Source: Paraspadella gotoi
Taxonomy: Eukaryota; Animalia; Chaetognatha
Assembly: GCA_051294375.1 (NCBI GenBank)
Contig: CM119269.1
Location: 11,882,896-11,946,895 of the forward strand
Length of the DNA: 64,000 bases
Direction: 5' to 3'
In this document: positions 1 to 64,000 of the stretch, in pieces
How the letters are laid out: each line of letters opens with the position of its first letter
Numbering within the stretch: the stretch's first letter is position 1
Program-made: the position numbers and the translations under genes
Notes under the pieces: model-generated
Database searches by the model: none
What the model was told of the DNA's origin: nothing
The model's input: only the letters and a program-made list of their open reading frames with translations

Positions 1-180
1 ATGGCGCGCTTCAGAGGAAATTGACTGCATCTTGAAAATGAGCGGGCCGATAAAAGAAAAAATTCACAGTTTGGTAGACAAACATCCTAGGCTTTATTTA
101 TAAAAAAAGGAGCTTTCTACGGCGTCCTGGACGCCGTCTACAGGCCCCGGAAGCCGTCTCAATAATTATGGGCCAGATGT
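1..180 (-). mobile_element. End of a Tc1/mariner-like element, same family as 60202-61831
   Basis: Reverse complement closely matches 60202-60375, including the terminal sequence GTCTCAATAATTATGGGCCAGATGT followed by TA. Confidence 0.7.
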
Positions 181-285
181 TAATGTTTTTGGAACAGTAT
201 CATTAATTACAATATATTTATAGTAATATCCTTTAGACAAAATAACAATTTTTAGTTTTTCACAACAAATTTTTATTTGTGTGGT

Positions 286-328
286 AGCAGACATGTTTCG
301 AACGTATATTTCGTTCATCATCAGTGCT
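286..328 (-). ncRNA. Minimal type I hammerhead ribozyme (Penelope-like element type)
   Basis: Minus strand reads AGCA-CTGATGA-T-GAACG-AAATATA-CGTTC-GAAA-CAT-GTC-TGCT: intact core, 5-bp stem II, palindromic ACATGT stem III, GUC cleavage triplet, stem I AGCA/TGCT. Confidence 0.8.
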
Positions 329-1049
329 GAGTAATATCCTTATAAAATCATAAATTTTTAAAATAATTAATTTTTAAATTTTAATTAAAGATTCGGATTT
401 GTTATAAAAAATTAGATCAAAAATATAAAATATGTTATTAAAAATTTCAATGTCTTCAGCGTCAAAAATGGAAAAAAAAGGTCAAATTCTCTACTTTTTT
501 ACACTTTGTAAAAAAAACTATTATATGAATCATATTATGATGAAACGTTTTGGTCATTTTTCGCAGCTTTAACCTAAAATTATCATGTAACATATTTTAC
601 AACAGTTTTTCAGTTTTTTCCGGAAAATCCGAAACTGTTTTTGAAATTAAAAAAATATGATTTTGAAATTTTATGATTTTATAAAGATATTACTATGAAA
701 AAAATTCAAGTAATGATACTGTTATGCAATTTTTTTTGGAAAAAAGGCTTAATTATTTTTTATTACATATACAAAGGCAGCAAAAAAACATTGTTCTATC
801 GCTCAACCTATTAGACAGGCTTTGATGGTTTACGGCCTCCATCACTCTTACAAGATAATGGCATAGCAAGTCCATGCAAGCTTGCAATCTAGACTCTCTC
901 ACAGTTTCGTTTATTCACTCCCAGAGTACCTGGCTTCCCTATAAATGAAGTGGTTTAATGTTTCAAAGAATATTTCAAGTGTATGAAAAGACCACTCCCT
1001 GACTAAGTTGTATTCTTTACCCTTCCCTTCGCGTTCTAATTCCTCTCAG

Positions 1050-1948
1050 GCCTAAGTGCATTCCGCCCAAGAAGCGCATTGGGTCAAACGAATACGATAT
1101 GAATGGCTTTGATGAAGGAAAGAGACGGGGTTTGGCAACTCAACAATCAATAGTAGACGCTAACTTCTGGAAGGTGAGTTGTAAGTAGTGTTTCCTTAAC
1201 CGTTAATTTTTCTACAAACGTCGGTTAACCATTAAAAATCGACTTTTTTAAATATGAATTTTGATTTATTGATAGACCGGTTGATTTAATGATTGATCAA
1301 AAGATTTATTGATTAATAAATATATTTTTCAGTTAAATAAAAAATATATCATCCTTATTGAAGAATAGTTTTAGTTAGCCTTAATGTCTTTTTTAAGATT
1401 CGTTCCTTCTAATATCAATTTTTATATTTTTTATAATAATTTTTTTTATTTGGTTTTTTATTAATTTTTTTAATTCATTCGGTTTTATTTCATTTGCTTC
1501 TTTGTTCATTTTAAAGATGGAAAAAAAGAGAGAAAAAGTAAAATAAGGATTATTTATTTTTAGCTAAATTGAATATATATTATTGCATGGAAGGGCGAAA
1601 AAAAGAAATAGGTAAAAGAAAAGGAAGAAAAAAGGAGAGAAAAGAAAGGGGGAAAGAAAATGGGGAAGTGAGAAAGAAAAAGAAAGAAACGAAGGAGATA
1701 AATAAAGGGGAAGAAAGAATAAGAGAGAGATTAGGATAGAAAAAAAAGAGAAGAAAATAACAAAGGAAAAAAGCAGCGAGAAGAGGAGAAGAGAGAGAGG
1801 GGNNNNNNNNNNTTATCGGAACACTAGTTACAAGTCTTCATCAGCGTTAATAAGTTTTTTAAATGGTATACAAAATTTGTGCAAAAGAAGGAGAAAGAGA
1901 GAGAGAGAGATAAATAGAAAATAGAAGCTTTGCCGTCTCTCTCTATTT

Positions 1949-1996
<48 letters not shown>

Positions 1997-4900
1997 TCTT
2001 TTGCACAAATTTTGTATAGCATTTCAAAAACTTGTTAACGCTGATGAAGACTCGTAACAAGAGTCGAATCAAGTACGTTTCTTTATGAATTAAAATCGTT
2101 TTTGAAATAAAATTTAAAACTCTTTCTAAATATAAAAACTTGTATTTATATTAAAAAAAGTGAGTCTGCTTCACTTTGTTTTAAGAAAAATTTGTCTAAA
2201 AACATAATAAGTTAAAGAAAACTTAATATTTTTTACCAAAATATCTAAATTACAAAAAATAAAATTTAACCAAATTTAACTGTTAAAATAAAAAAATTAA
2301 CGGTTAAGTTAAATAAGAATCAAACAGTTGCCACTATTTGAAAAAAAATCCAATTAATGTTACATACAGTCCTGTGCAAAAAAATCGCGCCACTTTGTAA
2401 CTTTAAATTTCAGACGTGTATAAAGATATTTTTAAAAATTATATAAAATTTTTTTTTTAAAAAAGGAATCAATAAAGCTAACTTTTATTACAATCAGTGG
2501 TTTAAAAGATATGATTTTTTAACTTGAGTGTTCCAAAACCAAACGGAAAAATAGACTTTTATTTTATAACAGGAAGGTCCTATTCAAATACAAAAAAAAT
2601 GTTTTTTTAAAATTTGATCATGCCATTGATGAGCACATAATTAAGAAAGTAAGCAAGCTGGAATTCTGGGAGTTGGAAAATAAAAAGTATCAACAATTTT
2701 TTTATTAGGGTGCAGAATTTAAAGTTTCTTTATCAGATTATTTAGCCACAGTAAAAGCTTCAGAATTATAGACTGGTCTTTCATCTTAATAACCTTAAGA
2801 TTATTATTTAGGAATCTGGGGCAATCCAGTTATCAAGCTATCCATCCGGATGTCCAGTATAATTTTTTTTGTTTTTAATCCACTTTAAAAATTATAAAAT
2901 ATTAAAAAATATTATTTTTAAATCTATCAGATTTTTTTACATTCAGCTTTGCGGTAGAGTACTTCATTTTAAAAAATCATTGCTCCTAAACGGATGGTCC
3001 AATTTTAATAAAAAATTATGCTAAACTAATTATCTTTTAAATTAACTAATTAACTTTAAATCAATTTTAACTTTTTTTTTAAATTTCAAGTTTATAGGGT
3101 AATTTTTAATGTCTGAAATAAAGTTGCGCGTTTTTTTTTCACAGGACTATAGATCAATCGAGTTTCAAGTGAGTGAAGTTAGTGAAGTGATAAGTCTATC
3201 TGAAGGAATAGAAATTAATAAAATGAATGTATCGGTTTCCTGTAATGGTTACTGATTACCATGATAGAAAAAAAATTGTCGTGGTTACTTTCCAGTTATT
3301 TTTCGATTTTTTAATGTAAGAATTAAAAAATTCAATTTAGATATCAAAAAACTTTGGTGGCCTCTTGTGATTCATATGAGCTGTGTCTCATTTGTGTATG
3401 ACAAAAAATGCATCCTTATTTTTTATCTTTTTCATATTTACACTTTTTATTTATACTANNNNNNNNNNNNNNNNNNNNNNNNNACTTCCGCTTCTTTTTA
3501 TTACTTTTGAGTTCAACAATACCTCTATCTGGATGGGTGGTATATATATATATATATATATATATAGAGGTGGGGTTTATTGGTCAAGTCCCGGTTAGCA
3601 GCTCAGGGGTGAGAAGGATCGTGTGGGAGTTCCTCTAGTGGTAGTGTAAGAGCAGCAGATTGGGCGCCACTCTATCTGGATGGGTGGTATCTCGGGCTGA
3701 CTGAAAAACTCGTAAGAAAAAGCCAAAAATTGGAGAGTATATGTACTAAAAAAGGAGGCAAAAAAGGTACAAACTGTGAGAGAGGGAGAGAGAAAGCCGG
3801 AGAGGAGAGAGAAGAAGTAGAAGAGAAGTCAGAGGAAGAAGTGAAAAACTGGGTGAGCCTCGATCCCTGGGTGCCGGGAGGAGAAGAGGAGGATAGTCGC
3901 GTGGCTGACGAGACACGAGACTCGCGCTCGGGCTGGTTCGGTCGTCGAATACAATTTTCTCAGTCTCAAAAAAGAGCAATATTAAAAATACATTGATGCT
4001 GTAAATGTTACAGATATTATTTTTAAATTATAAAGTATCAATAAAGTTTATAACCTTTCTATAAGCAAAGTTATCATTTTTATTTACCTGTGGATGTATT
4101 ATCAGAATCAAGTATCAAACAAGTCCGAACAAAAATTCAAGATTTTATTAAAGTGAAAGACAATGAAATATCACATTATGCAGCAACAACTCAAGCCTGG
4201 TTTACTTCATAGAGGATCAATCTTTTTTACTGTTTGCTAAGGACCATTTTTTACTACAAATCTGATAAAAAATATCATGTCATAGATATAATATTAACAA
4301 TAATGTGAGTAGTCCACTTAAAAAAAAGAAGTGAAAACAGTTAGAGACAACCTCTTTTGGAAGTATTTGAATGCATTAAATAATTTTATGCTGTTGAAAA
4401 ATAATTATCTATTCAGTCCTAGGGAAGTCATATTACCTATTAAAATTTAATTATTAGCCAAAAAATGTATTTGATATTAAAATTAACTGACTTTTCCAAA
4501 CCGCGACATTTTTTTTCCATCATGACCAGTTAAAGACGCTTAGGATTTCAGATCTTAAAAGTTTCCAATAATATTGACACGTATTTATTACACTGTTTTT
4601 TTTAACCATGCAGTCAAAAATTTTCACAATCCTGTTCAGTTTCTAGTATAATTTTTAAGTGCTTAAAACGATTATCAAGGTGTCCTCAATCAGATTTTGC
4701 GTTAGACCCACGCACAATTGACCGGAAGTTGACGTTGACTACAAAATAGAATGTTTCTCTTTTTTTTAATTGCAAGATAAGAAAATAGTTTTGTAAAAAT
4801 AATAATTTTTACTTTAAATTTTTTTTTAAAAAAGGTTCCTACCCATAGTGAGCGATCTAAAACCGGAAATGATACTCAAAAACAGATAAAATACGCAAAT

Positions 4901-6448
4901 TAATAGTTTTTAATCTACTATAAAAAATAATCGTTTTTTATAGTCATATGATAGTTGTATCACAAAGAATCATCATATATATCATAAAAAACTATCATAG
5001 CTCTAAATAGACAAAATAAATATCACTTACAAAGGTTTGTTTCTTAATAACTGTTAAAATCAGAATTAATATTATTTTAGGAAAAGAAAAGAAAATTAAA
5101 AATCTGATTAAGTTTTTGATGCATGATATTGTTTCTTTTCTCCTTCACCTGGAAAAAACTTAAAAATAGGTATTCCTCTAAAGATTTATATAAAACTTTA
5201 TAAAAAAAGGGTCTAACTTCCAGCTATAGTTTTTGAGCAAAAAAATGTATGCCAGTAAAAAAATTACTGATAAAAAATTAAATTAGTAAAAGGTATTAAA
5301 AATTAAAACCAGGAATTGTTAAAATTAGCAAAGTCTCATTAATTGAATGAAATTGAAGTGAAATTTTGAATATTTACAGTTAAAGTTAAAAGTCCTTTGG
5401 CTATTAAAAAACGAATCTTTTTAAGATGTAATAATTGATAAATAATTAAATATGATAGGATTTTTTTATGATATGGATGATAATCCTTTGTGATAAAGCT
5501 GTCATATAATAGCGTTGACGTTTAGTCAATTAACGAGGGAAATTAATAAGTGGCAAGTATTTGGTTGACAATAGTTTTATTTATGACGGACAATCATTAG
5601 GGTGATGACATAGTTTAATAATTATTTGAAAAAGTGTTCTTTCTTGAGTTTGGGTGTAGAGATGAATGCCTAGAGTTCTCTTAGCAATTTTGACCATCAA
5701 TCCCTCCGTCGGTTCCTCTGTCGGTCATTGGTTATTCTAAGGTTGAAGTAAGGTCTGTGATTGGTCGGCATTCTTGATGATTCGTGAAGGAGACGAGCAA
5801 TCACATCACTAGCCAACAAGTCCGTTTATAGGTCCATTCCGTTGATGATAGTAAAAAAACCTTTAGCAGTCATAATAGATCAAAAACTTTTAATAACACA
5901 TATTTAATTGATTATCGAGCACTATTTCCGGTTTGGGACACACCCACTATTGATGAAAACCCTTTTTTGAACATTTTTTGTCTAAGTACTAATTATTAAA
6001 TAATTATACTAATTGCAGGATAATTAAAAAAAACTGCCTAACTTTTCATTTGTAGTAAAAAGAAAAATTTCATATTGTAGGCCATGCCAACTTCCGGTAA
6101 ATTGTGCGTAGGTCTAATGCAAAATCTGATTGACGACACCTTGTTAATCGTTTTAAGCACTTAAAATTATACTAGAAACTGTACAAAATTTTCGACTGCA
6201 TTGTTAAAAAAAAACAGTGTAATATTTATTTGATGCTTTTAACTTTATTTACGCATATATTATTCCAGAAATTGGCGCGAATTATCGATTGTTTTTTTTT
6301 ATTCGCGAGTCTCGTCGTCAGCATCGTCTCTGTCTCGTGGACTATCATCAACATCAATCAACCGCGCGCCCCGCCTTTCGACGAGGAACGGGATAGGCCA
6401 AATTTTGCCAGCCGAGTTCCACTGGCGCCAAGACCCTGGGACCAATAG
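1050..6448 (+). CDS. 3' end (last two exons) of a Cys-loop ligand-gated ion channel, nicotinic acetylcholine receptor-like
   Basis: Exon 1050-1173 (ctctcag / gtgagt) and exon 6269-6448 (ttccag / TAG) join in frame to give ...SIVDANFWK|KLARIID(C/W)FFLFASLVVSIVSVSWTII. This resembles the W-x-x-A-x-x-x-D plus hydrophobic M4 helix at the C-terminus of pLGICs. Upstream exons lie outside the window. Confidence 0.6.
2037..2079 (+). ncRNA. Degenerate hammerhead ribozyme motif
   Basis: AACG-CTGATGA-A-GACTC-GTAACAA-GAGTC-GAAT-CAA-GTA-CGTT; the GAAA box is mutated to GAAT. A partial inverted copy lies at about 1827-1850. Confidence 0.6.
2367..3149. mobile_element. Tc1/mariner-type MITE
   Basis: TA-CAGTCCTGTGCAAAAAAATCGCGC at the left end and GCGCGTTTTTTTTTCACAGGACTA at the right end form imperfect TIRs in a TA context. 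Confidence 0.6.
4591..6219. mobile_element. Tc1/mariner-type MITE with long TIRs (duplicate at 11644-13283; another copy at about 45558-46503)
   Basis: TA-CACTGTTTTTTTTAACCATGCAGTC ... GACTGCATTGTTAAAAAAAAACAGTG-TA, with TIRs longer than 140 bp. Confidence 0.8.
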
Positions 6449-7271
6449 AAAAATCTCTAACAGACAATAAACCCCTTTCCATCTTGCTGGATTCTTGCTA
6501 CACTTTGCGCTTTAAACTCCCATTATGGAATTAAACATTTACTCAGACGCTACTGTTTCGCAAATTATGTATTATGTACGTATACTGTATTATTATTGGT
6601 TGAAACTAAGATTTTTTCATCAATGTATTTGTTATACATTATAAATATATCATATTTTTGATTTTATAAAATTAACTAACACCTACAAGAAAACCTAGGT
6701 ACTAGATGATTAAAAGAATAGTTAACAAGAGAGCTCGATATGGTTAAAAAAAATTGTTGTAGTTTATTAGTGATTATATGACGTATTGATTATGACACAA
6801 AGAGTAATGTCAACTAAGAACTTAGTATCTGATACAGAGGTTAATGTGTTTTTAGATAATTCATCCATGAGTAATAGAGCAGTCTGGTAAATATTTACAA
6901 AAACCGATTTACATACAAATGAGCAACAGCTTAATATTTATAGTGTGTTAAACAAATAAAAAACAAATTACAAGTTAAACAAAAAAACGAAACAATGCCG
7001 CACAATTTTAATTAAAACGTGGAAGGACATTGAAAACAAAATAAAACCGGAGACTAAAGTGATAGAATTGTTGAGCGCGGAAGTATTGAGTCGTCCAAAA
7101 AGACTATAAATTAATTAGTATTTACAACATTTACAATAAAAGTGAGTAGACATTCGGTTTCTTCGATCCACGTTGTTATTTGTTGTTTGTTGTTGATATT
7201 CTCTTCAAGTCGGAATCCATGCGCAATAAGAGCATCCGATTCTCAGTTCAAAATTACTGCAAATTGTTGCA

Positions 7272-8326
7272 TCAAAATTGCTGCAGATTGATGCTGCGCG
7301 CCGCATCCCCATGCATTGAACGTCGTCGATGTAAACAGTTTGAGATTTGGTCTCGATGTTCTTCTTCCAGCGAAAGCTTTTGTCGACGGAGTCCCTTGAA
7401 TCGAGTAATGATTGGTAAGGTCTGGGTAAGTCACTTCAATCTATGAAATGTAATACATTAGCCACTATATGTTATTTCTTTAGGTCAGGATTCTTTGCTA
7501 ATAAAAACTTAATTTCGAACAATATTTTCTATTACCTGCAAACTAGCGAGTCAAAAATAAATCTTGCGATTGGTAACAACATCAGACCAACCGTTCATCA
7601 GCGGCCATTGGTGCCGGAGGCAAGTCATTCGCCTCTCAACCCAAAGGTTCGGGGTTCTAGCCCGGTGGTCGCGGAGCAGTTAAGAGGGACGGGGCGCTTA
7701 ACCAGCCTGTAAACATGGTGTTACAACCTGATCCGAAGCTCAGGTACTGCTTATATTGAACGGTTCTGTCACTAACATATAACAATAATTACTGTCTCTT
7801 CAAGGCCTCGTTTTAATGTAAATGTTAAATGTTCGAACTGTATTCTATGTATAAAACTGTTAAAACTTGATTATTGTAATTAGCTACATCCATTATTGTT
7901 CTCGGATCGACCTTATTCTAAATAGTCAATACAATAAAATCCCTGCTGAATCCTTTCAAAAACGGGACACGCTTTGACTGTGACCACCATCCACCACCCT
8001 TTCTCGCCACCATCCCCTAAACCCCCCAACCTTCAACGACGCCTCAGATTCCACCAGCCTCGTCTTCAACGCCGTCACGTGACCGTCCAATTCCACCACT
8101 TCGTCCACTAGGCGTCTCTCGACGGCGTCGCGACACAACTCAACGTTAGGGCGCCTCGAACGCGTCTCCAGCCTGGCGCGTGCCAATTTGATGGGCGCCG
8201 TTTTGTCGTCGAGGGCGGGCGTCGAGGCTTTTAACGTTCTCCTCCTGATCTATGATCTGACGAAGAGTTTCGGCCAACTGTCCCTCCAAACGAGACTTGG
8301 CCTCGCGGGTCTCTTTGATGCGTTGG
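7272..8326 (-). pseudogene. Duplicated, frameshifted copy of TEKT1 exons 5-6
   Basis: Matches 14335-15385 but exon 5 is 296 nt (+1) and exon 6 has +1 and +2 insertions. It lies in the 7-kb duplication and has no upstream exons of its own. Confidence 0.6.
7586..7802 (+). mobile_element. 5'-truncated solo LTR of the tRNA-containing TRIM (duplicate at 14647-14862)
   Basis: Matches the reverse complement of LTR 28192-28425 from ACCAACCGTTCATCAG to CTGTCTCTTCA. Confidence 0.85.
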
Positions 8327-8652
8327 CTTTTATTCAGAGAGAGATTGAGATGAAAAGATGGGGGAAAAGTGTAGTTTGTATGTGCTTTTATAAATGAATG
8401 GATATATTAGTCCTCATGCCAAGGTTGAAACGTAAACATCTCGATGTTAAGGTAATTTTAAGGATCTCGTTGAAAAAGATAAATTAAAATCGTAGTATGG
8501 CATCGGGGTGGACATGTGTGATGCCCGGGTGTGAGGCATCTCCCGACAGCTGGCACTCAGGGCTTTGGACCTGCACTGACCACCACATGTCACTGGCGTG
8601 TTTATGCCAACACCATCACACTTTAACCAGCATGACATTGAGGGGATAGAAC

Positions 8653-10307
8653 TAGGGTTCCGATAACCGTTAATTTTTGAGAAATTTCGATTAACCGTTT
8701 AAAACTAATATTTTAACGGTTAACCGTTAAAATCGGTTAAGTTTATAATTTAACTTGTAGAGAGGGAAACAATTTATTTGTTTTGTTTCAACGAAATTTA
8801 GGACATTTTTTCGGACATGTTTTGAGTCTACAATTAGAGTCTTCATCAGCAATGCTGCAATGATGCTGCAATGCTGATGAAGACTCTAATTGTAGAGTTG
8901 AAACATGTTCTAAAAAATGTCCTAAAAATTCGTTGAAACAAAACAAATAAATTGTTTTTCCTCTCTAAATTGGAAACACAATGAAATCGAAAGTCTTATA
9001 CACAAATATATAATTTAACTTTAAATTTAAAATATTATTATTTAAATCAAACTAAAGTATTTAATAATATTTTATCTTTAACCCTTGCTCCTGAATCTTT
9101 TTTATCTTCCATTTCAGATAGATAGGTAAACATTTTAGTTATTAAATGAAAAATTGGTTTGAGCAAACTATTTTGAATCTACCTATGATAATTTAGCTAA
9201 TTAGATAATGCATCGTGATAAATCTTACTTACAAAACTTTTTTTTTGCCTCATAGCATAATAAAAAATATATAAAAAGAACAAAGAAAGAAAAACCACAA
9301 TGTAATTCTAATTCTATGTTTTGTTTTTTTCTTTCTCTCTCTATCTCTTTTTATTTCATTATATCTCTTCATTATTTTTTAGTTGTTAGTTTCTTGAACG
9401 CTTGCTTTCTGTTTTTATTTTTTTTATAAGCCATAACCATAAATATAAATTATGAATAATAATTTTTTGATTGAAAGTTTGATTGATCGATGATCCAAAA
9501 TTTATTGATTATTAAATATTTTTTTCAGTTTTATTAAAAAATATATCATAATTGAAGGATAGTTTTAGGTTAGCCTTAATGTCCATTTTAAGATTAGTTC
9601 CTTCTATTACTAATTTTTTTTATTACATTTATTTTTATTTAGTTTTTTAATTAATTTTTCATCATTTTGTTTGATTTCATTTGCTTCTTTGTTTGTTTTA
9701 AAGAGTGAAATAAAAAAATAGCAAAAAAAGATATATTATTTTAAATAAGAATTTAATTTGCAAGAAAATGTATTGCAACTATTTGCATGTGCATATATAT
9801 TATATTTCAATATATTTTTGATGTAAATGCGTAAATTTATTGAAAGGAAAAACGAAAAAAAAATTGGGAGAAAATAAGTAAGAAAAAAAACACTAGAAGG
9901 GAAGAAAAAAAAAAGAAAAAGGATAAAAAAAGGGAGAAAAAAAGGAGAGAAGAGAAAGGGGGAAAAGAGGGAGGGAAAAGAAAGAAAGAAAAAAGAAAGG
10001 TACAAAGGGAGATTAGTATTAGAAAAAAGATTAAAAGGGTTTGAAAATAACAAAGGAAAAAAATAGGAAAAAATGGAAAGAGAGAGAGAGTGAAAAATAT
10101 GGTGAGAAAAGGAGAGGAGAATAAGAGAGGAGCAAGATAAAATTATTTTTCTTTTAAAAAATCAAAGATTTTATACCAAAAATAAAAAAATCATATTTAA
10201 AATTAACAGAATTTAACGTTAAACTTAAAATAAATATATTAACGGTTATGTTAAAATTATTTTTAACCGTTAATAACCGTTAACTGTTAACGGTTATCGT
10301 AAACCTA
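8653..10307 (+). mobile_element. hAT-type MITE carrying a hammerhead pair (duplicate at 15715-17371)
   Basis: TIR TAGGGTTCCGATAACCGTTAA / TTAACGGTTATCGTAAACCTA, 8-bp TSD GATAGAAC, subterminal AACCGTT repeats. Confidence 0.9.
8811..8913. ncRNA. Divergent pair of partly degenerate hammerhead motifs (minus about 8811-8853, plus about 8870-8913)
   Basis: Plus strand: CTGATGA-A-GACTCTA-ATTG-TAGAGTT-GAAA-CAT-GTT. Minus strand: CTGATGA-A-GACTCTA-ATTG-TAGACTC-AAAA-CAT-GTC. Confidence 0.7.
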
Positions 10308-13300
10308 GATAGAACCCCGTAATTCACGGTTGGTGAACCAGTATTTAGATGTCAATGGGTCGAACTGAGTTTCATCAAGCTATACGGGAGGCGAATTTAG
10401 GATTCCCACAGTAGTATGATAGAAGCCCTATTTTTTATTTATTTAACTTATTAACAAAATTACGTTACATAGACGTCGCTCAATGTAAATCGTCGAACGA
10501 AAAACAAATGGCTATCGTTTCGTTTTTAAAACTTCTTTCTTATTTCCTAAATAATTTAATCGAATCGGTTTCGTTCATTAATTTTAAAAAGCATAATCTA
10601 ATCTTATCTGATATATTGTTTGCGATTACTTTACCTGGTCTCGACTTTTGGAAAAAAAAAACAAAATCAAAACAATACTTTACGAATACAATACTGTGCT
10701 TCACTCTAATCCCGCTCAACTACAGGTCTATTCAGGTTTCACTCTCTCTCGGTGTGTGTGAAAAAGACCAAAAATGTGGGAGAGTATATGTACTAAAAAA
10801 GGAGGCAAAAAAGGTACAAACTGTGAGAGAGGGAGAGAGAAAGCCGGAGAGGGAGAGAGAAGAAGGTAGAAGAGAAGTCAGAGGAAGAAGTGAAAAACTG
10901 GGTGAGCCTCGATCCCTGGGTGCCGGGAGGAGGAAGAGGAGGATAGTCGCGTGGCTGACGAGACACGAGACTCGCGCTCGGGCTGGTTCGGTCGTCGAAT
11001 ACAATTTTCTCAGTCTCAAAAAAGAGCAATATTAAAAATACATTGATGCTGTAAATGTTACAGAATATTATTTTTAAATTATAAAGTATCAATAAAAGTT
11101 TTATAACCTTTCTATAAGCAAAGTTATCATTTTTATTTACCTGTGGATGTATTATCAGAATCAAGTATCAAACAAGTCCGAACAAAAATTCAAGATTTTA
11201 TTAAAGTGAAAGACAATGAAATATCACATTATGCAGCAACAACTCAAGCCTGGTTTACTTCATAGAGGATCAATCTTTTTTACTGTTTGCTAAGGACCAT
11301 TTTTTACTACAAATCTGATAAAAAATATCATGTCATAGATATAATATTAACAATAATGTGAGTAGTCCACTTAATAAAAAAGAAGTGAAAACAGTTAGAG
11401 ACAACCTCTTTTGGAAGTATTTGAATGCATTAAATAATTTTATGCTGTTGAAAAATAATTATCTATTCAGTCCTAGGGAAGTCATATTACCTATTAAAAT
11501 TTAATTATTAGCCAAAAAATGTATTTGATATTAAAATTAACTGACTTTTCCAAACCGCGACATTTTTTTTCCATCATGACCAGTTAAAGACGCTTAGGAT
11601 TTCAGATCTTAAAAGTTTCCAATAATATTGACAGTATTTATTACACTGTTTTTTTTTAACCATGCAGTCAAAAATTTTCACAATCCTGTTCAGTTTCTAG
11701 TATAATTTTAAGTGCTTAAAACGATTATCAAGGTGTCCTCAATCAGATTTTGCGTTAGACCCACGCACAATTGACCGGAAGTTGACGTTGACTACAAAAT
11801 AGAATGTTTCTCTTTTTTTTAATTGCAAGATAAGAAAATAGTTTTGTAAAAATAATAATTTTTACTTTAAATTTTTTTTTAAAAAAAGGTTCCTACCCAT
11901 AGTGAGCGTATCTAAAACCGGAAATGATACTCAAAAACAGATAAAATACGCAATATTAATAGTTTTTAATCTACTATAAAAATAATCGTTTTTTATAGTC
12001 ATATGATAGTTGTATCACAAAGAATCATCATATATATCATAAAAAACTATCATAGCTCTAAATAGACAAAATAAATATCACTTACAAAAGGTTTGTTTCT
12101 TAATAACTGTTAAAATTCAGAATTAATATTATTTTAAGGAAAAGAAAAGAAAATTAAAAATCTGATTAAGTTTTTGATGCATGGATATTGTTTCTTTTCT
12201 CCTTCACCTGGAAAAAACTTAAAAATAGGGTATTCCTCTAAAGATTTATATAAAACTTTATAAAAAAAGGGTCTAACTTCCAGCTATAGTTTTTGAGCAA
12301 AAAAATGGTATGCCAGTAAAAAAATTACTGATAAAAAAAATTAAATTAGTAAAAGGTATTAAAAATTAAAACCAGGAATTGTTAAAATTAGCAAAGTCTC
12401 ATTAATTGAATGAAATTGAAGTGAAATTTTGAATATTTACAGTTAAAGTTAAAAGTCCTTTGGCTATTAAAAAACGAATCTTTTTAAGATGTAATAATTG
12501 ATAAATAATTAAATATGATAGGATTTTTTTATGATATGGATGATAATCCTTTGTGATAAAGCTGTCATATAATAGCGTTGACGTTTAGTCAATTAACGAG
12601 GGAAATTAATAAGTGGCAAAGTATTTGGTTGACAATAGTTTTATTTATGACGGACAATCATTAGGGTGATGACATAGTTTAATAATTATTTGAAAAAGTG
12701 TTCTTTCTTGAGTTTGGGTGTAGAGATGAATGCCTAGAGTTCTCTTAGCAATTTTGACCATCAATCCCTCCGTCGGTTCCTCTGTCGGTCATTGGTCATT
12801 CTAAGGTTGAAGTAAGGTCTGTGATTGGTCGGCATTCTGATGATTCGTGAAGGAGACGAGCAATCACATCACTAGGCCAACCAAGTCCGTTTATAGGTCC
12901 ATTCCGTTGATGATAGTAAAAAACCTTTAGCAGTCATAATAGATCAAAAACTTTTAATAACACATATTTAATTGATTATCGAGCACTATTTCCGGTTTGG
13001 GACACACCCACTATTGATGAAAACCCTTTTTTGAACATTTTTTGTCTAAGTACTAATTATTAAATAATTATACTAATTGCAGGATAATTAAAAAAAACTG
13101 CCTAACTTTTCATTTGTAGTAAAAAGAAAAATTTCATATTGTAGTCCATGCCAACTTCCGGTAAATTGTGCGTAGGTCTAATGCAAAATCTGATTGACGA
13201 CACCTTGTTAATCGTTTTAAGCACTTAAAATTATACTAGAAACTGTACAAAATTTTCGACTGCATGGTTAAAAAAAAACAGTGTAATATTTATTGATGCT

Positions 13301-14334
13301 TTTAACTTTATTTACGCATATATTATTCCAGAAATTGGCGCGAATTATCGATTGGTTTTTTTTATTCGCGAGTCTCGTCGTCAGCATCGTCTCTGTCTCG
13401 TGGACTATCATCAACATCAATCAACCGCCGCGCCCCGCCTTTCGACGAGGAACGGGATAGGCCAAATTTTGCCAGCCGAGTGCCACTGGCGCCAAGACCC
13501 TGGGACCAATAGAAAAATCTCTAACAGACAATAAACCCCTTTCCATCTTGCTGGATTCTTGCTACACTTTGCGCTTTAAACTCCCATTATGGAATTAAAC
13601 ATTTACTCAGACGCTACTGTTTCGCAAATTATGTATTATGTACGTATACTGTATTATTATTGGTTGAAACTAAGATTTTTTCATCAATGTATGTGTTATA
13701 CATTATAAATATATCATATTTTTGATTTTATAAAATTAACTAACACCTACAAGAAAACCTAGGTACTAGATGATTAAAAGAATAGTTAACAAGAGAGCTC
13801 GATATGGTTAAAAAAAATTGTTGTAGTTTATTAGTGATTATATGACGTATTGATTATGACACAAAGAGTAATGTCAACTAAGAACTTAGTATCTGATACA
13901 GAGGTTAATGTGTTTTTAGATAATTCATCCATGAGTAATAGAGCAGTCTGGTAAATATTTACAAAAACCGATTTACATACAAAATGAGCAACAGCTTAAT
14001 ATTTATAGTGTGTTAAACAAATAAAAAACAAATTACAAGTTAAACAAAAAAACGAAACAATGCCGCACAATTTTAATTAAAACGTGGAAGGACATTGAAA
14101 ACAAAATAAAACCGGAGACTAAAGTGATAGAATTGTTGAGCGCGGAAGTATTGAGTCGTCCAAAAAGACTATAAATTAATTAGTATTTACAACATTTACA
14201 ATAAAAGTGAGTAGACATTCGGTTTCTTCGATCCACGTTGTTATTGTTGTTGTTGTTGATATTCTCTTCAAGTCGGAATCCATGCGCAATAAGAGCATCC
14301 GATTCTCAGTTCAAAATTACTGCAAATTGTTGCA

Positions 14335-17300
14335 TCAAAATTGCTGCAGATTGATGCTGCGCCGCATCCCCATGCATTGAACGTCGTCGATGTAAACAGT
14401 TTGAGATTTGGTCTCGATGTCTTCTTCCAGCGAAAGCTTTTGTCGACGGAGTCCCTTGAATCGAGTAATGATTGGTAAGGTCTGGGTAAGTCACTTCAAT
14501 CTATTGAAATGTAATACATTAGCCACTATATGTTATTTCTTTAGGTCAGGATTCTTTGCTAATAAAAACTTAATTTCGAACAATATTTTCTATTACCTGC
14601 AAACTAGCGAGTCAAAAATAAATCTTGCGATTGGTAACAACATCAGACCAACCGTTCATCAGCGGCCATTGGTGCCGGAGGCAAGTCATTCGCCTCTCAA
14701 CCCAAAGGTTCGGGGTTCTAGCCCGGTGGTCGCGGAGCAGTTAAGAGGGACGGGGCGCTTAACCAGCCTGTAACATGGTGTTACAACCTGATCCGAAGCT
14801 CAGGTACTGCTTATATTGAACGGTTCTGTCACTAACATATAACAATAATTACTGTCTCTTCAAGGCCTCGTTTTAATGTAAATGTTAATGTTCGAACTGT
14901 ATTCTATGTATAAAACTGTTAAAACTTGATTATTGTAATTAGCTACATCCATTATTGTTCTCGGATCGACCTTATTCTAAATAGTCAATACAATAAAATC
15001 CCTGCTGAATCCTTTCAAAAACGGGACACGCTTTGACTGTGACCACCATCCACCACCCTTTCTCGCCCACCATCCCCTAACCCCCCCAACCTTCAACGAC
15101 GCCTCAGATTCCACCAGCCTCGTCTTCAACGCCGTCACGTGACCGTCCAATTCCACCACTTCGTCCACTAGGCGTCTCTCGACGGCGTCGCGACACAACT
15201 CAACGTTAGGGCGCCTCGAACGCGTCTCCAGCCTGGCGCGTGCCAATTTGATGGGCGCCGTTTTGTCGTCGAGGGCGGCGTCGAGGCTTTTAACGTTCTC
15301 CTCCTGATCTATGATCTGACGAAGAGTTTCGGCCAACTGTCCCTCCAAACGAGACTTGGCCTCGCGGGTCTCTTTGATGCGTTGGCTTTTATTCAGAGAG
15401 AGATTGAGATGAAAAGATGGGGGAAAAGTGTAGTTTGTATGTGCTTTTATAAATGAATGGATATATTAGTCCTCATGGCAAAGGTTGAAACGTAAACATC
15501 TCGATGTTAAGGTAATTTTAAGGGATCTCGTTGAAAAAGATAAATTAAAATCGTAGTATGGCATCGGGGTGGACATGTGTGATGCCCGGGGTGTGAGGCA
15601 TCTCCCGACAGCTGGCACTCAGGGCTTTGGACCTGCACTGACCACCACATGTCACTGGCGTGTTTATGCCAACACCATCACACTTTAACCAGCATGACAT
15701 TGAGGGGATAGAACTAGGGTTCCGATAACCGTTAATTTTTGAGAAATTTTCGATTAACCGTTAAAACTAATATTTTTAACGGTTAACCGTTAAAATCGGT
15801 TAAGTTTATAATTTAACTTGTAGAGAGGAAAACAATTTATTTGTTTTTTTCAACGAATTTTTAGGACATTTTTTCGGACATGTTTTGAGTCTACAATTAG
15901 AGTCTTCATCAGCAATGCTGCAATGATGCTGCAATGCTGATGAAGACTCTAATTGTAGAGTTGAAACATGTTCTAAAAAATGTCCTAAAAATTCGTTGAA
16001 ACAAAACAAATAAATTGTTTCCTCTCTAAATTGGAAACACAATGAAATCGAAAGTCTATACAAATATATAATTTAACTTTAAATTTAAAATATTATTATT
16101 TAAATCAAACTAAAGTATTTAATAATATTTTATCTTTAACCCTTGCTCCTGAATCTTTTTTATCTTCCATTTCAGATAGATAGGTAAACATTTTAGTTAT
16201 TAAATGAAAAATTGGTTTGAGCAAACTATTTTGAATCTACCTATGATAATTTAGCTAATTAGATAATGCATCGTGATAAATCTTACTTACAAAACTTTTT
16301 TTTGCCTCATAGCATAATAAAAATATATAAAAAGAACAAAAAAAGAAAAACCACAATGTAATTCTAATTCTATGTTTTGTTTTTTTCTTTCTCTCTCTAT
16401 CTCTTTTTATTTCATTATATCTCTTCATTATTTTTTTAGTTGTTAGTTTCTTGAACGCTTGCTTTCTGTTTTTATTTTTTTATAAGCCATAACCATAAAT
16501 ATAAATTATGAATAATAATTTTTTGATTGAAAGTTTGATTGATCGATTGATCCAAAATTTATTGATTATTAAATATTTTTTTCAGTTTTATTAAAAAATA
16601 TATCATGATTGAAGGATAGTTTTAGTTAGCCTTAATGTCCATTTTAAGATTAGTTCCTTCTATTACTAATTTTTTTTATTACATTTATTTTTATTTAGTT
16701 TTTTTAATAATTTTTCATTCATTTTGGTTTGATTTCATTTGCTTCTTTGTTTGTTTAAAGAGTGAAATAAAAAATAGCAAAATAAGATATATTATTTTAA
16801 AATAGAATTTAATTTGCAAGAAAATGTATGCAACTATTTGCATGTTGCATATATATTATATTTCAATATATTCTTTGATGTAAATGCGTAAATTAATTGA
16901 AAGGAAAAACGAAAAAAAAATTGGGAGAAAATAAGTAAGAAAAAAAAACACTAGAAGGGAAGAAAAAAAATGAAAAAGGTAAAAAAAGGGAGAAAAAAAG
17001 GAGAGAAGAGAAAGGGGGAAAAGAGGGAGGGGAAAAGAAAGAAAGAAAAAGAAAGGTACAAAGGGAGATTAGTATAGAAAAAAGATTAAAAGGGTTGAAA
17101 ATAACAAAGGAAAAAAATAGGAAAAAATGGAAAAGAGAGAGAGAGGTGAAAAAATATGGTGAGAAAAGGAGAGGAGAATAAGAGAGGACAAGATAAAATT
17201 ATTTTTCTTTTAAAAAATCAAAGATTTTATACCAAAAAATAAAAAAATCATATTTAAAAATTAACCGAATTTAACCGTTAAACTTAAAATAAATATATTA

Positions 17301-19561
17301 ACGGTTATGTTAAAATTATTTTTAACCGTTAATAACCGTTTAACGTATGTTTAACGGTTATCGTAAACCTAGATAGAACCCGGAATTCACGGTTGGTGAA
17401 CCAGTATTTAGATGTCAATGGGTCGAACTGAGTTTCATCAAAGTACGGGAGGCGAATTTAGGATTCGCCACAGTAGTATGATAAGAAGCCCTATTTTTTA
17501 TTTATTTAACTTATTTAACAAAATTACGTTACATAGACGTCGCTCAATGTATCGTCGACGAAAACAAATGGCTATCGTTTCGTTTTTAAAACTTCTTTCT
17601 TATTTCCTAATATAATTTAATCGAATCGGTTTCGTTATTAATTTTAAAAAGCATAATCTAATCTTATCTGAATATTTGTTTGCGATTACTTTTACCTGGT
17701 CTCGACTTTTGGAAAATAAAAAACAAAATCAAAACAATACTTTACAATACAATACTGTCTTCACTCTAATCCCGCTCAACTACGAGTCTATTCAGGTTTC
17801 ACCATCCTCTCACCGAAACGCCTCGTCCACGTTGCTCCTCTGCTTCCGCATGTCGTTGCAGGTCTGCCCCAGCACTCCGTCCACGATGGAGCGAAGTTTG
17901 GTGGAGTTTCCCCGCTCTCGCTCCGCCGCTTCGATGTTCTTGTGACTGAAATCGATCCATTCCGCAGGAGACACGGAAGAGCGAGGGGGGCCTGGATTAT
18001 TAAGGGGAGTTGCGATTATTTAACTAATACGCTTTTTAGAATAATACTCAATTATTATGTTACCCGGTGGGGTTCCTATGGCAACCAAAGGACTTGTGTT
18101 GGTCAAAGAGACACAGAATTCGTCCAACGATTGACCCTGAAGTTTGTCGGCCAAATCTTTTTCTAGATGAAACTGAGATCGTCTGTAAACAAGGACAAAC
18201 ACGTTGATTGTGTTGATAATCTTATTAATTTATTTATTTATTTAATGCGGTTATTATTTATCTAGGTTGTACCAATTTCTTAATGAAATTAATGATTAAA
18301 AATCAACCAGTTAGTGTTTTACTCGATAAATTTAAGCCCTTTTGCCTCCTGACTTTGATAGATCCTACATCATTCTTACAAGATATTGACTGTTTAAATA
18401 GTTATTATAAAATTAATTAAACTTAATCAACGACTTAATTCTTTGTGACGAGGGTCTCCAAAGTAGAACCTCTCAAGCTTTCATTCAATACTCCCTCATT
18501 CTTTAATGAAATTTAGTTTTAATCTTTCTTTTTTATCCTGTTTTCTTTATTTTCTTCACTTTTTAATTCACTTTCTTCCACTTTCGTTTATCTTTTTTTC
18601 CCCACTCACTCATTACACTTATTGAAAAATCTTTTTATTATAGTATATATTTTATTAAAATATTTTATTCATAAACAATATCGTACAATGTATTTTGCAA
18701 TATACTCAATTATTCATATCCCCTCACTTGTTGAGTCTGACTTGCTCGGCGACCTCGTCGTGCGTCCGCTTCAACAACTCCATGACTCCCCTCAACACCT
18801 CCACTTCCTTCATTAACTCCTTCTGGACATTGTCGTGCGCCAGGTCGACTCCGCGCCGACCTTCCCGGTGGACGAGGCAGTTCTGGGCGATGGAGAAAGG
18901 CTCCGCCGTCGACTCCAACGCCTTCTCCACGCGAATCTTGTAGGCCAAGAGGGCTGGCGTTGGGAAGAGAGAGAGAGAGAGCAGAGAAAGAGAAAATATA
19001 TTATGAATATGCAGAAAATTGCAAATTTACTTCTTTTACTCATTTAAATTTAATTTTTCCACAAATAATAAATTTAATTATTTGATTTTATACATTATTT
19101 ATACGAGATGGAATGATGAATAAATAATGAATAAATGATGAGAAATGTCGAACATTCACCAGTAAAGGACGTCACAGATAATTTAGACATAGACGATGAT
19201 ATCAGTGATATTACAAATACCAATAATATCATTGGTGATGTCATAGACCCCGATAACATCCACGATCACATATAACAACACCAGATGACTCACCTTCAGT
19301 CTCTCTCCTCAATCCATCCAGTTTATCGTCCAATTCTTCTTTCCAAAATCGAATCTCTTCGATCCGCTGCCGCAGCTTCTGCGAGACGTCGGACTGCGTC
19401 CGCCGGACCGCAGCAGCCGCCGCCGTCGACGCTCTCGTCGACTCCGCGATCAGACGCTGCGCCGTCGAACGCTCCGCGGCAGCGGACGTCGTCTTCCGCG
19501 CGTTGGAGACGTGCCATTCCTGAGGCGTGAAACGTTGCGGCGGGGCGACTAGCTTCGCCAT
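14335..19561 (-). CDS. TEKT1: Tektin-1 (6 exons, about 401 aa)
   Basis: Exons 19561-19294, 18953-18728, 18182-18064, 17991-17814, 15385-15091 and 14454-14335 have GT-AG boundaries in consistent phase (1206 nt). The protein has the tektin signature RPNVELCRD, a TEKT1-like N-terminus MAKLVAPPQRFTPQEWH and a TEKT1-like C-terminus YIDDVQCMGMR. Confidence 0.93.
15557..17472 (-). mobile_element. Solo LTR of a second tRNA-module TRIM family, split by the hAT MITE (duplicate at 8496-10410)
   Basis: Removing 15715-17379 leaves about 250 bp reading TGTGGC...GCCATA on the minus strand, flanked by GTAG. It aligns by eye with the 28192 LTR in the terminal hairpin, B box and central hairpins. Confidence 0.65.
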
Positions 19562-20397
19562 GGTGTTGTGAGAGAGAGAGTAGAGGGAGGGAGAGAGAAA
19601 GAGAGAGAGTTTTTTACAAGGCTGTTCAAACAATTACTTGCCTTAATTAATGACAAGAGCTGAAAAAGAAAAACATAAATACGTGGATTTAATGTTAGAA
19701 TTCTTTTTTCAAATCTAAATTAATGAGAATGACCGTATTTTTCGACAGTTAGGATGTTTTTAATCCAACCAAAAAAAATCTCGAATCGGCTTATATGTCG
19801 TGTTATGGCGACGACCTCGGTTGCTAAGCAGTCAAATGCCCTCGGTTCATTTCTCAGAGTCTCCGACAAAAGCCTCAAGTCACGAAATTCGATTCCGAAA
19901 ATTCGAGACTTTTTTTCTTGGATCGAAGGTTAAAACTTTGATCCCTGAAACGAAAATGTCGGGAAATCCGATTCTTTTTTGGAAGAACTGATTAAAAGTT
20001 GGGCGAGAAATTTGGATTTAATTATGAAGAGTTTTTGGGGACAGTTGACGTGTTTTCTTTCTCTTTTTTTAGAAGTAATGATAACAATTTACTGCATGGA
20101 GGTCGCAGATTATATCCTGACTGACTTTGTTCAAAACTTATCGATTTAATTTGAAAAATCGTAATGGCATTTTATTATCAGTGCGAACAAGATATAACGT
20201 TTCCGTCATGAAATCCATTTTATGAATTTGGTCAGATTATTAATTTATCATCTTCCTGAAGAATCTTGATTTTTTTTAATTCCATTAGATTTAGTACAAA
20301 GTTAGTTATCTCTGGAATTGTCAGTAAACATCCTAAACGTGGTATAAATAATAAAAAGAATAAAACATAATAATAAAAATAAAAATAGACTAATCAT

Positions 20398-23217
20398 TCA
20401 ACAAGGGAACGAAGGAGTTTCGGCGACGTGCCCTCTCAGCGCTTGAGCGTTGAGTCCCAAAAACACGTGCTTTCTTCCTGTGGCCACGGTCGCGCGCAAA
20501 TCGAGAGCGCGTTCGGGAAAAGTCTCGTTGAATTTCCGATGGGCGTGGCTCTTGCGGAAACCGTTTTCCAGCGTTGACAAAATGGATTGGGGCCGCGGTA
20601 CTCCGGAGCCAGGACGCCAAGAGCATCGCCAATCGAGCGTGTGTCTAGGAAATAAAGTGCTGAGACAGAATTAAGACCTAATTTTTACCTTACCTTTTTA
20701 CTCACCTGTTGACGTCGTGTTCCGGAGCTGACAGATTAAAAATTCTAGGGTTTGATTCTTCGTCTCGCGGTTCCATCGAGTTTCGTGGCATGGTGTCATT
20801 GTCGATAGAATGTAAGGTCTCCGCTTTGAAGTCACAGTTCTAATGGTGACATAAAAATGAAAATTGATAATTACATACTTGTTTCACCAAACTTTTACAG
20901 ATTTTAAAATGTCAAGTATGTAATGTATGTATGCCTAAATCCTTTTTTTAAATTAATTTTTCTTTTTATTTTATCATCCAATATTAAAATTCATATATGA
21001 AATAATATTGTTTTACTTTAATAGTAAATAGAAAAAAATTAATTTGTCAACATTGCACAATTTAACATAATTTAACAACCTTAAAAAGATTGTCTTCGGC
21101 TTTTTTATCTCCTTGAATCATCCTTTCCGGCAAACGATTGGGATTAAGTTTCAATTCATCCCTCGTTTGCCTGATTCCGGACGAATGCTTGCCGGATTTC
21201 AACGCGAGTGCTTGCTCAACAAGCTCGAGAGCCGGACCAGGATTGGCGAAGTAATCCAGCTCCTTCCATCGAGGATCTCTGAAGCAAAAAATAGACCAAA
21301 TAGACCATCTTGTCACGTGAGATGTGAACTTTATCAAAGTTTTAACCTGTAAGGCGGCGTAGGTAGGTTAACGTACTCTCTGTCATACAACAGCCATCTT
21401 TCTTGCTTTTCAGTGACAGACTCTTTCTGTGAAATGTCACGAAAGACATTTTGGTTCACGAATTTCCATCCTACGTTGAAAGAATGATTTTGAGGCTTGG
21501 CAAATCGGTTGCCTTATTTTCAATTTCATTTTAAATAATTACGTACCATTTAACGTTTTAGACTTTCTTCCCTCCATGGGCGTGGATGGAATGAAGGTTG
21601 CAACGGACCGTGGATATAAAGCATCGGGTTGAGGTTGGTAAGTTTCACCCATCGGGTCAGTTTCCGAATCTCTCATCAGACTGGCTCGAATTTTGTCGTC
21701 CAAATTATCGATTTTCATTGGATTAGTTGGTCCGTAACCTATATGTAGAAGAAATTTTCAATTAATCTAAATACAGCGAAAAAAATCCTCATCAATTAAG
21801 ACTTATTATTTTCCCTCATTTTAAATTATTAAATATGAATGCTGGTTAATTACAAATTATTCAGTAATATTTACTAAATTTACAAACTAAAAATTTTTAC
21901 TTAATTCCAAGTATTATTTACGTAGTATATAAACAAACCAGTAAAGTTGATCGAGTAAACAGGCAGCCAATGACTTCTCTCTATATTCCTCAACGCGTTG
22001 GCGGATTTCTGAGAAATCCGTCGAGAGGGCGGCCTCCCGTCCGCGTTCGGCGCCAATCGTTTCGTCGGAATCGGGTAAAAGATTTGACGACCGCCTTTAC
22101 GGGAATAAAGAGCAATTTAGAGTTTTACTTTTACTGTGTATATGAAAAATATTAATAATAAAAAATAAATAGATAAAAGATGAATAGTAGTAATAATAGA
22201 TATAGTATTTATTACTTAATAAATAGAATATATAAAAAAAATTAAATAAATAAATAAATAAAATAAACAAATTGGTTAATCAATATATAAACACAGTTTT
22301 CACTGGTGTTGCGATTAACTCTCACCGTCTGGATGTTTGAGCAATTGGAAAAAGTTTTTGTCCGCTTCTTGCAAATGACCCATTTTTAGCGAATCCGGGA
22401 AAATCGTCTCTATCTCTCTCCGATGACCGAATCCTTTGATTTTTTGAACGACGAGGGTCGACGGACCTCTTTTCGCCGCTAGGGGTAAGTGAAGAAAAAA
22501 AGAACAATAAATATGACAAGAAAGAGACAAAAAGACAGCAGATGGATAGAAAGACAAACAGTCTTTTAACTTAATATATAAGATAAGATATACAAACAGA
22601 CATATATCGGCAGACTAAGCGACTCTTCAATTTCTATTCTTCCCAAGTTGAGGCCGCCGAAGCATATCCCGGATTTAGAATTAGATTCGTGATTTAGGAT
22701 TCGGATTAAGGATTTAGATTTACCCGTCGGATGCAACGGAGGCGAGCGTTTGGCCTCGTTCCCGCGTCGAGGATCGTCCGGAGAATCGAAATTAGGCAAA
22801 ACGTCTTTCAATGGGACGTGAGAAAAGTAAGGATGTTCGGCCGGAAACGGGAGATCGATTGCAAAGTGACTCATTGCTGCCTCTTGCGGCTTTGGCAGAA
22901 GCTGGTCGTTGAGCCGCAACTTGCTTCGTTTCAATTTCGTCAGTTGATATGCCTTGGTTTTGTAAAATGAGAAATTACCGATTAGTACATATTATATATA
23001 ATAAAATACATTGGCTAATGGCTATATTGGTTTTTTTCCACCCAGCACAAACTTGTTCAGCGGGCAATCCACCGTGATGCCAAGTAGGTCGATTACACGG
23101 ATTCCATATTTCCTCGGGTTTCATTCTCGGACCTATGAAATGTTTGTCAGTGCCCCAGTCAGGAAACCGGGTCAAAAAGTGCCCGATCGGCGCCAAAGGC
23201 AAAGGAAGTGACGTCAT
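20398..23217 (-). CDS. SPMIP4: C7orf31/SPMIP4-like sperm or ciliary microtubule inner protein
   Basis: Exons 23217-23053, 22952-22724, 22478-22326, 22094-21939 and 21738-21547, further exons at roughly 21.5-20.7 kb (boundaries unresolved), and a last exon ending at 20398. Motifs LPAEQ-YQLT, LPFPAEHPY, RNIERSHWL...FTGYGP and C-terminal LENGFRKS...DLR...GRKHVFLGLN match human C7orf31 as I recall it. Confidence 0.75.
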
Positions 23218-24019
23218 TTTTCTATTTTGTTTTTATTAATTTTATTGACTTACATTAACGCGAAGCACTAAAACAAGTTTTTTAAAAAAACTTATTAACG
23301 ACAGTAGTCCTGACGACGACGGAGCCCCATAATCAGCTCTTAGATTCTAAGTTAGAACATGCAATCGATTTTGGAGACAAAAATTCTGCACGAATATTAT
23401 TCTGAATTAATTGGCGTTCTTTAACTCGATTAAACAATAAACATAGTGCCTGCATATATATGTGTTTTATTATTCCAGTAATGAACACAAAGCCTGTAAA
23501 GCGTTTAAGGTCCGGGATCACTCAATTCAAATTATAATTAGGCTAAAACCGAGCTCGGGATTTCGAAAGGAGAGCTTCTGACGATTCCGAAAATGTATTC
23601 ACTTTACTATTTTTTCAAAGGCGGTATCGTTTTTTCGATTTTTTTCTACTATATAAAATAAAAGAAACCAATTTGAAAAGTTGCAGCCCAAACGTTAAGG
23701 CGGTTTCTCATAAAATTTGGCATGAATTACCTTTGGGTCACGAACTCCAATTCTATGAAAAGATACTTTCAAAATTTGCCTTCCTTCCAACGAAGGAAGC
23801 AGGCGTGGTTTATTAAGGGAGAAATAGGAGGAGTTTTATTGTCATAAGAACAAGTTGAGATGATGATAATTAACATACAAAATATGTAGATTATGCAGAG
23901 AAATGGCAGGCAATAAACAATATAACAAATAGTCCTTGTGATATAAATCCTTTCTTTTCGTTGTTTGGGACGATTAGAGACAGTTTGAGTTTAGTTTTGA
24001 CAACGATTTTATTTAATTC

Positions 24020-24060
24020 AAAAACATATGTTTCGGCTTCATTTCAAGCCTTCATCAGCG
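24020..24060 (-). ncRNA. Hammerhead motif within an inverted insertion
   Basis: Minus strand CG-CTGATGA-A-GGCTT-GAAATG-AAGCC-GAAA-CATATG; same family as 63931-63983. Confidence 0.65.
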
Positions 24061-25282
24061 TGAAATGAAGCCGAAACATGTCTGTTTTTGAATTAAATAA
24101 AATCGTTGTCAAAACTAAACTCAAACTGTCTCTAACAAATAGTCCACAAGGAGTTTGATGTTTGTTTCTTGAAGGTAAGTAGAAGAGTGATTAAGTTCCC
24201 TCTCTCGTTTCTCTGCCGTCGGTTTCCTGAGGGAAGCCTCCTCTCTGATTGGTCAATCAGAATAAAAGACGGAGAAGCCAAGAGAGACAAGCCACTTGAT
24301 AAACCATTCTCTGCGTTGCTTCATTTAAAATTTGATTATTTTAGTCAATTTTTGCGATTAATTCCTTGATATCTTTGAAACAAAAAACAAAACGCGCTCA
24401 TAGAATCTCCCCCACCTTTCCTTTCTTGTCCAAGACATTTTTTTTTTAGGAAGAGTCCAATGGTTTGAGCTGCAACTCTTCGTTTTTAACTTCACTTCAT
24501 CAAGAAAGTTAAATTCTGTACTCATTACTTTTGCAAGATTCACCACAACATACACAAGCACGGGATGTGATGATGGAGTTTGTTCAACGCCGATGTCTTA
24601 AAAAAAGGCTTACTGTTTTGTTTTTTTTTTAATTCAGATTTGTTTTTTTTTTCAGAGATTCCCTAGAAAATAGGGAAACTATTTTATGATATAAAAATTT
24701 AAAGTAAAAAGTCAAATTAAAATAAATTTGATAAGTTTTTTAACTCATAAATCTCATAAAAGCATAAAAACCCATCTGGAAAATGTGTAGTAGTTTATTT
24801 TAGACTTAATAGTAAGTATGTACTTGTACCAAAAGAAGAATTTCATATAAGAAGTAGAAATTGAGCTTACTGTAAAGAATCACTTTTAAGTTAAAAACTT
24901 GGTTGTAGAAATTTAGCTTAGATTTAAAAAATTATTTTTCTCTTGAAAATCTAGTTTTACTTAAGAAAAAATTTTTTTAAAATTTTATGAACATATTAGG
25001 TAGATTTTTAAGGCCAGGGATCACTCGACCTAAAATTGTAGAAATCTTAATTTACTGTATCTTAATCATTTTCTCACATCTTGTGAGAGGTTTTCTATTG
25101 AAAAATAATCGAAAACTTTTAAAAATCTATATAAAATGTTCATAAAAATTTAAACAAAATTTTTCTTCGGTAAAACTAGATTTTCAAGAGAAAAATAATT
25201 TTTTATATGTAAGTTAAATTTCTACAACTAAATTTTTAACTTAAAACTGATTATTTACAGTAAGCTCAATTTCTACTTCTTA

Positions 25283-25835
25283 TATGAAATTGGTACAACC
25301 AATATAAAAATTATCCATTCATTTAATAAATAAGCTATCTTGCCCCTGACTTTGGACAGGCTTTGGTGGTTTAAGGCCTCCATCACTCTTACAAGATAAT
25401 GACATAGCAGGTCCCTGCAAGGTTTCAATCAAGACTCTCTCACAGTCTCGTTTATTCACTCCCAGAGTACCTGGCTTCCTTATCAATGAAGTGGTATAAT
25501 ATTTCAAAGAATGTTTCAATTGTATGAAAAGACCACTCCCTTAAGTATTAGATCGGGGAATACTTATTGTACTCCGCACTAGCATCAAAATACAAGGAGC
25601 TGAATTTTATGAAATTGGTACAACCAATATAAAAATTATCCATTCATTTAATAAATAAGCTATCTTGCCCCTGACTTTGGACAGGCTTTGGTGGTTTAAG
25701 GCCTCCATCACTCTTACAAGATAATGACATAGCAGGTCCCTGCAAGGTTTCAATCAAGACTCTCTCACAGTCTCGTTTATTCACTCCCAGAGTACCTGGC
25801 TTCCCTATCAATGAAGTGGTATAATATTTCAAAGA
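25283..25835 (-). repeat. Two tandem copies of an end-anchored dispersed repeat (other copies at about 810-1003 and 38404-38575)
   Basis: Copies at 25283, 25608 and 38404 all begin ATGAAATTGGTACAACCAATATAAAAATTATC and are variably truncated at the other end. Confidence 0.75.
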
Positions 25836-27347
25836 AAATATTTAATTTTTTTTTTGGTACAAGTACATACTTGGAGTTGTATCACTAATAAGTCTAAAAT
25901 AAACTACTCTACACATTTTCCAGACGGGTTTTTATACTTTTATGAGTTTTATGAGTTAAAAAACTTATCGAATTTAATTCAATTTGACTTTTTACTTTAT
26001 GTAAATGTTTAATGAGTTTAGAGTACAGAATTGAACTTTCTTGACGAAGTGATGTTAAAAATGAAAAGTTGCAGCTCAAACCGTTGGATTCTTCTTGAAG
26101 AAAAAAATATCTTGGGCTAGAAAGGAAAGGTGGGGGAGATTCTATGAGCGCGTTTTTTAAAAAATGTTTTTCGTTTCAAAGATATCAAGGAATTAATCCC
26201 AAAAATTGATTAAAATAATCAAATTTTATATGAAGGAAGGCAAATTTTGAAAGTATCTTTTCATAGAATTGGAGTTCGTGACCTAAAGGTAATTCATACT
26301 AAATTTCATGAGAAACCCCCTTACCGTTTGGGCTGCAACTCTTCAAATAGGTTTCTTTTATTTTATATAGTACAAAAAAAATCGAAAAAACGATGACGCC
26401 TTTGAAAAAATAGTAAAGTGAATACATTTTCGGAATCGTCAGGAGCTCTCCTTTCGAAATCCGAGCTCAGTTTTAGCCTAATTATAATTAGAATTGAGTG
26501 ATCCCGGACCTTAAAAGTTTTCGATTATTTTTTAATAGGAAACCTCTTACAAGATGTGAGAAAATGATTAAGATACAGTAAATTAAGATTTCTACAATTT
26601 TAGGTTGAGTGATATCTGGCCTTGAAGAAATGGGAAGAAAAAGAAATATATACGGAAGAAAGAGAATAAAAACCTCAATTAGAAACAGACTCCTTGAAAA
26701 AAAAAATTAAGAGAAAGAACTAAAAAGAAAGTAGAGTGGAGATGACAGTTGGAAATGAGAATAATTACGAAGTATCGAAGGGAAGGAACTAAAAAAAATC
26801 TAGTCGACTCTGAGAAATGATTTATTAATTTGATTTATTTTGAATATCCGGGAGTACTTGTTCACTAGACACTAGTGTCACTACTCGGTATTCCGAATGG
26901 TTTTCTGCACTTAAAATTGAGCAATAGATTAGAAAGAATAAATTCTTCAAAAAAAATTTAAATTGCTCTTTTCAACAATTAATAAACTTTTCATATGTAT
27001 TATTATTAAGCAGACTGTCGGTGACTCCCCCAATCTTTCCTCCCTTTCCTTTTTTATGCTTTTTTCTCTCTCGTGACATCTCCGGCGCAGACAGAGACAG
27101 AGTGCATACGAGTGATGTTCATTTGTCTTTTGTCCGGATGGTGGCGTCATCTCCAGTCCGACCCTCGCAACGAAGCATCAACATTTTTCTCATTCGCGTT
27201 GCCGGGGAAACCCGTGAAAATCGTTACATCTCCGTCGGAATGCCGCTAAAATAATACTCTTAGTTTGTAAATTTATTGCAATACTACATAAGGAAATGAC
27301 TCTGGAACTTTGTAGTCAATAAATCGATTTTCAAATTTACTTTAAGG

Positions 27348-30300
27348 ATGTTCACGGTCCAACGGAGCCTCGGCTCGGCCGTGTCCAAATCTATTCGTCT
27401 GCAGCGAGATGAGACGATTTATTCCCTTCGGTTGTCGCAAAGATTCTGGTCTAAATCCGACGCCAAATTCGGAGCGGGTCGGTGGAACCGATCCTTCGCG
27501 AGCGGGACTTACGTTCGAATCGGTTACGCCGCCGTCGGATCTTCGGTTGCCGCCCTCCTTGTCGCCGAAACTTTGCGTAAAAATCACGCGGTTTTCTCGG
27601 CAAAATTGAAAAAGAGAGACGATATCTTGGAACAGGCTGGACGCGTTCATTCGGGACTTCCCGAGTACAAGATGGAACAGGTTCGTCAGCACGACAGCAT
27701 GGAACATCGGTTCTGGGTCACCTACAAGGACGGCGTCTACGATATCACGGATTTCATTCGGAAAGGAAATCATCCCGGAGGCGACAAGATTTTCATGGCC
27801 GCCGGCGGCTCGGTCGAGCCTTTTTGGCAATTGTACGCCGTCCACAAGGACAATCCTGAAATCCTAGCGATGCTCGAGGAATACAGAATAGGAAACCTCG
27901 CTGTTGAAGACAGGTTGGGCTGTCGTTAATTTTAAACCTCTCGGCCGTCTATGGGATAAGTATTAAGCATTAAGCATTAATTATTATTATTAAGCACTAA
28001 TTTTTAGTTGTCTTGACTAAATATTTAAGCAATCATTTTCAAAAAAAAATTATATTATATGTCTTGATTAATACATTAAATATTACTTGTCTTTTTTAAC
28101 ATTATCAAAATTTTTTTTGGAAATCTTAAAATTTTTTGATAGATTCTGATAGAGCATTAAAAGTTAAACAAGAAATATACAGCTTTTACGTTGAAGAGAC
28201 AGTAATTATTGATAAGTGTTAATGACAGAACCGTTCAATATAAGCAGTCCCTGAGCTTCGGATCAGGCTGTAACACCGTGTTACAGGCGGGTTAAGCGCC
28301 CCGTCCCTCTTAACTGCCAGACGACCACCGGGCTAGAACCCCGGACCTTTGGGTTGGGAGGTGAATGTCTTGCCTCCGGCACCAATGGCCGCTGATGAAC
28401 GGTTGGTGGATTTTAGTCCACCATACATCCCCCCCTCCCGTAGGGAGAAGTCTGTTGCGTCTCTTCAGTGAATTGTTGTTGTTGGTGGAAAGTTTGTCAC
28501 CAAGTTGAGGCATGTCGCCTGATCTGTTGTGGGCGGAAAGTGCATCGCCAGGTTGAGGCATGTCGCCTGAAAGTGTTGTTGTTGCTGTTTGTGTTCGGAA
28601 GTCGGGCTCACCAATGAAGAGACAGTAATTATTGATAAGTGTTAATGACAGAACCATTCAATATAAGCAGTCCCTGAGCTTCGGATCAGGCTGTAACACC
28701 GTGTTACAGGCGGGTTAAGCGCCCCGTCCCTCTTAACTGCCAGACGACCACCGGGCTAGAACCCCGGACCTTTGGGTTGGGAGGCGAATGTCTTGCCTCC
28801 GACACCAATGGCCGCTGATGAACGGTTGGTGGATTTTAGTCCACCATAACGTTTTCTATGTGAAAATATAAAAAAAACTGATAAAATAATCGAAATATGA
28901 TGATGATGATGATTTTTTACGGTTTTTCTTATTTTTGACTCATCATGAAAATATTTAAAAAAGAATTATACTTTGTGTAGACAACTTTTTATGAGCTATC
29001 TGAATCTGGTTTTAAAATTCAAAAATTATCAAAACAAATTTTGGCCTTTCCTATTTATAAATAAATATTAAAAAATTAATTATTTGGGTATAGAGCTACA
29101 TAAGAAATGTTTTGTCCATTGAAAGTATACTTAAAAATGTATAAATTTTTGTTTGAGGATATAATCATTCTAAATTTTTGATTCACTCCATTGAGTGGGG
29201 CTACCCCTAATTATATTTATTTTTAACAAAATATTAAGTGTTATATTTTCAAATATATTTAAATTTTTTTTATTAAAGAAAAATTAAAGAGCAATAATTT
29301 CTCGTAAATTTTTTTTCGAAGTCTAGATCATTCATTGTTGTAAGGTTCCTAGTAGGAGTCTACGTCGTTCTTAGAGATCGAGAAAGACTTTTTCAATGGA
29401 GATTTTCGTTCAAATCTGACTACCAAACAATATAAACGCTCCTGGTAAAAATTCTGGTAAAATATGGATGTAAAAACACTTGATTCCGATCCTGTTGCAT
29501 CTGAAGGGCTCGCATTTTTTTCTCTTGTCAAATCATCAACATCTTGATATCAAACAAGCCAGAACAAATAGACTGCTTCTGGACGGAAAAATTTTCCATC
29601 TCTGATTTTATATAGAAATGAAAAAGATTTTTTTCCTTGAAAACGATATGTTCCTGTTCAATAAAAGGGCTCTCAAAATTTTTCTTTACATTTTATTAGG
29701 TTATTTTGATATGATACGATCATGGTAAAGTGAATTAGTCCATTTTGGTGAAATTTTTATTTAAAGTAAAAGTAAAAGAGCTAACGATCGGAATTCTAAG
29801 AGTTTTCAACCGGTAGTCAGATTCGGAAAAAACTTCTATGGCGAAAATCTTCCAAAGAAGGGGTGAATTTTCCGAAGATTTTGGTTAATATTTTCTATAT
29901 TTATAGTCGGATTTTTTTGAAACTTAATATTAACAATATTGCCATCATTCTACCTTGGCTGGTATAAGAATATAACCTCGGGCTTTGTTCGTCAGAGCTT
30001 ATTCCTATTCTTAGCTATTCTTTGGTAAAGAAAGACATTTTTCCGTAGGCCGCTGTAGGCGAAGGGATTTAAAATTTAAACTCGTCACAGGTTGGAAAAT
30101 GCAAAGCAGCTTTCTGAGATGGAAGCGAATAATCCCTACGCGGGAGACCCCAAGCGTCACCCGTTGCTCCGCCCGGCCTCGACGACCCCCTTCAACGCGG
30201 AGTCTCCGCCATCCATCCTGGCCGAGAATTTCTTGACTCCCAATGAGTTTTTTTACGTGAGGAATCATCTTCCGGTTCCTGATGTCGCCGCCGATGAATA

Positions 30301-31276
30301 CGAGTTGGAAATCGAGGTCGAGGGTCGCAAAGACGTCAAGACTTTGTCCCTCAACGACTTGAAGACAAAGTTTCCCAAGCACACCGTCATGGCGACCATT
30401 CAGTGCGCCGGAAACAGACGCTCCGAAATGAACGAGGTTAAAAAAGTCAAGGGTTTATCCTGGGGCAGGGCCGCGATCGGCAACGCCTCTTGGAGCGGGG
30501 CCAGCCTGAAGGACGTCTTGAAGTTGGTCGGAGTCGAAGAAGGAACTTGTGGCTCTTGGAAACATCTTCATCTCGACGGTTTAGATCAAGGCCCCGACGG
30601 ATCCCAATACGCCGTCTCCATTCCCTTGTCCAAAGCCTTAGCCGCTTCGGGCGACTGCATCTTGGCCTACGAGATGAACGGCGAACCCATTCCTCGCGAC
30701 CACGGGTTTCCCGTTCGGGCAGTGGTGCCGGGCACGGTGGGGGCGAGAAACGTCAAGTGGTTGGGACACATGAAAGTGGCCCAAGAGGAAAGTCGAGGTC
30801 ATTGGCAAGCCAACGATTACAAGGGTTTCTCTCCTTCCGTGGATTGGGACACGGTGGACTTCGACAAGGCTCCCGCCATTCAAGAGCTCCCGGTGCAATC
30901 GGCCATTTGCGAACCGGAAGACGGTCAGAAGGTAGAGATGGATTGCGAGGGAAAAGTGTCGCTCAAGGGATACGCGTGGAGCGGTGGCGGTAGAGGCATC
31001 GTTCGAGTCGATGTTTCCGTCGACGGGGGAAAGACGTGGCAAGTCGCGGATTTAATCCAAAACGAGTGTCAGGAATACAATAAGAGTTGGGCCTGGACAT
31101 TGTGGAAGCTCAAAGCCGACGTAGGAAAGGGAATCAAGTGTGGAGATTGTCTCAAGGTTTGCGTCAAGGCCGTTGATTCTTCTTACAATACTCAACCCGA
31201 AGAGTTCGGGCCAATATGGAATCTGCGCGGGGTCATATCTAATGCTTGGCACAAGATCGTGGTCTTTGTTAAATAG
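27348..31276 (+). CDS. SUOX: Mitochondrial sulfite oxidase (2 exons, about 583 aa)
   Basis: Exons 27348-27913 and 30091-31276 join in frame. The protein has a basic presequence, a cytochrome b5 domain (WVTYKDGVYDIT...HPGG), Moco motifs FYVRNH, QCAGNRR, DHGFPVR and GARNVKW, and C-terminal WNLRG. Confidence 0.96.
28192..28848 (-). mobile_element. Complete TRIM with a tRNA-like module in each LTR (Helenus-like)
   Basis: LTRs 28848-28615 and 28425-28192 are 234 bp each with 3 differences seen. PBS TGGTGAGCCCGAC (28613-28601), PPT GGGAGGGGGGGA (28439-28428), TSD ACGT. Confidence 0.92.
29353..30007 (+). mobile_element. MITE with TAGG...CCTA ends and 7-bp TSD (other copies at 38024-41672 and 56014-56735)
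   Basis: Flanks are TTCCTAG/TTCTTAG here, GGTTATC at the 38024 copy and AATAAAC at the 56014 copy; internal sequence is shared. Confidence 0.75.
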
Positions 31277-31539
31277 GGCGTTGAAAAATATGAAATTACA
31301 AGGTTATAAACGTTAAATATTCTAATAATAATATAATCAATGTTTATTTCTCTATGGGTGAAGGTCATTTTATATTATTTTCGAGTTCTAATTTTACGTC
31401 AAATATAAAGTATAAAATATAAAAGTATAAAATATCCTAATATTTTATTAAATTTAGTTTTAATAAATGTGTAGTAGAATTGTTAGTCAATTTGATATAT
31501 CTTATCTACGCAGACGGAATTGAATTTTATACAATATAC

Positions 31540-31766
31540 TGAAGAGACAGTAATAATTGTTATTAGTTAGTGACAGAACCGTTCAATATAAGCAGTCCCC
31601 GAGTTTCGGATCAGGCTGTAACACCATATTACAGGCGGTTGAAGCGCCCCGTCCCTATTAACTGCTTGGCGACCACCGAACTAGAACCTTTGGGTTGGGA
31701 GGCGAATGACTTGCTGATAATGATGATGGCCGCTGATGAACGGTTGGTGGATTTTAGTCCACCATA
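31540..31766 (-). mobile_element. Diverged solo LTR of the tRNA-containing TRIM
   Basis: TGAAGAGAC...CCACCATA with flanks ATAC/ATAA and internal deletions. Confidence 0.85.
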
Positions 31767-31981
31767 ATAAGATAATTATTATAGGCGAACTCGCCTACTA
31801 CTGGGATGTTTTTGCTGGTTTTATGCATTTGTTCGTTGGCTTTCTTGCTCTTTTTTTGCTGCGAAGAAATAGTGATACTATACGTAACTTTTTTAACTTT
31901 ATTTTTCCAGAAAATAACAGCCAAAGATCTTGAAAGGAAACTGAATCTCCTCCTTTTATTTCGATCTGATTTACCAATGAC

Positions 31982-34900
31982 ATGGCTACACCGAAACTCT
32001 TTACCAGCGCCTCTCTTGTACAAAAACATCGTTTACTCAATCGGTTTTCCAATTGTCACGTTTGCTGGAGAAAGTCAAAGACGACGTCGTCCGTGTTGAC
32101 GCATGAGGCGAGATTCAAAGCGGACGGCGCCGATGAGACCAACGATCGAGACCGACCCGTCTCCACGCCGCCGCCGCCGCCGCCGAAGACGACGCAGCAG
32201 CCGCCACTGGGTCGAAAATTCGAGCCACTCGACCCCGACCCTTACTTCGATAAAATCGACCTGAGTTTTTCCAACACTCGCGAAAGCTTCCGCAGCAAGT
32301 CGACCTTCCAACTCATTCGCGCGGTCTTCGTCTTCAAAATGTGCGCCATCGACTTCTTCGTCGACAATAACAAGAAACTGTTGAAAGTCGGACGCACTAT
32401 TTTGGGTCGGCGTCTTTTTAACAAAGCGATGAAAGCCACCATTTACGGACAATTCGTCGGCGGAGAAGATAAGACGGACATCCAAGAGACGATCACCAAA
32501 AATATGGCCTTTGGTGTGAAGAGCATCTTGGACTACAGCGCCGAGGAGGACATGTCCAGCGCTAAAGTAAGGTCGGGAATGGTTGGGTTGGATACGCTGG
32601 CTTTTTATCGTCGCAATCGCTTAGCGTTTGCGACGATATTGTAACACTTTTGCGCATAAGTGGCGTCGTCGTCGTCGTTGGCGTCGTCGTCGGCGTTCCA
32701 AATTATAGATCGCCTTTTTTATGATTAAATTTGTGTGTATGAAACTGATAATTTATATACAGCTTCTCATCATCGATGTGCTTAAAATTGAGTCTGGACA
32801 GTTATTAAATATGTTTTGGTTACGTTTCATCAAAACAAACAAATTTTTTCTCTTTTATTTTCATATTTCTTTCTCTCTCTCTTTTCTCTTTTAATTACAT
32901 GTCTCTCTCCTTCTCTCTTTTCACTGATTCATAGAGAAAGGAAAAAAACGAGTCTGCAGCTGGCTCTGCAGGGGCTTATTCTTTTTCTCTCTTTTCTCCT
33001 GCTGCTTCTGCTGCTGCCTTTTGATTTCTTTCTTTTTTTCTGGGTGCCTCTGCTGCTGAAAACGATTTGACTTCTTTCTCTCTCTCTCTCTCTCTCTCTC
33101 TAAAAACTTTTATTATCGCCATTTATTCCCAAATTTACATCCGAGATTTTTGTGGATTTTTTTTCCTAAATATTCTAAATAGCAATCAGAATAATAATTT
33201 TTTTAATATATATTTACTTTATTATTTTATTTTACTTTATTTTACTTCACTTTAGTCTTTACTTCACTACGTCAGTCTGATTCAAGTTTCACTTTGTCTT
33301 TTGTCTGGGAATGTTGACAGTGTTAAGAGAGGTCGCATTCGTTCAAACTGCTCGCTTATGCGTGCTTAAAGTAAAACAAAAATACCTTCAATAATGTTAC
33401 TTCAGTCTTAGCACTTGTTAAAAATTAAACTCGAAAATAAGTTATTTTACTGTTTTATATTTATACTTTTGACAATGAAAAAGTTTTTTTTTGGTTTTTT
33501 TGGTTTTTTTTCCAGAAACTGTAACTGTAAATTGACAATCGCAATATAGAATTTTTCTTTGTTTATAAATTAATTTTCTTTTTTCCTTTTTATTCTTTCT
33601 TTCCTTTCTTTACTTTCTATTCTTTCTTTCCTTTCTATTCTTTCTTTCCTTTCTATTCTTTTTTTCTATTCTTTCTTTCTTTTCTATTCTTTATTTATTC
33701 TTTTCTTCTTTTTCTTTCTGTTTTTTTTTTAGTATCAAAATTTGTCGTCAATCCAGATTTTTCTTATGCGATTGCGACGATCCTTATGCTTTTAAGATTT
33801 TTTTTATCTCGCCAGACGGGCTAAAGGCGAGATTAAGGATCGCCTCTTCTTCTTTGTGACTGTAGTCGTCGTTATTCTATTCTTCTTCATCGCAAATTGT
33901 ACTTATAATTCTCTTTCTTTCTTTCTCTCTCTTTTAATTATATGTCGCTCTCTCTCTCTTTTTTTCTGTTGCTGCTTCTTCTAATTCATTTAAAAACGAG
34001 TTCAGCTCTGCAGCGGCTGTCCAGCTTCTCTTTTTATCATCGCAATCGCTTTGCGTTTGCGATGTTGTGTAGTAGTGCGTGGCGTAGTTGTCGTCTTTGT
34101 CGTCATCGTCGTTCAAAATTATAGAGCCAAACTTTGTCAATGGGGTGGGTCAGAAGTTTGATTTGGGAACCTTCCTAAATAAAACTTCATACATTTCTGA
34201 GAAAACTTTCAATGGACCAAATTTTTTTAAAATGGCTAGAAGCATTAGTAATTAATTTTTTAATATTTATTTATCGATGGGAAATGTCAAAAAAAATTTT
34301 TGGCATTTTGTATTTTTAAAAGCAGATTCAGATAGCTTATAAAAGTTGTCTATACAAAGTATAATTTTTTTTTTCAATATTTTGATAATAAGTGGGTCAA
34401 AATTGGGAAAAACCTGAAAAAATAATCCTCATCATCATCATCCGATAATTTTAGTAGTTTTTGCTCATTTTTAGTGACAAAAAGTTGTAATTTTATTTTT
34501 AGACTAACTTTTTAGGCTCTATCAGAATCAATTAAAAAAACTTAAAATATATAAACAAATTTTTTTATATTATATAACAAAATAATAATTTTAATTAGCG
34601 AATTACTCATGGTTCGGAACATTTTTGCAAAAAAATATTTTAACACAATAACTAATACCAATAATGGATTAGTTTAATACTGTTCCCATTAAAATTTGAA
34701 TTTGGTCGGCTACCGCTATTATAGATCGCCTTTTTCATGATTAAATTTGGGTGTATGAAGCTGAAAATTTATATACAGTTTATCATCATCATCATCATCA
34801 GGACAGTTATTAAATGTTTTGTTTATGTTTTATCAAAACAAACATATTTTTTTTATGTCTCCTCTCTCTCTTTTCTCCTTAATTATATGTAGCTCTTTCT

Positions 34901-37900
34901 CTCTCTTTTCCCCAGTGCTTATTCATCGAAAAAAAAATGAGTCTGCAGCTGGCTCTGCATGGGCTCTTTCTTTTTCTCTCTTTTCTCCTGCTGCTTCTGC
35001 CTTTTGATTTCTTTCTTTTCTTCTGGCTGTTTATGCTGCTGCTGCTGCTGCTGATTCATCCGAAAATAATTTGGCTTCTCTCTCTCTCTTTATCTCTCTT
35101 CGTTTTTATTAAAAAAAAATTGAATGAAGATTGAACTCGTAAAATTAGGCATCGCATTCGTGCATGTTATCATTTTGCTACCGTAACATCGGGTTTTTAT
35201 TTTATTTTTTTTCTCTCAGGGGCTGCATCTGTTTATTAGTAAAGCCAAACTTCGTCAATGGGGTGGGTCAGAAGTTTGATTTGGGAACCTTTCCAAATGA
35301 AACTTCATACATTTCTGAGAAAACTTTCAATGGACCAAAATTTTTTAAAATGGCAAGAAGCATTAGTAATTAATTTTTTAATATTTATTTATAGATAGGA
35401 AATGTCAAAAAAATTTTTTGGAATTTTTTATTTTTAAAAGCAGATTCAAGTAGCTTATGAAAAGTTATTTACACAAAGTATAATTCTTTTTTCAATATTT
35501 TCATGATAAGTGGGTTTAAATTGAGAAAAACCTTAAAAAATCATCATCATCATCATCCGATGATTTTAGCAGTTTTTACTCATTTTTAGTAATAAAACAT
35601 CAAAATTTTAAAAAGTTGTAATTATATTTTTTGCTTAACTTTTTAAGCTCTATCAGAATCAATTAAAAAACTTAAAATATCCAAAAAAAATATTTGACAT
35701 TATATAGCAATATAATAATATTAATTAGCGAAATACTCATGGTTCGGAACATTTTTGCAAAAAAATATTTTAATACAATAATTAATACCAATAATGGATT
35801 AGTTTAATGCTGTTCCCATTAAAATTTGAATTTGGTCGGCTACCGCTATTATCAGTTTATTTTTTAACAATAAATTTTTTTTTTTCAGAAACTAACTTTA
35901 ATTTTGCTTGGTACTTTATTATTTTTTTTAATTGACAATCGCAAAATAAAATTTTTTTTTCTGTTTATAAATTTTTTTTTTTCAAATTTTATTTTTTTTT
36001 AGTATCAAAATTTACCGAAAATCCAGATTTTTCTTATGCGATTGCGACGATCCTTATGCTTTTAAGATTTTTTTTCCTCTGTCTCTCTCTCTCTCTCATA
36101 TACGCATGTTTTATTTACGATGAATAATTCATCGCATCAATGAATGACTATCATCGCATCAATGAATGGACTATCATCGCATCAATGAATGACTATCATC
36201 GCATCAATGAATGACTATCATCGCATCAATGAATGACTATCATCGCATCAATGAATGACTATCATTCGCATCGATGAATGACTATCAATCGCAATCGATG
36301 AATGACTATCATCGCATCGAATGAATGACTATTCATCGCATCGATGAATGACTATCATCGCATCGATGAATGACTATCATCGCATCGATGAATGACTATC
36401 ATCGCATCGATGAATGATATCATCGCATCGATGAATGACTATTCATCGCATCGATGAATACTATCATCGCATCGTGAATGACTATCATCGCATCGATGAA
36501 TGACTATCATCGCATCGATGAATGAATATCATCGCATCATGATGAATATCATCGACATGACTTATTATCATCGCATCGATGAATTATATCATCGCATGAT
36601 GAATTATATCATCGCATCGATGAATTACTATCATCGCATCGGATGAATTACTATCATCGCATCGATGAATTACTATCATCGCATCGATGAATTACTATCA
36701 TCGCATCGATGAATTACTATCATCGCATCGATGAATTACTATCATCGCATCGATGAATTACTATCATCGCATCGATGAATTACTATCATCGCATCGATGA
36801 ATTACTATCATTCGCATCGATGAATTACTATCATCGCTACGATGAATTACTATCATCGCATCGATGAATTACTATCATCGCATCGATGAATTACTATCAT
36901 CGCATCGATGAATTACTATCATCGCATCGATGAATTACTATCATCGCATCGATGAATTACTATCATCGCATCGATGAATTACTATCATCGCATCGATGAA
37001 TTACTATCATCGCATCGATGAATTACTATCATCGCATCGATGAATTATATCATCGCATCGATGAATTACTATCATCGCATCGATGAATTACTATCATCGC
37101 ATCGATGAATTACTATCATCGCATCGATGAATTACTATCATCGCATCGATGATTACTATCATCGCATCGATTGAATTACTATCATCGCATCGATGAATTA
37201 CTATCATCTGCATCGATGAATTACTATCATGGCATCGATGAATTACTATCATGGCATCGATGAATTACTATCATGGCATCGATGAATTACTATCATGGCA
37301 TCGATGAATTACTATCTGGATCGATGAATTACTATCATGGCATCGATGAATTACTATCATGGCATCGATGAATACTATCATCGCATCAGTGAATTACTAT
37401 CATCGATCATGATTACTATCATCGCATCAATGAATTACTATCATCGCATCAATCATTTGGTTATCATCGCATCAATCATTTGGTTATCATGTGGCAAGGC
37501 ATCGGATGTTCACCACAGCGTGACAGAGATGCAGAAGACAGACTGGAGTCACATGACTAAGATGAGTGTATCAGAGATATTCACATTGCAGGGAAAGTGT
37601 GACGGTTTAATCTTTGTTGAATTAGATTAGATTGTTTATTCTTTGTTGAATTATATTTGAAGATAAAATCGGATTTATACCAAATAGATTTAGATTGGTA
37701 TCTTGATTGATTCAATTGATTTCTATCAGAGTTTGAACAAGGATTTTTCTCATCTTATTTGTAATGTATTGAATTACATTTAGGTGTGAATAAAAGTGGC
37801 AAATCATTTGATCAGTTTATTTTCAGATGAGATACAAGCAGAGTGAAGAATTAGAAATATCAATCAATAAGGAAAACAATCAAAATCAGATGTTTTTTCT

Positions 37901-40900
37901 GGCGGGAAAACATCTGGGGTTTCTCCGGTAAATCAAATGAAAACAAAAGATTTCAGAATATCTGATTTGACTACAATCATCGCATCAATCATTTGGTTAT
38001 TATCGCATCAATAAAAGGTTATCTAGGACTAAGCTCTGACAAAAAAAGCCAGAGTTTTTTTTAATATATTTTTTTACCGGCTAATGTAGAATGATGGCAA
38101 TATTGCTATTTTAAGTTTCCAAAAAATCCGATCATAAATATAAAAAATATTAACCAAAATCTTCGGAAAATCCACCGCTTTGAAAGATTTTCGCCATCAT
38201 CTCGAACAAAAACTCGTACGTTTTTAAAATCGGCGAATAAACAAATGATTTTCGCTTACAAAGTTTTTATTCGTTACTGAATTCCGATCGAATAAAAAAA
38301 AATTTAAAATTTTTTTAAAAAATCTATTTCCGTTTTTTGTTAAAGTTTTCGATCTTATACATTCATAATTTTTAGGATGGAAAATACTTTTTTTGAAAAT
38401 GTATATGAAATTGGTACAACCAATATAAAAATTATCTATTCATTTAATAATTAGGCTATCTTGCCTATGACTTGGACAGGCTTTGGTGGTTTAAGGCCTC
38501 CATCACTCTTACAAGAAATAGCAGGTCTCTGCAAGCTTTTAATGAAGACTCTCTCACAGTCTCGTTTATACACTATTGTAATGGGCAAAAACAATCATAA
38601 TTATTAGCATTTTACCATAATTCTTTAGACACACTACGAATAAGTAAGAGGATACGAAGTGAAAAAGAATCAAATTATAATGAAAACAATATTTTTAAAC
38701 AATTTTAAATGTCAAATAACAAAAGTAAACCGGAAGCGCAGAGATGAGTCAGATGACCGCCCCCAGTAAGATCTGGCAAAACGCTGCGTCGTTAGGTGGC
38801 CTGAATCCCAGCGAAGAGAGACAATCTCTGAGGGCGATGAGCCGAGAAAAAGCGAGCGTTGGAACAAGGATCTCGGCGAGACCGGGAGTTGTGACGAGTC
38901 GATGATGCACACTGATGCACAGTGATGAGGCACAGTGATGAGGCTGTAAACCAAGGAGAAAACGACCAACGTGATCCAAATTATTATTTTTTCTTTTATA
39001 TCCGTTTCACTAATCATAATTTAATCAAAAACCTGATTAAACTATGAAAGCGCAAAAAATTTTATTATAAAGTATTGTCGGTTTGAAACACAAGTCGGTC
39101 AGCCCCAATCCCAATGTTTTACCAACTGCAATACTTAAAAGACTTTATAATTTATATCTTTAAAAAATGATAATTTTACTGTAATGGTAATTTTTTGTAA
39201 ATCAATGTTTCATCAAACATAATCAAATTTTAATGAGAAAAGCATTAAACTAATTTTTAATTGGCTTCAGCAAGAAATGGAACCGCCAAAAACTTTTGAT
39301 GAAGTCTTGTCGGTTGACAATTATTTTACCAATATTTTACCAACTGCAATACTTTATATCTTAAATAATTTTAATCTAACAGTAATTTTGTTGTCAATCA
39401 ACGTTTCATTTAACATATTTAAAATACAAACCTGAAAAGATATTCAAATAAAACAATGAATTTGTTGAAGTTGAAACTCCAGTAGTTATTATTTTCAATG
39501 TTTGGAAATCTGTTCTTTGACAGATTCGTTGATTCAGGACCAAAAAGAAAAAAAAAAACACGAAAAAAAGGATTTCGGACGCGGTAAGATCTATTCGATT
39601 CGATTAACGATCTTTTAAAAACGTACGAGGTTTTGTTCGGGATGAAAAGATTTTTCCCGAATCTGACTCCCAGTTGAAAACTCTTAGAATTACGATCGTT
39701 AGCTCCTCTTTTACTTTTACTTTAAATAAAAATTTTACCAAAATGGACAAATTCACTTTACCATGATCGTATCATATTAAAAGAACTAAATAAAATATAA
39801 AGAAAAATTTTGAGAGCCCTTCAGACATATGGTTATCGGATTCCTGAATTTAAAGTTTAATGTAAAATCACAACATATGTTAAATGCATTGAAATTGTAT
39901 TGAAGTTAAGAAATCCCTTTATAGATAGACAAGTTATCTGGTCGTTTATAATGTTATTTTAAATATTTTTACATTTACTGATAGGAAATGATGTCAATAT
40001 TGTTGATGTAACATTTCAAATCAATCGACCCACGCGTTGAAAAATAATCAACAAAAAATGGTCATTTTCCACGCCCAATTTTTAAAACAAATCTGCGTTC
40101 GTTAAATTTTCTTTTTGGTTCCACTTAAATTTTTAGCTTTTGCCGAGTGACTTCATTGGTAATAAAAAAATTGATTTTCTTTGATATCTTTTGAACTAAA
40201 AATGATAGAACGATGAGACTGGTATCATATTAAAGCCATAATTATGGGGCATCTTTTCCATATAATTTTTCTCAAATATTTCCACGGATTTTTTAAAAAT
40301 CTGGATCGGAATCTTAGTCAAAAGTATAACAACTTTTGAAATTAAATTAAACACACTTGCTGTATTTAAAAAAATAAATGAATATAGATTCTGAAAGAGA
40401 AAAGATTGAATTATGTTTCTGATATAAACAAAAATTTTCTATACCTCAAATGTTTATATAATTACTAAGGATAATGAATTATCATTTTGTTGAAAACAAA
40501 AAAATTTAAAAAATTCATGAAGGAACCTTAAAAAACATATGATTTAAATATGAAAATTTAGGAGTTCAAACTTTGTTCCGGCTGATTTAAAAACTACTGA
40601 CATAGGGCTAAAAGGCTATATTATCAGATTTTTAAATTTTTGTCATCTTCAGGTACAAATTAAAACCTTTGCATAATGCCCATTAGCTATATTAATATAA
40701 CTATTTTTATTAAAAAAAGCTTAACAATCTTTTAATAACACGCAAATGCATGTAGCTGTATGGTAAAATTGTTGTTTTTATTTTTTATTATAATACAAGG
40801 CTTTTATCAATAAAGGGGTAAATTGCAAAGAAAATAAGTTATTTCAAAACTCCATATTGATACTATGATATCAATGAATTTTCTTTGTTCCGGCAATGAA

Positions 40901-43900
40901 ATGTACCTAAGACATTGTAGTTTCATTAGCTAATCTTTATTTTTATATTTTTAAAGGGCATGTTTGGCAAAAACAGTAAAAAACAAAAATGACAACAAAT
41001 TTTGAGAAAAAAATTTGATTAATTGCTATTATTTCTTACTATGTCGTCAATTTATTTTTTTCGTTATGTGCTTGAAAGTTAGGCTAAACCCAACAGAATC
41101 GGAATCAGTGCATGACCGCTGTATATTTAATTGACTTATACAGTAAATACCGCAAAATAAAAAAAATTTAAAAAGAATTCGGACCAAGCGTCGTGTTTAT
41201 TTTCAGTATTTTTTAGTCAAGACCTTTATGGATTTTCTTTGTTCCGGCGGCGTTGGATAGCCCAAACACTGCAGTTTCAGAAATCATCCATGGTTTTGTA
41301 ATATTTACTGCGCTACTGGTGCAAAAATTGCTAGGAACCAAAATTATCAGAAACCGCTTCGTTCTTTCGGATTTTTTTTTAAGCGCGGAGCGACATATCT
41401 ACCCTTTATTTTATATATAAAAATTGCGTCGAAAATTTTTTCCTGAGCGGACAGTCCATTTGAATCTGATCGTTTGATGTCAAAATGATGGTTATGTCAA
41501 AAGAAAAAAAATGCGAGCCCTTCAGATGCAACAGGATCGGAATCGAGTGATTTTACATCTATTTTTTACCTGAATTTTTTCCAGGGGGTTTACATAGTTT
41601 GGTAGTCAGATTTTAGCAAAAATCTCTATTGAAAAAGTCTTCCTCGATTCCTAAGAACGACGTATACTCCGAGGTTATCAAGGCATCAATAAATTATTAT
41701 TACATCAATCAATCAATCATTTAATTATTATTACATCAATAATTCTTTATCACATCAATCTTTCATTTTTTTTCCAGATTTTTTCATTAATTTTTTTTGA
41801 TAGTAACGTCTGGAGAGATCACTATACTTTTAAGATTTTTTAAATCATTATTAAAGATTGTTCCCCGTTTAGTCACTTAAATTTTTGCTTGCCTACTTTC
41901 TGGTGTTGTTTATGCTGTGTGAAAGATTTTAAAATGAAAATATATGATGTTTATGATTAGATGTACATAACAATACAATTTATCCTTAAACAAGTTTGAG
42001 CAAATAATGTCGGATCTGCCCACGATCATTATCGGTAATTAAATAATTAATTAATAATTAATTAATTCAAGTTAATTAATTAGTCAATTAAATAATTAAC
42101 TTGATCCGAAATGTTTGTTTTGATTGATTAATTGACTGATTAAATAATAATATAATAATTAATTGACTAATTGATTAATTAACTGATTAATTATTTGATT
42201 AATTTATACATCTTGCAATTGCATTTACATTTTATATAAAAAGAAGATATAATCAATTAGTGAAACAGGTTTTTTTGTTTTTTCCATTTAAACTCATTTT
42301 CACTCAAACGATTCCATCGAAACTTGATTTTCAGCTTAATCACACACTTTCCTACCCACATACAAATTTCAGGTCAAATAATGAAATCTATTTTTTTGTT
42401 TTTTCCATTTAAACTCATTTTCACTTGGACGATTCCATCGAAACTTCATATCCAGCTTAATCACACATTTCCCTAACCGCATACAAAACTTCATTCCAAT
42501 CCATCCATCCAATCACGAGTAATTTATCATAATTTATCATAATTCAATGTTCTGACATGAAATAAGTTAATGCCCGATAAGATTGAGGGGGCGGACCGAC
42601 GGACCGACAAAGTGAGTCGGGATCTGCTTATAAGCATATCCGACTAAAAAAGAAGTAATCCCTCCCATTTTGTTATTTATCTATTATTATATTAACAAGT
42701 ATTGTTAATTTATGAACAGATAGAAGTAATAAAAATATTAACATAATAATAAAAATAAAAAATATAGAATTTGTAATATATAATTTTATTGATTATTATA
42801 AAACCTAAGACTTAAATCTGTGAAACAAGTAATTTTGCAATTTTCATATTATATCGATAAAAATTGACTTTTCCAGGCGAAAAAGTTAGAGATGGATTCG
42901 ATATCGGCGGGAAACTCTCTCTCGAAATCTCGAAAATACGACGCAAAATTCGTTGCTCACGAAGAATTCGGGGACAGAAGAGAAAACGTCATCTCGGCTC
43001 GAAGTTATTTCTACGAGTCTGAGATGTCGTGCGATAAGAACATGGGGATATTCATGGATTGCATCGACGCCGTCAAAGGTCTATCGTCATTCTCTTTCTA
43101 AAGATGCTTGATTTTTTACGTTTATATTTTTTATTTTTTACGCAGTTTTTAATTAACTCGCTTTAATTGGTATAACAAGGTACTACCGGTGGGACAGGCC
43201 TCGCCGCGGTCAAGCTCACTGCTTTGGGCCGGCCTCAGCTTTTGATTAATCTCTCTCAAGTTTTGATACAAAATAAAAAGTTTTACGACGAACAAAAAAG
43301 ATTGTTAAAGAAAACGGAAGATGTTGTTTTTGACGAACTTACCGACAAATCGATGAAAAGGAAATTGGTAAGTTTTGGTTGGCAGTGCCTTTTTTTGCAC
43401 ATCTCGTAACGCTTTTGCACGTACGTGGCGTCGTCGTCGTGGTCGGCGTTCCAATTTATAGATCGCCTTTTGGAAGATTAAATTTGGGTGTATGAAGCTA
43501 AAAATTTATATACAGCTTCTCAACATCGAGGTCCTTGAAATTGAGTGAGGACGTTTATTAAATAAGTTTTGTTTACGTTTTATTAAAACAAACAAATTTT
43601 CTATTTTTGTATTTATGTCTCTTTCTCTCTCTCTTTTCTCTTTTAATTATATGTAGCTCTCTCTCTTTTCCCCAGTCGCTGATTTCTTGGACTCTGCAGG
43701 GGCTTCTCTTTTCTTTTCTCTTCTCTTCTCTCTTCTCTTCTCTCTTCTCTTCTCTTTCTCTTTTCTCCTGCTGCTTCTGCTGATTCGTCTGAAAATGATT
43801 TGGCTTCTCTCTCTCTCTCTTTTTTTTTTCCTTTCTATTCTTTCTTTCCTTTCTATTCTTTCTTTCCTTTCTATTGCTGTAGTTTTTCACATAAGTGGCG

Positions 43901-46900
43901 TCGTCGTCGGGGCGTTCCAAATTATAAATCGCCTTTTTTATGATTAAATTTGGGTGTATGAAGCTGAAAATTTATATACAGCTTCTCATCATCGATGTGC
44001 TTAAAATTGAGTCTGAACAGTTATTAAATATGTTTTGTTTACGTTTTATCAAAACAAACAAATCTCTCTCTTTTATATTTCTTTTTCTCTCTCTTTTCTC
44101 TTTTAATTATATGTCTCTTTCCCTCTCTCTTTTCCCTAGTCACTGATTCATGGGAAAAAACGAGTCTGCAGCTTGCTCTGCAGAAACTTATTCTTTTTCT
44201 CTCTTTTTTCCTGCTGCCTTTTGAGTCTGCAGCTGGCTCTGCAGGGGCTCTCTCTTTTTCTTTCTTTTCTCCTGCTGCTTCTGCTGCTGCCTTTTGATTT
44301 CTTTTTTTTTCTCTCTTTCTCTGTCTCTCTCTGCGTTTTTATTTAAAAAAAAATTGCATTAGGATTGAACTCGTAAAATTAGGCATCGTATTCGTGCATG
44401 TTATCCTTTTGCTATCGCAACATCGGGTTTTTATTTCGTTTTTTTTTTCTCAGGTGCTGCGTCTGCTGATTAGTTTATTTTTTAACAATGACAATTTTTT
44501 TGTTCATTTTTTTTCAGAAACTGTAACTTTAATTTAGCTTGGTACTTTATTATTTTTTTTAATTGACAATCGCAAAATAGAATTTTTTTTTCTGTTTATA
44601 AATTAATTTTCTTTTCTCAAATTTTATTTTTTTTAGTATCAAAATATGTTGTCAATCCAGATTTTTCTTATGTGATTGCGACGATCCTTATGCTTTTAAG
44701 ATTTTTTCCTTTCTATTCTTTTTTATCGTCGCAATCGCTAAGCGCATAAGTGGCGTCGTCGTCGTTGTCGTCGTCGTCGTCGGCGTTCCAAATTATAGAT
44801 CGCCTTTTTTATGATTAAATTTGGGTGTATGAAGCTGAAAATTTATATACAGCTTCTCATCATTGATGTGCTTAAAATTGAGTCTGGACAGTTATTAAAT
44901 ATGTTTTGTAGGGAAAAAAAACGAGTCTGCAGCTGGCTCTGCAGGGGCTTATTCTTTTTCTCTCTTTTCTCCTGCTGCTTCTGCCTTTTGATTTCTTTAT
45001 CTGCAGTTGGCTCTGCAGGGGCTCTTTCTTTTTCTCTTTATTCTCCTGCTGCTTCTGCAGCTGTCTTTTGATTTCTTTCTCTCTTTCTCTGATTATTTTT
45101 TTCTTTCTAAAAACTTTTATTATCGCCATTTATTTTTTTCACTCTTTCTCTCTCTCTGCGTTTTTATTTAAAAAAAAATTTGAATTAGGATTGAACTCGT
45201 AANNNNNNNNNNCGTCAATCCAGATTTTTCTTATGCTATTGCGATGATCCTTATGCTTTTAAGACTTTTTCCTTTCTATTCTTTCTTTCCTTTCTATTCT
45301 TTCTTTCCTTTTTATCCTTTCTTTCTTTTCTATTCTTTTTTTCATTTCTATTCTTTTTTTCCTTTCTATTCTTTCTTTTCTTTCTATTTTTTTTTTCATT
45401 TCTTTTCTTTTCTTTCTTTCCTTTCTTTTCTTTCTTTATATTTATTCTTTTTTTTTTCTTTGTTTATAAATTAATTTTCTTTTATAAAATATGATTTTTT
45501 TTAGTATTAAAATTTGTCGTCAATCCAGATTCACCATAACAATGCATAATCATTAACCTGTTTTTTTTTTTAACCATGCAGTCGAAAATTTTCACAATCC
45601 TGTACAGTTTCTAGTATAATTTTAAGTGCTTAAAACGATTAACAAGGTGTCGTCAATCAGATTTTGCATTAGACCTACGCACAATTTACCGGAAGTTGGC
45701 GTGGACTACAATATGGAATTTTTCTTTTTACTACAAATGAAAAGTTAGGCAGTTGATTTTTACTTATCCCGCAATTAGAATATTTTTTTAATAAGCAGTA
45801 CTTAGACAAAAAATGTTCAAAAAAAGGTTTTCATCAATAGTGGGCATGTCCCAAACCGGAAATAGCCGGAAGTTAGACCCTTTTTTCATAAAGTTTTTTT
45901 TGTAAATCTTTAGAGGAATACCTTATTTTTAAGTTTTTCCAGGTGAAGGAGAAAAGAAACAATAAGTTAATCAGATTTATAATTTTCTTTTCTTTTCCTT
46001 AAAAAAATAAAAAAAAAAATAATATTAATTCTGAATTTTAACAGTTACTAAGAAACAAATCTTTTGTAACTGATATTTATTTTGTCTATTTAGAGCTATG
46101 ATAGTTTTTTATGATATATATGATAATTCTTTGTGATACAACTACCATATGACAATAAAAATCATTATATTTATAGTAGATCAAAAATTATTATTATTGC
46201 GTATTTTATCAGTTTTTGAGTGTCATTTCCGGTTTTGGACACGCCCACTATGGGTAGGAACCTTTTAAAAAAAAATTTAAAGTAAAAATTATTTTTTTTA
46301 TAAAACTATTTTTCTATCTTGCAATTAAAAAAAAGAGAAAAATTCCATGTTGTAGTCAACGTTAACTTACGGTCAATTGTGTGTGGGTCTAATGCAAAAT
46401 CTGATTGAGGACACCTTGTTAAAAGTTTTAAGCACTTAAAATTATTCTAGAAACTGAACAGGATTGTGAAAATTTTCAACTGCATGGTTTAAAAAAAACA
46501 GTGTAAGCTATAATGAATCTACACTGAATTTGAAGAGTTGCAGCCTAAATAGCCATAGCCGATGAAATTTAAATGCTAATGTATACAGCGTTAAAATAAT
46601 CTATCATGACCATAGGTTATGGTATTCAAATATTTTTTGTCAAAAATGCTTTCTTCTGAGGGTACTCGCCTAATTAAAAATATTATATTACTATATAGAG
46701 CAAAAAATATTTTTTCAAATCTTAAAATTTTTTGATGGATTCTGATAGAGCATAAAAAGTTAAACAAGAAATATAATTACAGCTTTTAAAAATTCTTACG
46801 TTTTCTCAGTGAAAATATAAAAAAACTGATAAAATCATCGAAAGATGATGAAGACGATGATTTTTTATAGTTTTTCTTATTTTTAACACACTTATCGTAA

Positions 46901-49900
46901 AAATATTTAAAAAAGAATCATACTTTGTGTAGAGAACTTTTTATAAGCTATCTGAATCTGGTCTTAAAATTTAAAAACAATTTTTTGGCCTTTCCTATCT
47001 ATAAATATATATTAAAAAATTAATTACTAGGGTATAGAGCCATATTAGAAATTTTTGGTCCATTGAAAGTATTCTTAAAAATGTCTAATTATTCGTTTGA
47101 GCATGTACTCGCTCAAAATTTTTGACTCACCCCATTGAGTGCGGCTACCCCTAGCCTAAACGACTGCAACAATATTGATTTAAAAATTTGATTAGCAATC
47201 TTAAAATCATTTGTAAAAATGTAATAGAGACATTTTGATAAACGCGTTCCAGTTAGGAAGAATTCAGGGTTAAAGTTTAAAAACGTTTCATTTTCAAGGA
47301 TACAAGTTGAAATTTAAAAATGTCTCTCTATTACATTTTTCTAATTCAGTAATAAAAAATTCATAAAAAATATCAGATGGATTGGCTTTTTCGTTTGACC
47401 TGCAACTCTTCAGATAGGTGAATACATTTTTGGAATCGCCAGGAGCTCAGCTTTCTGAATCTCCATTTTGGGCTATATTGAAGTTGATTTGAATGACCCT
47501 TTTTCTTAAGATTTTTTTTTAGAGGAAGCGTTCGTTAGATTATTGGCTTAATTATTTTATATTTCGGTACATAGGCTCTATTTATTATAAATACACTAGT
47601 ATATGGGCAATTAAACTGTTTGGACTTTGGGGTAAGAACCCCAAAGTTTTCGTTAGCGATATATCCGTATAAATGTCATTGGCTGGCCCTATCAAGAGCA
47701 AAAATTAATGTTCCTTTTTCTTGTGGATTTAAAACCTTAAGCCAGATATACCTTTCTGCGCTGAGGTACGTGTTCTGAATTTTTAACCGTAGCTTGGAGC
47801 GAATTTATTTTGATTGAAGTCGCATGTTGTGGTCGTCGGTTTGCAGGGTTGGCATTAAAAAACCCACCAAAAAAAAAAAAACCCGGCTAAAAAAATACAA
47901 AAAACCTACTAAAAAACCCACTAAATTTGGTTTTTTTTTAAATTACTTAATTTTTTAATATGAAACATTAAACTGTTAAAACAAAAATTAAAATCATATA
48001 AGATATATCATTTCTACAAAGCTTAATATATAATTTAATGATAAAAAATAACCCTAAACCTATATTTTACATGTTTACTATCAGTATCACTTTCGTTGAT
48101 GGCTTCTGTACCATTTTCCTTATATTAAGTAATCCTAATCGTGAATCGCAATTCATGTTAAGAGCGACACACTTTAGAAATGATTGCTATTCTCTCATTA
48201 TTTTACACAAGGTTTGGATTCTTTTAAAGCTATTTATCAAAAAAAATTAAACTTCAATATAATTATATATTTCAATATTTGTCACACGTTAAAGAATTCT
48301 CTGAAAAGGTATCCTAACCAGGAGTAAAGTAACGAGAATGCAGGAAAATAATATTTTATTAAATTAACTCAAATATTTTATCCAAACATCAAAATTTATT
48401 TTTAGTCCAAAAGACAAGTTAGTTCGGCAAAAACATGTACTAAAGATGTACTTCGATTTTTAATGTATTGGTAATGATGCATATTTATATCAAATTATTT
48501 TGAGTATTTAATTACTATTTTCTAATAAAATTAAGTTTATACACTTTTTTCATAACAGGTTTTATTCAGAAAATATAACATTTATATTTATTACATTTCA
48601 GTTTACCATAAAAATAGTAATTAATTAATACTATTTATTAAATATAATCAGTATATTTTTATATATTTTTATCAGTAATCACTTAAGAAGTATAAATATT
48701 TTAAATTTGTATCTTAAAAAGAATTAATATGACAGTCTGCTATCTCTAATTGAAAAAACCAAAAAAAAAACAATAAAACTAAAAAAAAAAAACCCAAAAA
48801 AATCCAGTGGGCTGGGTTTTTTAAAAAAACCCAGGTTTTTGCCAACCCAGTCGGTTTGTGCCGCAAAACAACATTCCTGTTTTAATGTTATCCACGATTC
48901 ACCGCCCACGAAAACATTATTTTGCTTAGCAATTGCATCGCAATTTTTTTTAAAAATTACATGGGTTATATGGGTTATACACCAACCGAGCCAATCGGCT
49001 ATTCTAGATTTCCGGTTTTTTTTTCTTTCGGGCAGAAAAATTTTGTGATACTATTTAGGAAGCAAATCTGATTGGTAATATGGAGAGCTTGGAAAATGAC
49101 GTTATCAAATCTTAACTGTTAAAAAGTTGAGGTTTAGATACAGAGGCTTTGATTTTCTTATATCGAGACATAGAAATGTGCTAACGAGCGACTCTTCTTA
49201 TATTATTATATTTTTACGACTGTTATGGTGGACTAAAATCCACCAACTGTTCATCAGCGGCCTTTAGTGCCGGAGGCAAGTCATTCGCCTCCCAACCCAA
49301 AAAGATCCGGGGTTCTAACCCGGTGGTCGCCAAGCAGTTAAGAGGGACAAGGCGCTTAACCCGCCTGTAAAACGGTGTTACAGCCTGATCCAAAGCTCAG
49401 GGACTGCTTATATTGAACGGTTCTGTCACTAATACATAACAATAATTACTGTCTCTTCACTGTTTAGATAATCCTTAACTCAGTCGCTTTGTTTTTTTTT
49501 ATTCGTAAATAATCCAAGATTTAGTTTATTTGCAAGCGTAATTTCGAATTTTTGATTTAAGTTGCATTCTAATTATAAATATTATCCGCTTCACCCACTA
49601 ATAATTGAATTAAAAACAACAGGAATATTCTGCTGTGAAGTTCAACCAAGAATCTCGAACGGAAGAAGGATCTGATTACATCCCCGTCCCCGCGATACAA
49701 GACGAAGGCATCACAGTCGTCGCCGTCGATGAAGAAGGTCACCGCAGCAAAGATCTCCTCAGCTGGAAATCTCTACGCGACATCAACGCCAGTCTCGCTC
49801 CATTGTTCACCGTCACCAATCCGCAAACAGGTAAGCGAGGCCGTTTCCCGTGACTGTTAGACAAGGTCCGACTTAAAAGTATTCAACTAGAGATTCCTTA

Positions 49901-52900
49901 ACCGTTAAAAATTAACCATTAATAACGGTGAAAAATGTTTTTAACTTAACCGTTAATTTTTTTATTTTAAAGGTTAAATTCGGTTAAATTTTATTTTTTG
50001 TAATTTAGATATTTTGTTAAAAAATATTTTGTTTTCTTAAAAAAAAGTAAAACGCTTAAATCAGACACACTTTTTTTTAATATAAATACAGGTTTTTATA
50101 TTTAGAAAGAGTTTTAAATTATATTTCAAAAAAGATTTTAATTCATAAAGATATTCATAAAAAATAGAGATGGCAAAGCTTCTATTTTCTATTTCTCTCT
50201 GTCTCTCTCTCTCCTTCTTTTGCACAAGTTTTGTATTGAAGAGACAGTAATTATTGATAAGTGTTAATGACAGAACCGTTCAATATAAGCAGTCCCTGAG
50301 CTTCGGATCAGGCTGTAACACCATGTTACAGGCGGGTTAAGCGCCCCGTCCATCTTAACCGCCAGACGACCACCGGGCTAGAACCCCGGACCTTTGGGTT
50401 GGGAGGCGAATGACTTGCCTCTGGCACCAATGGCCGCTGATGAACGGTTGGTGGATTTTTAGTCCACCATAGTATACCATATAAAAAACTTGTTAACGCT
50501 GATGAAGACAACAGTTGAAACATGTACGTTTCTTTTTAAAATAAAATCGTTGTTAAAATAAAATTTAAACTTTTTTTAAAAAATATTTACTACACAACAA
50601 AAAGAAAGGACAATAAACAAAGTTTTTATATTTATTATTTATTTAATTTATATTATGTTTCGCCTCAGTTATTTTCTGTCATTTGGCCAAATGACTTAAA
50701 AGTAGCATGGACATTTTGATACAGTAGCATCCGTCTAGAATTTCTGAGACGGCAAGCTCTGTAACTCGAATACAAATGATAATTCGAAAGCGAGTTTTTG
50801 TCTTGTTATCGAGTACTCATATGGCTACTCCCCCTTCGGTAAGCCATTGCTCTACGACCACTTTTGGGACATAGCAGTTTATTGTAAAATTTTATTTTGA
50901 GTGGGATTCGAATCCTTCCAATTCTTTCCGCGCCGAAGTCTTAGCTTTTAACCGCTCGGCCATCTCGTTATTTAAAAAAATTTTCAAAAACCCTAATATA
51001 AATATTGTTTTTTTTTTCTTTTTTTTATGCCAACCGAAAACTTTATTCCCTTTTATAAATGATTTCATTCTTTCATTCTCTCAATCGTTAGCCTATTTAA
51101 TAATATTGATACAATAAGCGACGATGTATAAAAACAGTTTCAGTTGTTTCACAATAAACAACAGGTAAAAACACTTTAAAATCAATGGGAAAATGTTTGA
51201 CATAGCGGCTTAACAACGAGAAAACTCGGATGTCAAAATCTCTACCGTCGGACGTTGAGCCGTCCTGCCCCTATGGCGATGCCCACGTTGGCCACAGCGA
51301 ACGCCAATACAATGTTTCTTATAACTATTCACAGAGAACGATTTCAAAACACAATTTTTTTTATGGCTGCATACACTGCACCATGCTTAACTTTCATCGT
51401 GTCTTACATCGAAATCATTCATACCAAATTTCAATAATTGTGGTCTAGTAGTTTTCTTGGAACGAGTTCTTGGTAACAAAAAAGGAGTCCCTAATTTTAT
51501 AATTTGAAGCCTTCTGTATTTATCTCAAATCTCGCCAAATTATGAAACAGAGACCAACAAGATAACCAGAAGACGATTTGGCCGAACGCATGTTAACATT
51601 AAGGAATTTTTTGATTCCCAAAAAAAATTAAAAGCAAACCTACAGCTTTTATATAATTTATTCTGAACAAAATTTTCTTGAAAATCATTTGGCCGAGTGC
51701 GTAGCGCGCCGGATTTCAACCTTAAGAAAAGGTTTCAGGATCAAATCTGGCTGAAGTTTCTTTTTACAATAACTTCTGATGTCCCAAAATTGGTCGTAGG
51801 GCAATGGCTTACCGAAGGGGGAGTAGGCCATATGTGTACTCGATATCAAGACAAAAGCTCTCTTTCAAATTATCATTTGTACTCGAGTTACAGAGCTTGC
51901 CGTCTCAGAAATTCTAGACGGATGCTACTGTATAAAATACAAGTTTCTAAATCTTTATCTCTACTTTTCATTCATCACACCTGATATCATGAGCATGATA
52001 TACACCAAGTTATTTCAAAATTTTTTGGTATTGGCCTGCCATGAATCACTATTAAAAATATACTTTGGAAACTGTCAAGATTGCTAGTTGCTTACTGATC
52101 TTCAATGAAATAATATCTTTAAAACAGACCGTATCCTTAAATTTTTGTGAGCTGAGATGAGTAAAATCAAGTCAGCACAAAGCTCTATGTAGAACCAAAT
52201 TCCTAAACTCGATCCCAAACATTTTTTCATAATGTTTTTATATTTTTGGATAGAGAATGACTGGAATAATGTAAATCTTAAGTTACGTCTAAATTGGCCC
52301 ATGGGTTTAGAAGAAATTGATCAAAAACAACCAAAATTCCTTTCCCTTTTTTCAACATTTTCCCCTTTTAAGATTTTTGCCAATTCTGACTTCCTCTTAC
52401 AAACTTTAATTCCGCTAGTTATTTTTTTTTCCTTAAACGAACAAAAGGATTCCATAACTTTCTATTATTTTATAATTTCTGGGTAAAAAAATATAATGAA
52501 TTACATTAACATTGGGATATTATGAAAGTATAATGTCTTGTGAAGCCTGTATGAGTGAAATAATTAAAAAATTTGCCCATTTTATTATTGAAAAATGAAC
52601 AGTAAAGTGAAGAAGTTGAATGTCTTCCGGCTCATTTCAGAAAACATCCCAGTTCTCTAGCATAAAATGTTTACTTTTTGCTGGTGGAAAAGAAAGGATA
52701 AATACTTAGGCTGTGATGGGTGTAATAATATTTTGTAGAATTTTGTAAGCATGCTTGTAATATCAGTCAAGCAAATATTTAAGTTAAATAAAAAATTATA
52801 TTTTCTTTATCCAAAACTTTAAAGTTTTACTAGTGTACAATTTAGCCCTTTTTCTTTCAGAATCACTAAAAAGAATTTAATTTTCATTTATTTTTATGGG

Positions 52901-55900
52901 TTTCATTAGTTTTAAAATTCATTATAATTTTGACTTAGTTTGACACTCACCCTGTAAAGAGGTTTCAGCAAAAATAATTCTAATATTGTAACTTGTATGT
53001 GCCCAATGATTATGGCTTCATTTTGGTACTATTGCCATCCCTGTATCTTTGTTCCTTCAAAATATATCAGGAAAAATCAGTTTTTTCTCTCAACCTTCCT
53101 TTTAATTTCTTCTTAAATAAAAATTTCATGTTGTCAAACCAGACCAATGGACTTTACCACGTTGGTTTACTATGAAGAGTTTGGTCAATCTGAAAAGAAA
53201 AATTTGGCAAGCTCTTGAGACAAGAGGCTTTCTCAATCTCATAATTCGAAGTAATATTTATAATGTTAACATACCCTAGCCCCATTTACAATTTTTGAAA
53301 AAGCAAAATTTCCCGTTCATTTCATAGTAAAAACAAGGTTTGAAAATTCTCCGGAGATGACTAGTGCATTTCCCCTGGCTTGTTTGATTATAATTCTTTG
53401 GCTAGCTCTTCAGATATAACGCTATCGGAATCGTGTGTTTTTACAACTGTTTTTTACCCGAATTTCTGGCAATCTCGTTTGCAATTGGGTAGTCAGATTT
53501 TAACGGAAATCTCTATTAGAAAAATGTTGAATTTTTTTTTAAGCGAGATTCTCGTCTACTCTATGAAATTTTAAAAAATGAGGTTTTGAAAAAATATATT
53601 CTGCACTACTCGGTGTAAGCAGAGAAGTGCAAAAGAAAATTTAATCTCTTAACTCAAAACTTTAACTTTTGATGCTTTTTAAAGATAGTAATGAAGAGAC
53701 AGTAATTATTGATAAGTGTTAATGACAGAATCGTTCAATATAAGCAGTCCCTGAGCTTCGGATCAGGCTGTAACACCATGTTACAGGCGGGTTAAGCGCC
53801 CCGTCCCTCTTAACTGCCAGACGACCACCGGGCTAGAACCCCGGACCTTTGGGTTGGGAGGAGAATGACTTGCCTCCGGCACCAATGGCCGCTGATGAAC
53901 GGTTGGTGGATTTTAGTCCACCATAGTAATTATGAGCTTCTATCTTTATAAAATTTAATAGCTATTATAGATATTTTTATTATAATTAATTCAGTGTCTT
54001 TCTTTACTTTATTAGTGCATCCTATGTATTGAAATAAGTTTTAATTGTTTTCCTTCTTTTTTTGCATTTATATTATCAAATAAGCGCATCACGCATAAAA
54101 GGGGTATATTTTTTCGCAATCGAGTAAACAAAAAGATTTCGGAATCTTCTTTACCGTTTTTTTAAATTTCAGATTTTTTTTTAAATTTCTTTTTCCTTTT
54201 TTTCTCACTTTTTTTTTCCAACAATTAATTCCTAATTACTATTGCATAAAAAGATTTTTATTACAAAATATCGAGATTGTTATTTTATTAGATATTGCAT
54301 TCTAAATTCAAATCATTTCAATGGTAAGAAGAGTTAGTAAGAATGAGGAGGATGAGGAGATGAAGCAGAAAGTAGGATGAAAATCAGAGAGAGAGAGTGA
54401 GAGAGAGACAGTGAGAGAGAGAGAGAAAAGAAGAGAAACTCTCAAAAATTTCTTCAAAGCAAATGTCTCGATAAGGTATAGTTGCCGCTGGAAAACCATT
54501 GTCAGCAGAATATTGGAGTCCGGTATCAATAGAATCTAAAATTTATGATAAAAAGACAGAATTTATCGAAAAGGAAAGTAAAAACAACTAAATACGTTCT
54601 CAAGGATTTTCAAAAAGACTGTTCTCATTTCGTGCGGGCCATACCGTGAGACATATCCATGAATTTCAGTAAACAGTTGAAAGGTCTTTTCATCCTCTTG
54701 AATTCGCCGTATGCGAACAAAAAAAATTTCAGGGAAAATTAATAAAACGAAGAAAAGATGACCGAAATCTCGAATTCCAACGCGGTAAACGTTAAAACTA
54801 GTGTTCCGATAACCGTTAACAGTTAACGGTTATTAACGGTTAAAAATAATTTTAACTTAACCGTTAATATATTTATTTTAACGGTTAAATTCGGTTAATA
54901 TTCAAATGTGATTTTTTTTCATTTTTTGGTATGAAATCTTAAATTTAAAAAAAATATATTTTTTTCCTATCCTCTCTTATTCTCCTTTCCCCTTCTCACC
55001 ATATTTTTACCCCTCTCTCTTTCTCCACTTTTTCCCTGCTTTTTTCCTTTGTTATTTTCTTCTTTTTTCTATCCTAATCTCTCTCTTATTCTTTCTTCCC
55101 CTTATTTATCTCCTCCTTATTCTTTCTTTTTCTTTCTCACTTCCCCTTTTTCTTTCCCCCTTTCTTTTCTCTCCTTTTTTCTCCCTTTTATTTTACCTTT
55201 TTCTCTTTTTCGCCCTTCCATGCAATAATATATATTCAATTTCCCTCTTTAAAATGAACAAAGAAGCAAATGAAATAAAACCGAATGAATTTAAAAAATT
55301 AATAAAAAACCAAATAAAAAAAATCATTTTAAAAAATTTAAAAATTGATATTAGAAGGAACAAATCTTAAAAAAGACATTAAGGCTCACTAAAACTATTC
55401 TTCAATAAGGATGATATACTTTTTATTTAACTGAAAAATATATTTATCAATCAATAAATCTTTTGATCAATCGATAAATCAACCAGTCTATCAATAAATT
55501 AAAATTCATATTTATATTAATGGTCAATGGTCATGGTTTATGAAAGACTAACAACAGAAAACAAGCGTTCAAAAAACTAACAACTACAAAAATAATGAGG
55601 AAGAGAAGTAGAGAAAGAAAAATAGAAAGCAAAAGAGAGAAGAGAAAACAAAATATACTTGAATTAGAATTCGATGGTATCCTTTCGTTTTGTTGTATTA
55701 TGAATTAACAAAAAATATTTGTTTTGTTACAACAATAATTTTTTTATGACATAAAAAACAGAAATGTTTCGACTCGGTTTCGAGTCTTTCTCAGCGCATT
55801 CAGGAGCCAGAGTTAAAGAGAAAATACCATTAAATACTTTAGTTTGTTTTAAATTATAAATTTAACCGATCTTAACGGTTAACCGTTAAAAATGTTAGTT

Positions 55901-57651
55901 TTAACGGTTAAGCGAATTTCCTAAAAAATTAACGGTTATCGGAACTCTAGTTAAAACTATTCCTTTTCGGTTTTACCCCGTTTTATGCGTGATGCCTTAG
56001 TCTCTAAATAAACTAGGACTAAGCTCTGACGAAAAAAGTCAGAGGTTTTTTAATATATTCTTTGACCGGCCAATGTAGAATGATGGCAATATTGCTATTT
56101 TGAAGTTTCAAAAAAATCCGACCATAAATATAAAAAATATTAACCAAAATCTTCGGAAAATCTACCCCTTCTTTGGAAGATTTTCGCCATATAAGATTTT
56201 TTTCCGAATCTGACTCCCGGTTGAAAACTTTTAGAATTCCGATCATAAGCTCCTCTTTTACTTTTACTTTAAATAAAAATTTCACCAAATGGACTAATTC
56301 ACTTTACCATGATCGTATCATATTAAAATAACCAAATGAAATATAAGAAAAATTTTGAGAGCCCTTCAGACATATTGCTATCGGATTCCTGAATTCGAAG
56401 TTTATTGTAAAATGACAACATACCTTAAATGCGTTGACATTGTATTGAAGTTGAGAAATCTCTTTATTTTATATATAAAAATTGCAGAAAAAATATTTTC
56501 CCGAGCGGACCAGTCCATTTAAATCGAATGGTTCGATGTCAAAATGATGGTTATTAGTCAAGAGAAAAAAAATGCGAGCCCTTGAGATGCAACAGGATCC
56601 GAATCGAGTGTTTTTACATCTATTTTTTACCTGAATTTTTCCCAGGGGCGTTGACATTATTTGGTAGTCAGATTTTAACGAAAATCTCTCATTGAAAAAG
56701 TCTTCCTCGATTTCTAAGAACGACGTAGACTCCTAAATAAACCGATTTAACCGTTAACGGTTAAAAAAGTCGATTTTTAAACGGTTAACCGACGTTGTAG
56801 AAAAATTAACGGTTAAGTAAACGCTATATTCAACCCCGTCTCGTGCAGGCGAACTGGAACAGCTCGCTGAGGGATTGAACCGGGAGGAAGAGCGACAGAT
56901 GAAGAGGATGATTCAACGGATCAACACGCTCGTGGAATACGCGGAAGACCGCAACGTTCGCGTCATGATCGACGCTGAACAAACCTACTTTCAACCCGCC
57001 ATCTCTAGGCTCGCCGTCGAAATGATGAAGCTCTTTAACAAGGACAAAGCCCTCGTGTTTAATACGTATCAGTGCTATCTGAAAGACGCTTTGGAGACGG
57101 TGAAGCGAGACATTCGATCGGCTGAAAAACACAACTATTACTTCGCCTGCAAACTCGTCCGCGGGGCGTACATGGAACAGGAGCGGAAACGAGCCGCCAA
57201 ACTGGGCTACGACGATCCCATCAACCCTACCTACGAAGCGACCAACGCAATGTACAATTCCGTTTTCGATCACGTACTCTCCCGCGTTCCCCAGCGCCCC
57301 ATCGGACAGACGAGCGTGATGCTCGCCACGCACAACGAAGACTCTGTCCGATTCGCCGTGCGAAAGATGCACGACATGGGACTCTCGCCCGACGACAGAG
57401 TCGTTTGCTTCGGGCAACTTTTGGGGATGTGCGACCAAGTGTCGTTCAGCCTCGGGGCCGCGGGATACTCCGTATACAAGTACGTACCCTATGGGCCGGT
57501 GGACGAAGTCGTGCCTTACCTCGCTCGTCGAGCACAAGAGAACAGAGCGGTGATGAAAGGTGCTAATCGAGAGAGGGAGCTGCTCATGAAGGAACTCAAG
57601 AGAAGATTGGCGAAAGGGGAACTATTTTATAAGCCAACCATCGTGGTTTGA
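31982..57651 (+). CDS. PRODH: Mitochondrial proline dehydrogenase (5 exons, about 661 aa)
   Basis: Exons 31982-32566, 42877-43078, 43180-43367, 49623-49830 and 56849-57651 are in consistent phase. Motifs [52 protein letters not shown] and KYVPYGPV...YLARRAQEN are present. Confidence 0.95.
32602..33803 (+). mobile_element. Helentron-associated (HINE/DINE-1-like) element; further copies at about 34031-36073, 43390-44706 and 44720-45270
   Basis: Starts in a T-run with TTATCGTCGCAATCGC plus an adjacent partial inverted repeat, followed by a (GTC)n microsatellite. The 3' subterminal inverted repeat GCGATTGCGACGAT precedes a T-run. No TSD. Confidence 0.6.
35240..35848 (+). mobile_element. MITE with TA...CTA ends (copy at 34121-34718; related elements at 46550-47153 and around the TRIM at 28.0-29.2 kb)
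   Basis: Two near-identical copies of about 600 bp. Flanks are TTATTAG/TTATCAG here and GCCTAAA at 46550-47153. Confidence 0.7.
36118..37489 (+). repeat. 22-bp minisatellite, consensus ATCATCGCATCGATGAATTACT, about 60 units
   Basis: Direct tandem array with no spacers; remnant units continue at 37976-38012. Confidence 0.95.
37490..37975. mobile_element. Solo LTR (486 bp)
   Basis: TGTGG...CTACA termini, 4-bp TSD ATCA and an internal AATAAA; it interrupts the minisatellite. Confidence 0.7.
39922..41401. mobile_element. Insertion with TAGATA...TATCTA ends and 7-bp TSD
   Basis: CCCTTTA on both sides; the host family copy near 56460 shows the empty site. Confidence 0.75.
47844..48850. mobile_element. 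hAT-type MITE
   Basis: CAGGGTTGGCA ... TGCCAACCCAG, 8-bp TSD TCGGTTTG, AAAACCC subterminal repeats. Confidence 0.85.
49224..49459 (+). mobile_element. Solo LTR of the tRNA-containing TRIM
   Basis: TATGGTGG...CTCTTCA with TSD CTGT. Confidence 0.9.
50237..50471 (-). mobile_element. Solo LTR of the tRNA-containing TRIM
   Basis: TSD GTAT; the empty site is visible in the related sequence near 2003-2030. Confidence 0.9.
50495..50530 (+). ncRNA. Minimal hammerhead ribozyme motif with a short stem II
   Basis: AACG-CTGATGA-A-GAC-AACA-GTT-GAAA-CAT-GTA-CGTT. Confidence 0.7.
50722..51930. mobile_element. Tc1/mariner-type MITE
   Basis: TA-CAGTAGCATCCGTCTAGAATTTCTGAGACGGCAAGCTCTGTAACTCGA at the left end with a perfect inverted copy ending at 51930, followed by TA. 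Confidence 0.88.
53692..53925 (-). mobile_element. Solo LTR of the tRNA-containing TRIM
   Basis: Near-identical to 28192-28425; TSD GTAA. Confidence 0.9.
54799..55949 (-). mobile_element. hAT-type MITE related to 8653-10307
   Basis: TAGTGTTCCGATAACCG ... CGGTTATCGGAACTCTA with TSD GTTAAAAC. Confidence 0.88.
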
Positions 57652-59116
57652 ACGTTTTTTTTCTTTTTAATAAAAGAGCTTCCCGATTAAATATTTTTTT
57701 TCAATGATTGTCCATTATTTTAAGGGTTGACTTGATAATTCTTTTGATATATATTTTTAATTTTTCATACAGGGTTTTGTATCAAAGACTATTTTTACAA
57801 GTGTTTGCTGAATGCGGTTTTATTTTTTATTTATAAAACTAGTCGTATACTACGTATAATTAAGTTGTGGTGTTCTTTCTTGCTGCTTTCTATCTTTTCC
57901 ACCAGTGATTACAGGGATTACTAATACTTTAACCAGTGATTACCGTTTGGTTTTGTATGAAATGATCTCAACTTTTATGTCTTTATAATTCAGATATTTT
58001 TAACAAATTAATTTTGAATCAGTAATACCATTTAAAAAATTTAGTCTAATTTAAATTTGTTTCTCAACTTTTTTCGGAATCATGTATTTTTTTGTTTGGG
58101 ATTTAATATTTGCTGTTGTTTGAGTTTCATTTCTTTGAGAATATTCAGATTTTATTATTATAATGCTAAAACCCGCAGGGTACTCAAGATTTCGCCGTAG
58201 TTGCGCCCAAATTTTTTTTTGAATTGCCACAAGATTTCTGAAACTTGATCGGTTTCAAAGCTCGAGTGCGAGGGTGCTTTGCTGCTAAAATTATTTCGCC
58301 TCGATACCCCTTTGCGATGTCTGCTTTGGGAGAACAGATTTTGAGCCACCATTTCAACCCTTAAGTTTGTCAAATTGAGTGCTATTATAGAGTAACTGAA
58401 TGGCCTAATGTTAGCTATCTAAAATGTGGCTAAATTTTACTTTCGCCGACCGGGGTTTTGGCGTTTTTTGAAAAACCATTTAAAAATATTTATTTTTTAA
58501 AGAAAAATTATTAACAATTGTTACCTAATTACCCTAAACCTAAACCCGTTTAACCCTAACCACCCCCTTACCCTAAACCACCCTTAAACTAGCCTTAACC
58601 TAACCTTTGTTTTAGGTGGTTTTTGTTATACGTTATTGAACAAAGTTGCTATAGAAATTTATCGCATTGTTATCGCATTGTGATCGTTTAATAGATTACT
58701 TGATCGCTCAATTGTTATACAAAAAATGGATTTAATATGAAGAGGCAATTATTTTCTAATTTAGGTTAATAATAGAAATTTAACATTCTTTAAAGCTTTT
58801 TCTTCCTTGGGAAATTAGATTAAACCTGTCCTCGCTGCAATATATATCACAGCATCCAGCTAGTCATGGTTCTTTCGCTTTATTTTTAATATTTGTACAT
58901 TTTTCACCCAGCGACCCTATTCTATGCTAAAAGCTCTACTTCAACGGAATTAATCGCTTGTACGTAATATCTCTCATTTGATGGTTTTTTAAAAAATACA
59001 GATTTGAGTTTTTAATTATCGTTAAAACTATTTGTTATAATTTTTTATGGATAAATTGTTTTCTCTTTTGAAGCAGTTACAATAGATACTCTAAATACTT
59101 ACTATAATTACGACGC

Positions 59117-60174
59117 ATGGAACTTCATCCAATCTTCGACTCTGGTCTCGCTCCGGTAACCCAAGGACTCTGGTTCGTTTTGGCGGCAGAAGGCGAAGCT
59201 CCTCCGCCACTTGTCGGTTACACGCTCACTTACATTGAAGGTGACTGTAACTAATGTTTCATAATAATTGTGAACCGATGGCCTTGCTAAATTAAGTAAA
59301 ACATTTAAAATCTTTTTTAACCAGAAAAGAGAACCGCTTTCGTGATCGGGGGTGCGGATCCTAGCGGTTCCTACGCGCAAACGTTCAAGCTCTTACTCAA
59401 AGACGATGCCTTCAGTTGGGACGAGTGCGAGGCTGAAGGCTTTAAGGCCAGATATGAACACGCTGCATTTCATCCGGGTTGGAATACTTGTTAATGTGTG
59501 AATGTGTTGTATAAAAGTAATAAAAGGGTTTAAACCGTTCATGAATACTGCTTATCGTGAACTTGATAGGGAAAAACGTGAATTTTTTCCTCACATCGAT
59601 ACATCTCCCATCTTTTTTGTTAATTTTCTCTCGCATAGGAACGTAATTTGCACTTGAGAGCGTGTGCGTTAAGATAGTTTATTACTTATAAAAACGTTAC
59701 TTATCTTAACTTGGAAAAATTTCCGCCAACAGCTTCTCAGCCGAATTCCATCTACGTTTTCGGCGGCGCCGACCAAACTGGAAATTCCAATGAGATTCAA
59801 GTTTTCGATCTCGAATCCGAAACTTGGTCCACGCCCACCGTTTCGGGTCAGCCTCCTTCGCCGCGGACTTTTCACGCGTCATCGTCGGCCTGCAACGGGG
59901 ACGATTTCTACGTCTTTGGCGGAGGAGAAGAAGGTTTTAACAAAAGATGGTCATTCGATCGTCAATTCTTAATATTTCATCAGTTCTCAACTCTTCACTC
60001 ACTTTCCCTTGGACCCAGGAAGTCACCCGGTAGTCGACCGTGATTTGCACAAATTTAACGCCGCCAACGCTGAGTGGACGACGCTGCCGGCGACGGGGAT
60101 GATACCTCCATCGCGTCACGGACACGTTCTTCTTGTGGTGGACGGAAAGGTCTTCGTTTTTGGAGGAATATCAG
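59117..60174 (+). CDS. RABEPK: Rab9 effector protein with kelch motifs, first four exons (gene continues beyond the window)
   Basis: Exons 59117-59240, 59325-59477, 59733-59933 and 60019-60174 are in phase. Motifs ARYEHAAF, IYVFGGADQTGNSN, PPSPRTFHASS and PPSRHGH match RABEPK kelch repeats. Confidence 0.88.
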
Positions 60175-60201
60175 GTGCCGCTCCACGTTATTAGTGTATT
60201 A

Positions 60202-61831
60202 ACATCTGACACAAAATTATTGAGACGGCTTCCTGGGCCTGTAGACGGCGTCCAGGACGCCGTAGAAAGCTCCTTTTTTTAAAATAAAACCAAGAATGTT
60301 TGTCTACCAAACTGTAAATTTTTTTTTATCGGCCCGTGCGTTTTCAAGATGCAGTCAATTTCCTCTGAAGCGCGCTGTCAAGTCATTGTCCAATTCTACC
60401 AAAATCATGAACAAGAAGGAGCAGCATTTACAATTTTACAAGCGCCGGTAAAAAAACGCTGTCATTTACAAACCAGTGGTTATTTAATTGATTTTAAAAA
60501 TTAGTTGAGTACAAAATATTAAAGTCATTTATGTGTTCAAATTTGATATTTATCAGTTAAGATATGCCTTGGCAATGAGTGGAGAAAGTTGGCTTGTAAA
60601 ATCGGGTTTCATTTTTTAACTCACTGTTTTTAAATAATTATCTAAAATTTTAAATCTTTTTTAAAAATATACGACCTGTTTAAATTATTATAACATAAAA
60701 TATTATTATTATTTATATAAGTATCATGAAAGAGCCTGAAAAAAAGAGATTTAAGATAGCCAATCACAATTTGATAAAAATTTTAAATTTACCTTCCAGC
60801 TATTGATTTTTGGATGTCTTGTTTTTGAGTAATGAGTATCCTATTTAAATTAAAACTGGGCCGGTTAAATTTTTTACTTCAGTATTTGTAAGTATTATGG
60901 TGGACTAAAATCCACCAACCATTTATCAGTGGCCATTGGTGCTGGAGGCAAGTCATTCGCCTCCCAACCCAAAGGTCCGGGGTTCTAGCCTGGTGACCAC
61001 CTAGCAGTTAAGAGGGAAGGGGCGCTTAACCTGCCTTTAACAATGTTACAGCCTGATCCGAAGCTCAGGGATTGCTTATATTGAACGGTTCTGTCACTAA
61101 CACATAACAATAATTGCTGTCTCTTCAGTATGTCATTCTCTTTAGATTTGAAAGGGCTTTCAGAAGATAATAATATTAATATTATTTTATTTCAAATTTC
61201 TTCAGAAAACTTACTGAAAGTAAGAGAAAAAAATTGAATCTAAAAAAAGTGAGTTAGAAAATGAAACCCGATTTTACAAGCCAACTTTCTCCACTCATTG
61301 TTAAGGCATATCTTAACTGATCAATATAAAATTTGAACAAATAAATGACTTTAATATTTTCTACTCAACTAACTTATAAAATCAATGAAATAACCACTGG
61401 TTTGCAAATGACAGCGTTTTTTTACCGGCGCTTGTAAAATTGTCACCATGTACTTTACAGTATCTTTTGAAGCTAAATGTTAGCCGTCCATCTATTTATC
61501 GCATAATACAAAGAGTAAAGTCTGGAGATATTCTCAAGCACAAAAAAGGCGCAGGGCGGCCAATAAAAAATTATGGCAAGACAGTCGCGCACCATCGTGA
61601 AAGGAATGGAAAATAAATTTGGGTTTTCTACGAGAAAGCTGGCGTCTCGATTGAAGGTCCCTACGCCACATTTCACTAGAAAATCGTGACTTTTTTTGGT
61701 TCAACTTGTTTGTCTGTATTTAGTTAACGTTATTAGTATTAAAAAATTATATTTTGCATTTATATTTACAATAAAATGTTATAAACTTTAACACATTAAA
61801 TCTTTTGTCTCAATAATTATGTGTCAGATGT
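60202..61831 (+). mobile_element. Internally deleted Tc1-like transposon with a transposase relic
   Basis: TA-ACATCTGACACAAAATTATTGAGAC ... GTCTCAATAATTATGTGTCAGATGT-TA. About 61470-61670 encodes KLNVSRPSIYRIIQRVKSGDILKHKKGAGRP, then after a frameshift ...STRKLASRLKV (paired-like HTH). Confidence 0.75.
60896..61127 (+). mobile_element. Solo LTR of the tRNA-containing TRIM
   Basis: TATGGTGG...CTCTTCA with TSD GTAT. Confidence 0.9.
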
Positions 61832-62073
61832 TATTTATACGTTATTATTTATTATTTCTAAATTAAACTTTGTGATTTTTGAGCTCTATCTTTACTTTTC
61901 AATTTCACTTTATTACTTATTAACTCATCTCTCAAATCTATCCTTTCAATTTCAAATTTCCTGTTTCATTCTCACTAATTATTAAGTAGATTAATTGTTA
62001 TATTTCACTAATATTCATCAGTTTAAATTTTTTCTTATTGTTATACATTACACAATGTAAAGATTTTGCAGTG

Positions 62074-62131
<58 letters not shown>

Positions 62132-62198
62132 ACCATTTCACTTCTTTTCACAACTTACTCTGTCTTTTCTCAACTTCAGCCTGTCCTCACCAATTGAC

Positions 62199-63823
62199 TA
62201 GGGTTACGATAACCGTTAACAGTTAACGGTTTTTAACGGTTAAAAATAATTTTAACCTAACCGTTAATATATTTATTTTAACGGTTAAATTCGGTTAATT
62301 TTTAATATGATTTTTTTATTTTTTGGTATAAAATCTTTGATTTTTTAAAAGAAAAATATTTTTTCTTGTCCTCTCTTATTCTCCTCTCCTTTTCTCACCA
62401 TATTTTTTCACCTCTCTCTCTCTTTTCCATTTTTTCCTATTTTTTTCCTTTGTTATTTTCAACCCTTTTAATCTTTTTTCTATACTAATCTCCTTTTGTA
62501 CCTTTCTTTTTCTTTCTTTCTTTTCCCCTCCCTCTTTTCCCCTTTCTTTTCTCTCCTTTTTTTCTCTCTTTTTTTTACCTTTTTCATTTTTTCTTCCCTT
62601 CTAGTGTTTTTTTTTCTTACTTATTTTCTCCCAATTTTTTTTTCGTTTTTCCTTTCAATTAATTTTATGCATTTATATCAAAGAATATATTAAAATTTAA
62701 TATATATGCACATGCAAATAGTTGCATACATTTTCTTACAAATTAAATTCTTATTTAAAATAATATATATTTTTTATTTCACTCTTTAAACAAACAAAGA
62801 AGCAAATGAAATAAAACCAAAATGAATGAAAAAATTATTAAAAAAACTAAATAAAAATAAAAGTAATTAAAAAAAATTAATAGAAGGAACTAATCTTAAA
62901 ATGGACATTAAGGCTAACTAAAACTATCCTTCAATCATGATATATTTTTAATAAAACTGAAAAAAATATTTAATAATCAATAAATTTTGGATCAATCGAT
63001 CAATCAAACTTTCAATCAAAAATTATTATTCATAATTTATATTTATGGTTATGGCTTATAAAAAAATAAAAACAGAAAACAAGCGTTCAAGAAACTAACA
63101 ACTAAAAAAATAATGAAGAGATATAATGAAATAAAAGAGATAGAGAGAGAAAGAAAAAAACGAAACATAGAATTAGAATTACATTGTGGTTTTTCTTTCT
63201 TTGTTCTTTTTATATATTTTTATTATGCTATGAGGCAAAAAAAGTTTTGTAAGTAAGATTTATCACGATGCATTATCTAATTAGCTAAATTATCATAGGG
63301 AGATTCAAAATAGTTTGCTCAAACCAATTTTTCATTTACTAACTAAAATGTGTACCTATCTATCTGAAATAGAAGATAAAAAAGATTCAGGAGCAAGGGT
63401 TAAAGATAAAATATTATTAAATACTTTAGTTTGATTTAAATAATAATATTTTAAATTTAAAGTTAAATTATATATTGTGTATAGACTTTCGATTTCATTG
63501 TGTTTCGAATTTAGAGAGGAAAACAATTTATTTGTTTTGTTTCAACGAATTTTTAGGACATTTTTTAGGACATGTTTCAACTCTACAAGTAGTCTTTATC
63601 AGCATTGCAGCATCATTGCAGCATTGCTGATGAAGACTCTAATTGTAGACTCAAAACATGTCCGAAAAAATGTCCTAAAAATTCGTTGAAACAAAACAAA
63701 TAAATTGTTTTCCTCTCTACAAGTTAAATTATAATATTAACCGATTTTAACGGTTAACCGTTAAAAATATTAGTTTTAACGGTTAAGCGAAATTTCTCAA
63801 AATTAACGGTTATCGGAACCCTA
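62199..63823 (-). mobile_element. hAT-type MITE, independent insertion of the 8653-10307 family, including the hammerhead pair
   Basis: TAGGGTTACGATAACCG ... CGGTTATCGGAACCCTA with TSD CAATTGAC. Confidence 0.9.
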
Positions 63824-63930
63824 CAATTGACCACTGTCCTTTCTAAACTCTGTGTTGGAAACTTTGCCCTCTCTCTCTCTCTCTGTTTATCTCTCTTTCT
63901 CTCTTCCTTTACACAAAAATATTTTCAAAG

Positions 63931-63983
63931 TTCACTAACGCTGATGAAGGCTTGAAATGAAGCCGAAACATGTCTGTTTTGAA
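63931..63983 (+). ncRNA. Minimal type I hammerhead ribozyme
   Basis: TTCACTAACG-CTGATGA-A-GGCTT-GAAATG-AAGCC-GAAA-CAT-GTC-TGTTTTGAA; predicted cleavage after 63974. Confidence 0.8.
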
Positions 63984-64000
63984 TTAAATAAAAATTGTTG

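Follow-up and report, generated by a model that had tools for sequence, protein, structure and literature searches.

A non-coding LTR retroelement with a degenerate tRNA-like module and a predicted twister-type ribozyme in each LTR in the chaetognath Paraspadella gotoi

Anatomy of the element

The window, i.e., the whole stretch of 64,000 nucleotides analysed here, holds a minus-strand, non-coding LTR element of 657 bp (under 1 kb), which sits antisense within an intron of a sulfite oxidase gene. The original prediction, made from the letters of this stretch, had listed two 234-bp LTRs, a primer-binding site (PBS), a polypurine tract (PPT) and a 4-bp target-site duplication (TSD), and the repeats, the purine tract and the ACGT flanks were all located:

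28188..28191 (no strand): left TSD ACGT, flank of the element
28192..28425 (minus strand): 3' LTR, 234 bp, 98.7% identical to the 5' LTR
28426..28614 (minus strand): internal region, 189 bp
28428..28439 (minus strand): PPT, followed by TG and then the 3' LTR
28601..28613 (minus strand, read 28613-28601): PBS TGGTGAGCCCGAC, with one T between it and the 5' LTR
28615..28848 (minus strand): 5' LTR, 234 bp, termini TA...CA
28849..28852 (no strand): right TSD ACGT, flank of the element
28396..28404 (minus strand): 5' arm of a 9-bp clamp, pairing with 28237-28229 around the tRNA-like module and the ribozyme-like fold
28404..28423 (minus strand; also 28846-28827): 7-bp hairpin at the 5' end of the LTR

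The two LTRs, which are direct repeats, show three differences, and their first letters are TA, not TG. As had been predicted, the PBS matches the tRNA-Trp site at 12 of 13 positions, here the honey-bee site of Kojima Fig. S2A; the PBS word has a single match within the window, no variant of it is listed in the contigs of four runs, and a literature search with it returned unrelated titles among the matches listed. A 19-nt word that occurs twice in the internal region (28570-28552 and 28522-28504) is a possible packaging signal. The clamp words AACCGTTCA/TGAACGGTT were found at their predicted places, as were the acceptor-like stem and the A-box-like and B-box words described below; the 3' clamp arm of the 5' LTR has one change, and the pairing is nonetheless present in the computed fold of that copy. 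The clamp does enclose the tRNA-like module, as claimed, but it encloses a ribozyme-like fold too.

No mobilisation protein is encoded. The absence of a credible open reading frame was upheld in that the longest frame, of 115 codons from stop to stop, has no Pfam match; however, an ATG-initiated frame of 83 codons (28561-28310) does lie inside it, and was rejected as a gene given the lack of a Pfam match for the enclosing frame. The neighbouring sulfite oxidase shows ~56-62% identity alike to arthropod, vertebrate, cnidarian and sponge proteins, and 69-73% to six others.

Copies and family

Several further insertions of the LTR occur in the window:

53692..53925 (minus strand): solo LTR, 98.3% identity, TSD TTAC, intact ribozyme core
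50237..50471 (minus strand): solo LTR, 97.0%, TSD ATAC, one change in P2
49224..49459 (plus strand): solo LTR, 91.5%, TSD CTGT, broken T1
60896..61127 (plus strand): solo LTR, 90.2%, TSD GTAT, changes in T1 and P2
31540..31766 (minus strand): solo LTR, 83.8%, flanks TTAT/GTAT, without the general-acid A
14647..14862 (plus strand): 5'-truncated LTR, with a second copy at 7586-7802 through a 7-kb tandem duplication

These include the five full-length solo LTRs of the original prediction, four with exact 4-bp duplications and one, reported as mismatched, with flanks matching at 3 of 4 positions. Exact duplications flank 5 of the 6 full-terminus insertions in the window, where the chance of identical 4-mers at TSD spacing is 0.0087 each. 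The two truncated copies that had been reported are both present, but they represent one insertion, because they occupy the two arms (3716-10742 and 10760-17802) of the tandem duplication. In every full copy, 33 bp precede the tRNA-like module.

The element belongs to a many-copy family. Many contigs with variant letters span the internal region and its LTR junctions, which favours an internal region shared by other copies; the loose ends of many contigs pile up at the same element boundaries, and the internal-LTR junction was found in contigs of a second organism as well. Contig depth summed over the element greatly exceeds that over one flank, though such depth does not measure copy number. 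The description of the family as abundant and young needs qualification: it has many copies and this one is young, whereas the other LTR copies in the window are 84 to 98% identical. The exact family pattern had 0 loci in metagenome contigs. In Kojima Data S1, a motif search on wrapped lines gave 0 matches for five element words (8-10 nt), so the element is none of the families in that set.

A degenerate tRNA-like module

Each LTR contains a segment that resembles a tRNA gene:

28321..28392 (minus strand): degenerate tRNA-like module of the 3' LTR, with a 7-bp acceptor-like stem, an A-box-like word at 28384-28373, a B box from 28340 and a T-arm
28744..28815 (minus strand): the same module in the 5' LTR

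The resemblance exceeds that of random sequence, as had been supposed: the combination of B box, T-arm and acceptor stem occurred in 6 of 200,000 shuffles, and in 0 of 200,000 when the A box was added. The B box fits GGTTCNANNCC in the sense orientation. The A box has the TRG and YGG of the Helenus form TRGCY...YGG and lacks its CY, the T-arm is shifted by one base, and the D and anticodon arms do not form. Standard searches for tRNAs missed the module, both ARAGORN and Rfam (two copies searched). It was not detected by blastn against phage records, and a model from 18 phage T5 tRNAs gave 11 matches at E up to 10, none of them sense-strand on the module. With no intact cloverleaf, failing D and anticodon arms and negative results from ARAGORN, Rfam and the T5-tRNA model, a functional tRNA gene was rejected. 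As a Pol III promoter, the module of the 5' LTR would likely set a start near 28815.

A twister-type fold next to the module

The interpretation as a tRNA-bearing non-autonomous LTR element was sustained, but it overlooked a twister-type fold of 76 nt directly 3' of the module, in each LTR and on the same strand. This fold changes the likely replication mechanism.

28243..28318 (minus strand): type-P5 twister-like ribozyme of the 3' LTR, with P5 of 7 bp, P3 of 8 bp, P4 of 4 bp plus A-U, general-base G at 28305, T1 CGG/CCG, T2 GC/GC and a predicted cut at 28294^28293
28666..28741 (minus strand): twister-like ribozyme of the 5' LTR, identical in sequence, predicted cut at 28717^28716

Both catalytic bases and both pseudoknots are present, as are the U^A cut site with A1 and A2 and the general-base G followed by A. 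T1 (3 bp plus A.A) and T2 (2 bp) are all Watson-Crick, P3, P4 and P5 all appear in the minimum-energy fold, and the core is intact in both LTRs and the closest solo copy. A descriptor combining the published layout (Liu 2021 Table 1, PMC8501958) with pair geometry, written after the motif had been seen, matched the LTR once, on the sense strand, as type P5; it was matched in any permutation or strand by 123 of 831,029 dinucleotide shuffles (~1.5 in 10,000), 29 of them as P5. The same descriptor also found an unrelated twister in the window (Rfam Twister-P5, 22.3 bits, E 0.007, below the gathering score).

Several features have counterparts in phage twisters. Among 117 parses from 109 loci, a spacing of 3 nt between UAA and GC is common, 73 of the 82 P4-bearing parses being fully paired, and the CCG/CGG pseudoknot also occurs in phage twisters L495 and L418 (46.3 and 40.4 bits, above the Rfam cut-off). 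Both departures in the paired core are compensated on both sides, and their equivalents are each ~85% active in rice twister mutagenesis (relative activity 0.86 for C27G/G47C, 0.85 for G23A/C32U and 0.24 for C32U alone), values that refer to single swaps in another ribozyme and not to the combination found here. With loose thresholds, P4, P2 and P5 could be formed by two of the 119 metagenome loci with the bare motif, and P3 exceeds 6 bp in none of the ten with a P4 stem. The seven variants that are common across runs are located outside the core or within the P3 loop, or else they replace G.U by Watson-Crick pairs in P5 and the acceptor stem.

Other features depart from known twisters. An Rfam search of this copy gave no twister match at E up to 10; the Rfam P5 consensus is without P3, and its structure line without pseudoknot pairs. 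P2 has two clean pairs only, plus a C.A mismatch or a bulged A; a P2 of 3 bp is common among the phage twisters, and P2 imperfections are tolerated according to the literature. P1 is reduced to a self-complementary stretch of 6 nt. An A-U substitutes for the conserved G-C pair atop P4, where the P4/L4 geometry is otherwise kept. No convincing natural twister with this A-U version was found, 0 of 16 viral loci matching Rfam; the tight motif gave two viral loci, both without stems, and for the CCG/CGG motif with a 4-nt P2, none of the matches listed fitted the descriptor. In the predicted lowest-energy fold (-29.0 kcal/mol), the T1 and P2 strands are held in a competing hairpin, compared with -19.0 kcal/mol for the nested part of the twister fold, a value that counts neither the A-U pair nor any energy from the pseudoknots; phage twisters L495 and L418 fold largely natively. 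The ribozyme stretch is no more stable than shuffles (z -1.35). Among eight distinct window copies, which are too alike and partly decayed for covariation, 0 pairs were changed on both sides. Alignments of phage twisters were of too low quality to support a covariance model. Rfam gave no hammerhead match in the element LTRs.

Comparison with known systems

On its anatomy and tRNA-like module the element fits Helenus (TRIMp3; Kojima 2024, PMC10886601), whose members are likewise non-coding TRIMs under 1 kb with a degenerate A/B-box module in each LTR, a PBS and a PPT. This supports the original assignment to a Helenus kind of non-autonomous element with a tRNA-like Pol III module, probably helped by Gypsy. 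Animal Helenus share the 4-bp TSD and a 3'-end tRNA PBS as in Gypsy, and Helenus-2_SyJa and Gypsy-32_NVi share the Trp PBS with a 1-nt spacer. Unlike in Helenus, the present LTR starts with TA, and where many Helenus LTRs have a T-rich run after the tRNA, it has the twister fold. Pol III transcription of Helenus is an expectation in Kojima 2024, without validation there, and no ribozyme is described for Helenus in that paper, which has 0 mentions of twister and names hammerhead in a reference title only. Read by eye, however, both Trp-primed Helenus LTRs of gall wasps (Helenus-2_SyJa and Helenus-2_SyUm; Data S1, PMC10886601) show, on the 3' side of their tRNA module, a type III hammerhead with core CUGAUGA...GAAA, three stems and a 12-bp loop-loop complement, which Kojima 2024 does not mention. 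These two share with our element the Trp PBS, the 4-bp TSD and a ribozyme-like motif within ~25 nt of the tRNA module; they differ in having a hammerhead instead of a twister, and show no evident sequence similarity to it.

Plant LTR retrozymes (Cervera, Urbina, de la Pena 2016, PMC4918200; review PMC7761336) are alike in having a 4-bp TSD, a self-cleaving motif in both LTRs (predicted here), a non-coding interior with PBS and PPT, a Gypsy helper (probable here) and a unit RNA without an R region (predicted here). In contrast, the present element has an animal host, a predicted twister instead of a type III hammerhead, a Trp instead of a Met primer, a putative internal tRNA-type promoter, and a predicted unit of 423 instead of 600-800 nt; circles were shown in plants and are predicted here. 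With the type-P5 twister (Rfam RF02684; layout PMC8501958, PMC5408937) the fold shares the segment order, the U^AA cut site, the general-base GA, T1 of 3 bp plus A.A, T2 GC/GC, the P4 and L4 spacing, and the optional P3 and P5; it differs in the A-U atop P4, T1 CCG/CGG, the weak P2, the 6-nt P1 and the lack of an Rfam score. In Schistosoma, twister variants process the RNA of the Perere-3 retroelement (Liu 2021, PMC8501958), and Pol III hammerhead repeats combine a tRNA promoter and a ribozyme in tandem units (reviewed in PMC6765202); both systems, unlike ours, are non-LTR and without PBS, PPT or integrase-type ends.

A possible replication mechanism

We consider it reasonably probable that this non-coding LTR retroelement, with a degenerate tRNA-like module and then a twister-type fold per LTR, works as a Pol III-driven animal LTR retrozyme. 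The LTRs, PBS, PPT, 4-bp TSDs, many copies, B box, T-arm, acceptor stem and twister motif are read directly, and from them we infer the steps that follow. Because each LTR carries a tRNA look-alike followed by a predicted twister, the element probably produces and trims an RNA of its own, which it may also circularise. Pol III would initiate at the module of the 5' LTR and transcribe through, since the strand has no run of four T; note that such a run is also absent from 3,952 of 20,000 shuffles, which makes its absence weak evidence. The twister of each LTR would then cut at U^A, yielding an RNA that lacks a terminal repeat and whose ends are a 5'-OH and a cyclic phosphate:

28294..28716 (minus strand): predicted unit RNA, 423 nt, one permuted LTR plus the internal region, without terminal redundancy

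A host ligase could join the ends into a circle, which is how plant LTR retrozymes solve the missing terminal repeat. Reverse transcriptase would be supplied by a Gypsy helper, probably a member of the CsRn1 lineage, for which a Trp PBS is the defining trait and a 4-bp TSD is typical. The enzyme would prime at the PBS and copy round the circle, rebuilding both LTRs, and the helper integrase would insert the product while duplicating 4 bp of the target; solo LTRs could arise directly from shorter products. We speculate that the self-complementary 6-nt stretch replacing P1 may let both ribozymes of a transcript cut together, as a pair. The predicted circle is 52% paired (z -1.9, a stability reached by 1 of 60 shuffles), whereas more than 70% is quoted for retrozyme RNAs.

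A less likely reading, if worth serious attention, is that of a genuine, self-cutting twister whose main role is to create the 3' end of a linear RNA. The ribozyme of the 5' LTR would often be trapped in the competing hairpin, leaving a transcript of ~520 nt that extends from the tRNA start in the 5' LTR as far as the 3' LTR cut. Such an RNA would keep a terminal repeat of ~99 nt, and therefore ordinary strand transfer would be possible without a circle. The predicted hairpin and the unexceptional structure of the predicted circle are consistent with this, as is the lack of a T4 terminator, so that the element needs other means of ending its transcript; moreover, the presumed start is downstream of the clamp 5' arm, and the LTR copies would therefore fold in different contexts. 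However, the two ribozyme sequences are identical and both would be fully transcribed, and plant elements of the same anatomy accumulate circles.

Slightly less likely again is a plain Helenus-type TRIM, following the Cassandra/Helenus scheme from a Pol III transcript, in which the block after the module is the remnant of a ribozyme that no longer works, or a set of chance hairpins. Against it stand the shuffle frequency of ~1.5 in 10,000 and a core intact in both LTRs and the nearest solo copy, whose two paired-core departures are compensated and individually active in mutagenesis; yet the missing Rfam match, the imperfect P2, the competing fold and the lack of covariation all suit this reading, and most published Helenus consensus sequences are without a hammerhead or twister core in a motif search.

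An improbable alternative is a ribozyme-processed LTR element read through by Pol II from host genes, as proposed for plant retrozymes, with the tRNA-like module a passenger or an RNA-structure element. The ribozymes would release the element from the need for its own promoter, the A box and T-arm deviate as described above, and three tRNA searches were negative. Against this stands the sense-oriented fit of the B box; furthermore, because this copy is antisense in the sulfite oxidase intron, the ribozyme strand would be missing from the pre-mRNA of the host. Finally, a tRNA-derived SINE of 234 bp, with the two-repeat element a chance pair of insertions, is very improbable and largely refuted: although the window contains more solo units than two-LTR forms and a tRNA-like head is part of the unit, that head is not at the 5' end but behind the constant 33 bp, the termini are fixed, contig ends stack at the same boundaries, TSDs are short and exact in 5 of 6 cases and not long and variable, there is no simple-repeat tail, PBS and PPT are at their canonical places, and the internal-LTR junction recurs in the second organism.

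Implications

The Pol III-driven retrozyme reading owes its novelty to the twister-type fold, since a tRNA-bearing TRIM alone has already been described. An LTR design with self-cutting RNA has so far been described only in plants, with a different ribozyme; according to reviews, animal retrozymes have neither LTRs nor a PBS or PPT, and it is not known which polymerase transcribes retrozymes. If the fold cuts, the element would join two separately described classes, Helenus and the LTR retrozymes, and would add a second defined role for twister ribozymes in retrotransposition. It would also mean that an LTR-internal promoter could still regenerate complete LTRs, and would suggest solo LTRs as direct products.

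With somewhat lower probability, this extends to a general class: animals may own Trp-primed, Gypsy-dependent LTR retrozymes with a tRNA-type Pol III promoter and an interchangeable ribozyme (a twister in this element, a type III hammerhead in the gall-wasp ones), which replicate via small RNA circles, and in which a self-complementary P1 could limit cutting to paired LTR ribozymes, such that only complete two-LTR transcripts are processed. If the fold cuts, we would also predict further ribozymes hidden in published TRIM libraries, where two Helenus entries appear to hold one.

An abundant family with fixed ends

The original prediction of a two-LTR element with a PBS, a purine tract and a 4-bp TSD was borne out. 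The 234-bp repeats of this 657-bp non-coding retroelement (28192-28848, minus strand) differ at three positions, its PBS lies one base past the 5' LTR and its purine tract two bases ahead of the 3' LTR in minus-strand reading, and an ACGT duplication flanks it at both ends. By blastn, the window holds nine LTR copies and one internal region. The solo LTRs with 4-bp flanking repeats, one of them mismatched, were recovered as described: five of the six insertions having both termini carry an exact duplication and the remaining one matches at three of four bases, where the chance rate of a 4-bp match is 0.0087 per insertion. Both predicted truncated copies are present, but they go back to a single insertion, which lies in each arm of a 7-kb tandem duplication (3716-10742 / 10760-17802, 98% identity) that contains tektin-like exons, the truncated LTR and a second twister, and that is either genuine or two alleles assembled in tandem. 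Every full copy starts with TA (28848 here) and TG sits between PPT and LTR (28427-28425), as if the helper had trimmed two bases off a TG-beginning end.

Sampled words of the window were present at 46-71% in nine runs of organism A (12 runs listed). Contigs matching the LTR alone numbered 16,663, 2,144 and 989 in runs X2, X7 and X9, and two in X10, from a second organism (B), which also gave one contig over 28501-28652, PBS included. The element's termini are fixed, because loose contig ends accumulate at 28191/28192, 28425/28426 and 28849. Variant letters appear over the internal region in dozens of contigs from each run, and both of its junctions with the LTRs are bridged by pieces; no run contig spans the entire element. 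C>T or G>A changes make up 21 of the 30 minor variants listed for X2, an excess expected of decaying methylated copies. The outer features are those that define Helenus, the tRNA-bearing TRIM class, in the accessible text of Kojima 2024 (PMC10886601), and the element is almost certainly a real, abundant TRIM of this type.

A degenerate tRNA-like module

The predicted tRNA-like segment (28321-28392 in the 3' LTR) stood up in part. It was missed by ARAGORN (no tRNA genes in the window), by Rfam on two LTR copies and, on the sense strand, by a model built from 18 T5 tRNAs, but it beats shuffles. In a shuffle test whose criteria were chosen once the sequence had been seen, 2,551 of 200,000 shuffles held a B box, 346 a B box plus T-arm, six these two with a 7-bp acceptor stem, and none all of these with an A-box-like word. 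An acceptor stem and a T-arm are preserved in the fold, the D and anticodon arms are not; common variants in the run contigs, at 28321 and 28324, convert acceptor-stem G.U pairs to G-C. Kojima describes such modules in Helenus (PMC10886601), and this one is likewise a degenerate relic of promoter type.

A candidate twister ribozyme in the LTR

Immediately 3' of this module lies a fold absent from the original prediction:

From 28318, minus strand: 5' part of the twister-like fold (P5 strand, short linker, P2 strand, GA, CGG, 6-nt linker)
To 28243, minus strand: 3' part (UAA, CCC, GC, 8-bp hairpin, 4-bp stem, second P5 strand)

The 4-bp stem carries A-U on top, enclosing U-CCG-AA-GC. Judged by sequence, the segment order of 28318-28243 is that of type-P5 twisters, the references being the layout in Table 1 of Liu 2021 (PMC8501958, in part) with the Rfam consensus line, and the geometry in the portion consulted of Gebetsberger and Micura (PMC5408937). 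Within the LTR, a permissive twister descriptor matches the sense strand and not the antisense, against a background of 123 in 831,029 shuffles for any permutation; over the 64 kb it gave five matches, namely three LTR copies and two copies of one unrelated sequence, and the remaining six LTR copies in the window have core changes. Against the twister reading, Rfam found no twister on the element's LTR copy, the lowest-energy fold retains P3, P4 and P5 while the T1 (pseudoknot) and P2 strands form a different hairpin, and there is no covariation among the window copies.

Three departures from the consensus bear on this reading. With three bases between UAA and GC, the 3-bp P2 is fully paired in 73 of 82 P4-bearing parses drawn from 109 viral loci; that of the element has two pairs plus a mismatch or bulge. 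This imperfect P2 is a real weakness of the twister reading, and imperfections in P2 and P1 are tolerated according to the part consulted of McKinley 2024 (PMC11662667). The T1 pair CCG/CGG occurs in two twisters above the Rfam cut-off (L495 and L418) among at least 120 viral loci. For A-U in place of the conserved G-C, no convincing natural twister was found (0 of 16 viral loci). In the rice twister, relative activity, a measure that by its authors' own caution masks large rate losses, was 0.85 for G23A/C32U, 0.86 for C27G/G47C and 0.24 for C32U alone, and in the first 66 cells of the G47C row none exceeded 0.24 except at position 27 (Kobori and Yokobayashi, PMC5113685). We consider it very likely that the fold is a true twister, with one probably in each LTR, and cleavage by this predicted ribozyme is likely.

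In many phage type-P5 twisters (L152-L260) P2 is 3 bp long and covaries strongly, and there are several of them to a contig (e.g. L160/L161, L177/L178, L227-L230, L237).

Comparison with known retrozymes

The element resembles LTR retrozymes in its proposed mode of working and differs in lacking their hammerhead. Six hammerhead-core words occurred at eight places in Kojima's Data S1; at two of these, the LTRs of Helenus-2_SyJa and Helenus-2_SyUm, a complete hammerhead of type III can be read by eye just past the 3' end of the tRNA module, and its loops share a 12-bp complementarity. The Trp PBS word likewise falls in these two entries. The accessible text of Kojima's paper (PMC10886601) does not mention these hammerheads; this insect part may already be known to specialists, since a 2020 review, in the portion consulted, refers to work then being prepared on insect elements that carry hammerheads of type III. 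Literature titles and abstract openings, a scope outside which lie most subscription journals, Repbase and Dfam, held no twister in an LTR element and no animal LTR retrozyme, and reviews, as far as consulted, describe animal retrozymes without LTR, PBS or PPT. Two further LTRs in Data S1 (PMC10886601), Ajax-1_NGe-LTR and Ajax-1_LiLo-LTR, share a 12-nt word with this twister's cut-site segment, with ACGG before it, a long hairpin after it and no L4 (the loop over P4) seen; it is possibly half a twister relic, or chance.

A possible replication cycle

Our best model, towards which we lean only slightly, is a Pol III-driven LTR retrozyme. The twisters would cut at 28717^28716 and 28294^28293, releasing a 423-nt RNA without a repeated end. 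Plant retrozymes face the same problem and, in the part consulted of Cervera 2016 (PMC4918200), circularise before reverse transcription round the circle, which gives solo, full or multimeric products. The predicted 423-nt circle has only moderate structure, which counts against the model. On its sense strand the element is free of T4 runs, and the first one comes ~30 bases beyond it; 20% of shuffles are likewise free of them. The Trp PBS and 4-bp TSD point to the CsRn1 lineage of Gypsy as the putative helper. The PBS and the bee tRNA-Trp site disagree at one base, and four runs list no variant at that site, so the host tRNA may not be the same as that of the bee.

A second twister and the genomic setting

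The unrelated descriptor match is another type-P5 twister, with A1, the base 3' of the cut, at 8603 and 15665 (Rfam Twister-P5 22.3 bits, E 0.007, below the 37.6 cut-off):

8549-8630, duplicate near 15612-15692, minus strand: second twister, with canonical L4 and 4-bp P2

It possibly belongs to a Penelope-like tail; a repeat family at 8653-8996 adjoins its 5' side. Its short 8-nt P1 linker is self-complementary, G.U pairs included, and the element's P1 linker, GGCGCU, can also self-pair, where ~5% of 6-mers and ~2% of 8-mers are expected to do so by arithmetic with G.U allowed. Pairing of ribozymes through these linkers is a lead only.

The window is animal DNA of 33% G+C with the following host genes:

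27300-31276: sulfite oxidase
31970-32644 and 56821-57651: proline dehydrogenase (probable)
14977-19633: tektin
22566-22991: SPMIP4-like
59678-60043: Kelch protein

The element lies antisense within a sulfite oxidase intron, with coding stretches within 27300-27929 and 30080-31276 on either side. All named relatives of this gene are at or below ~62% identity, suggesting that the animal's lineage is sparsely sampled. Tandem arrays occupy 36162-37384, 33534-33776 and 45220-45521, their periods being 22 bp and 9 bp.
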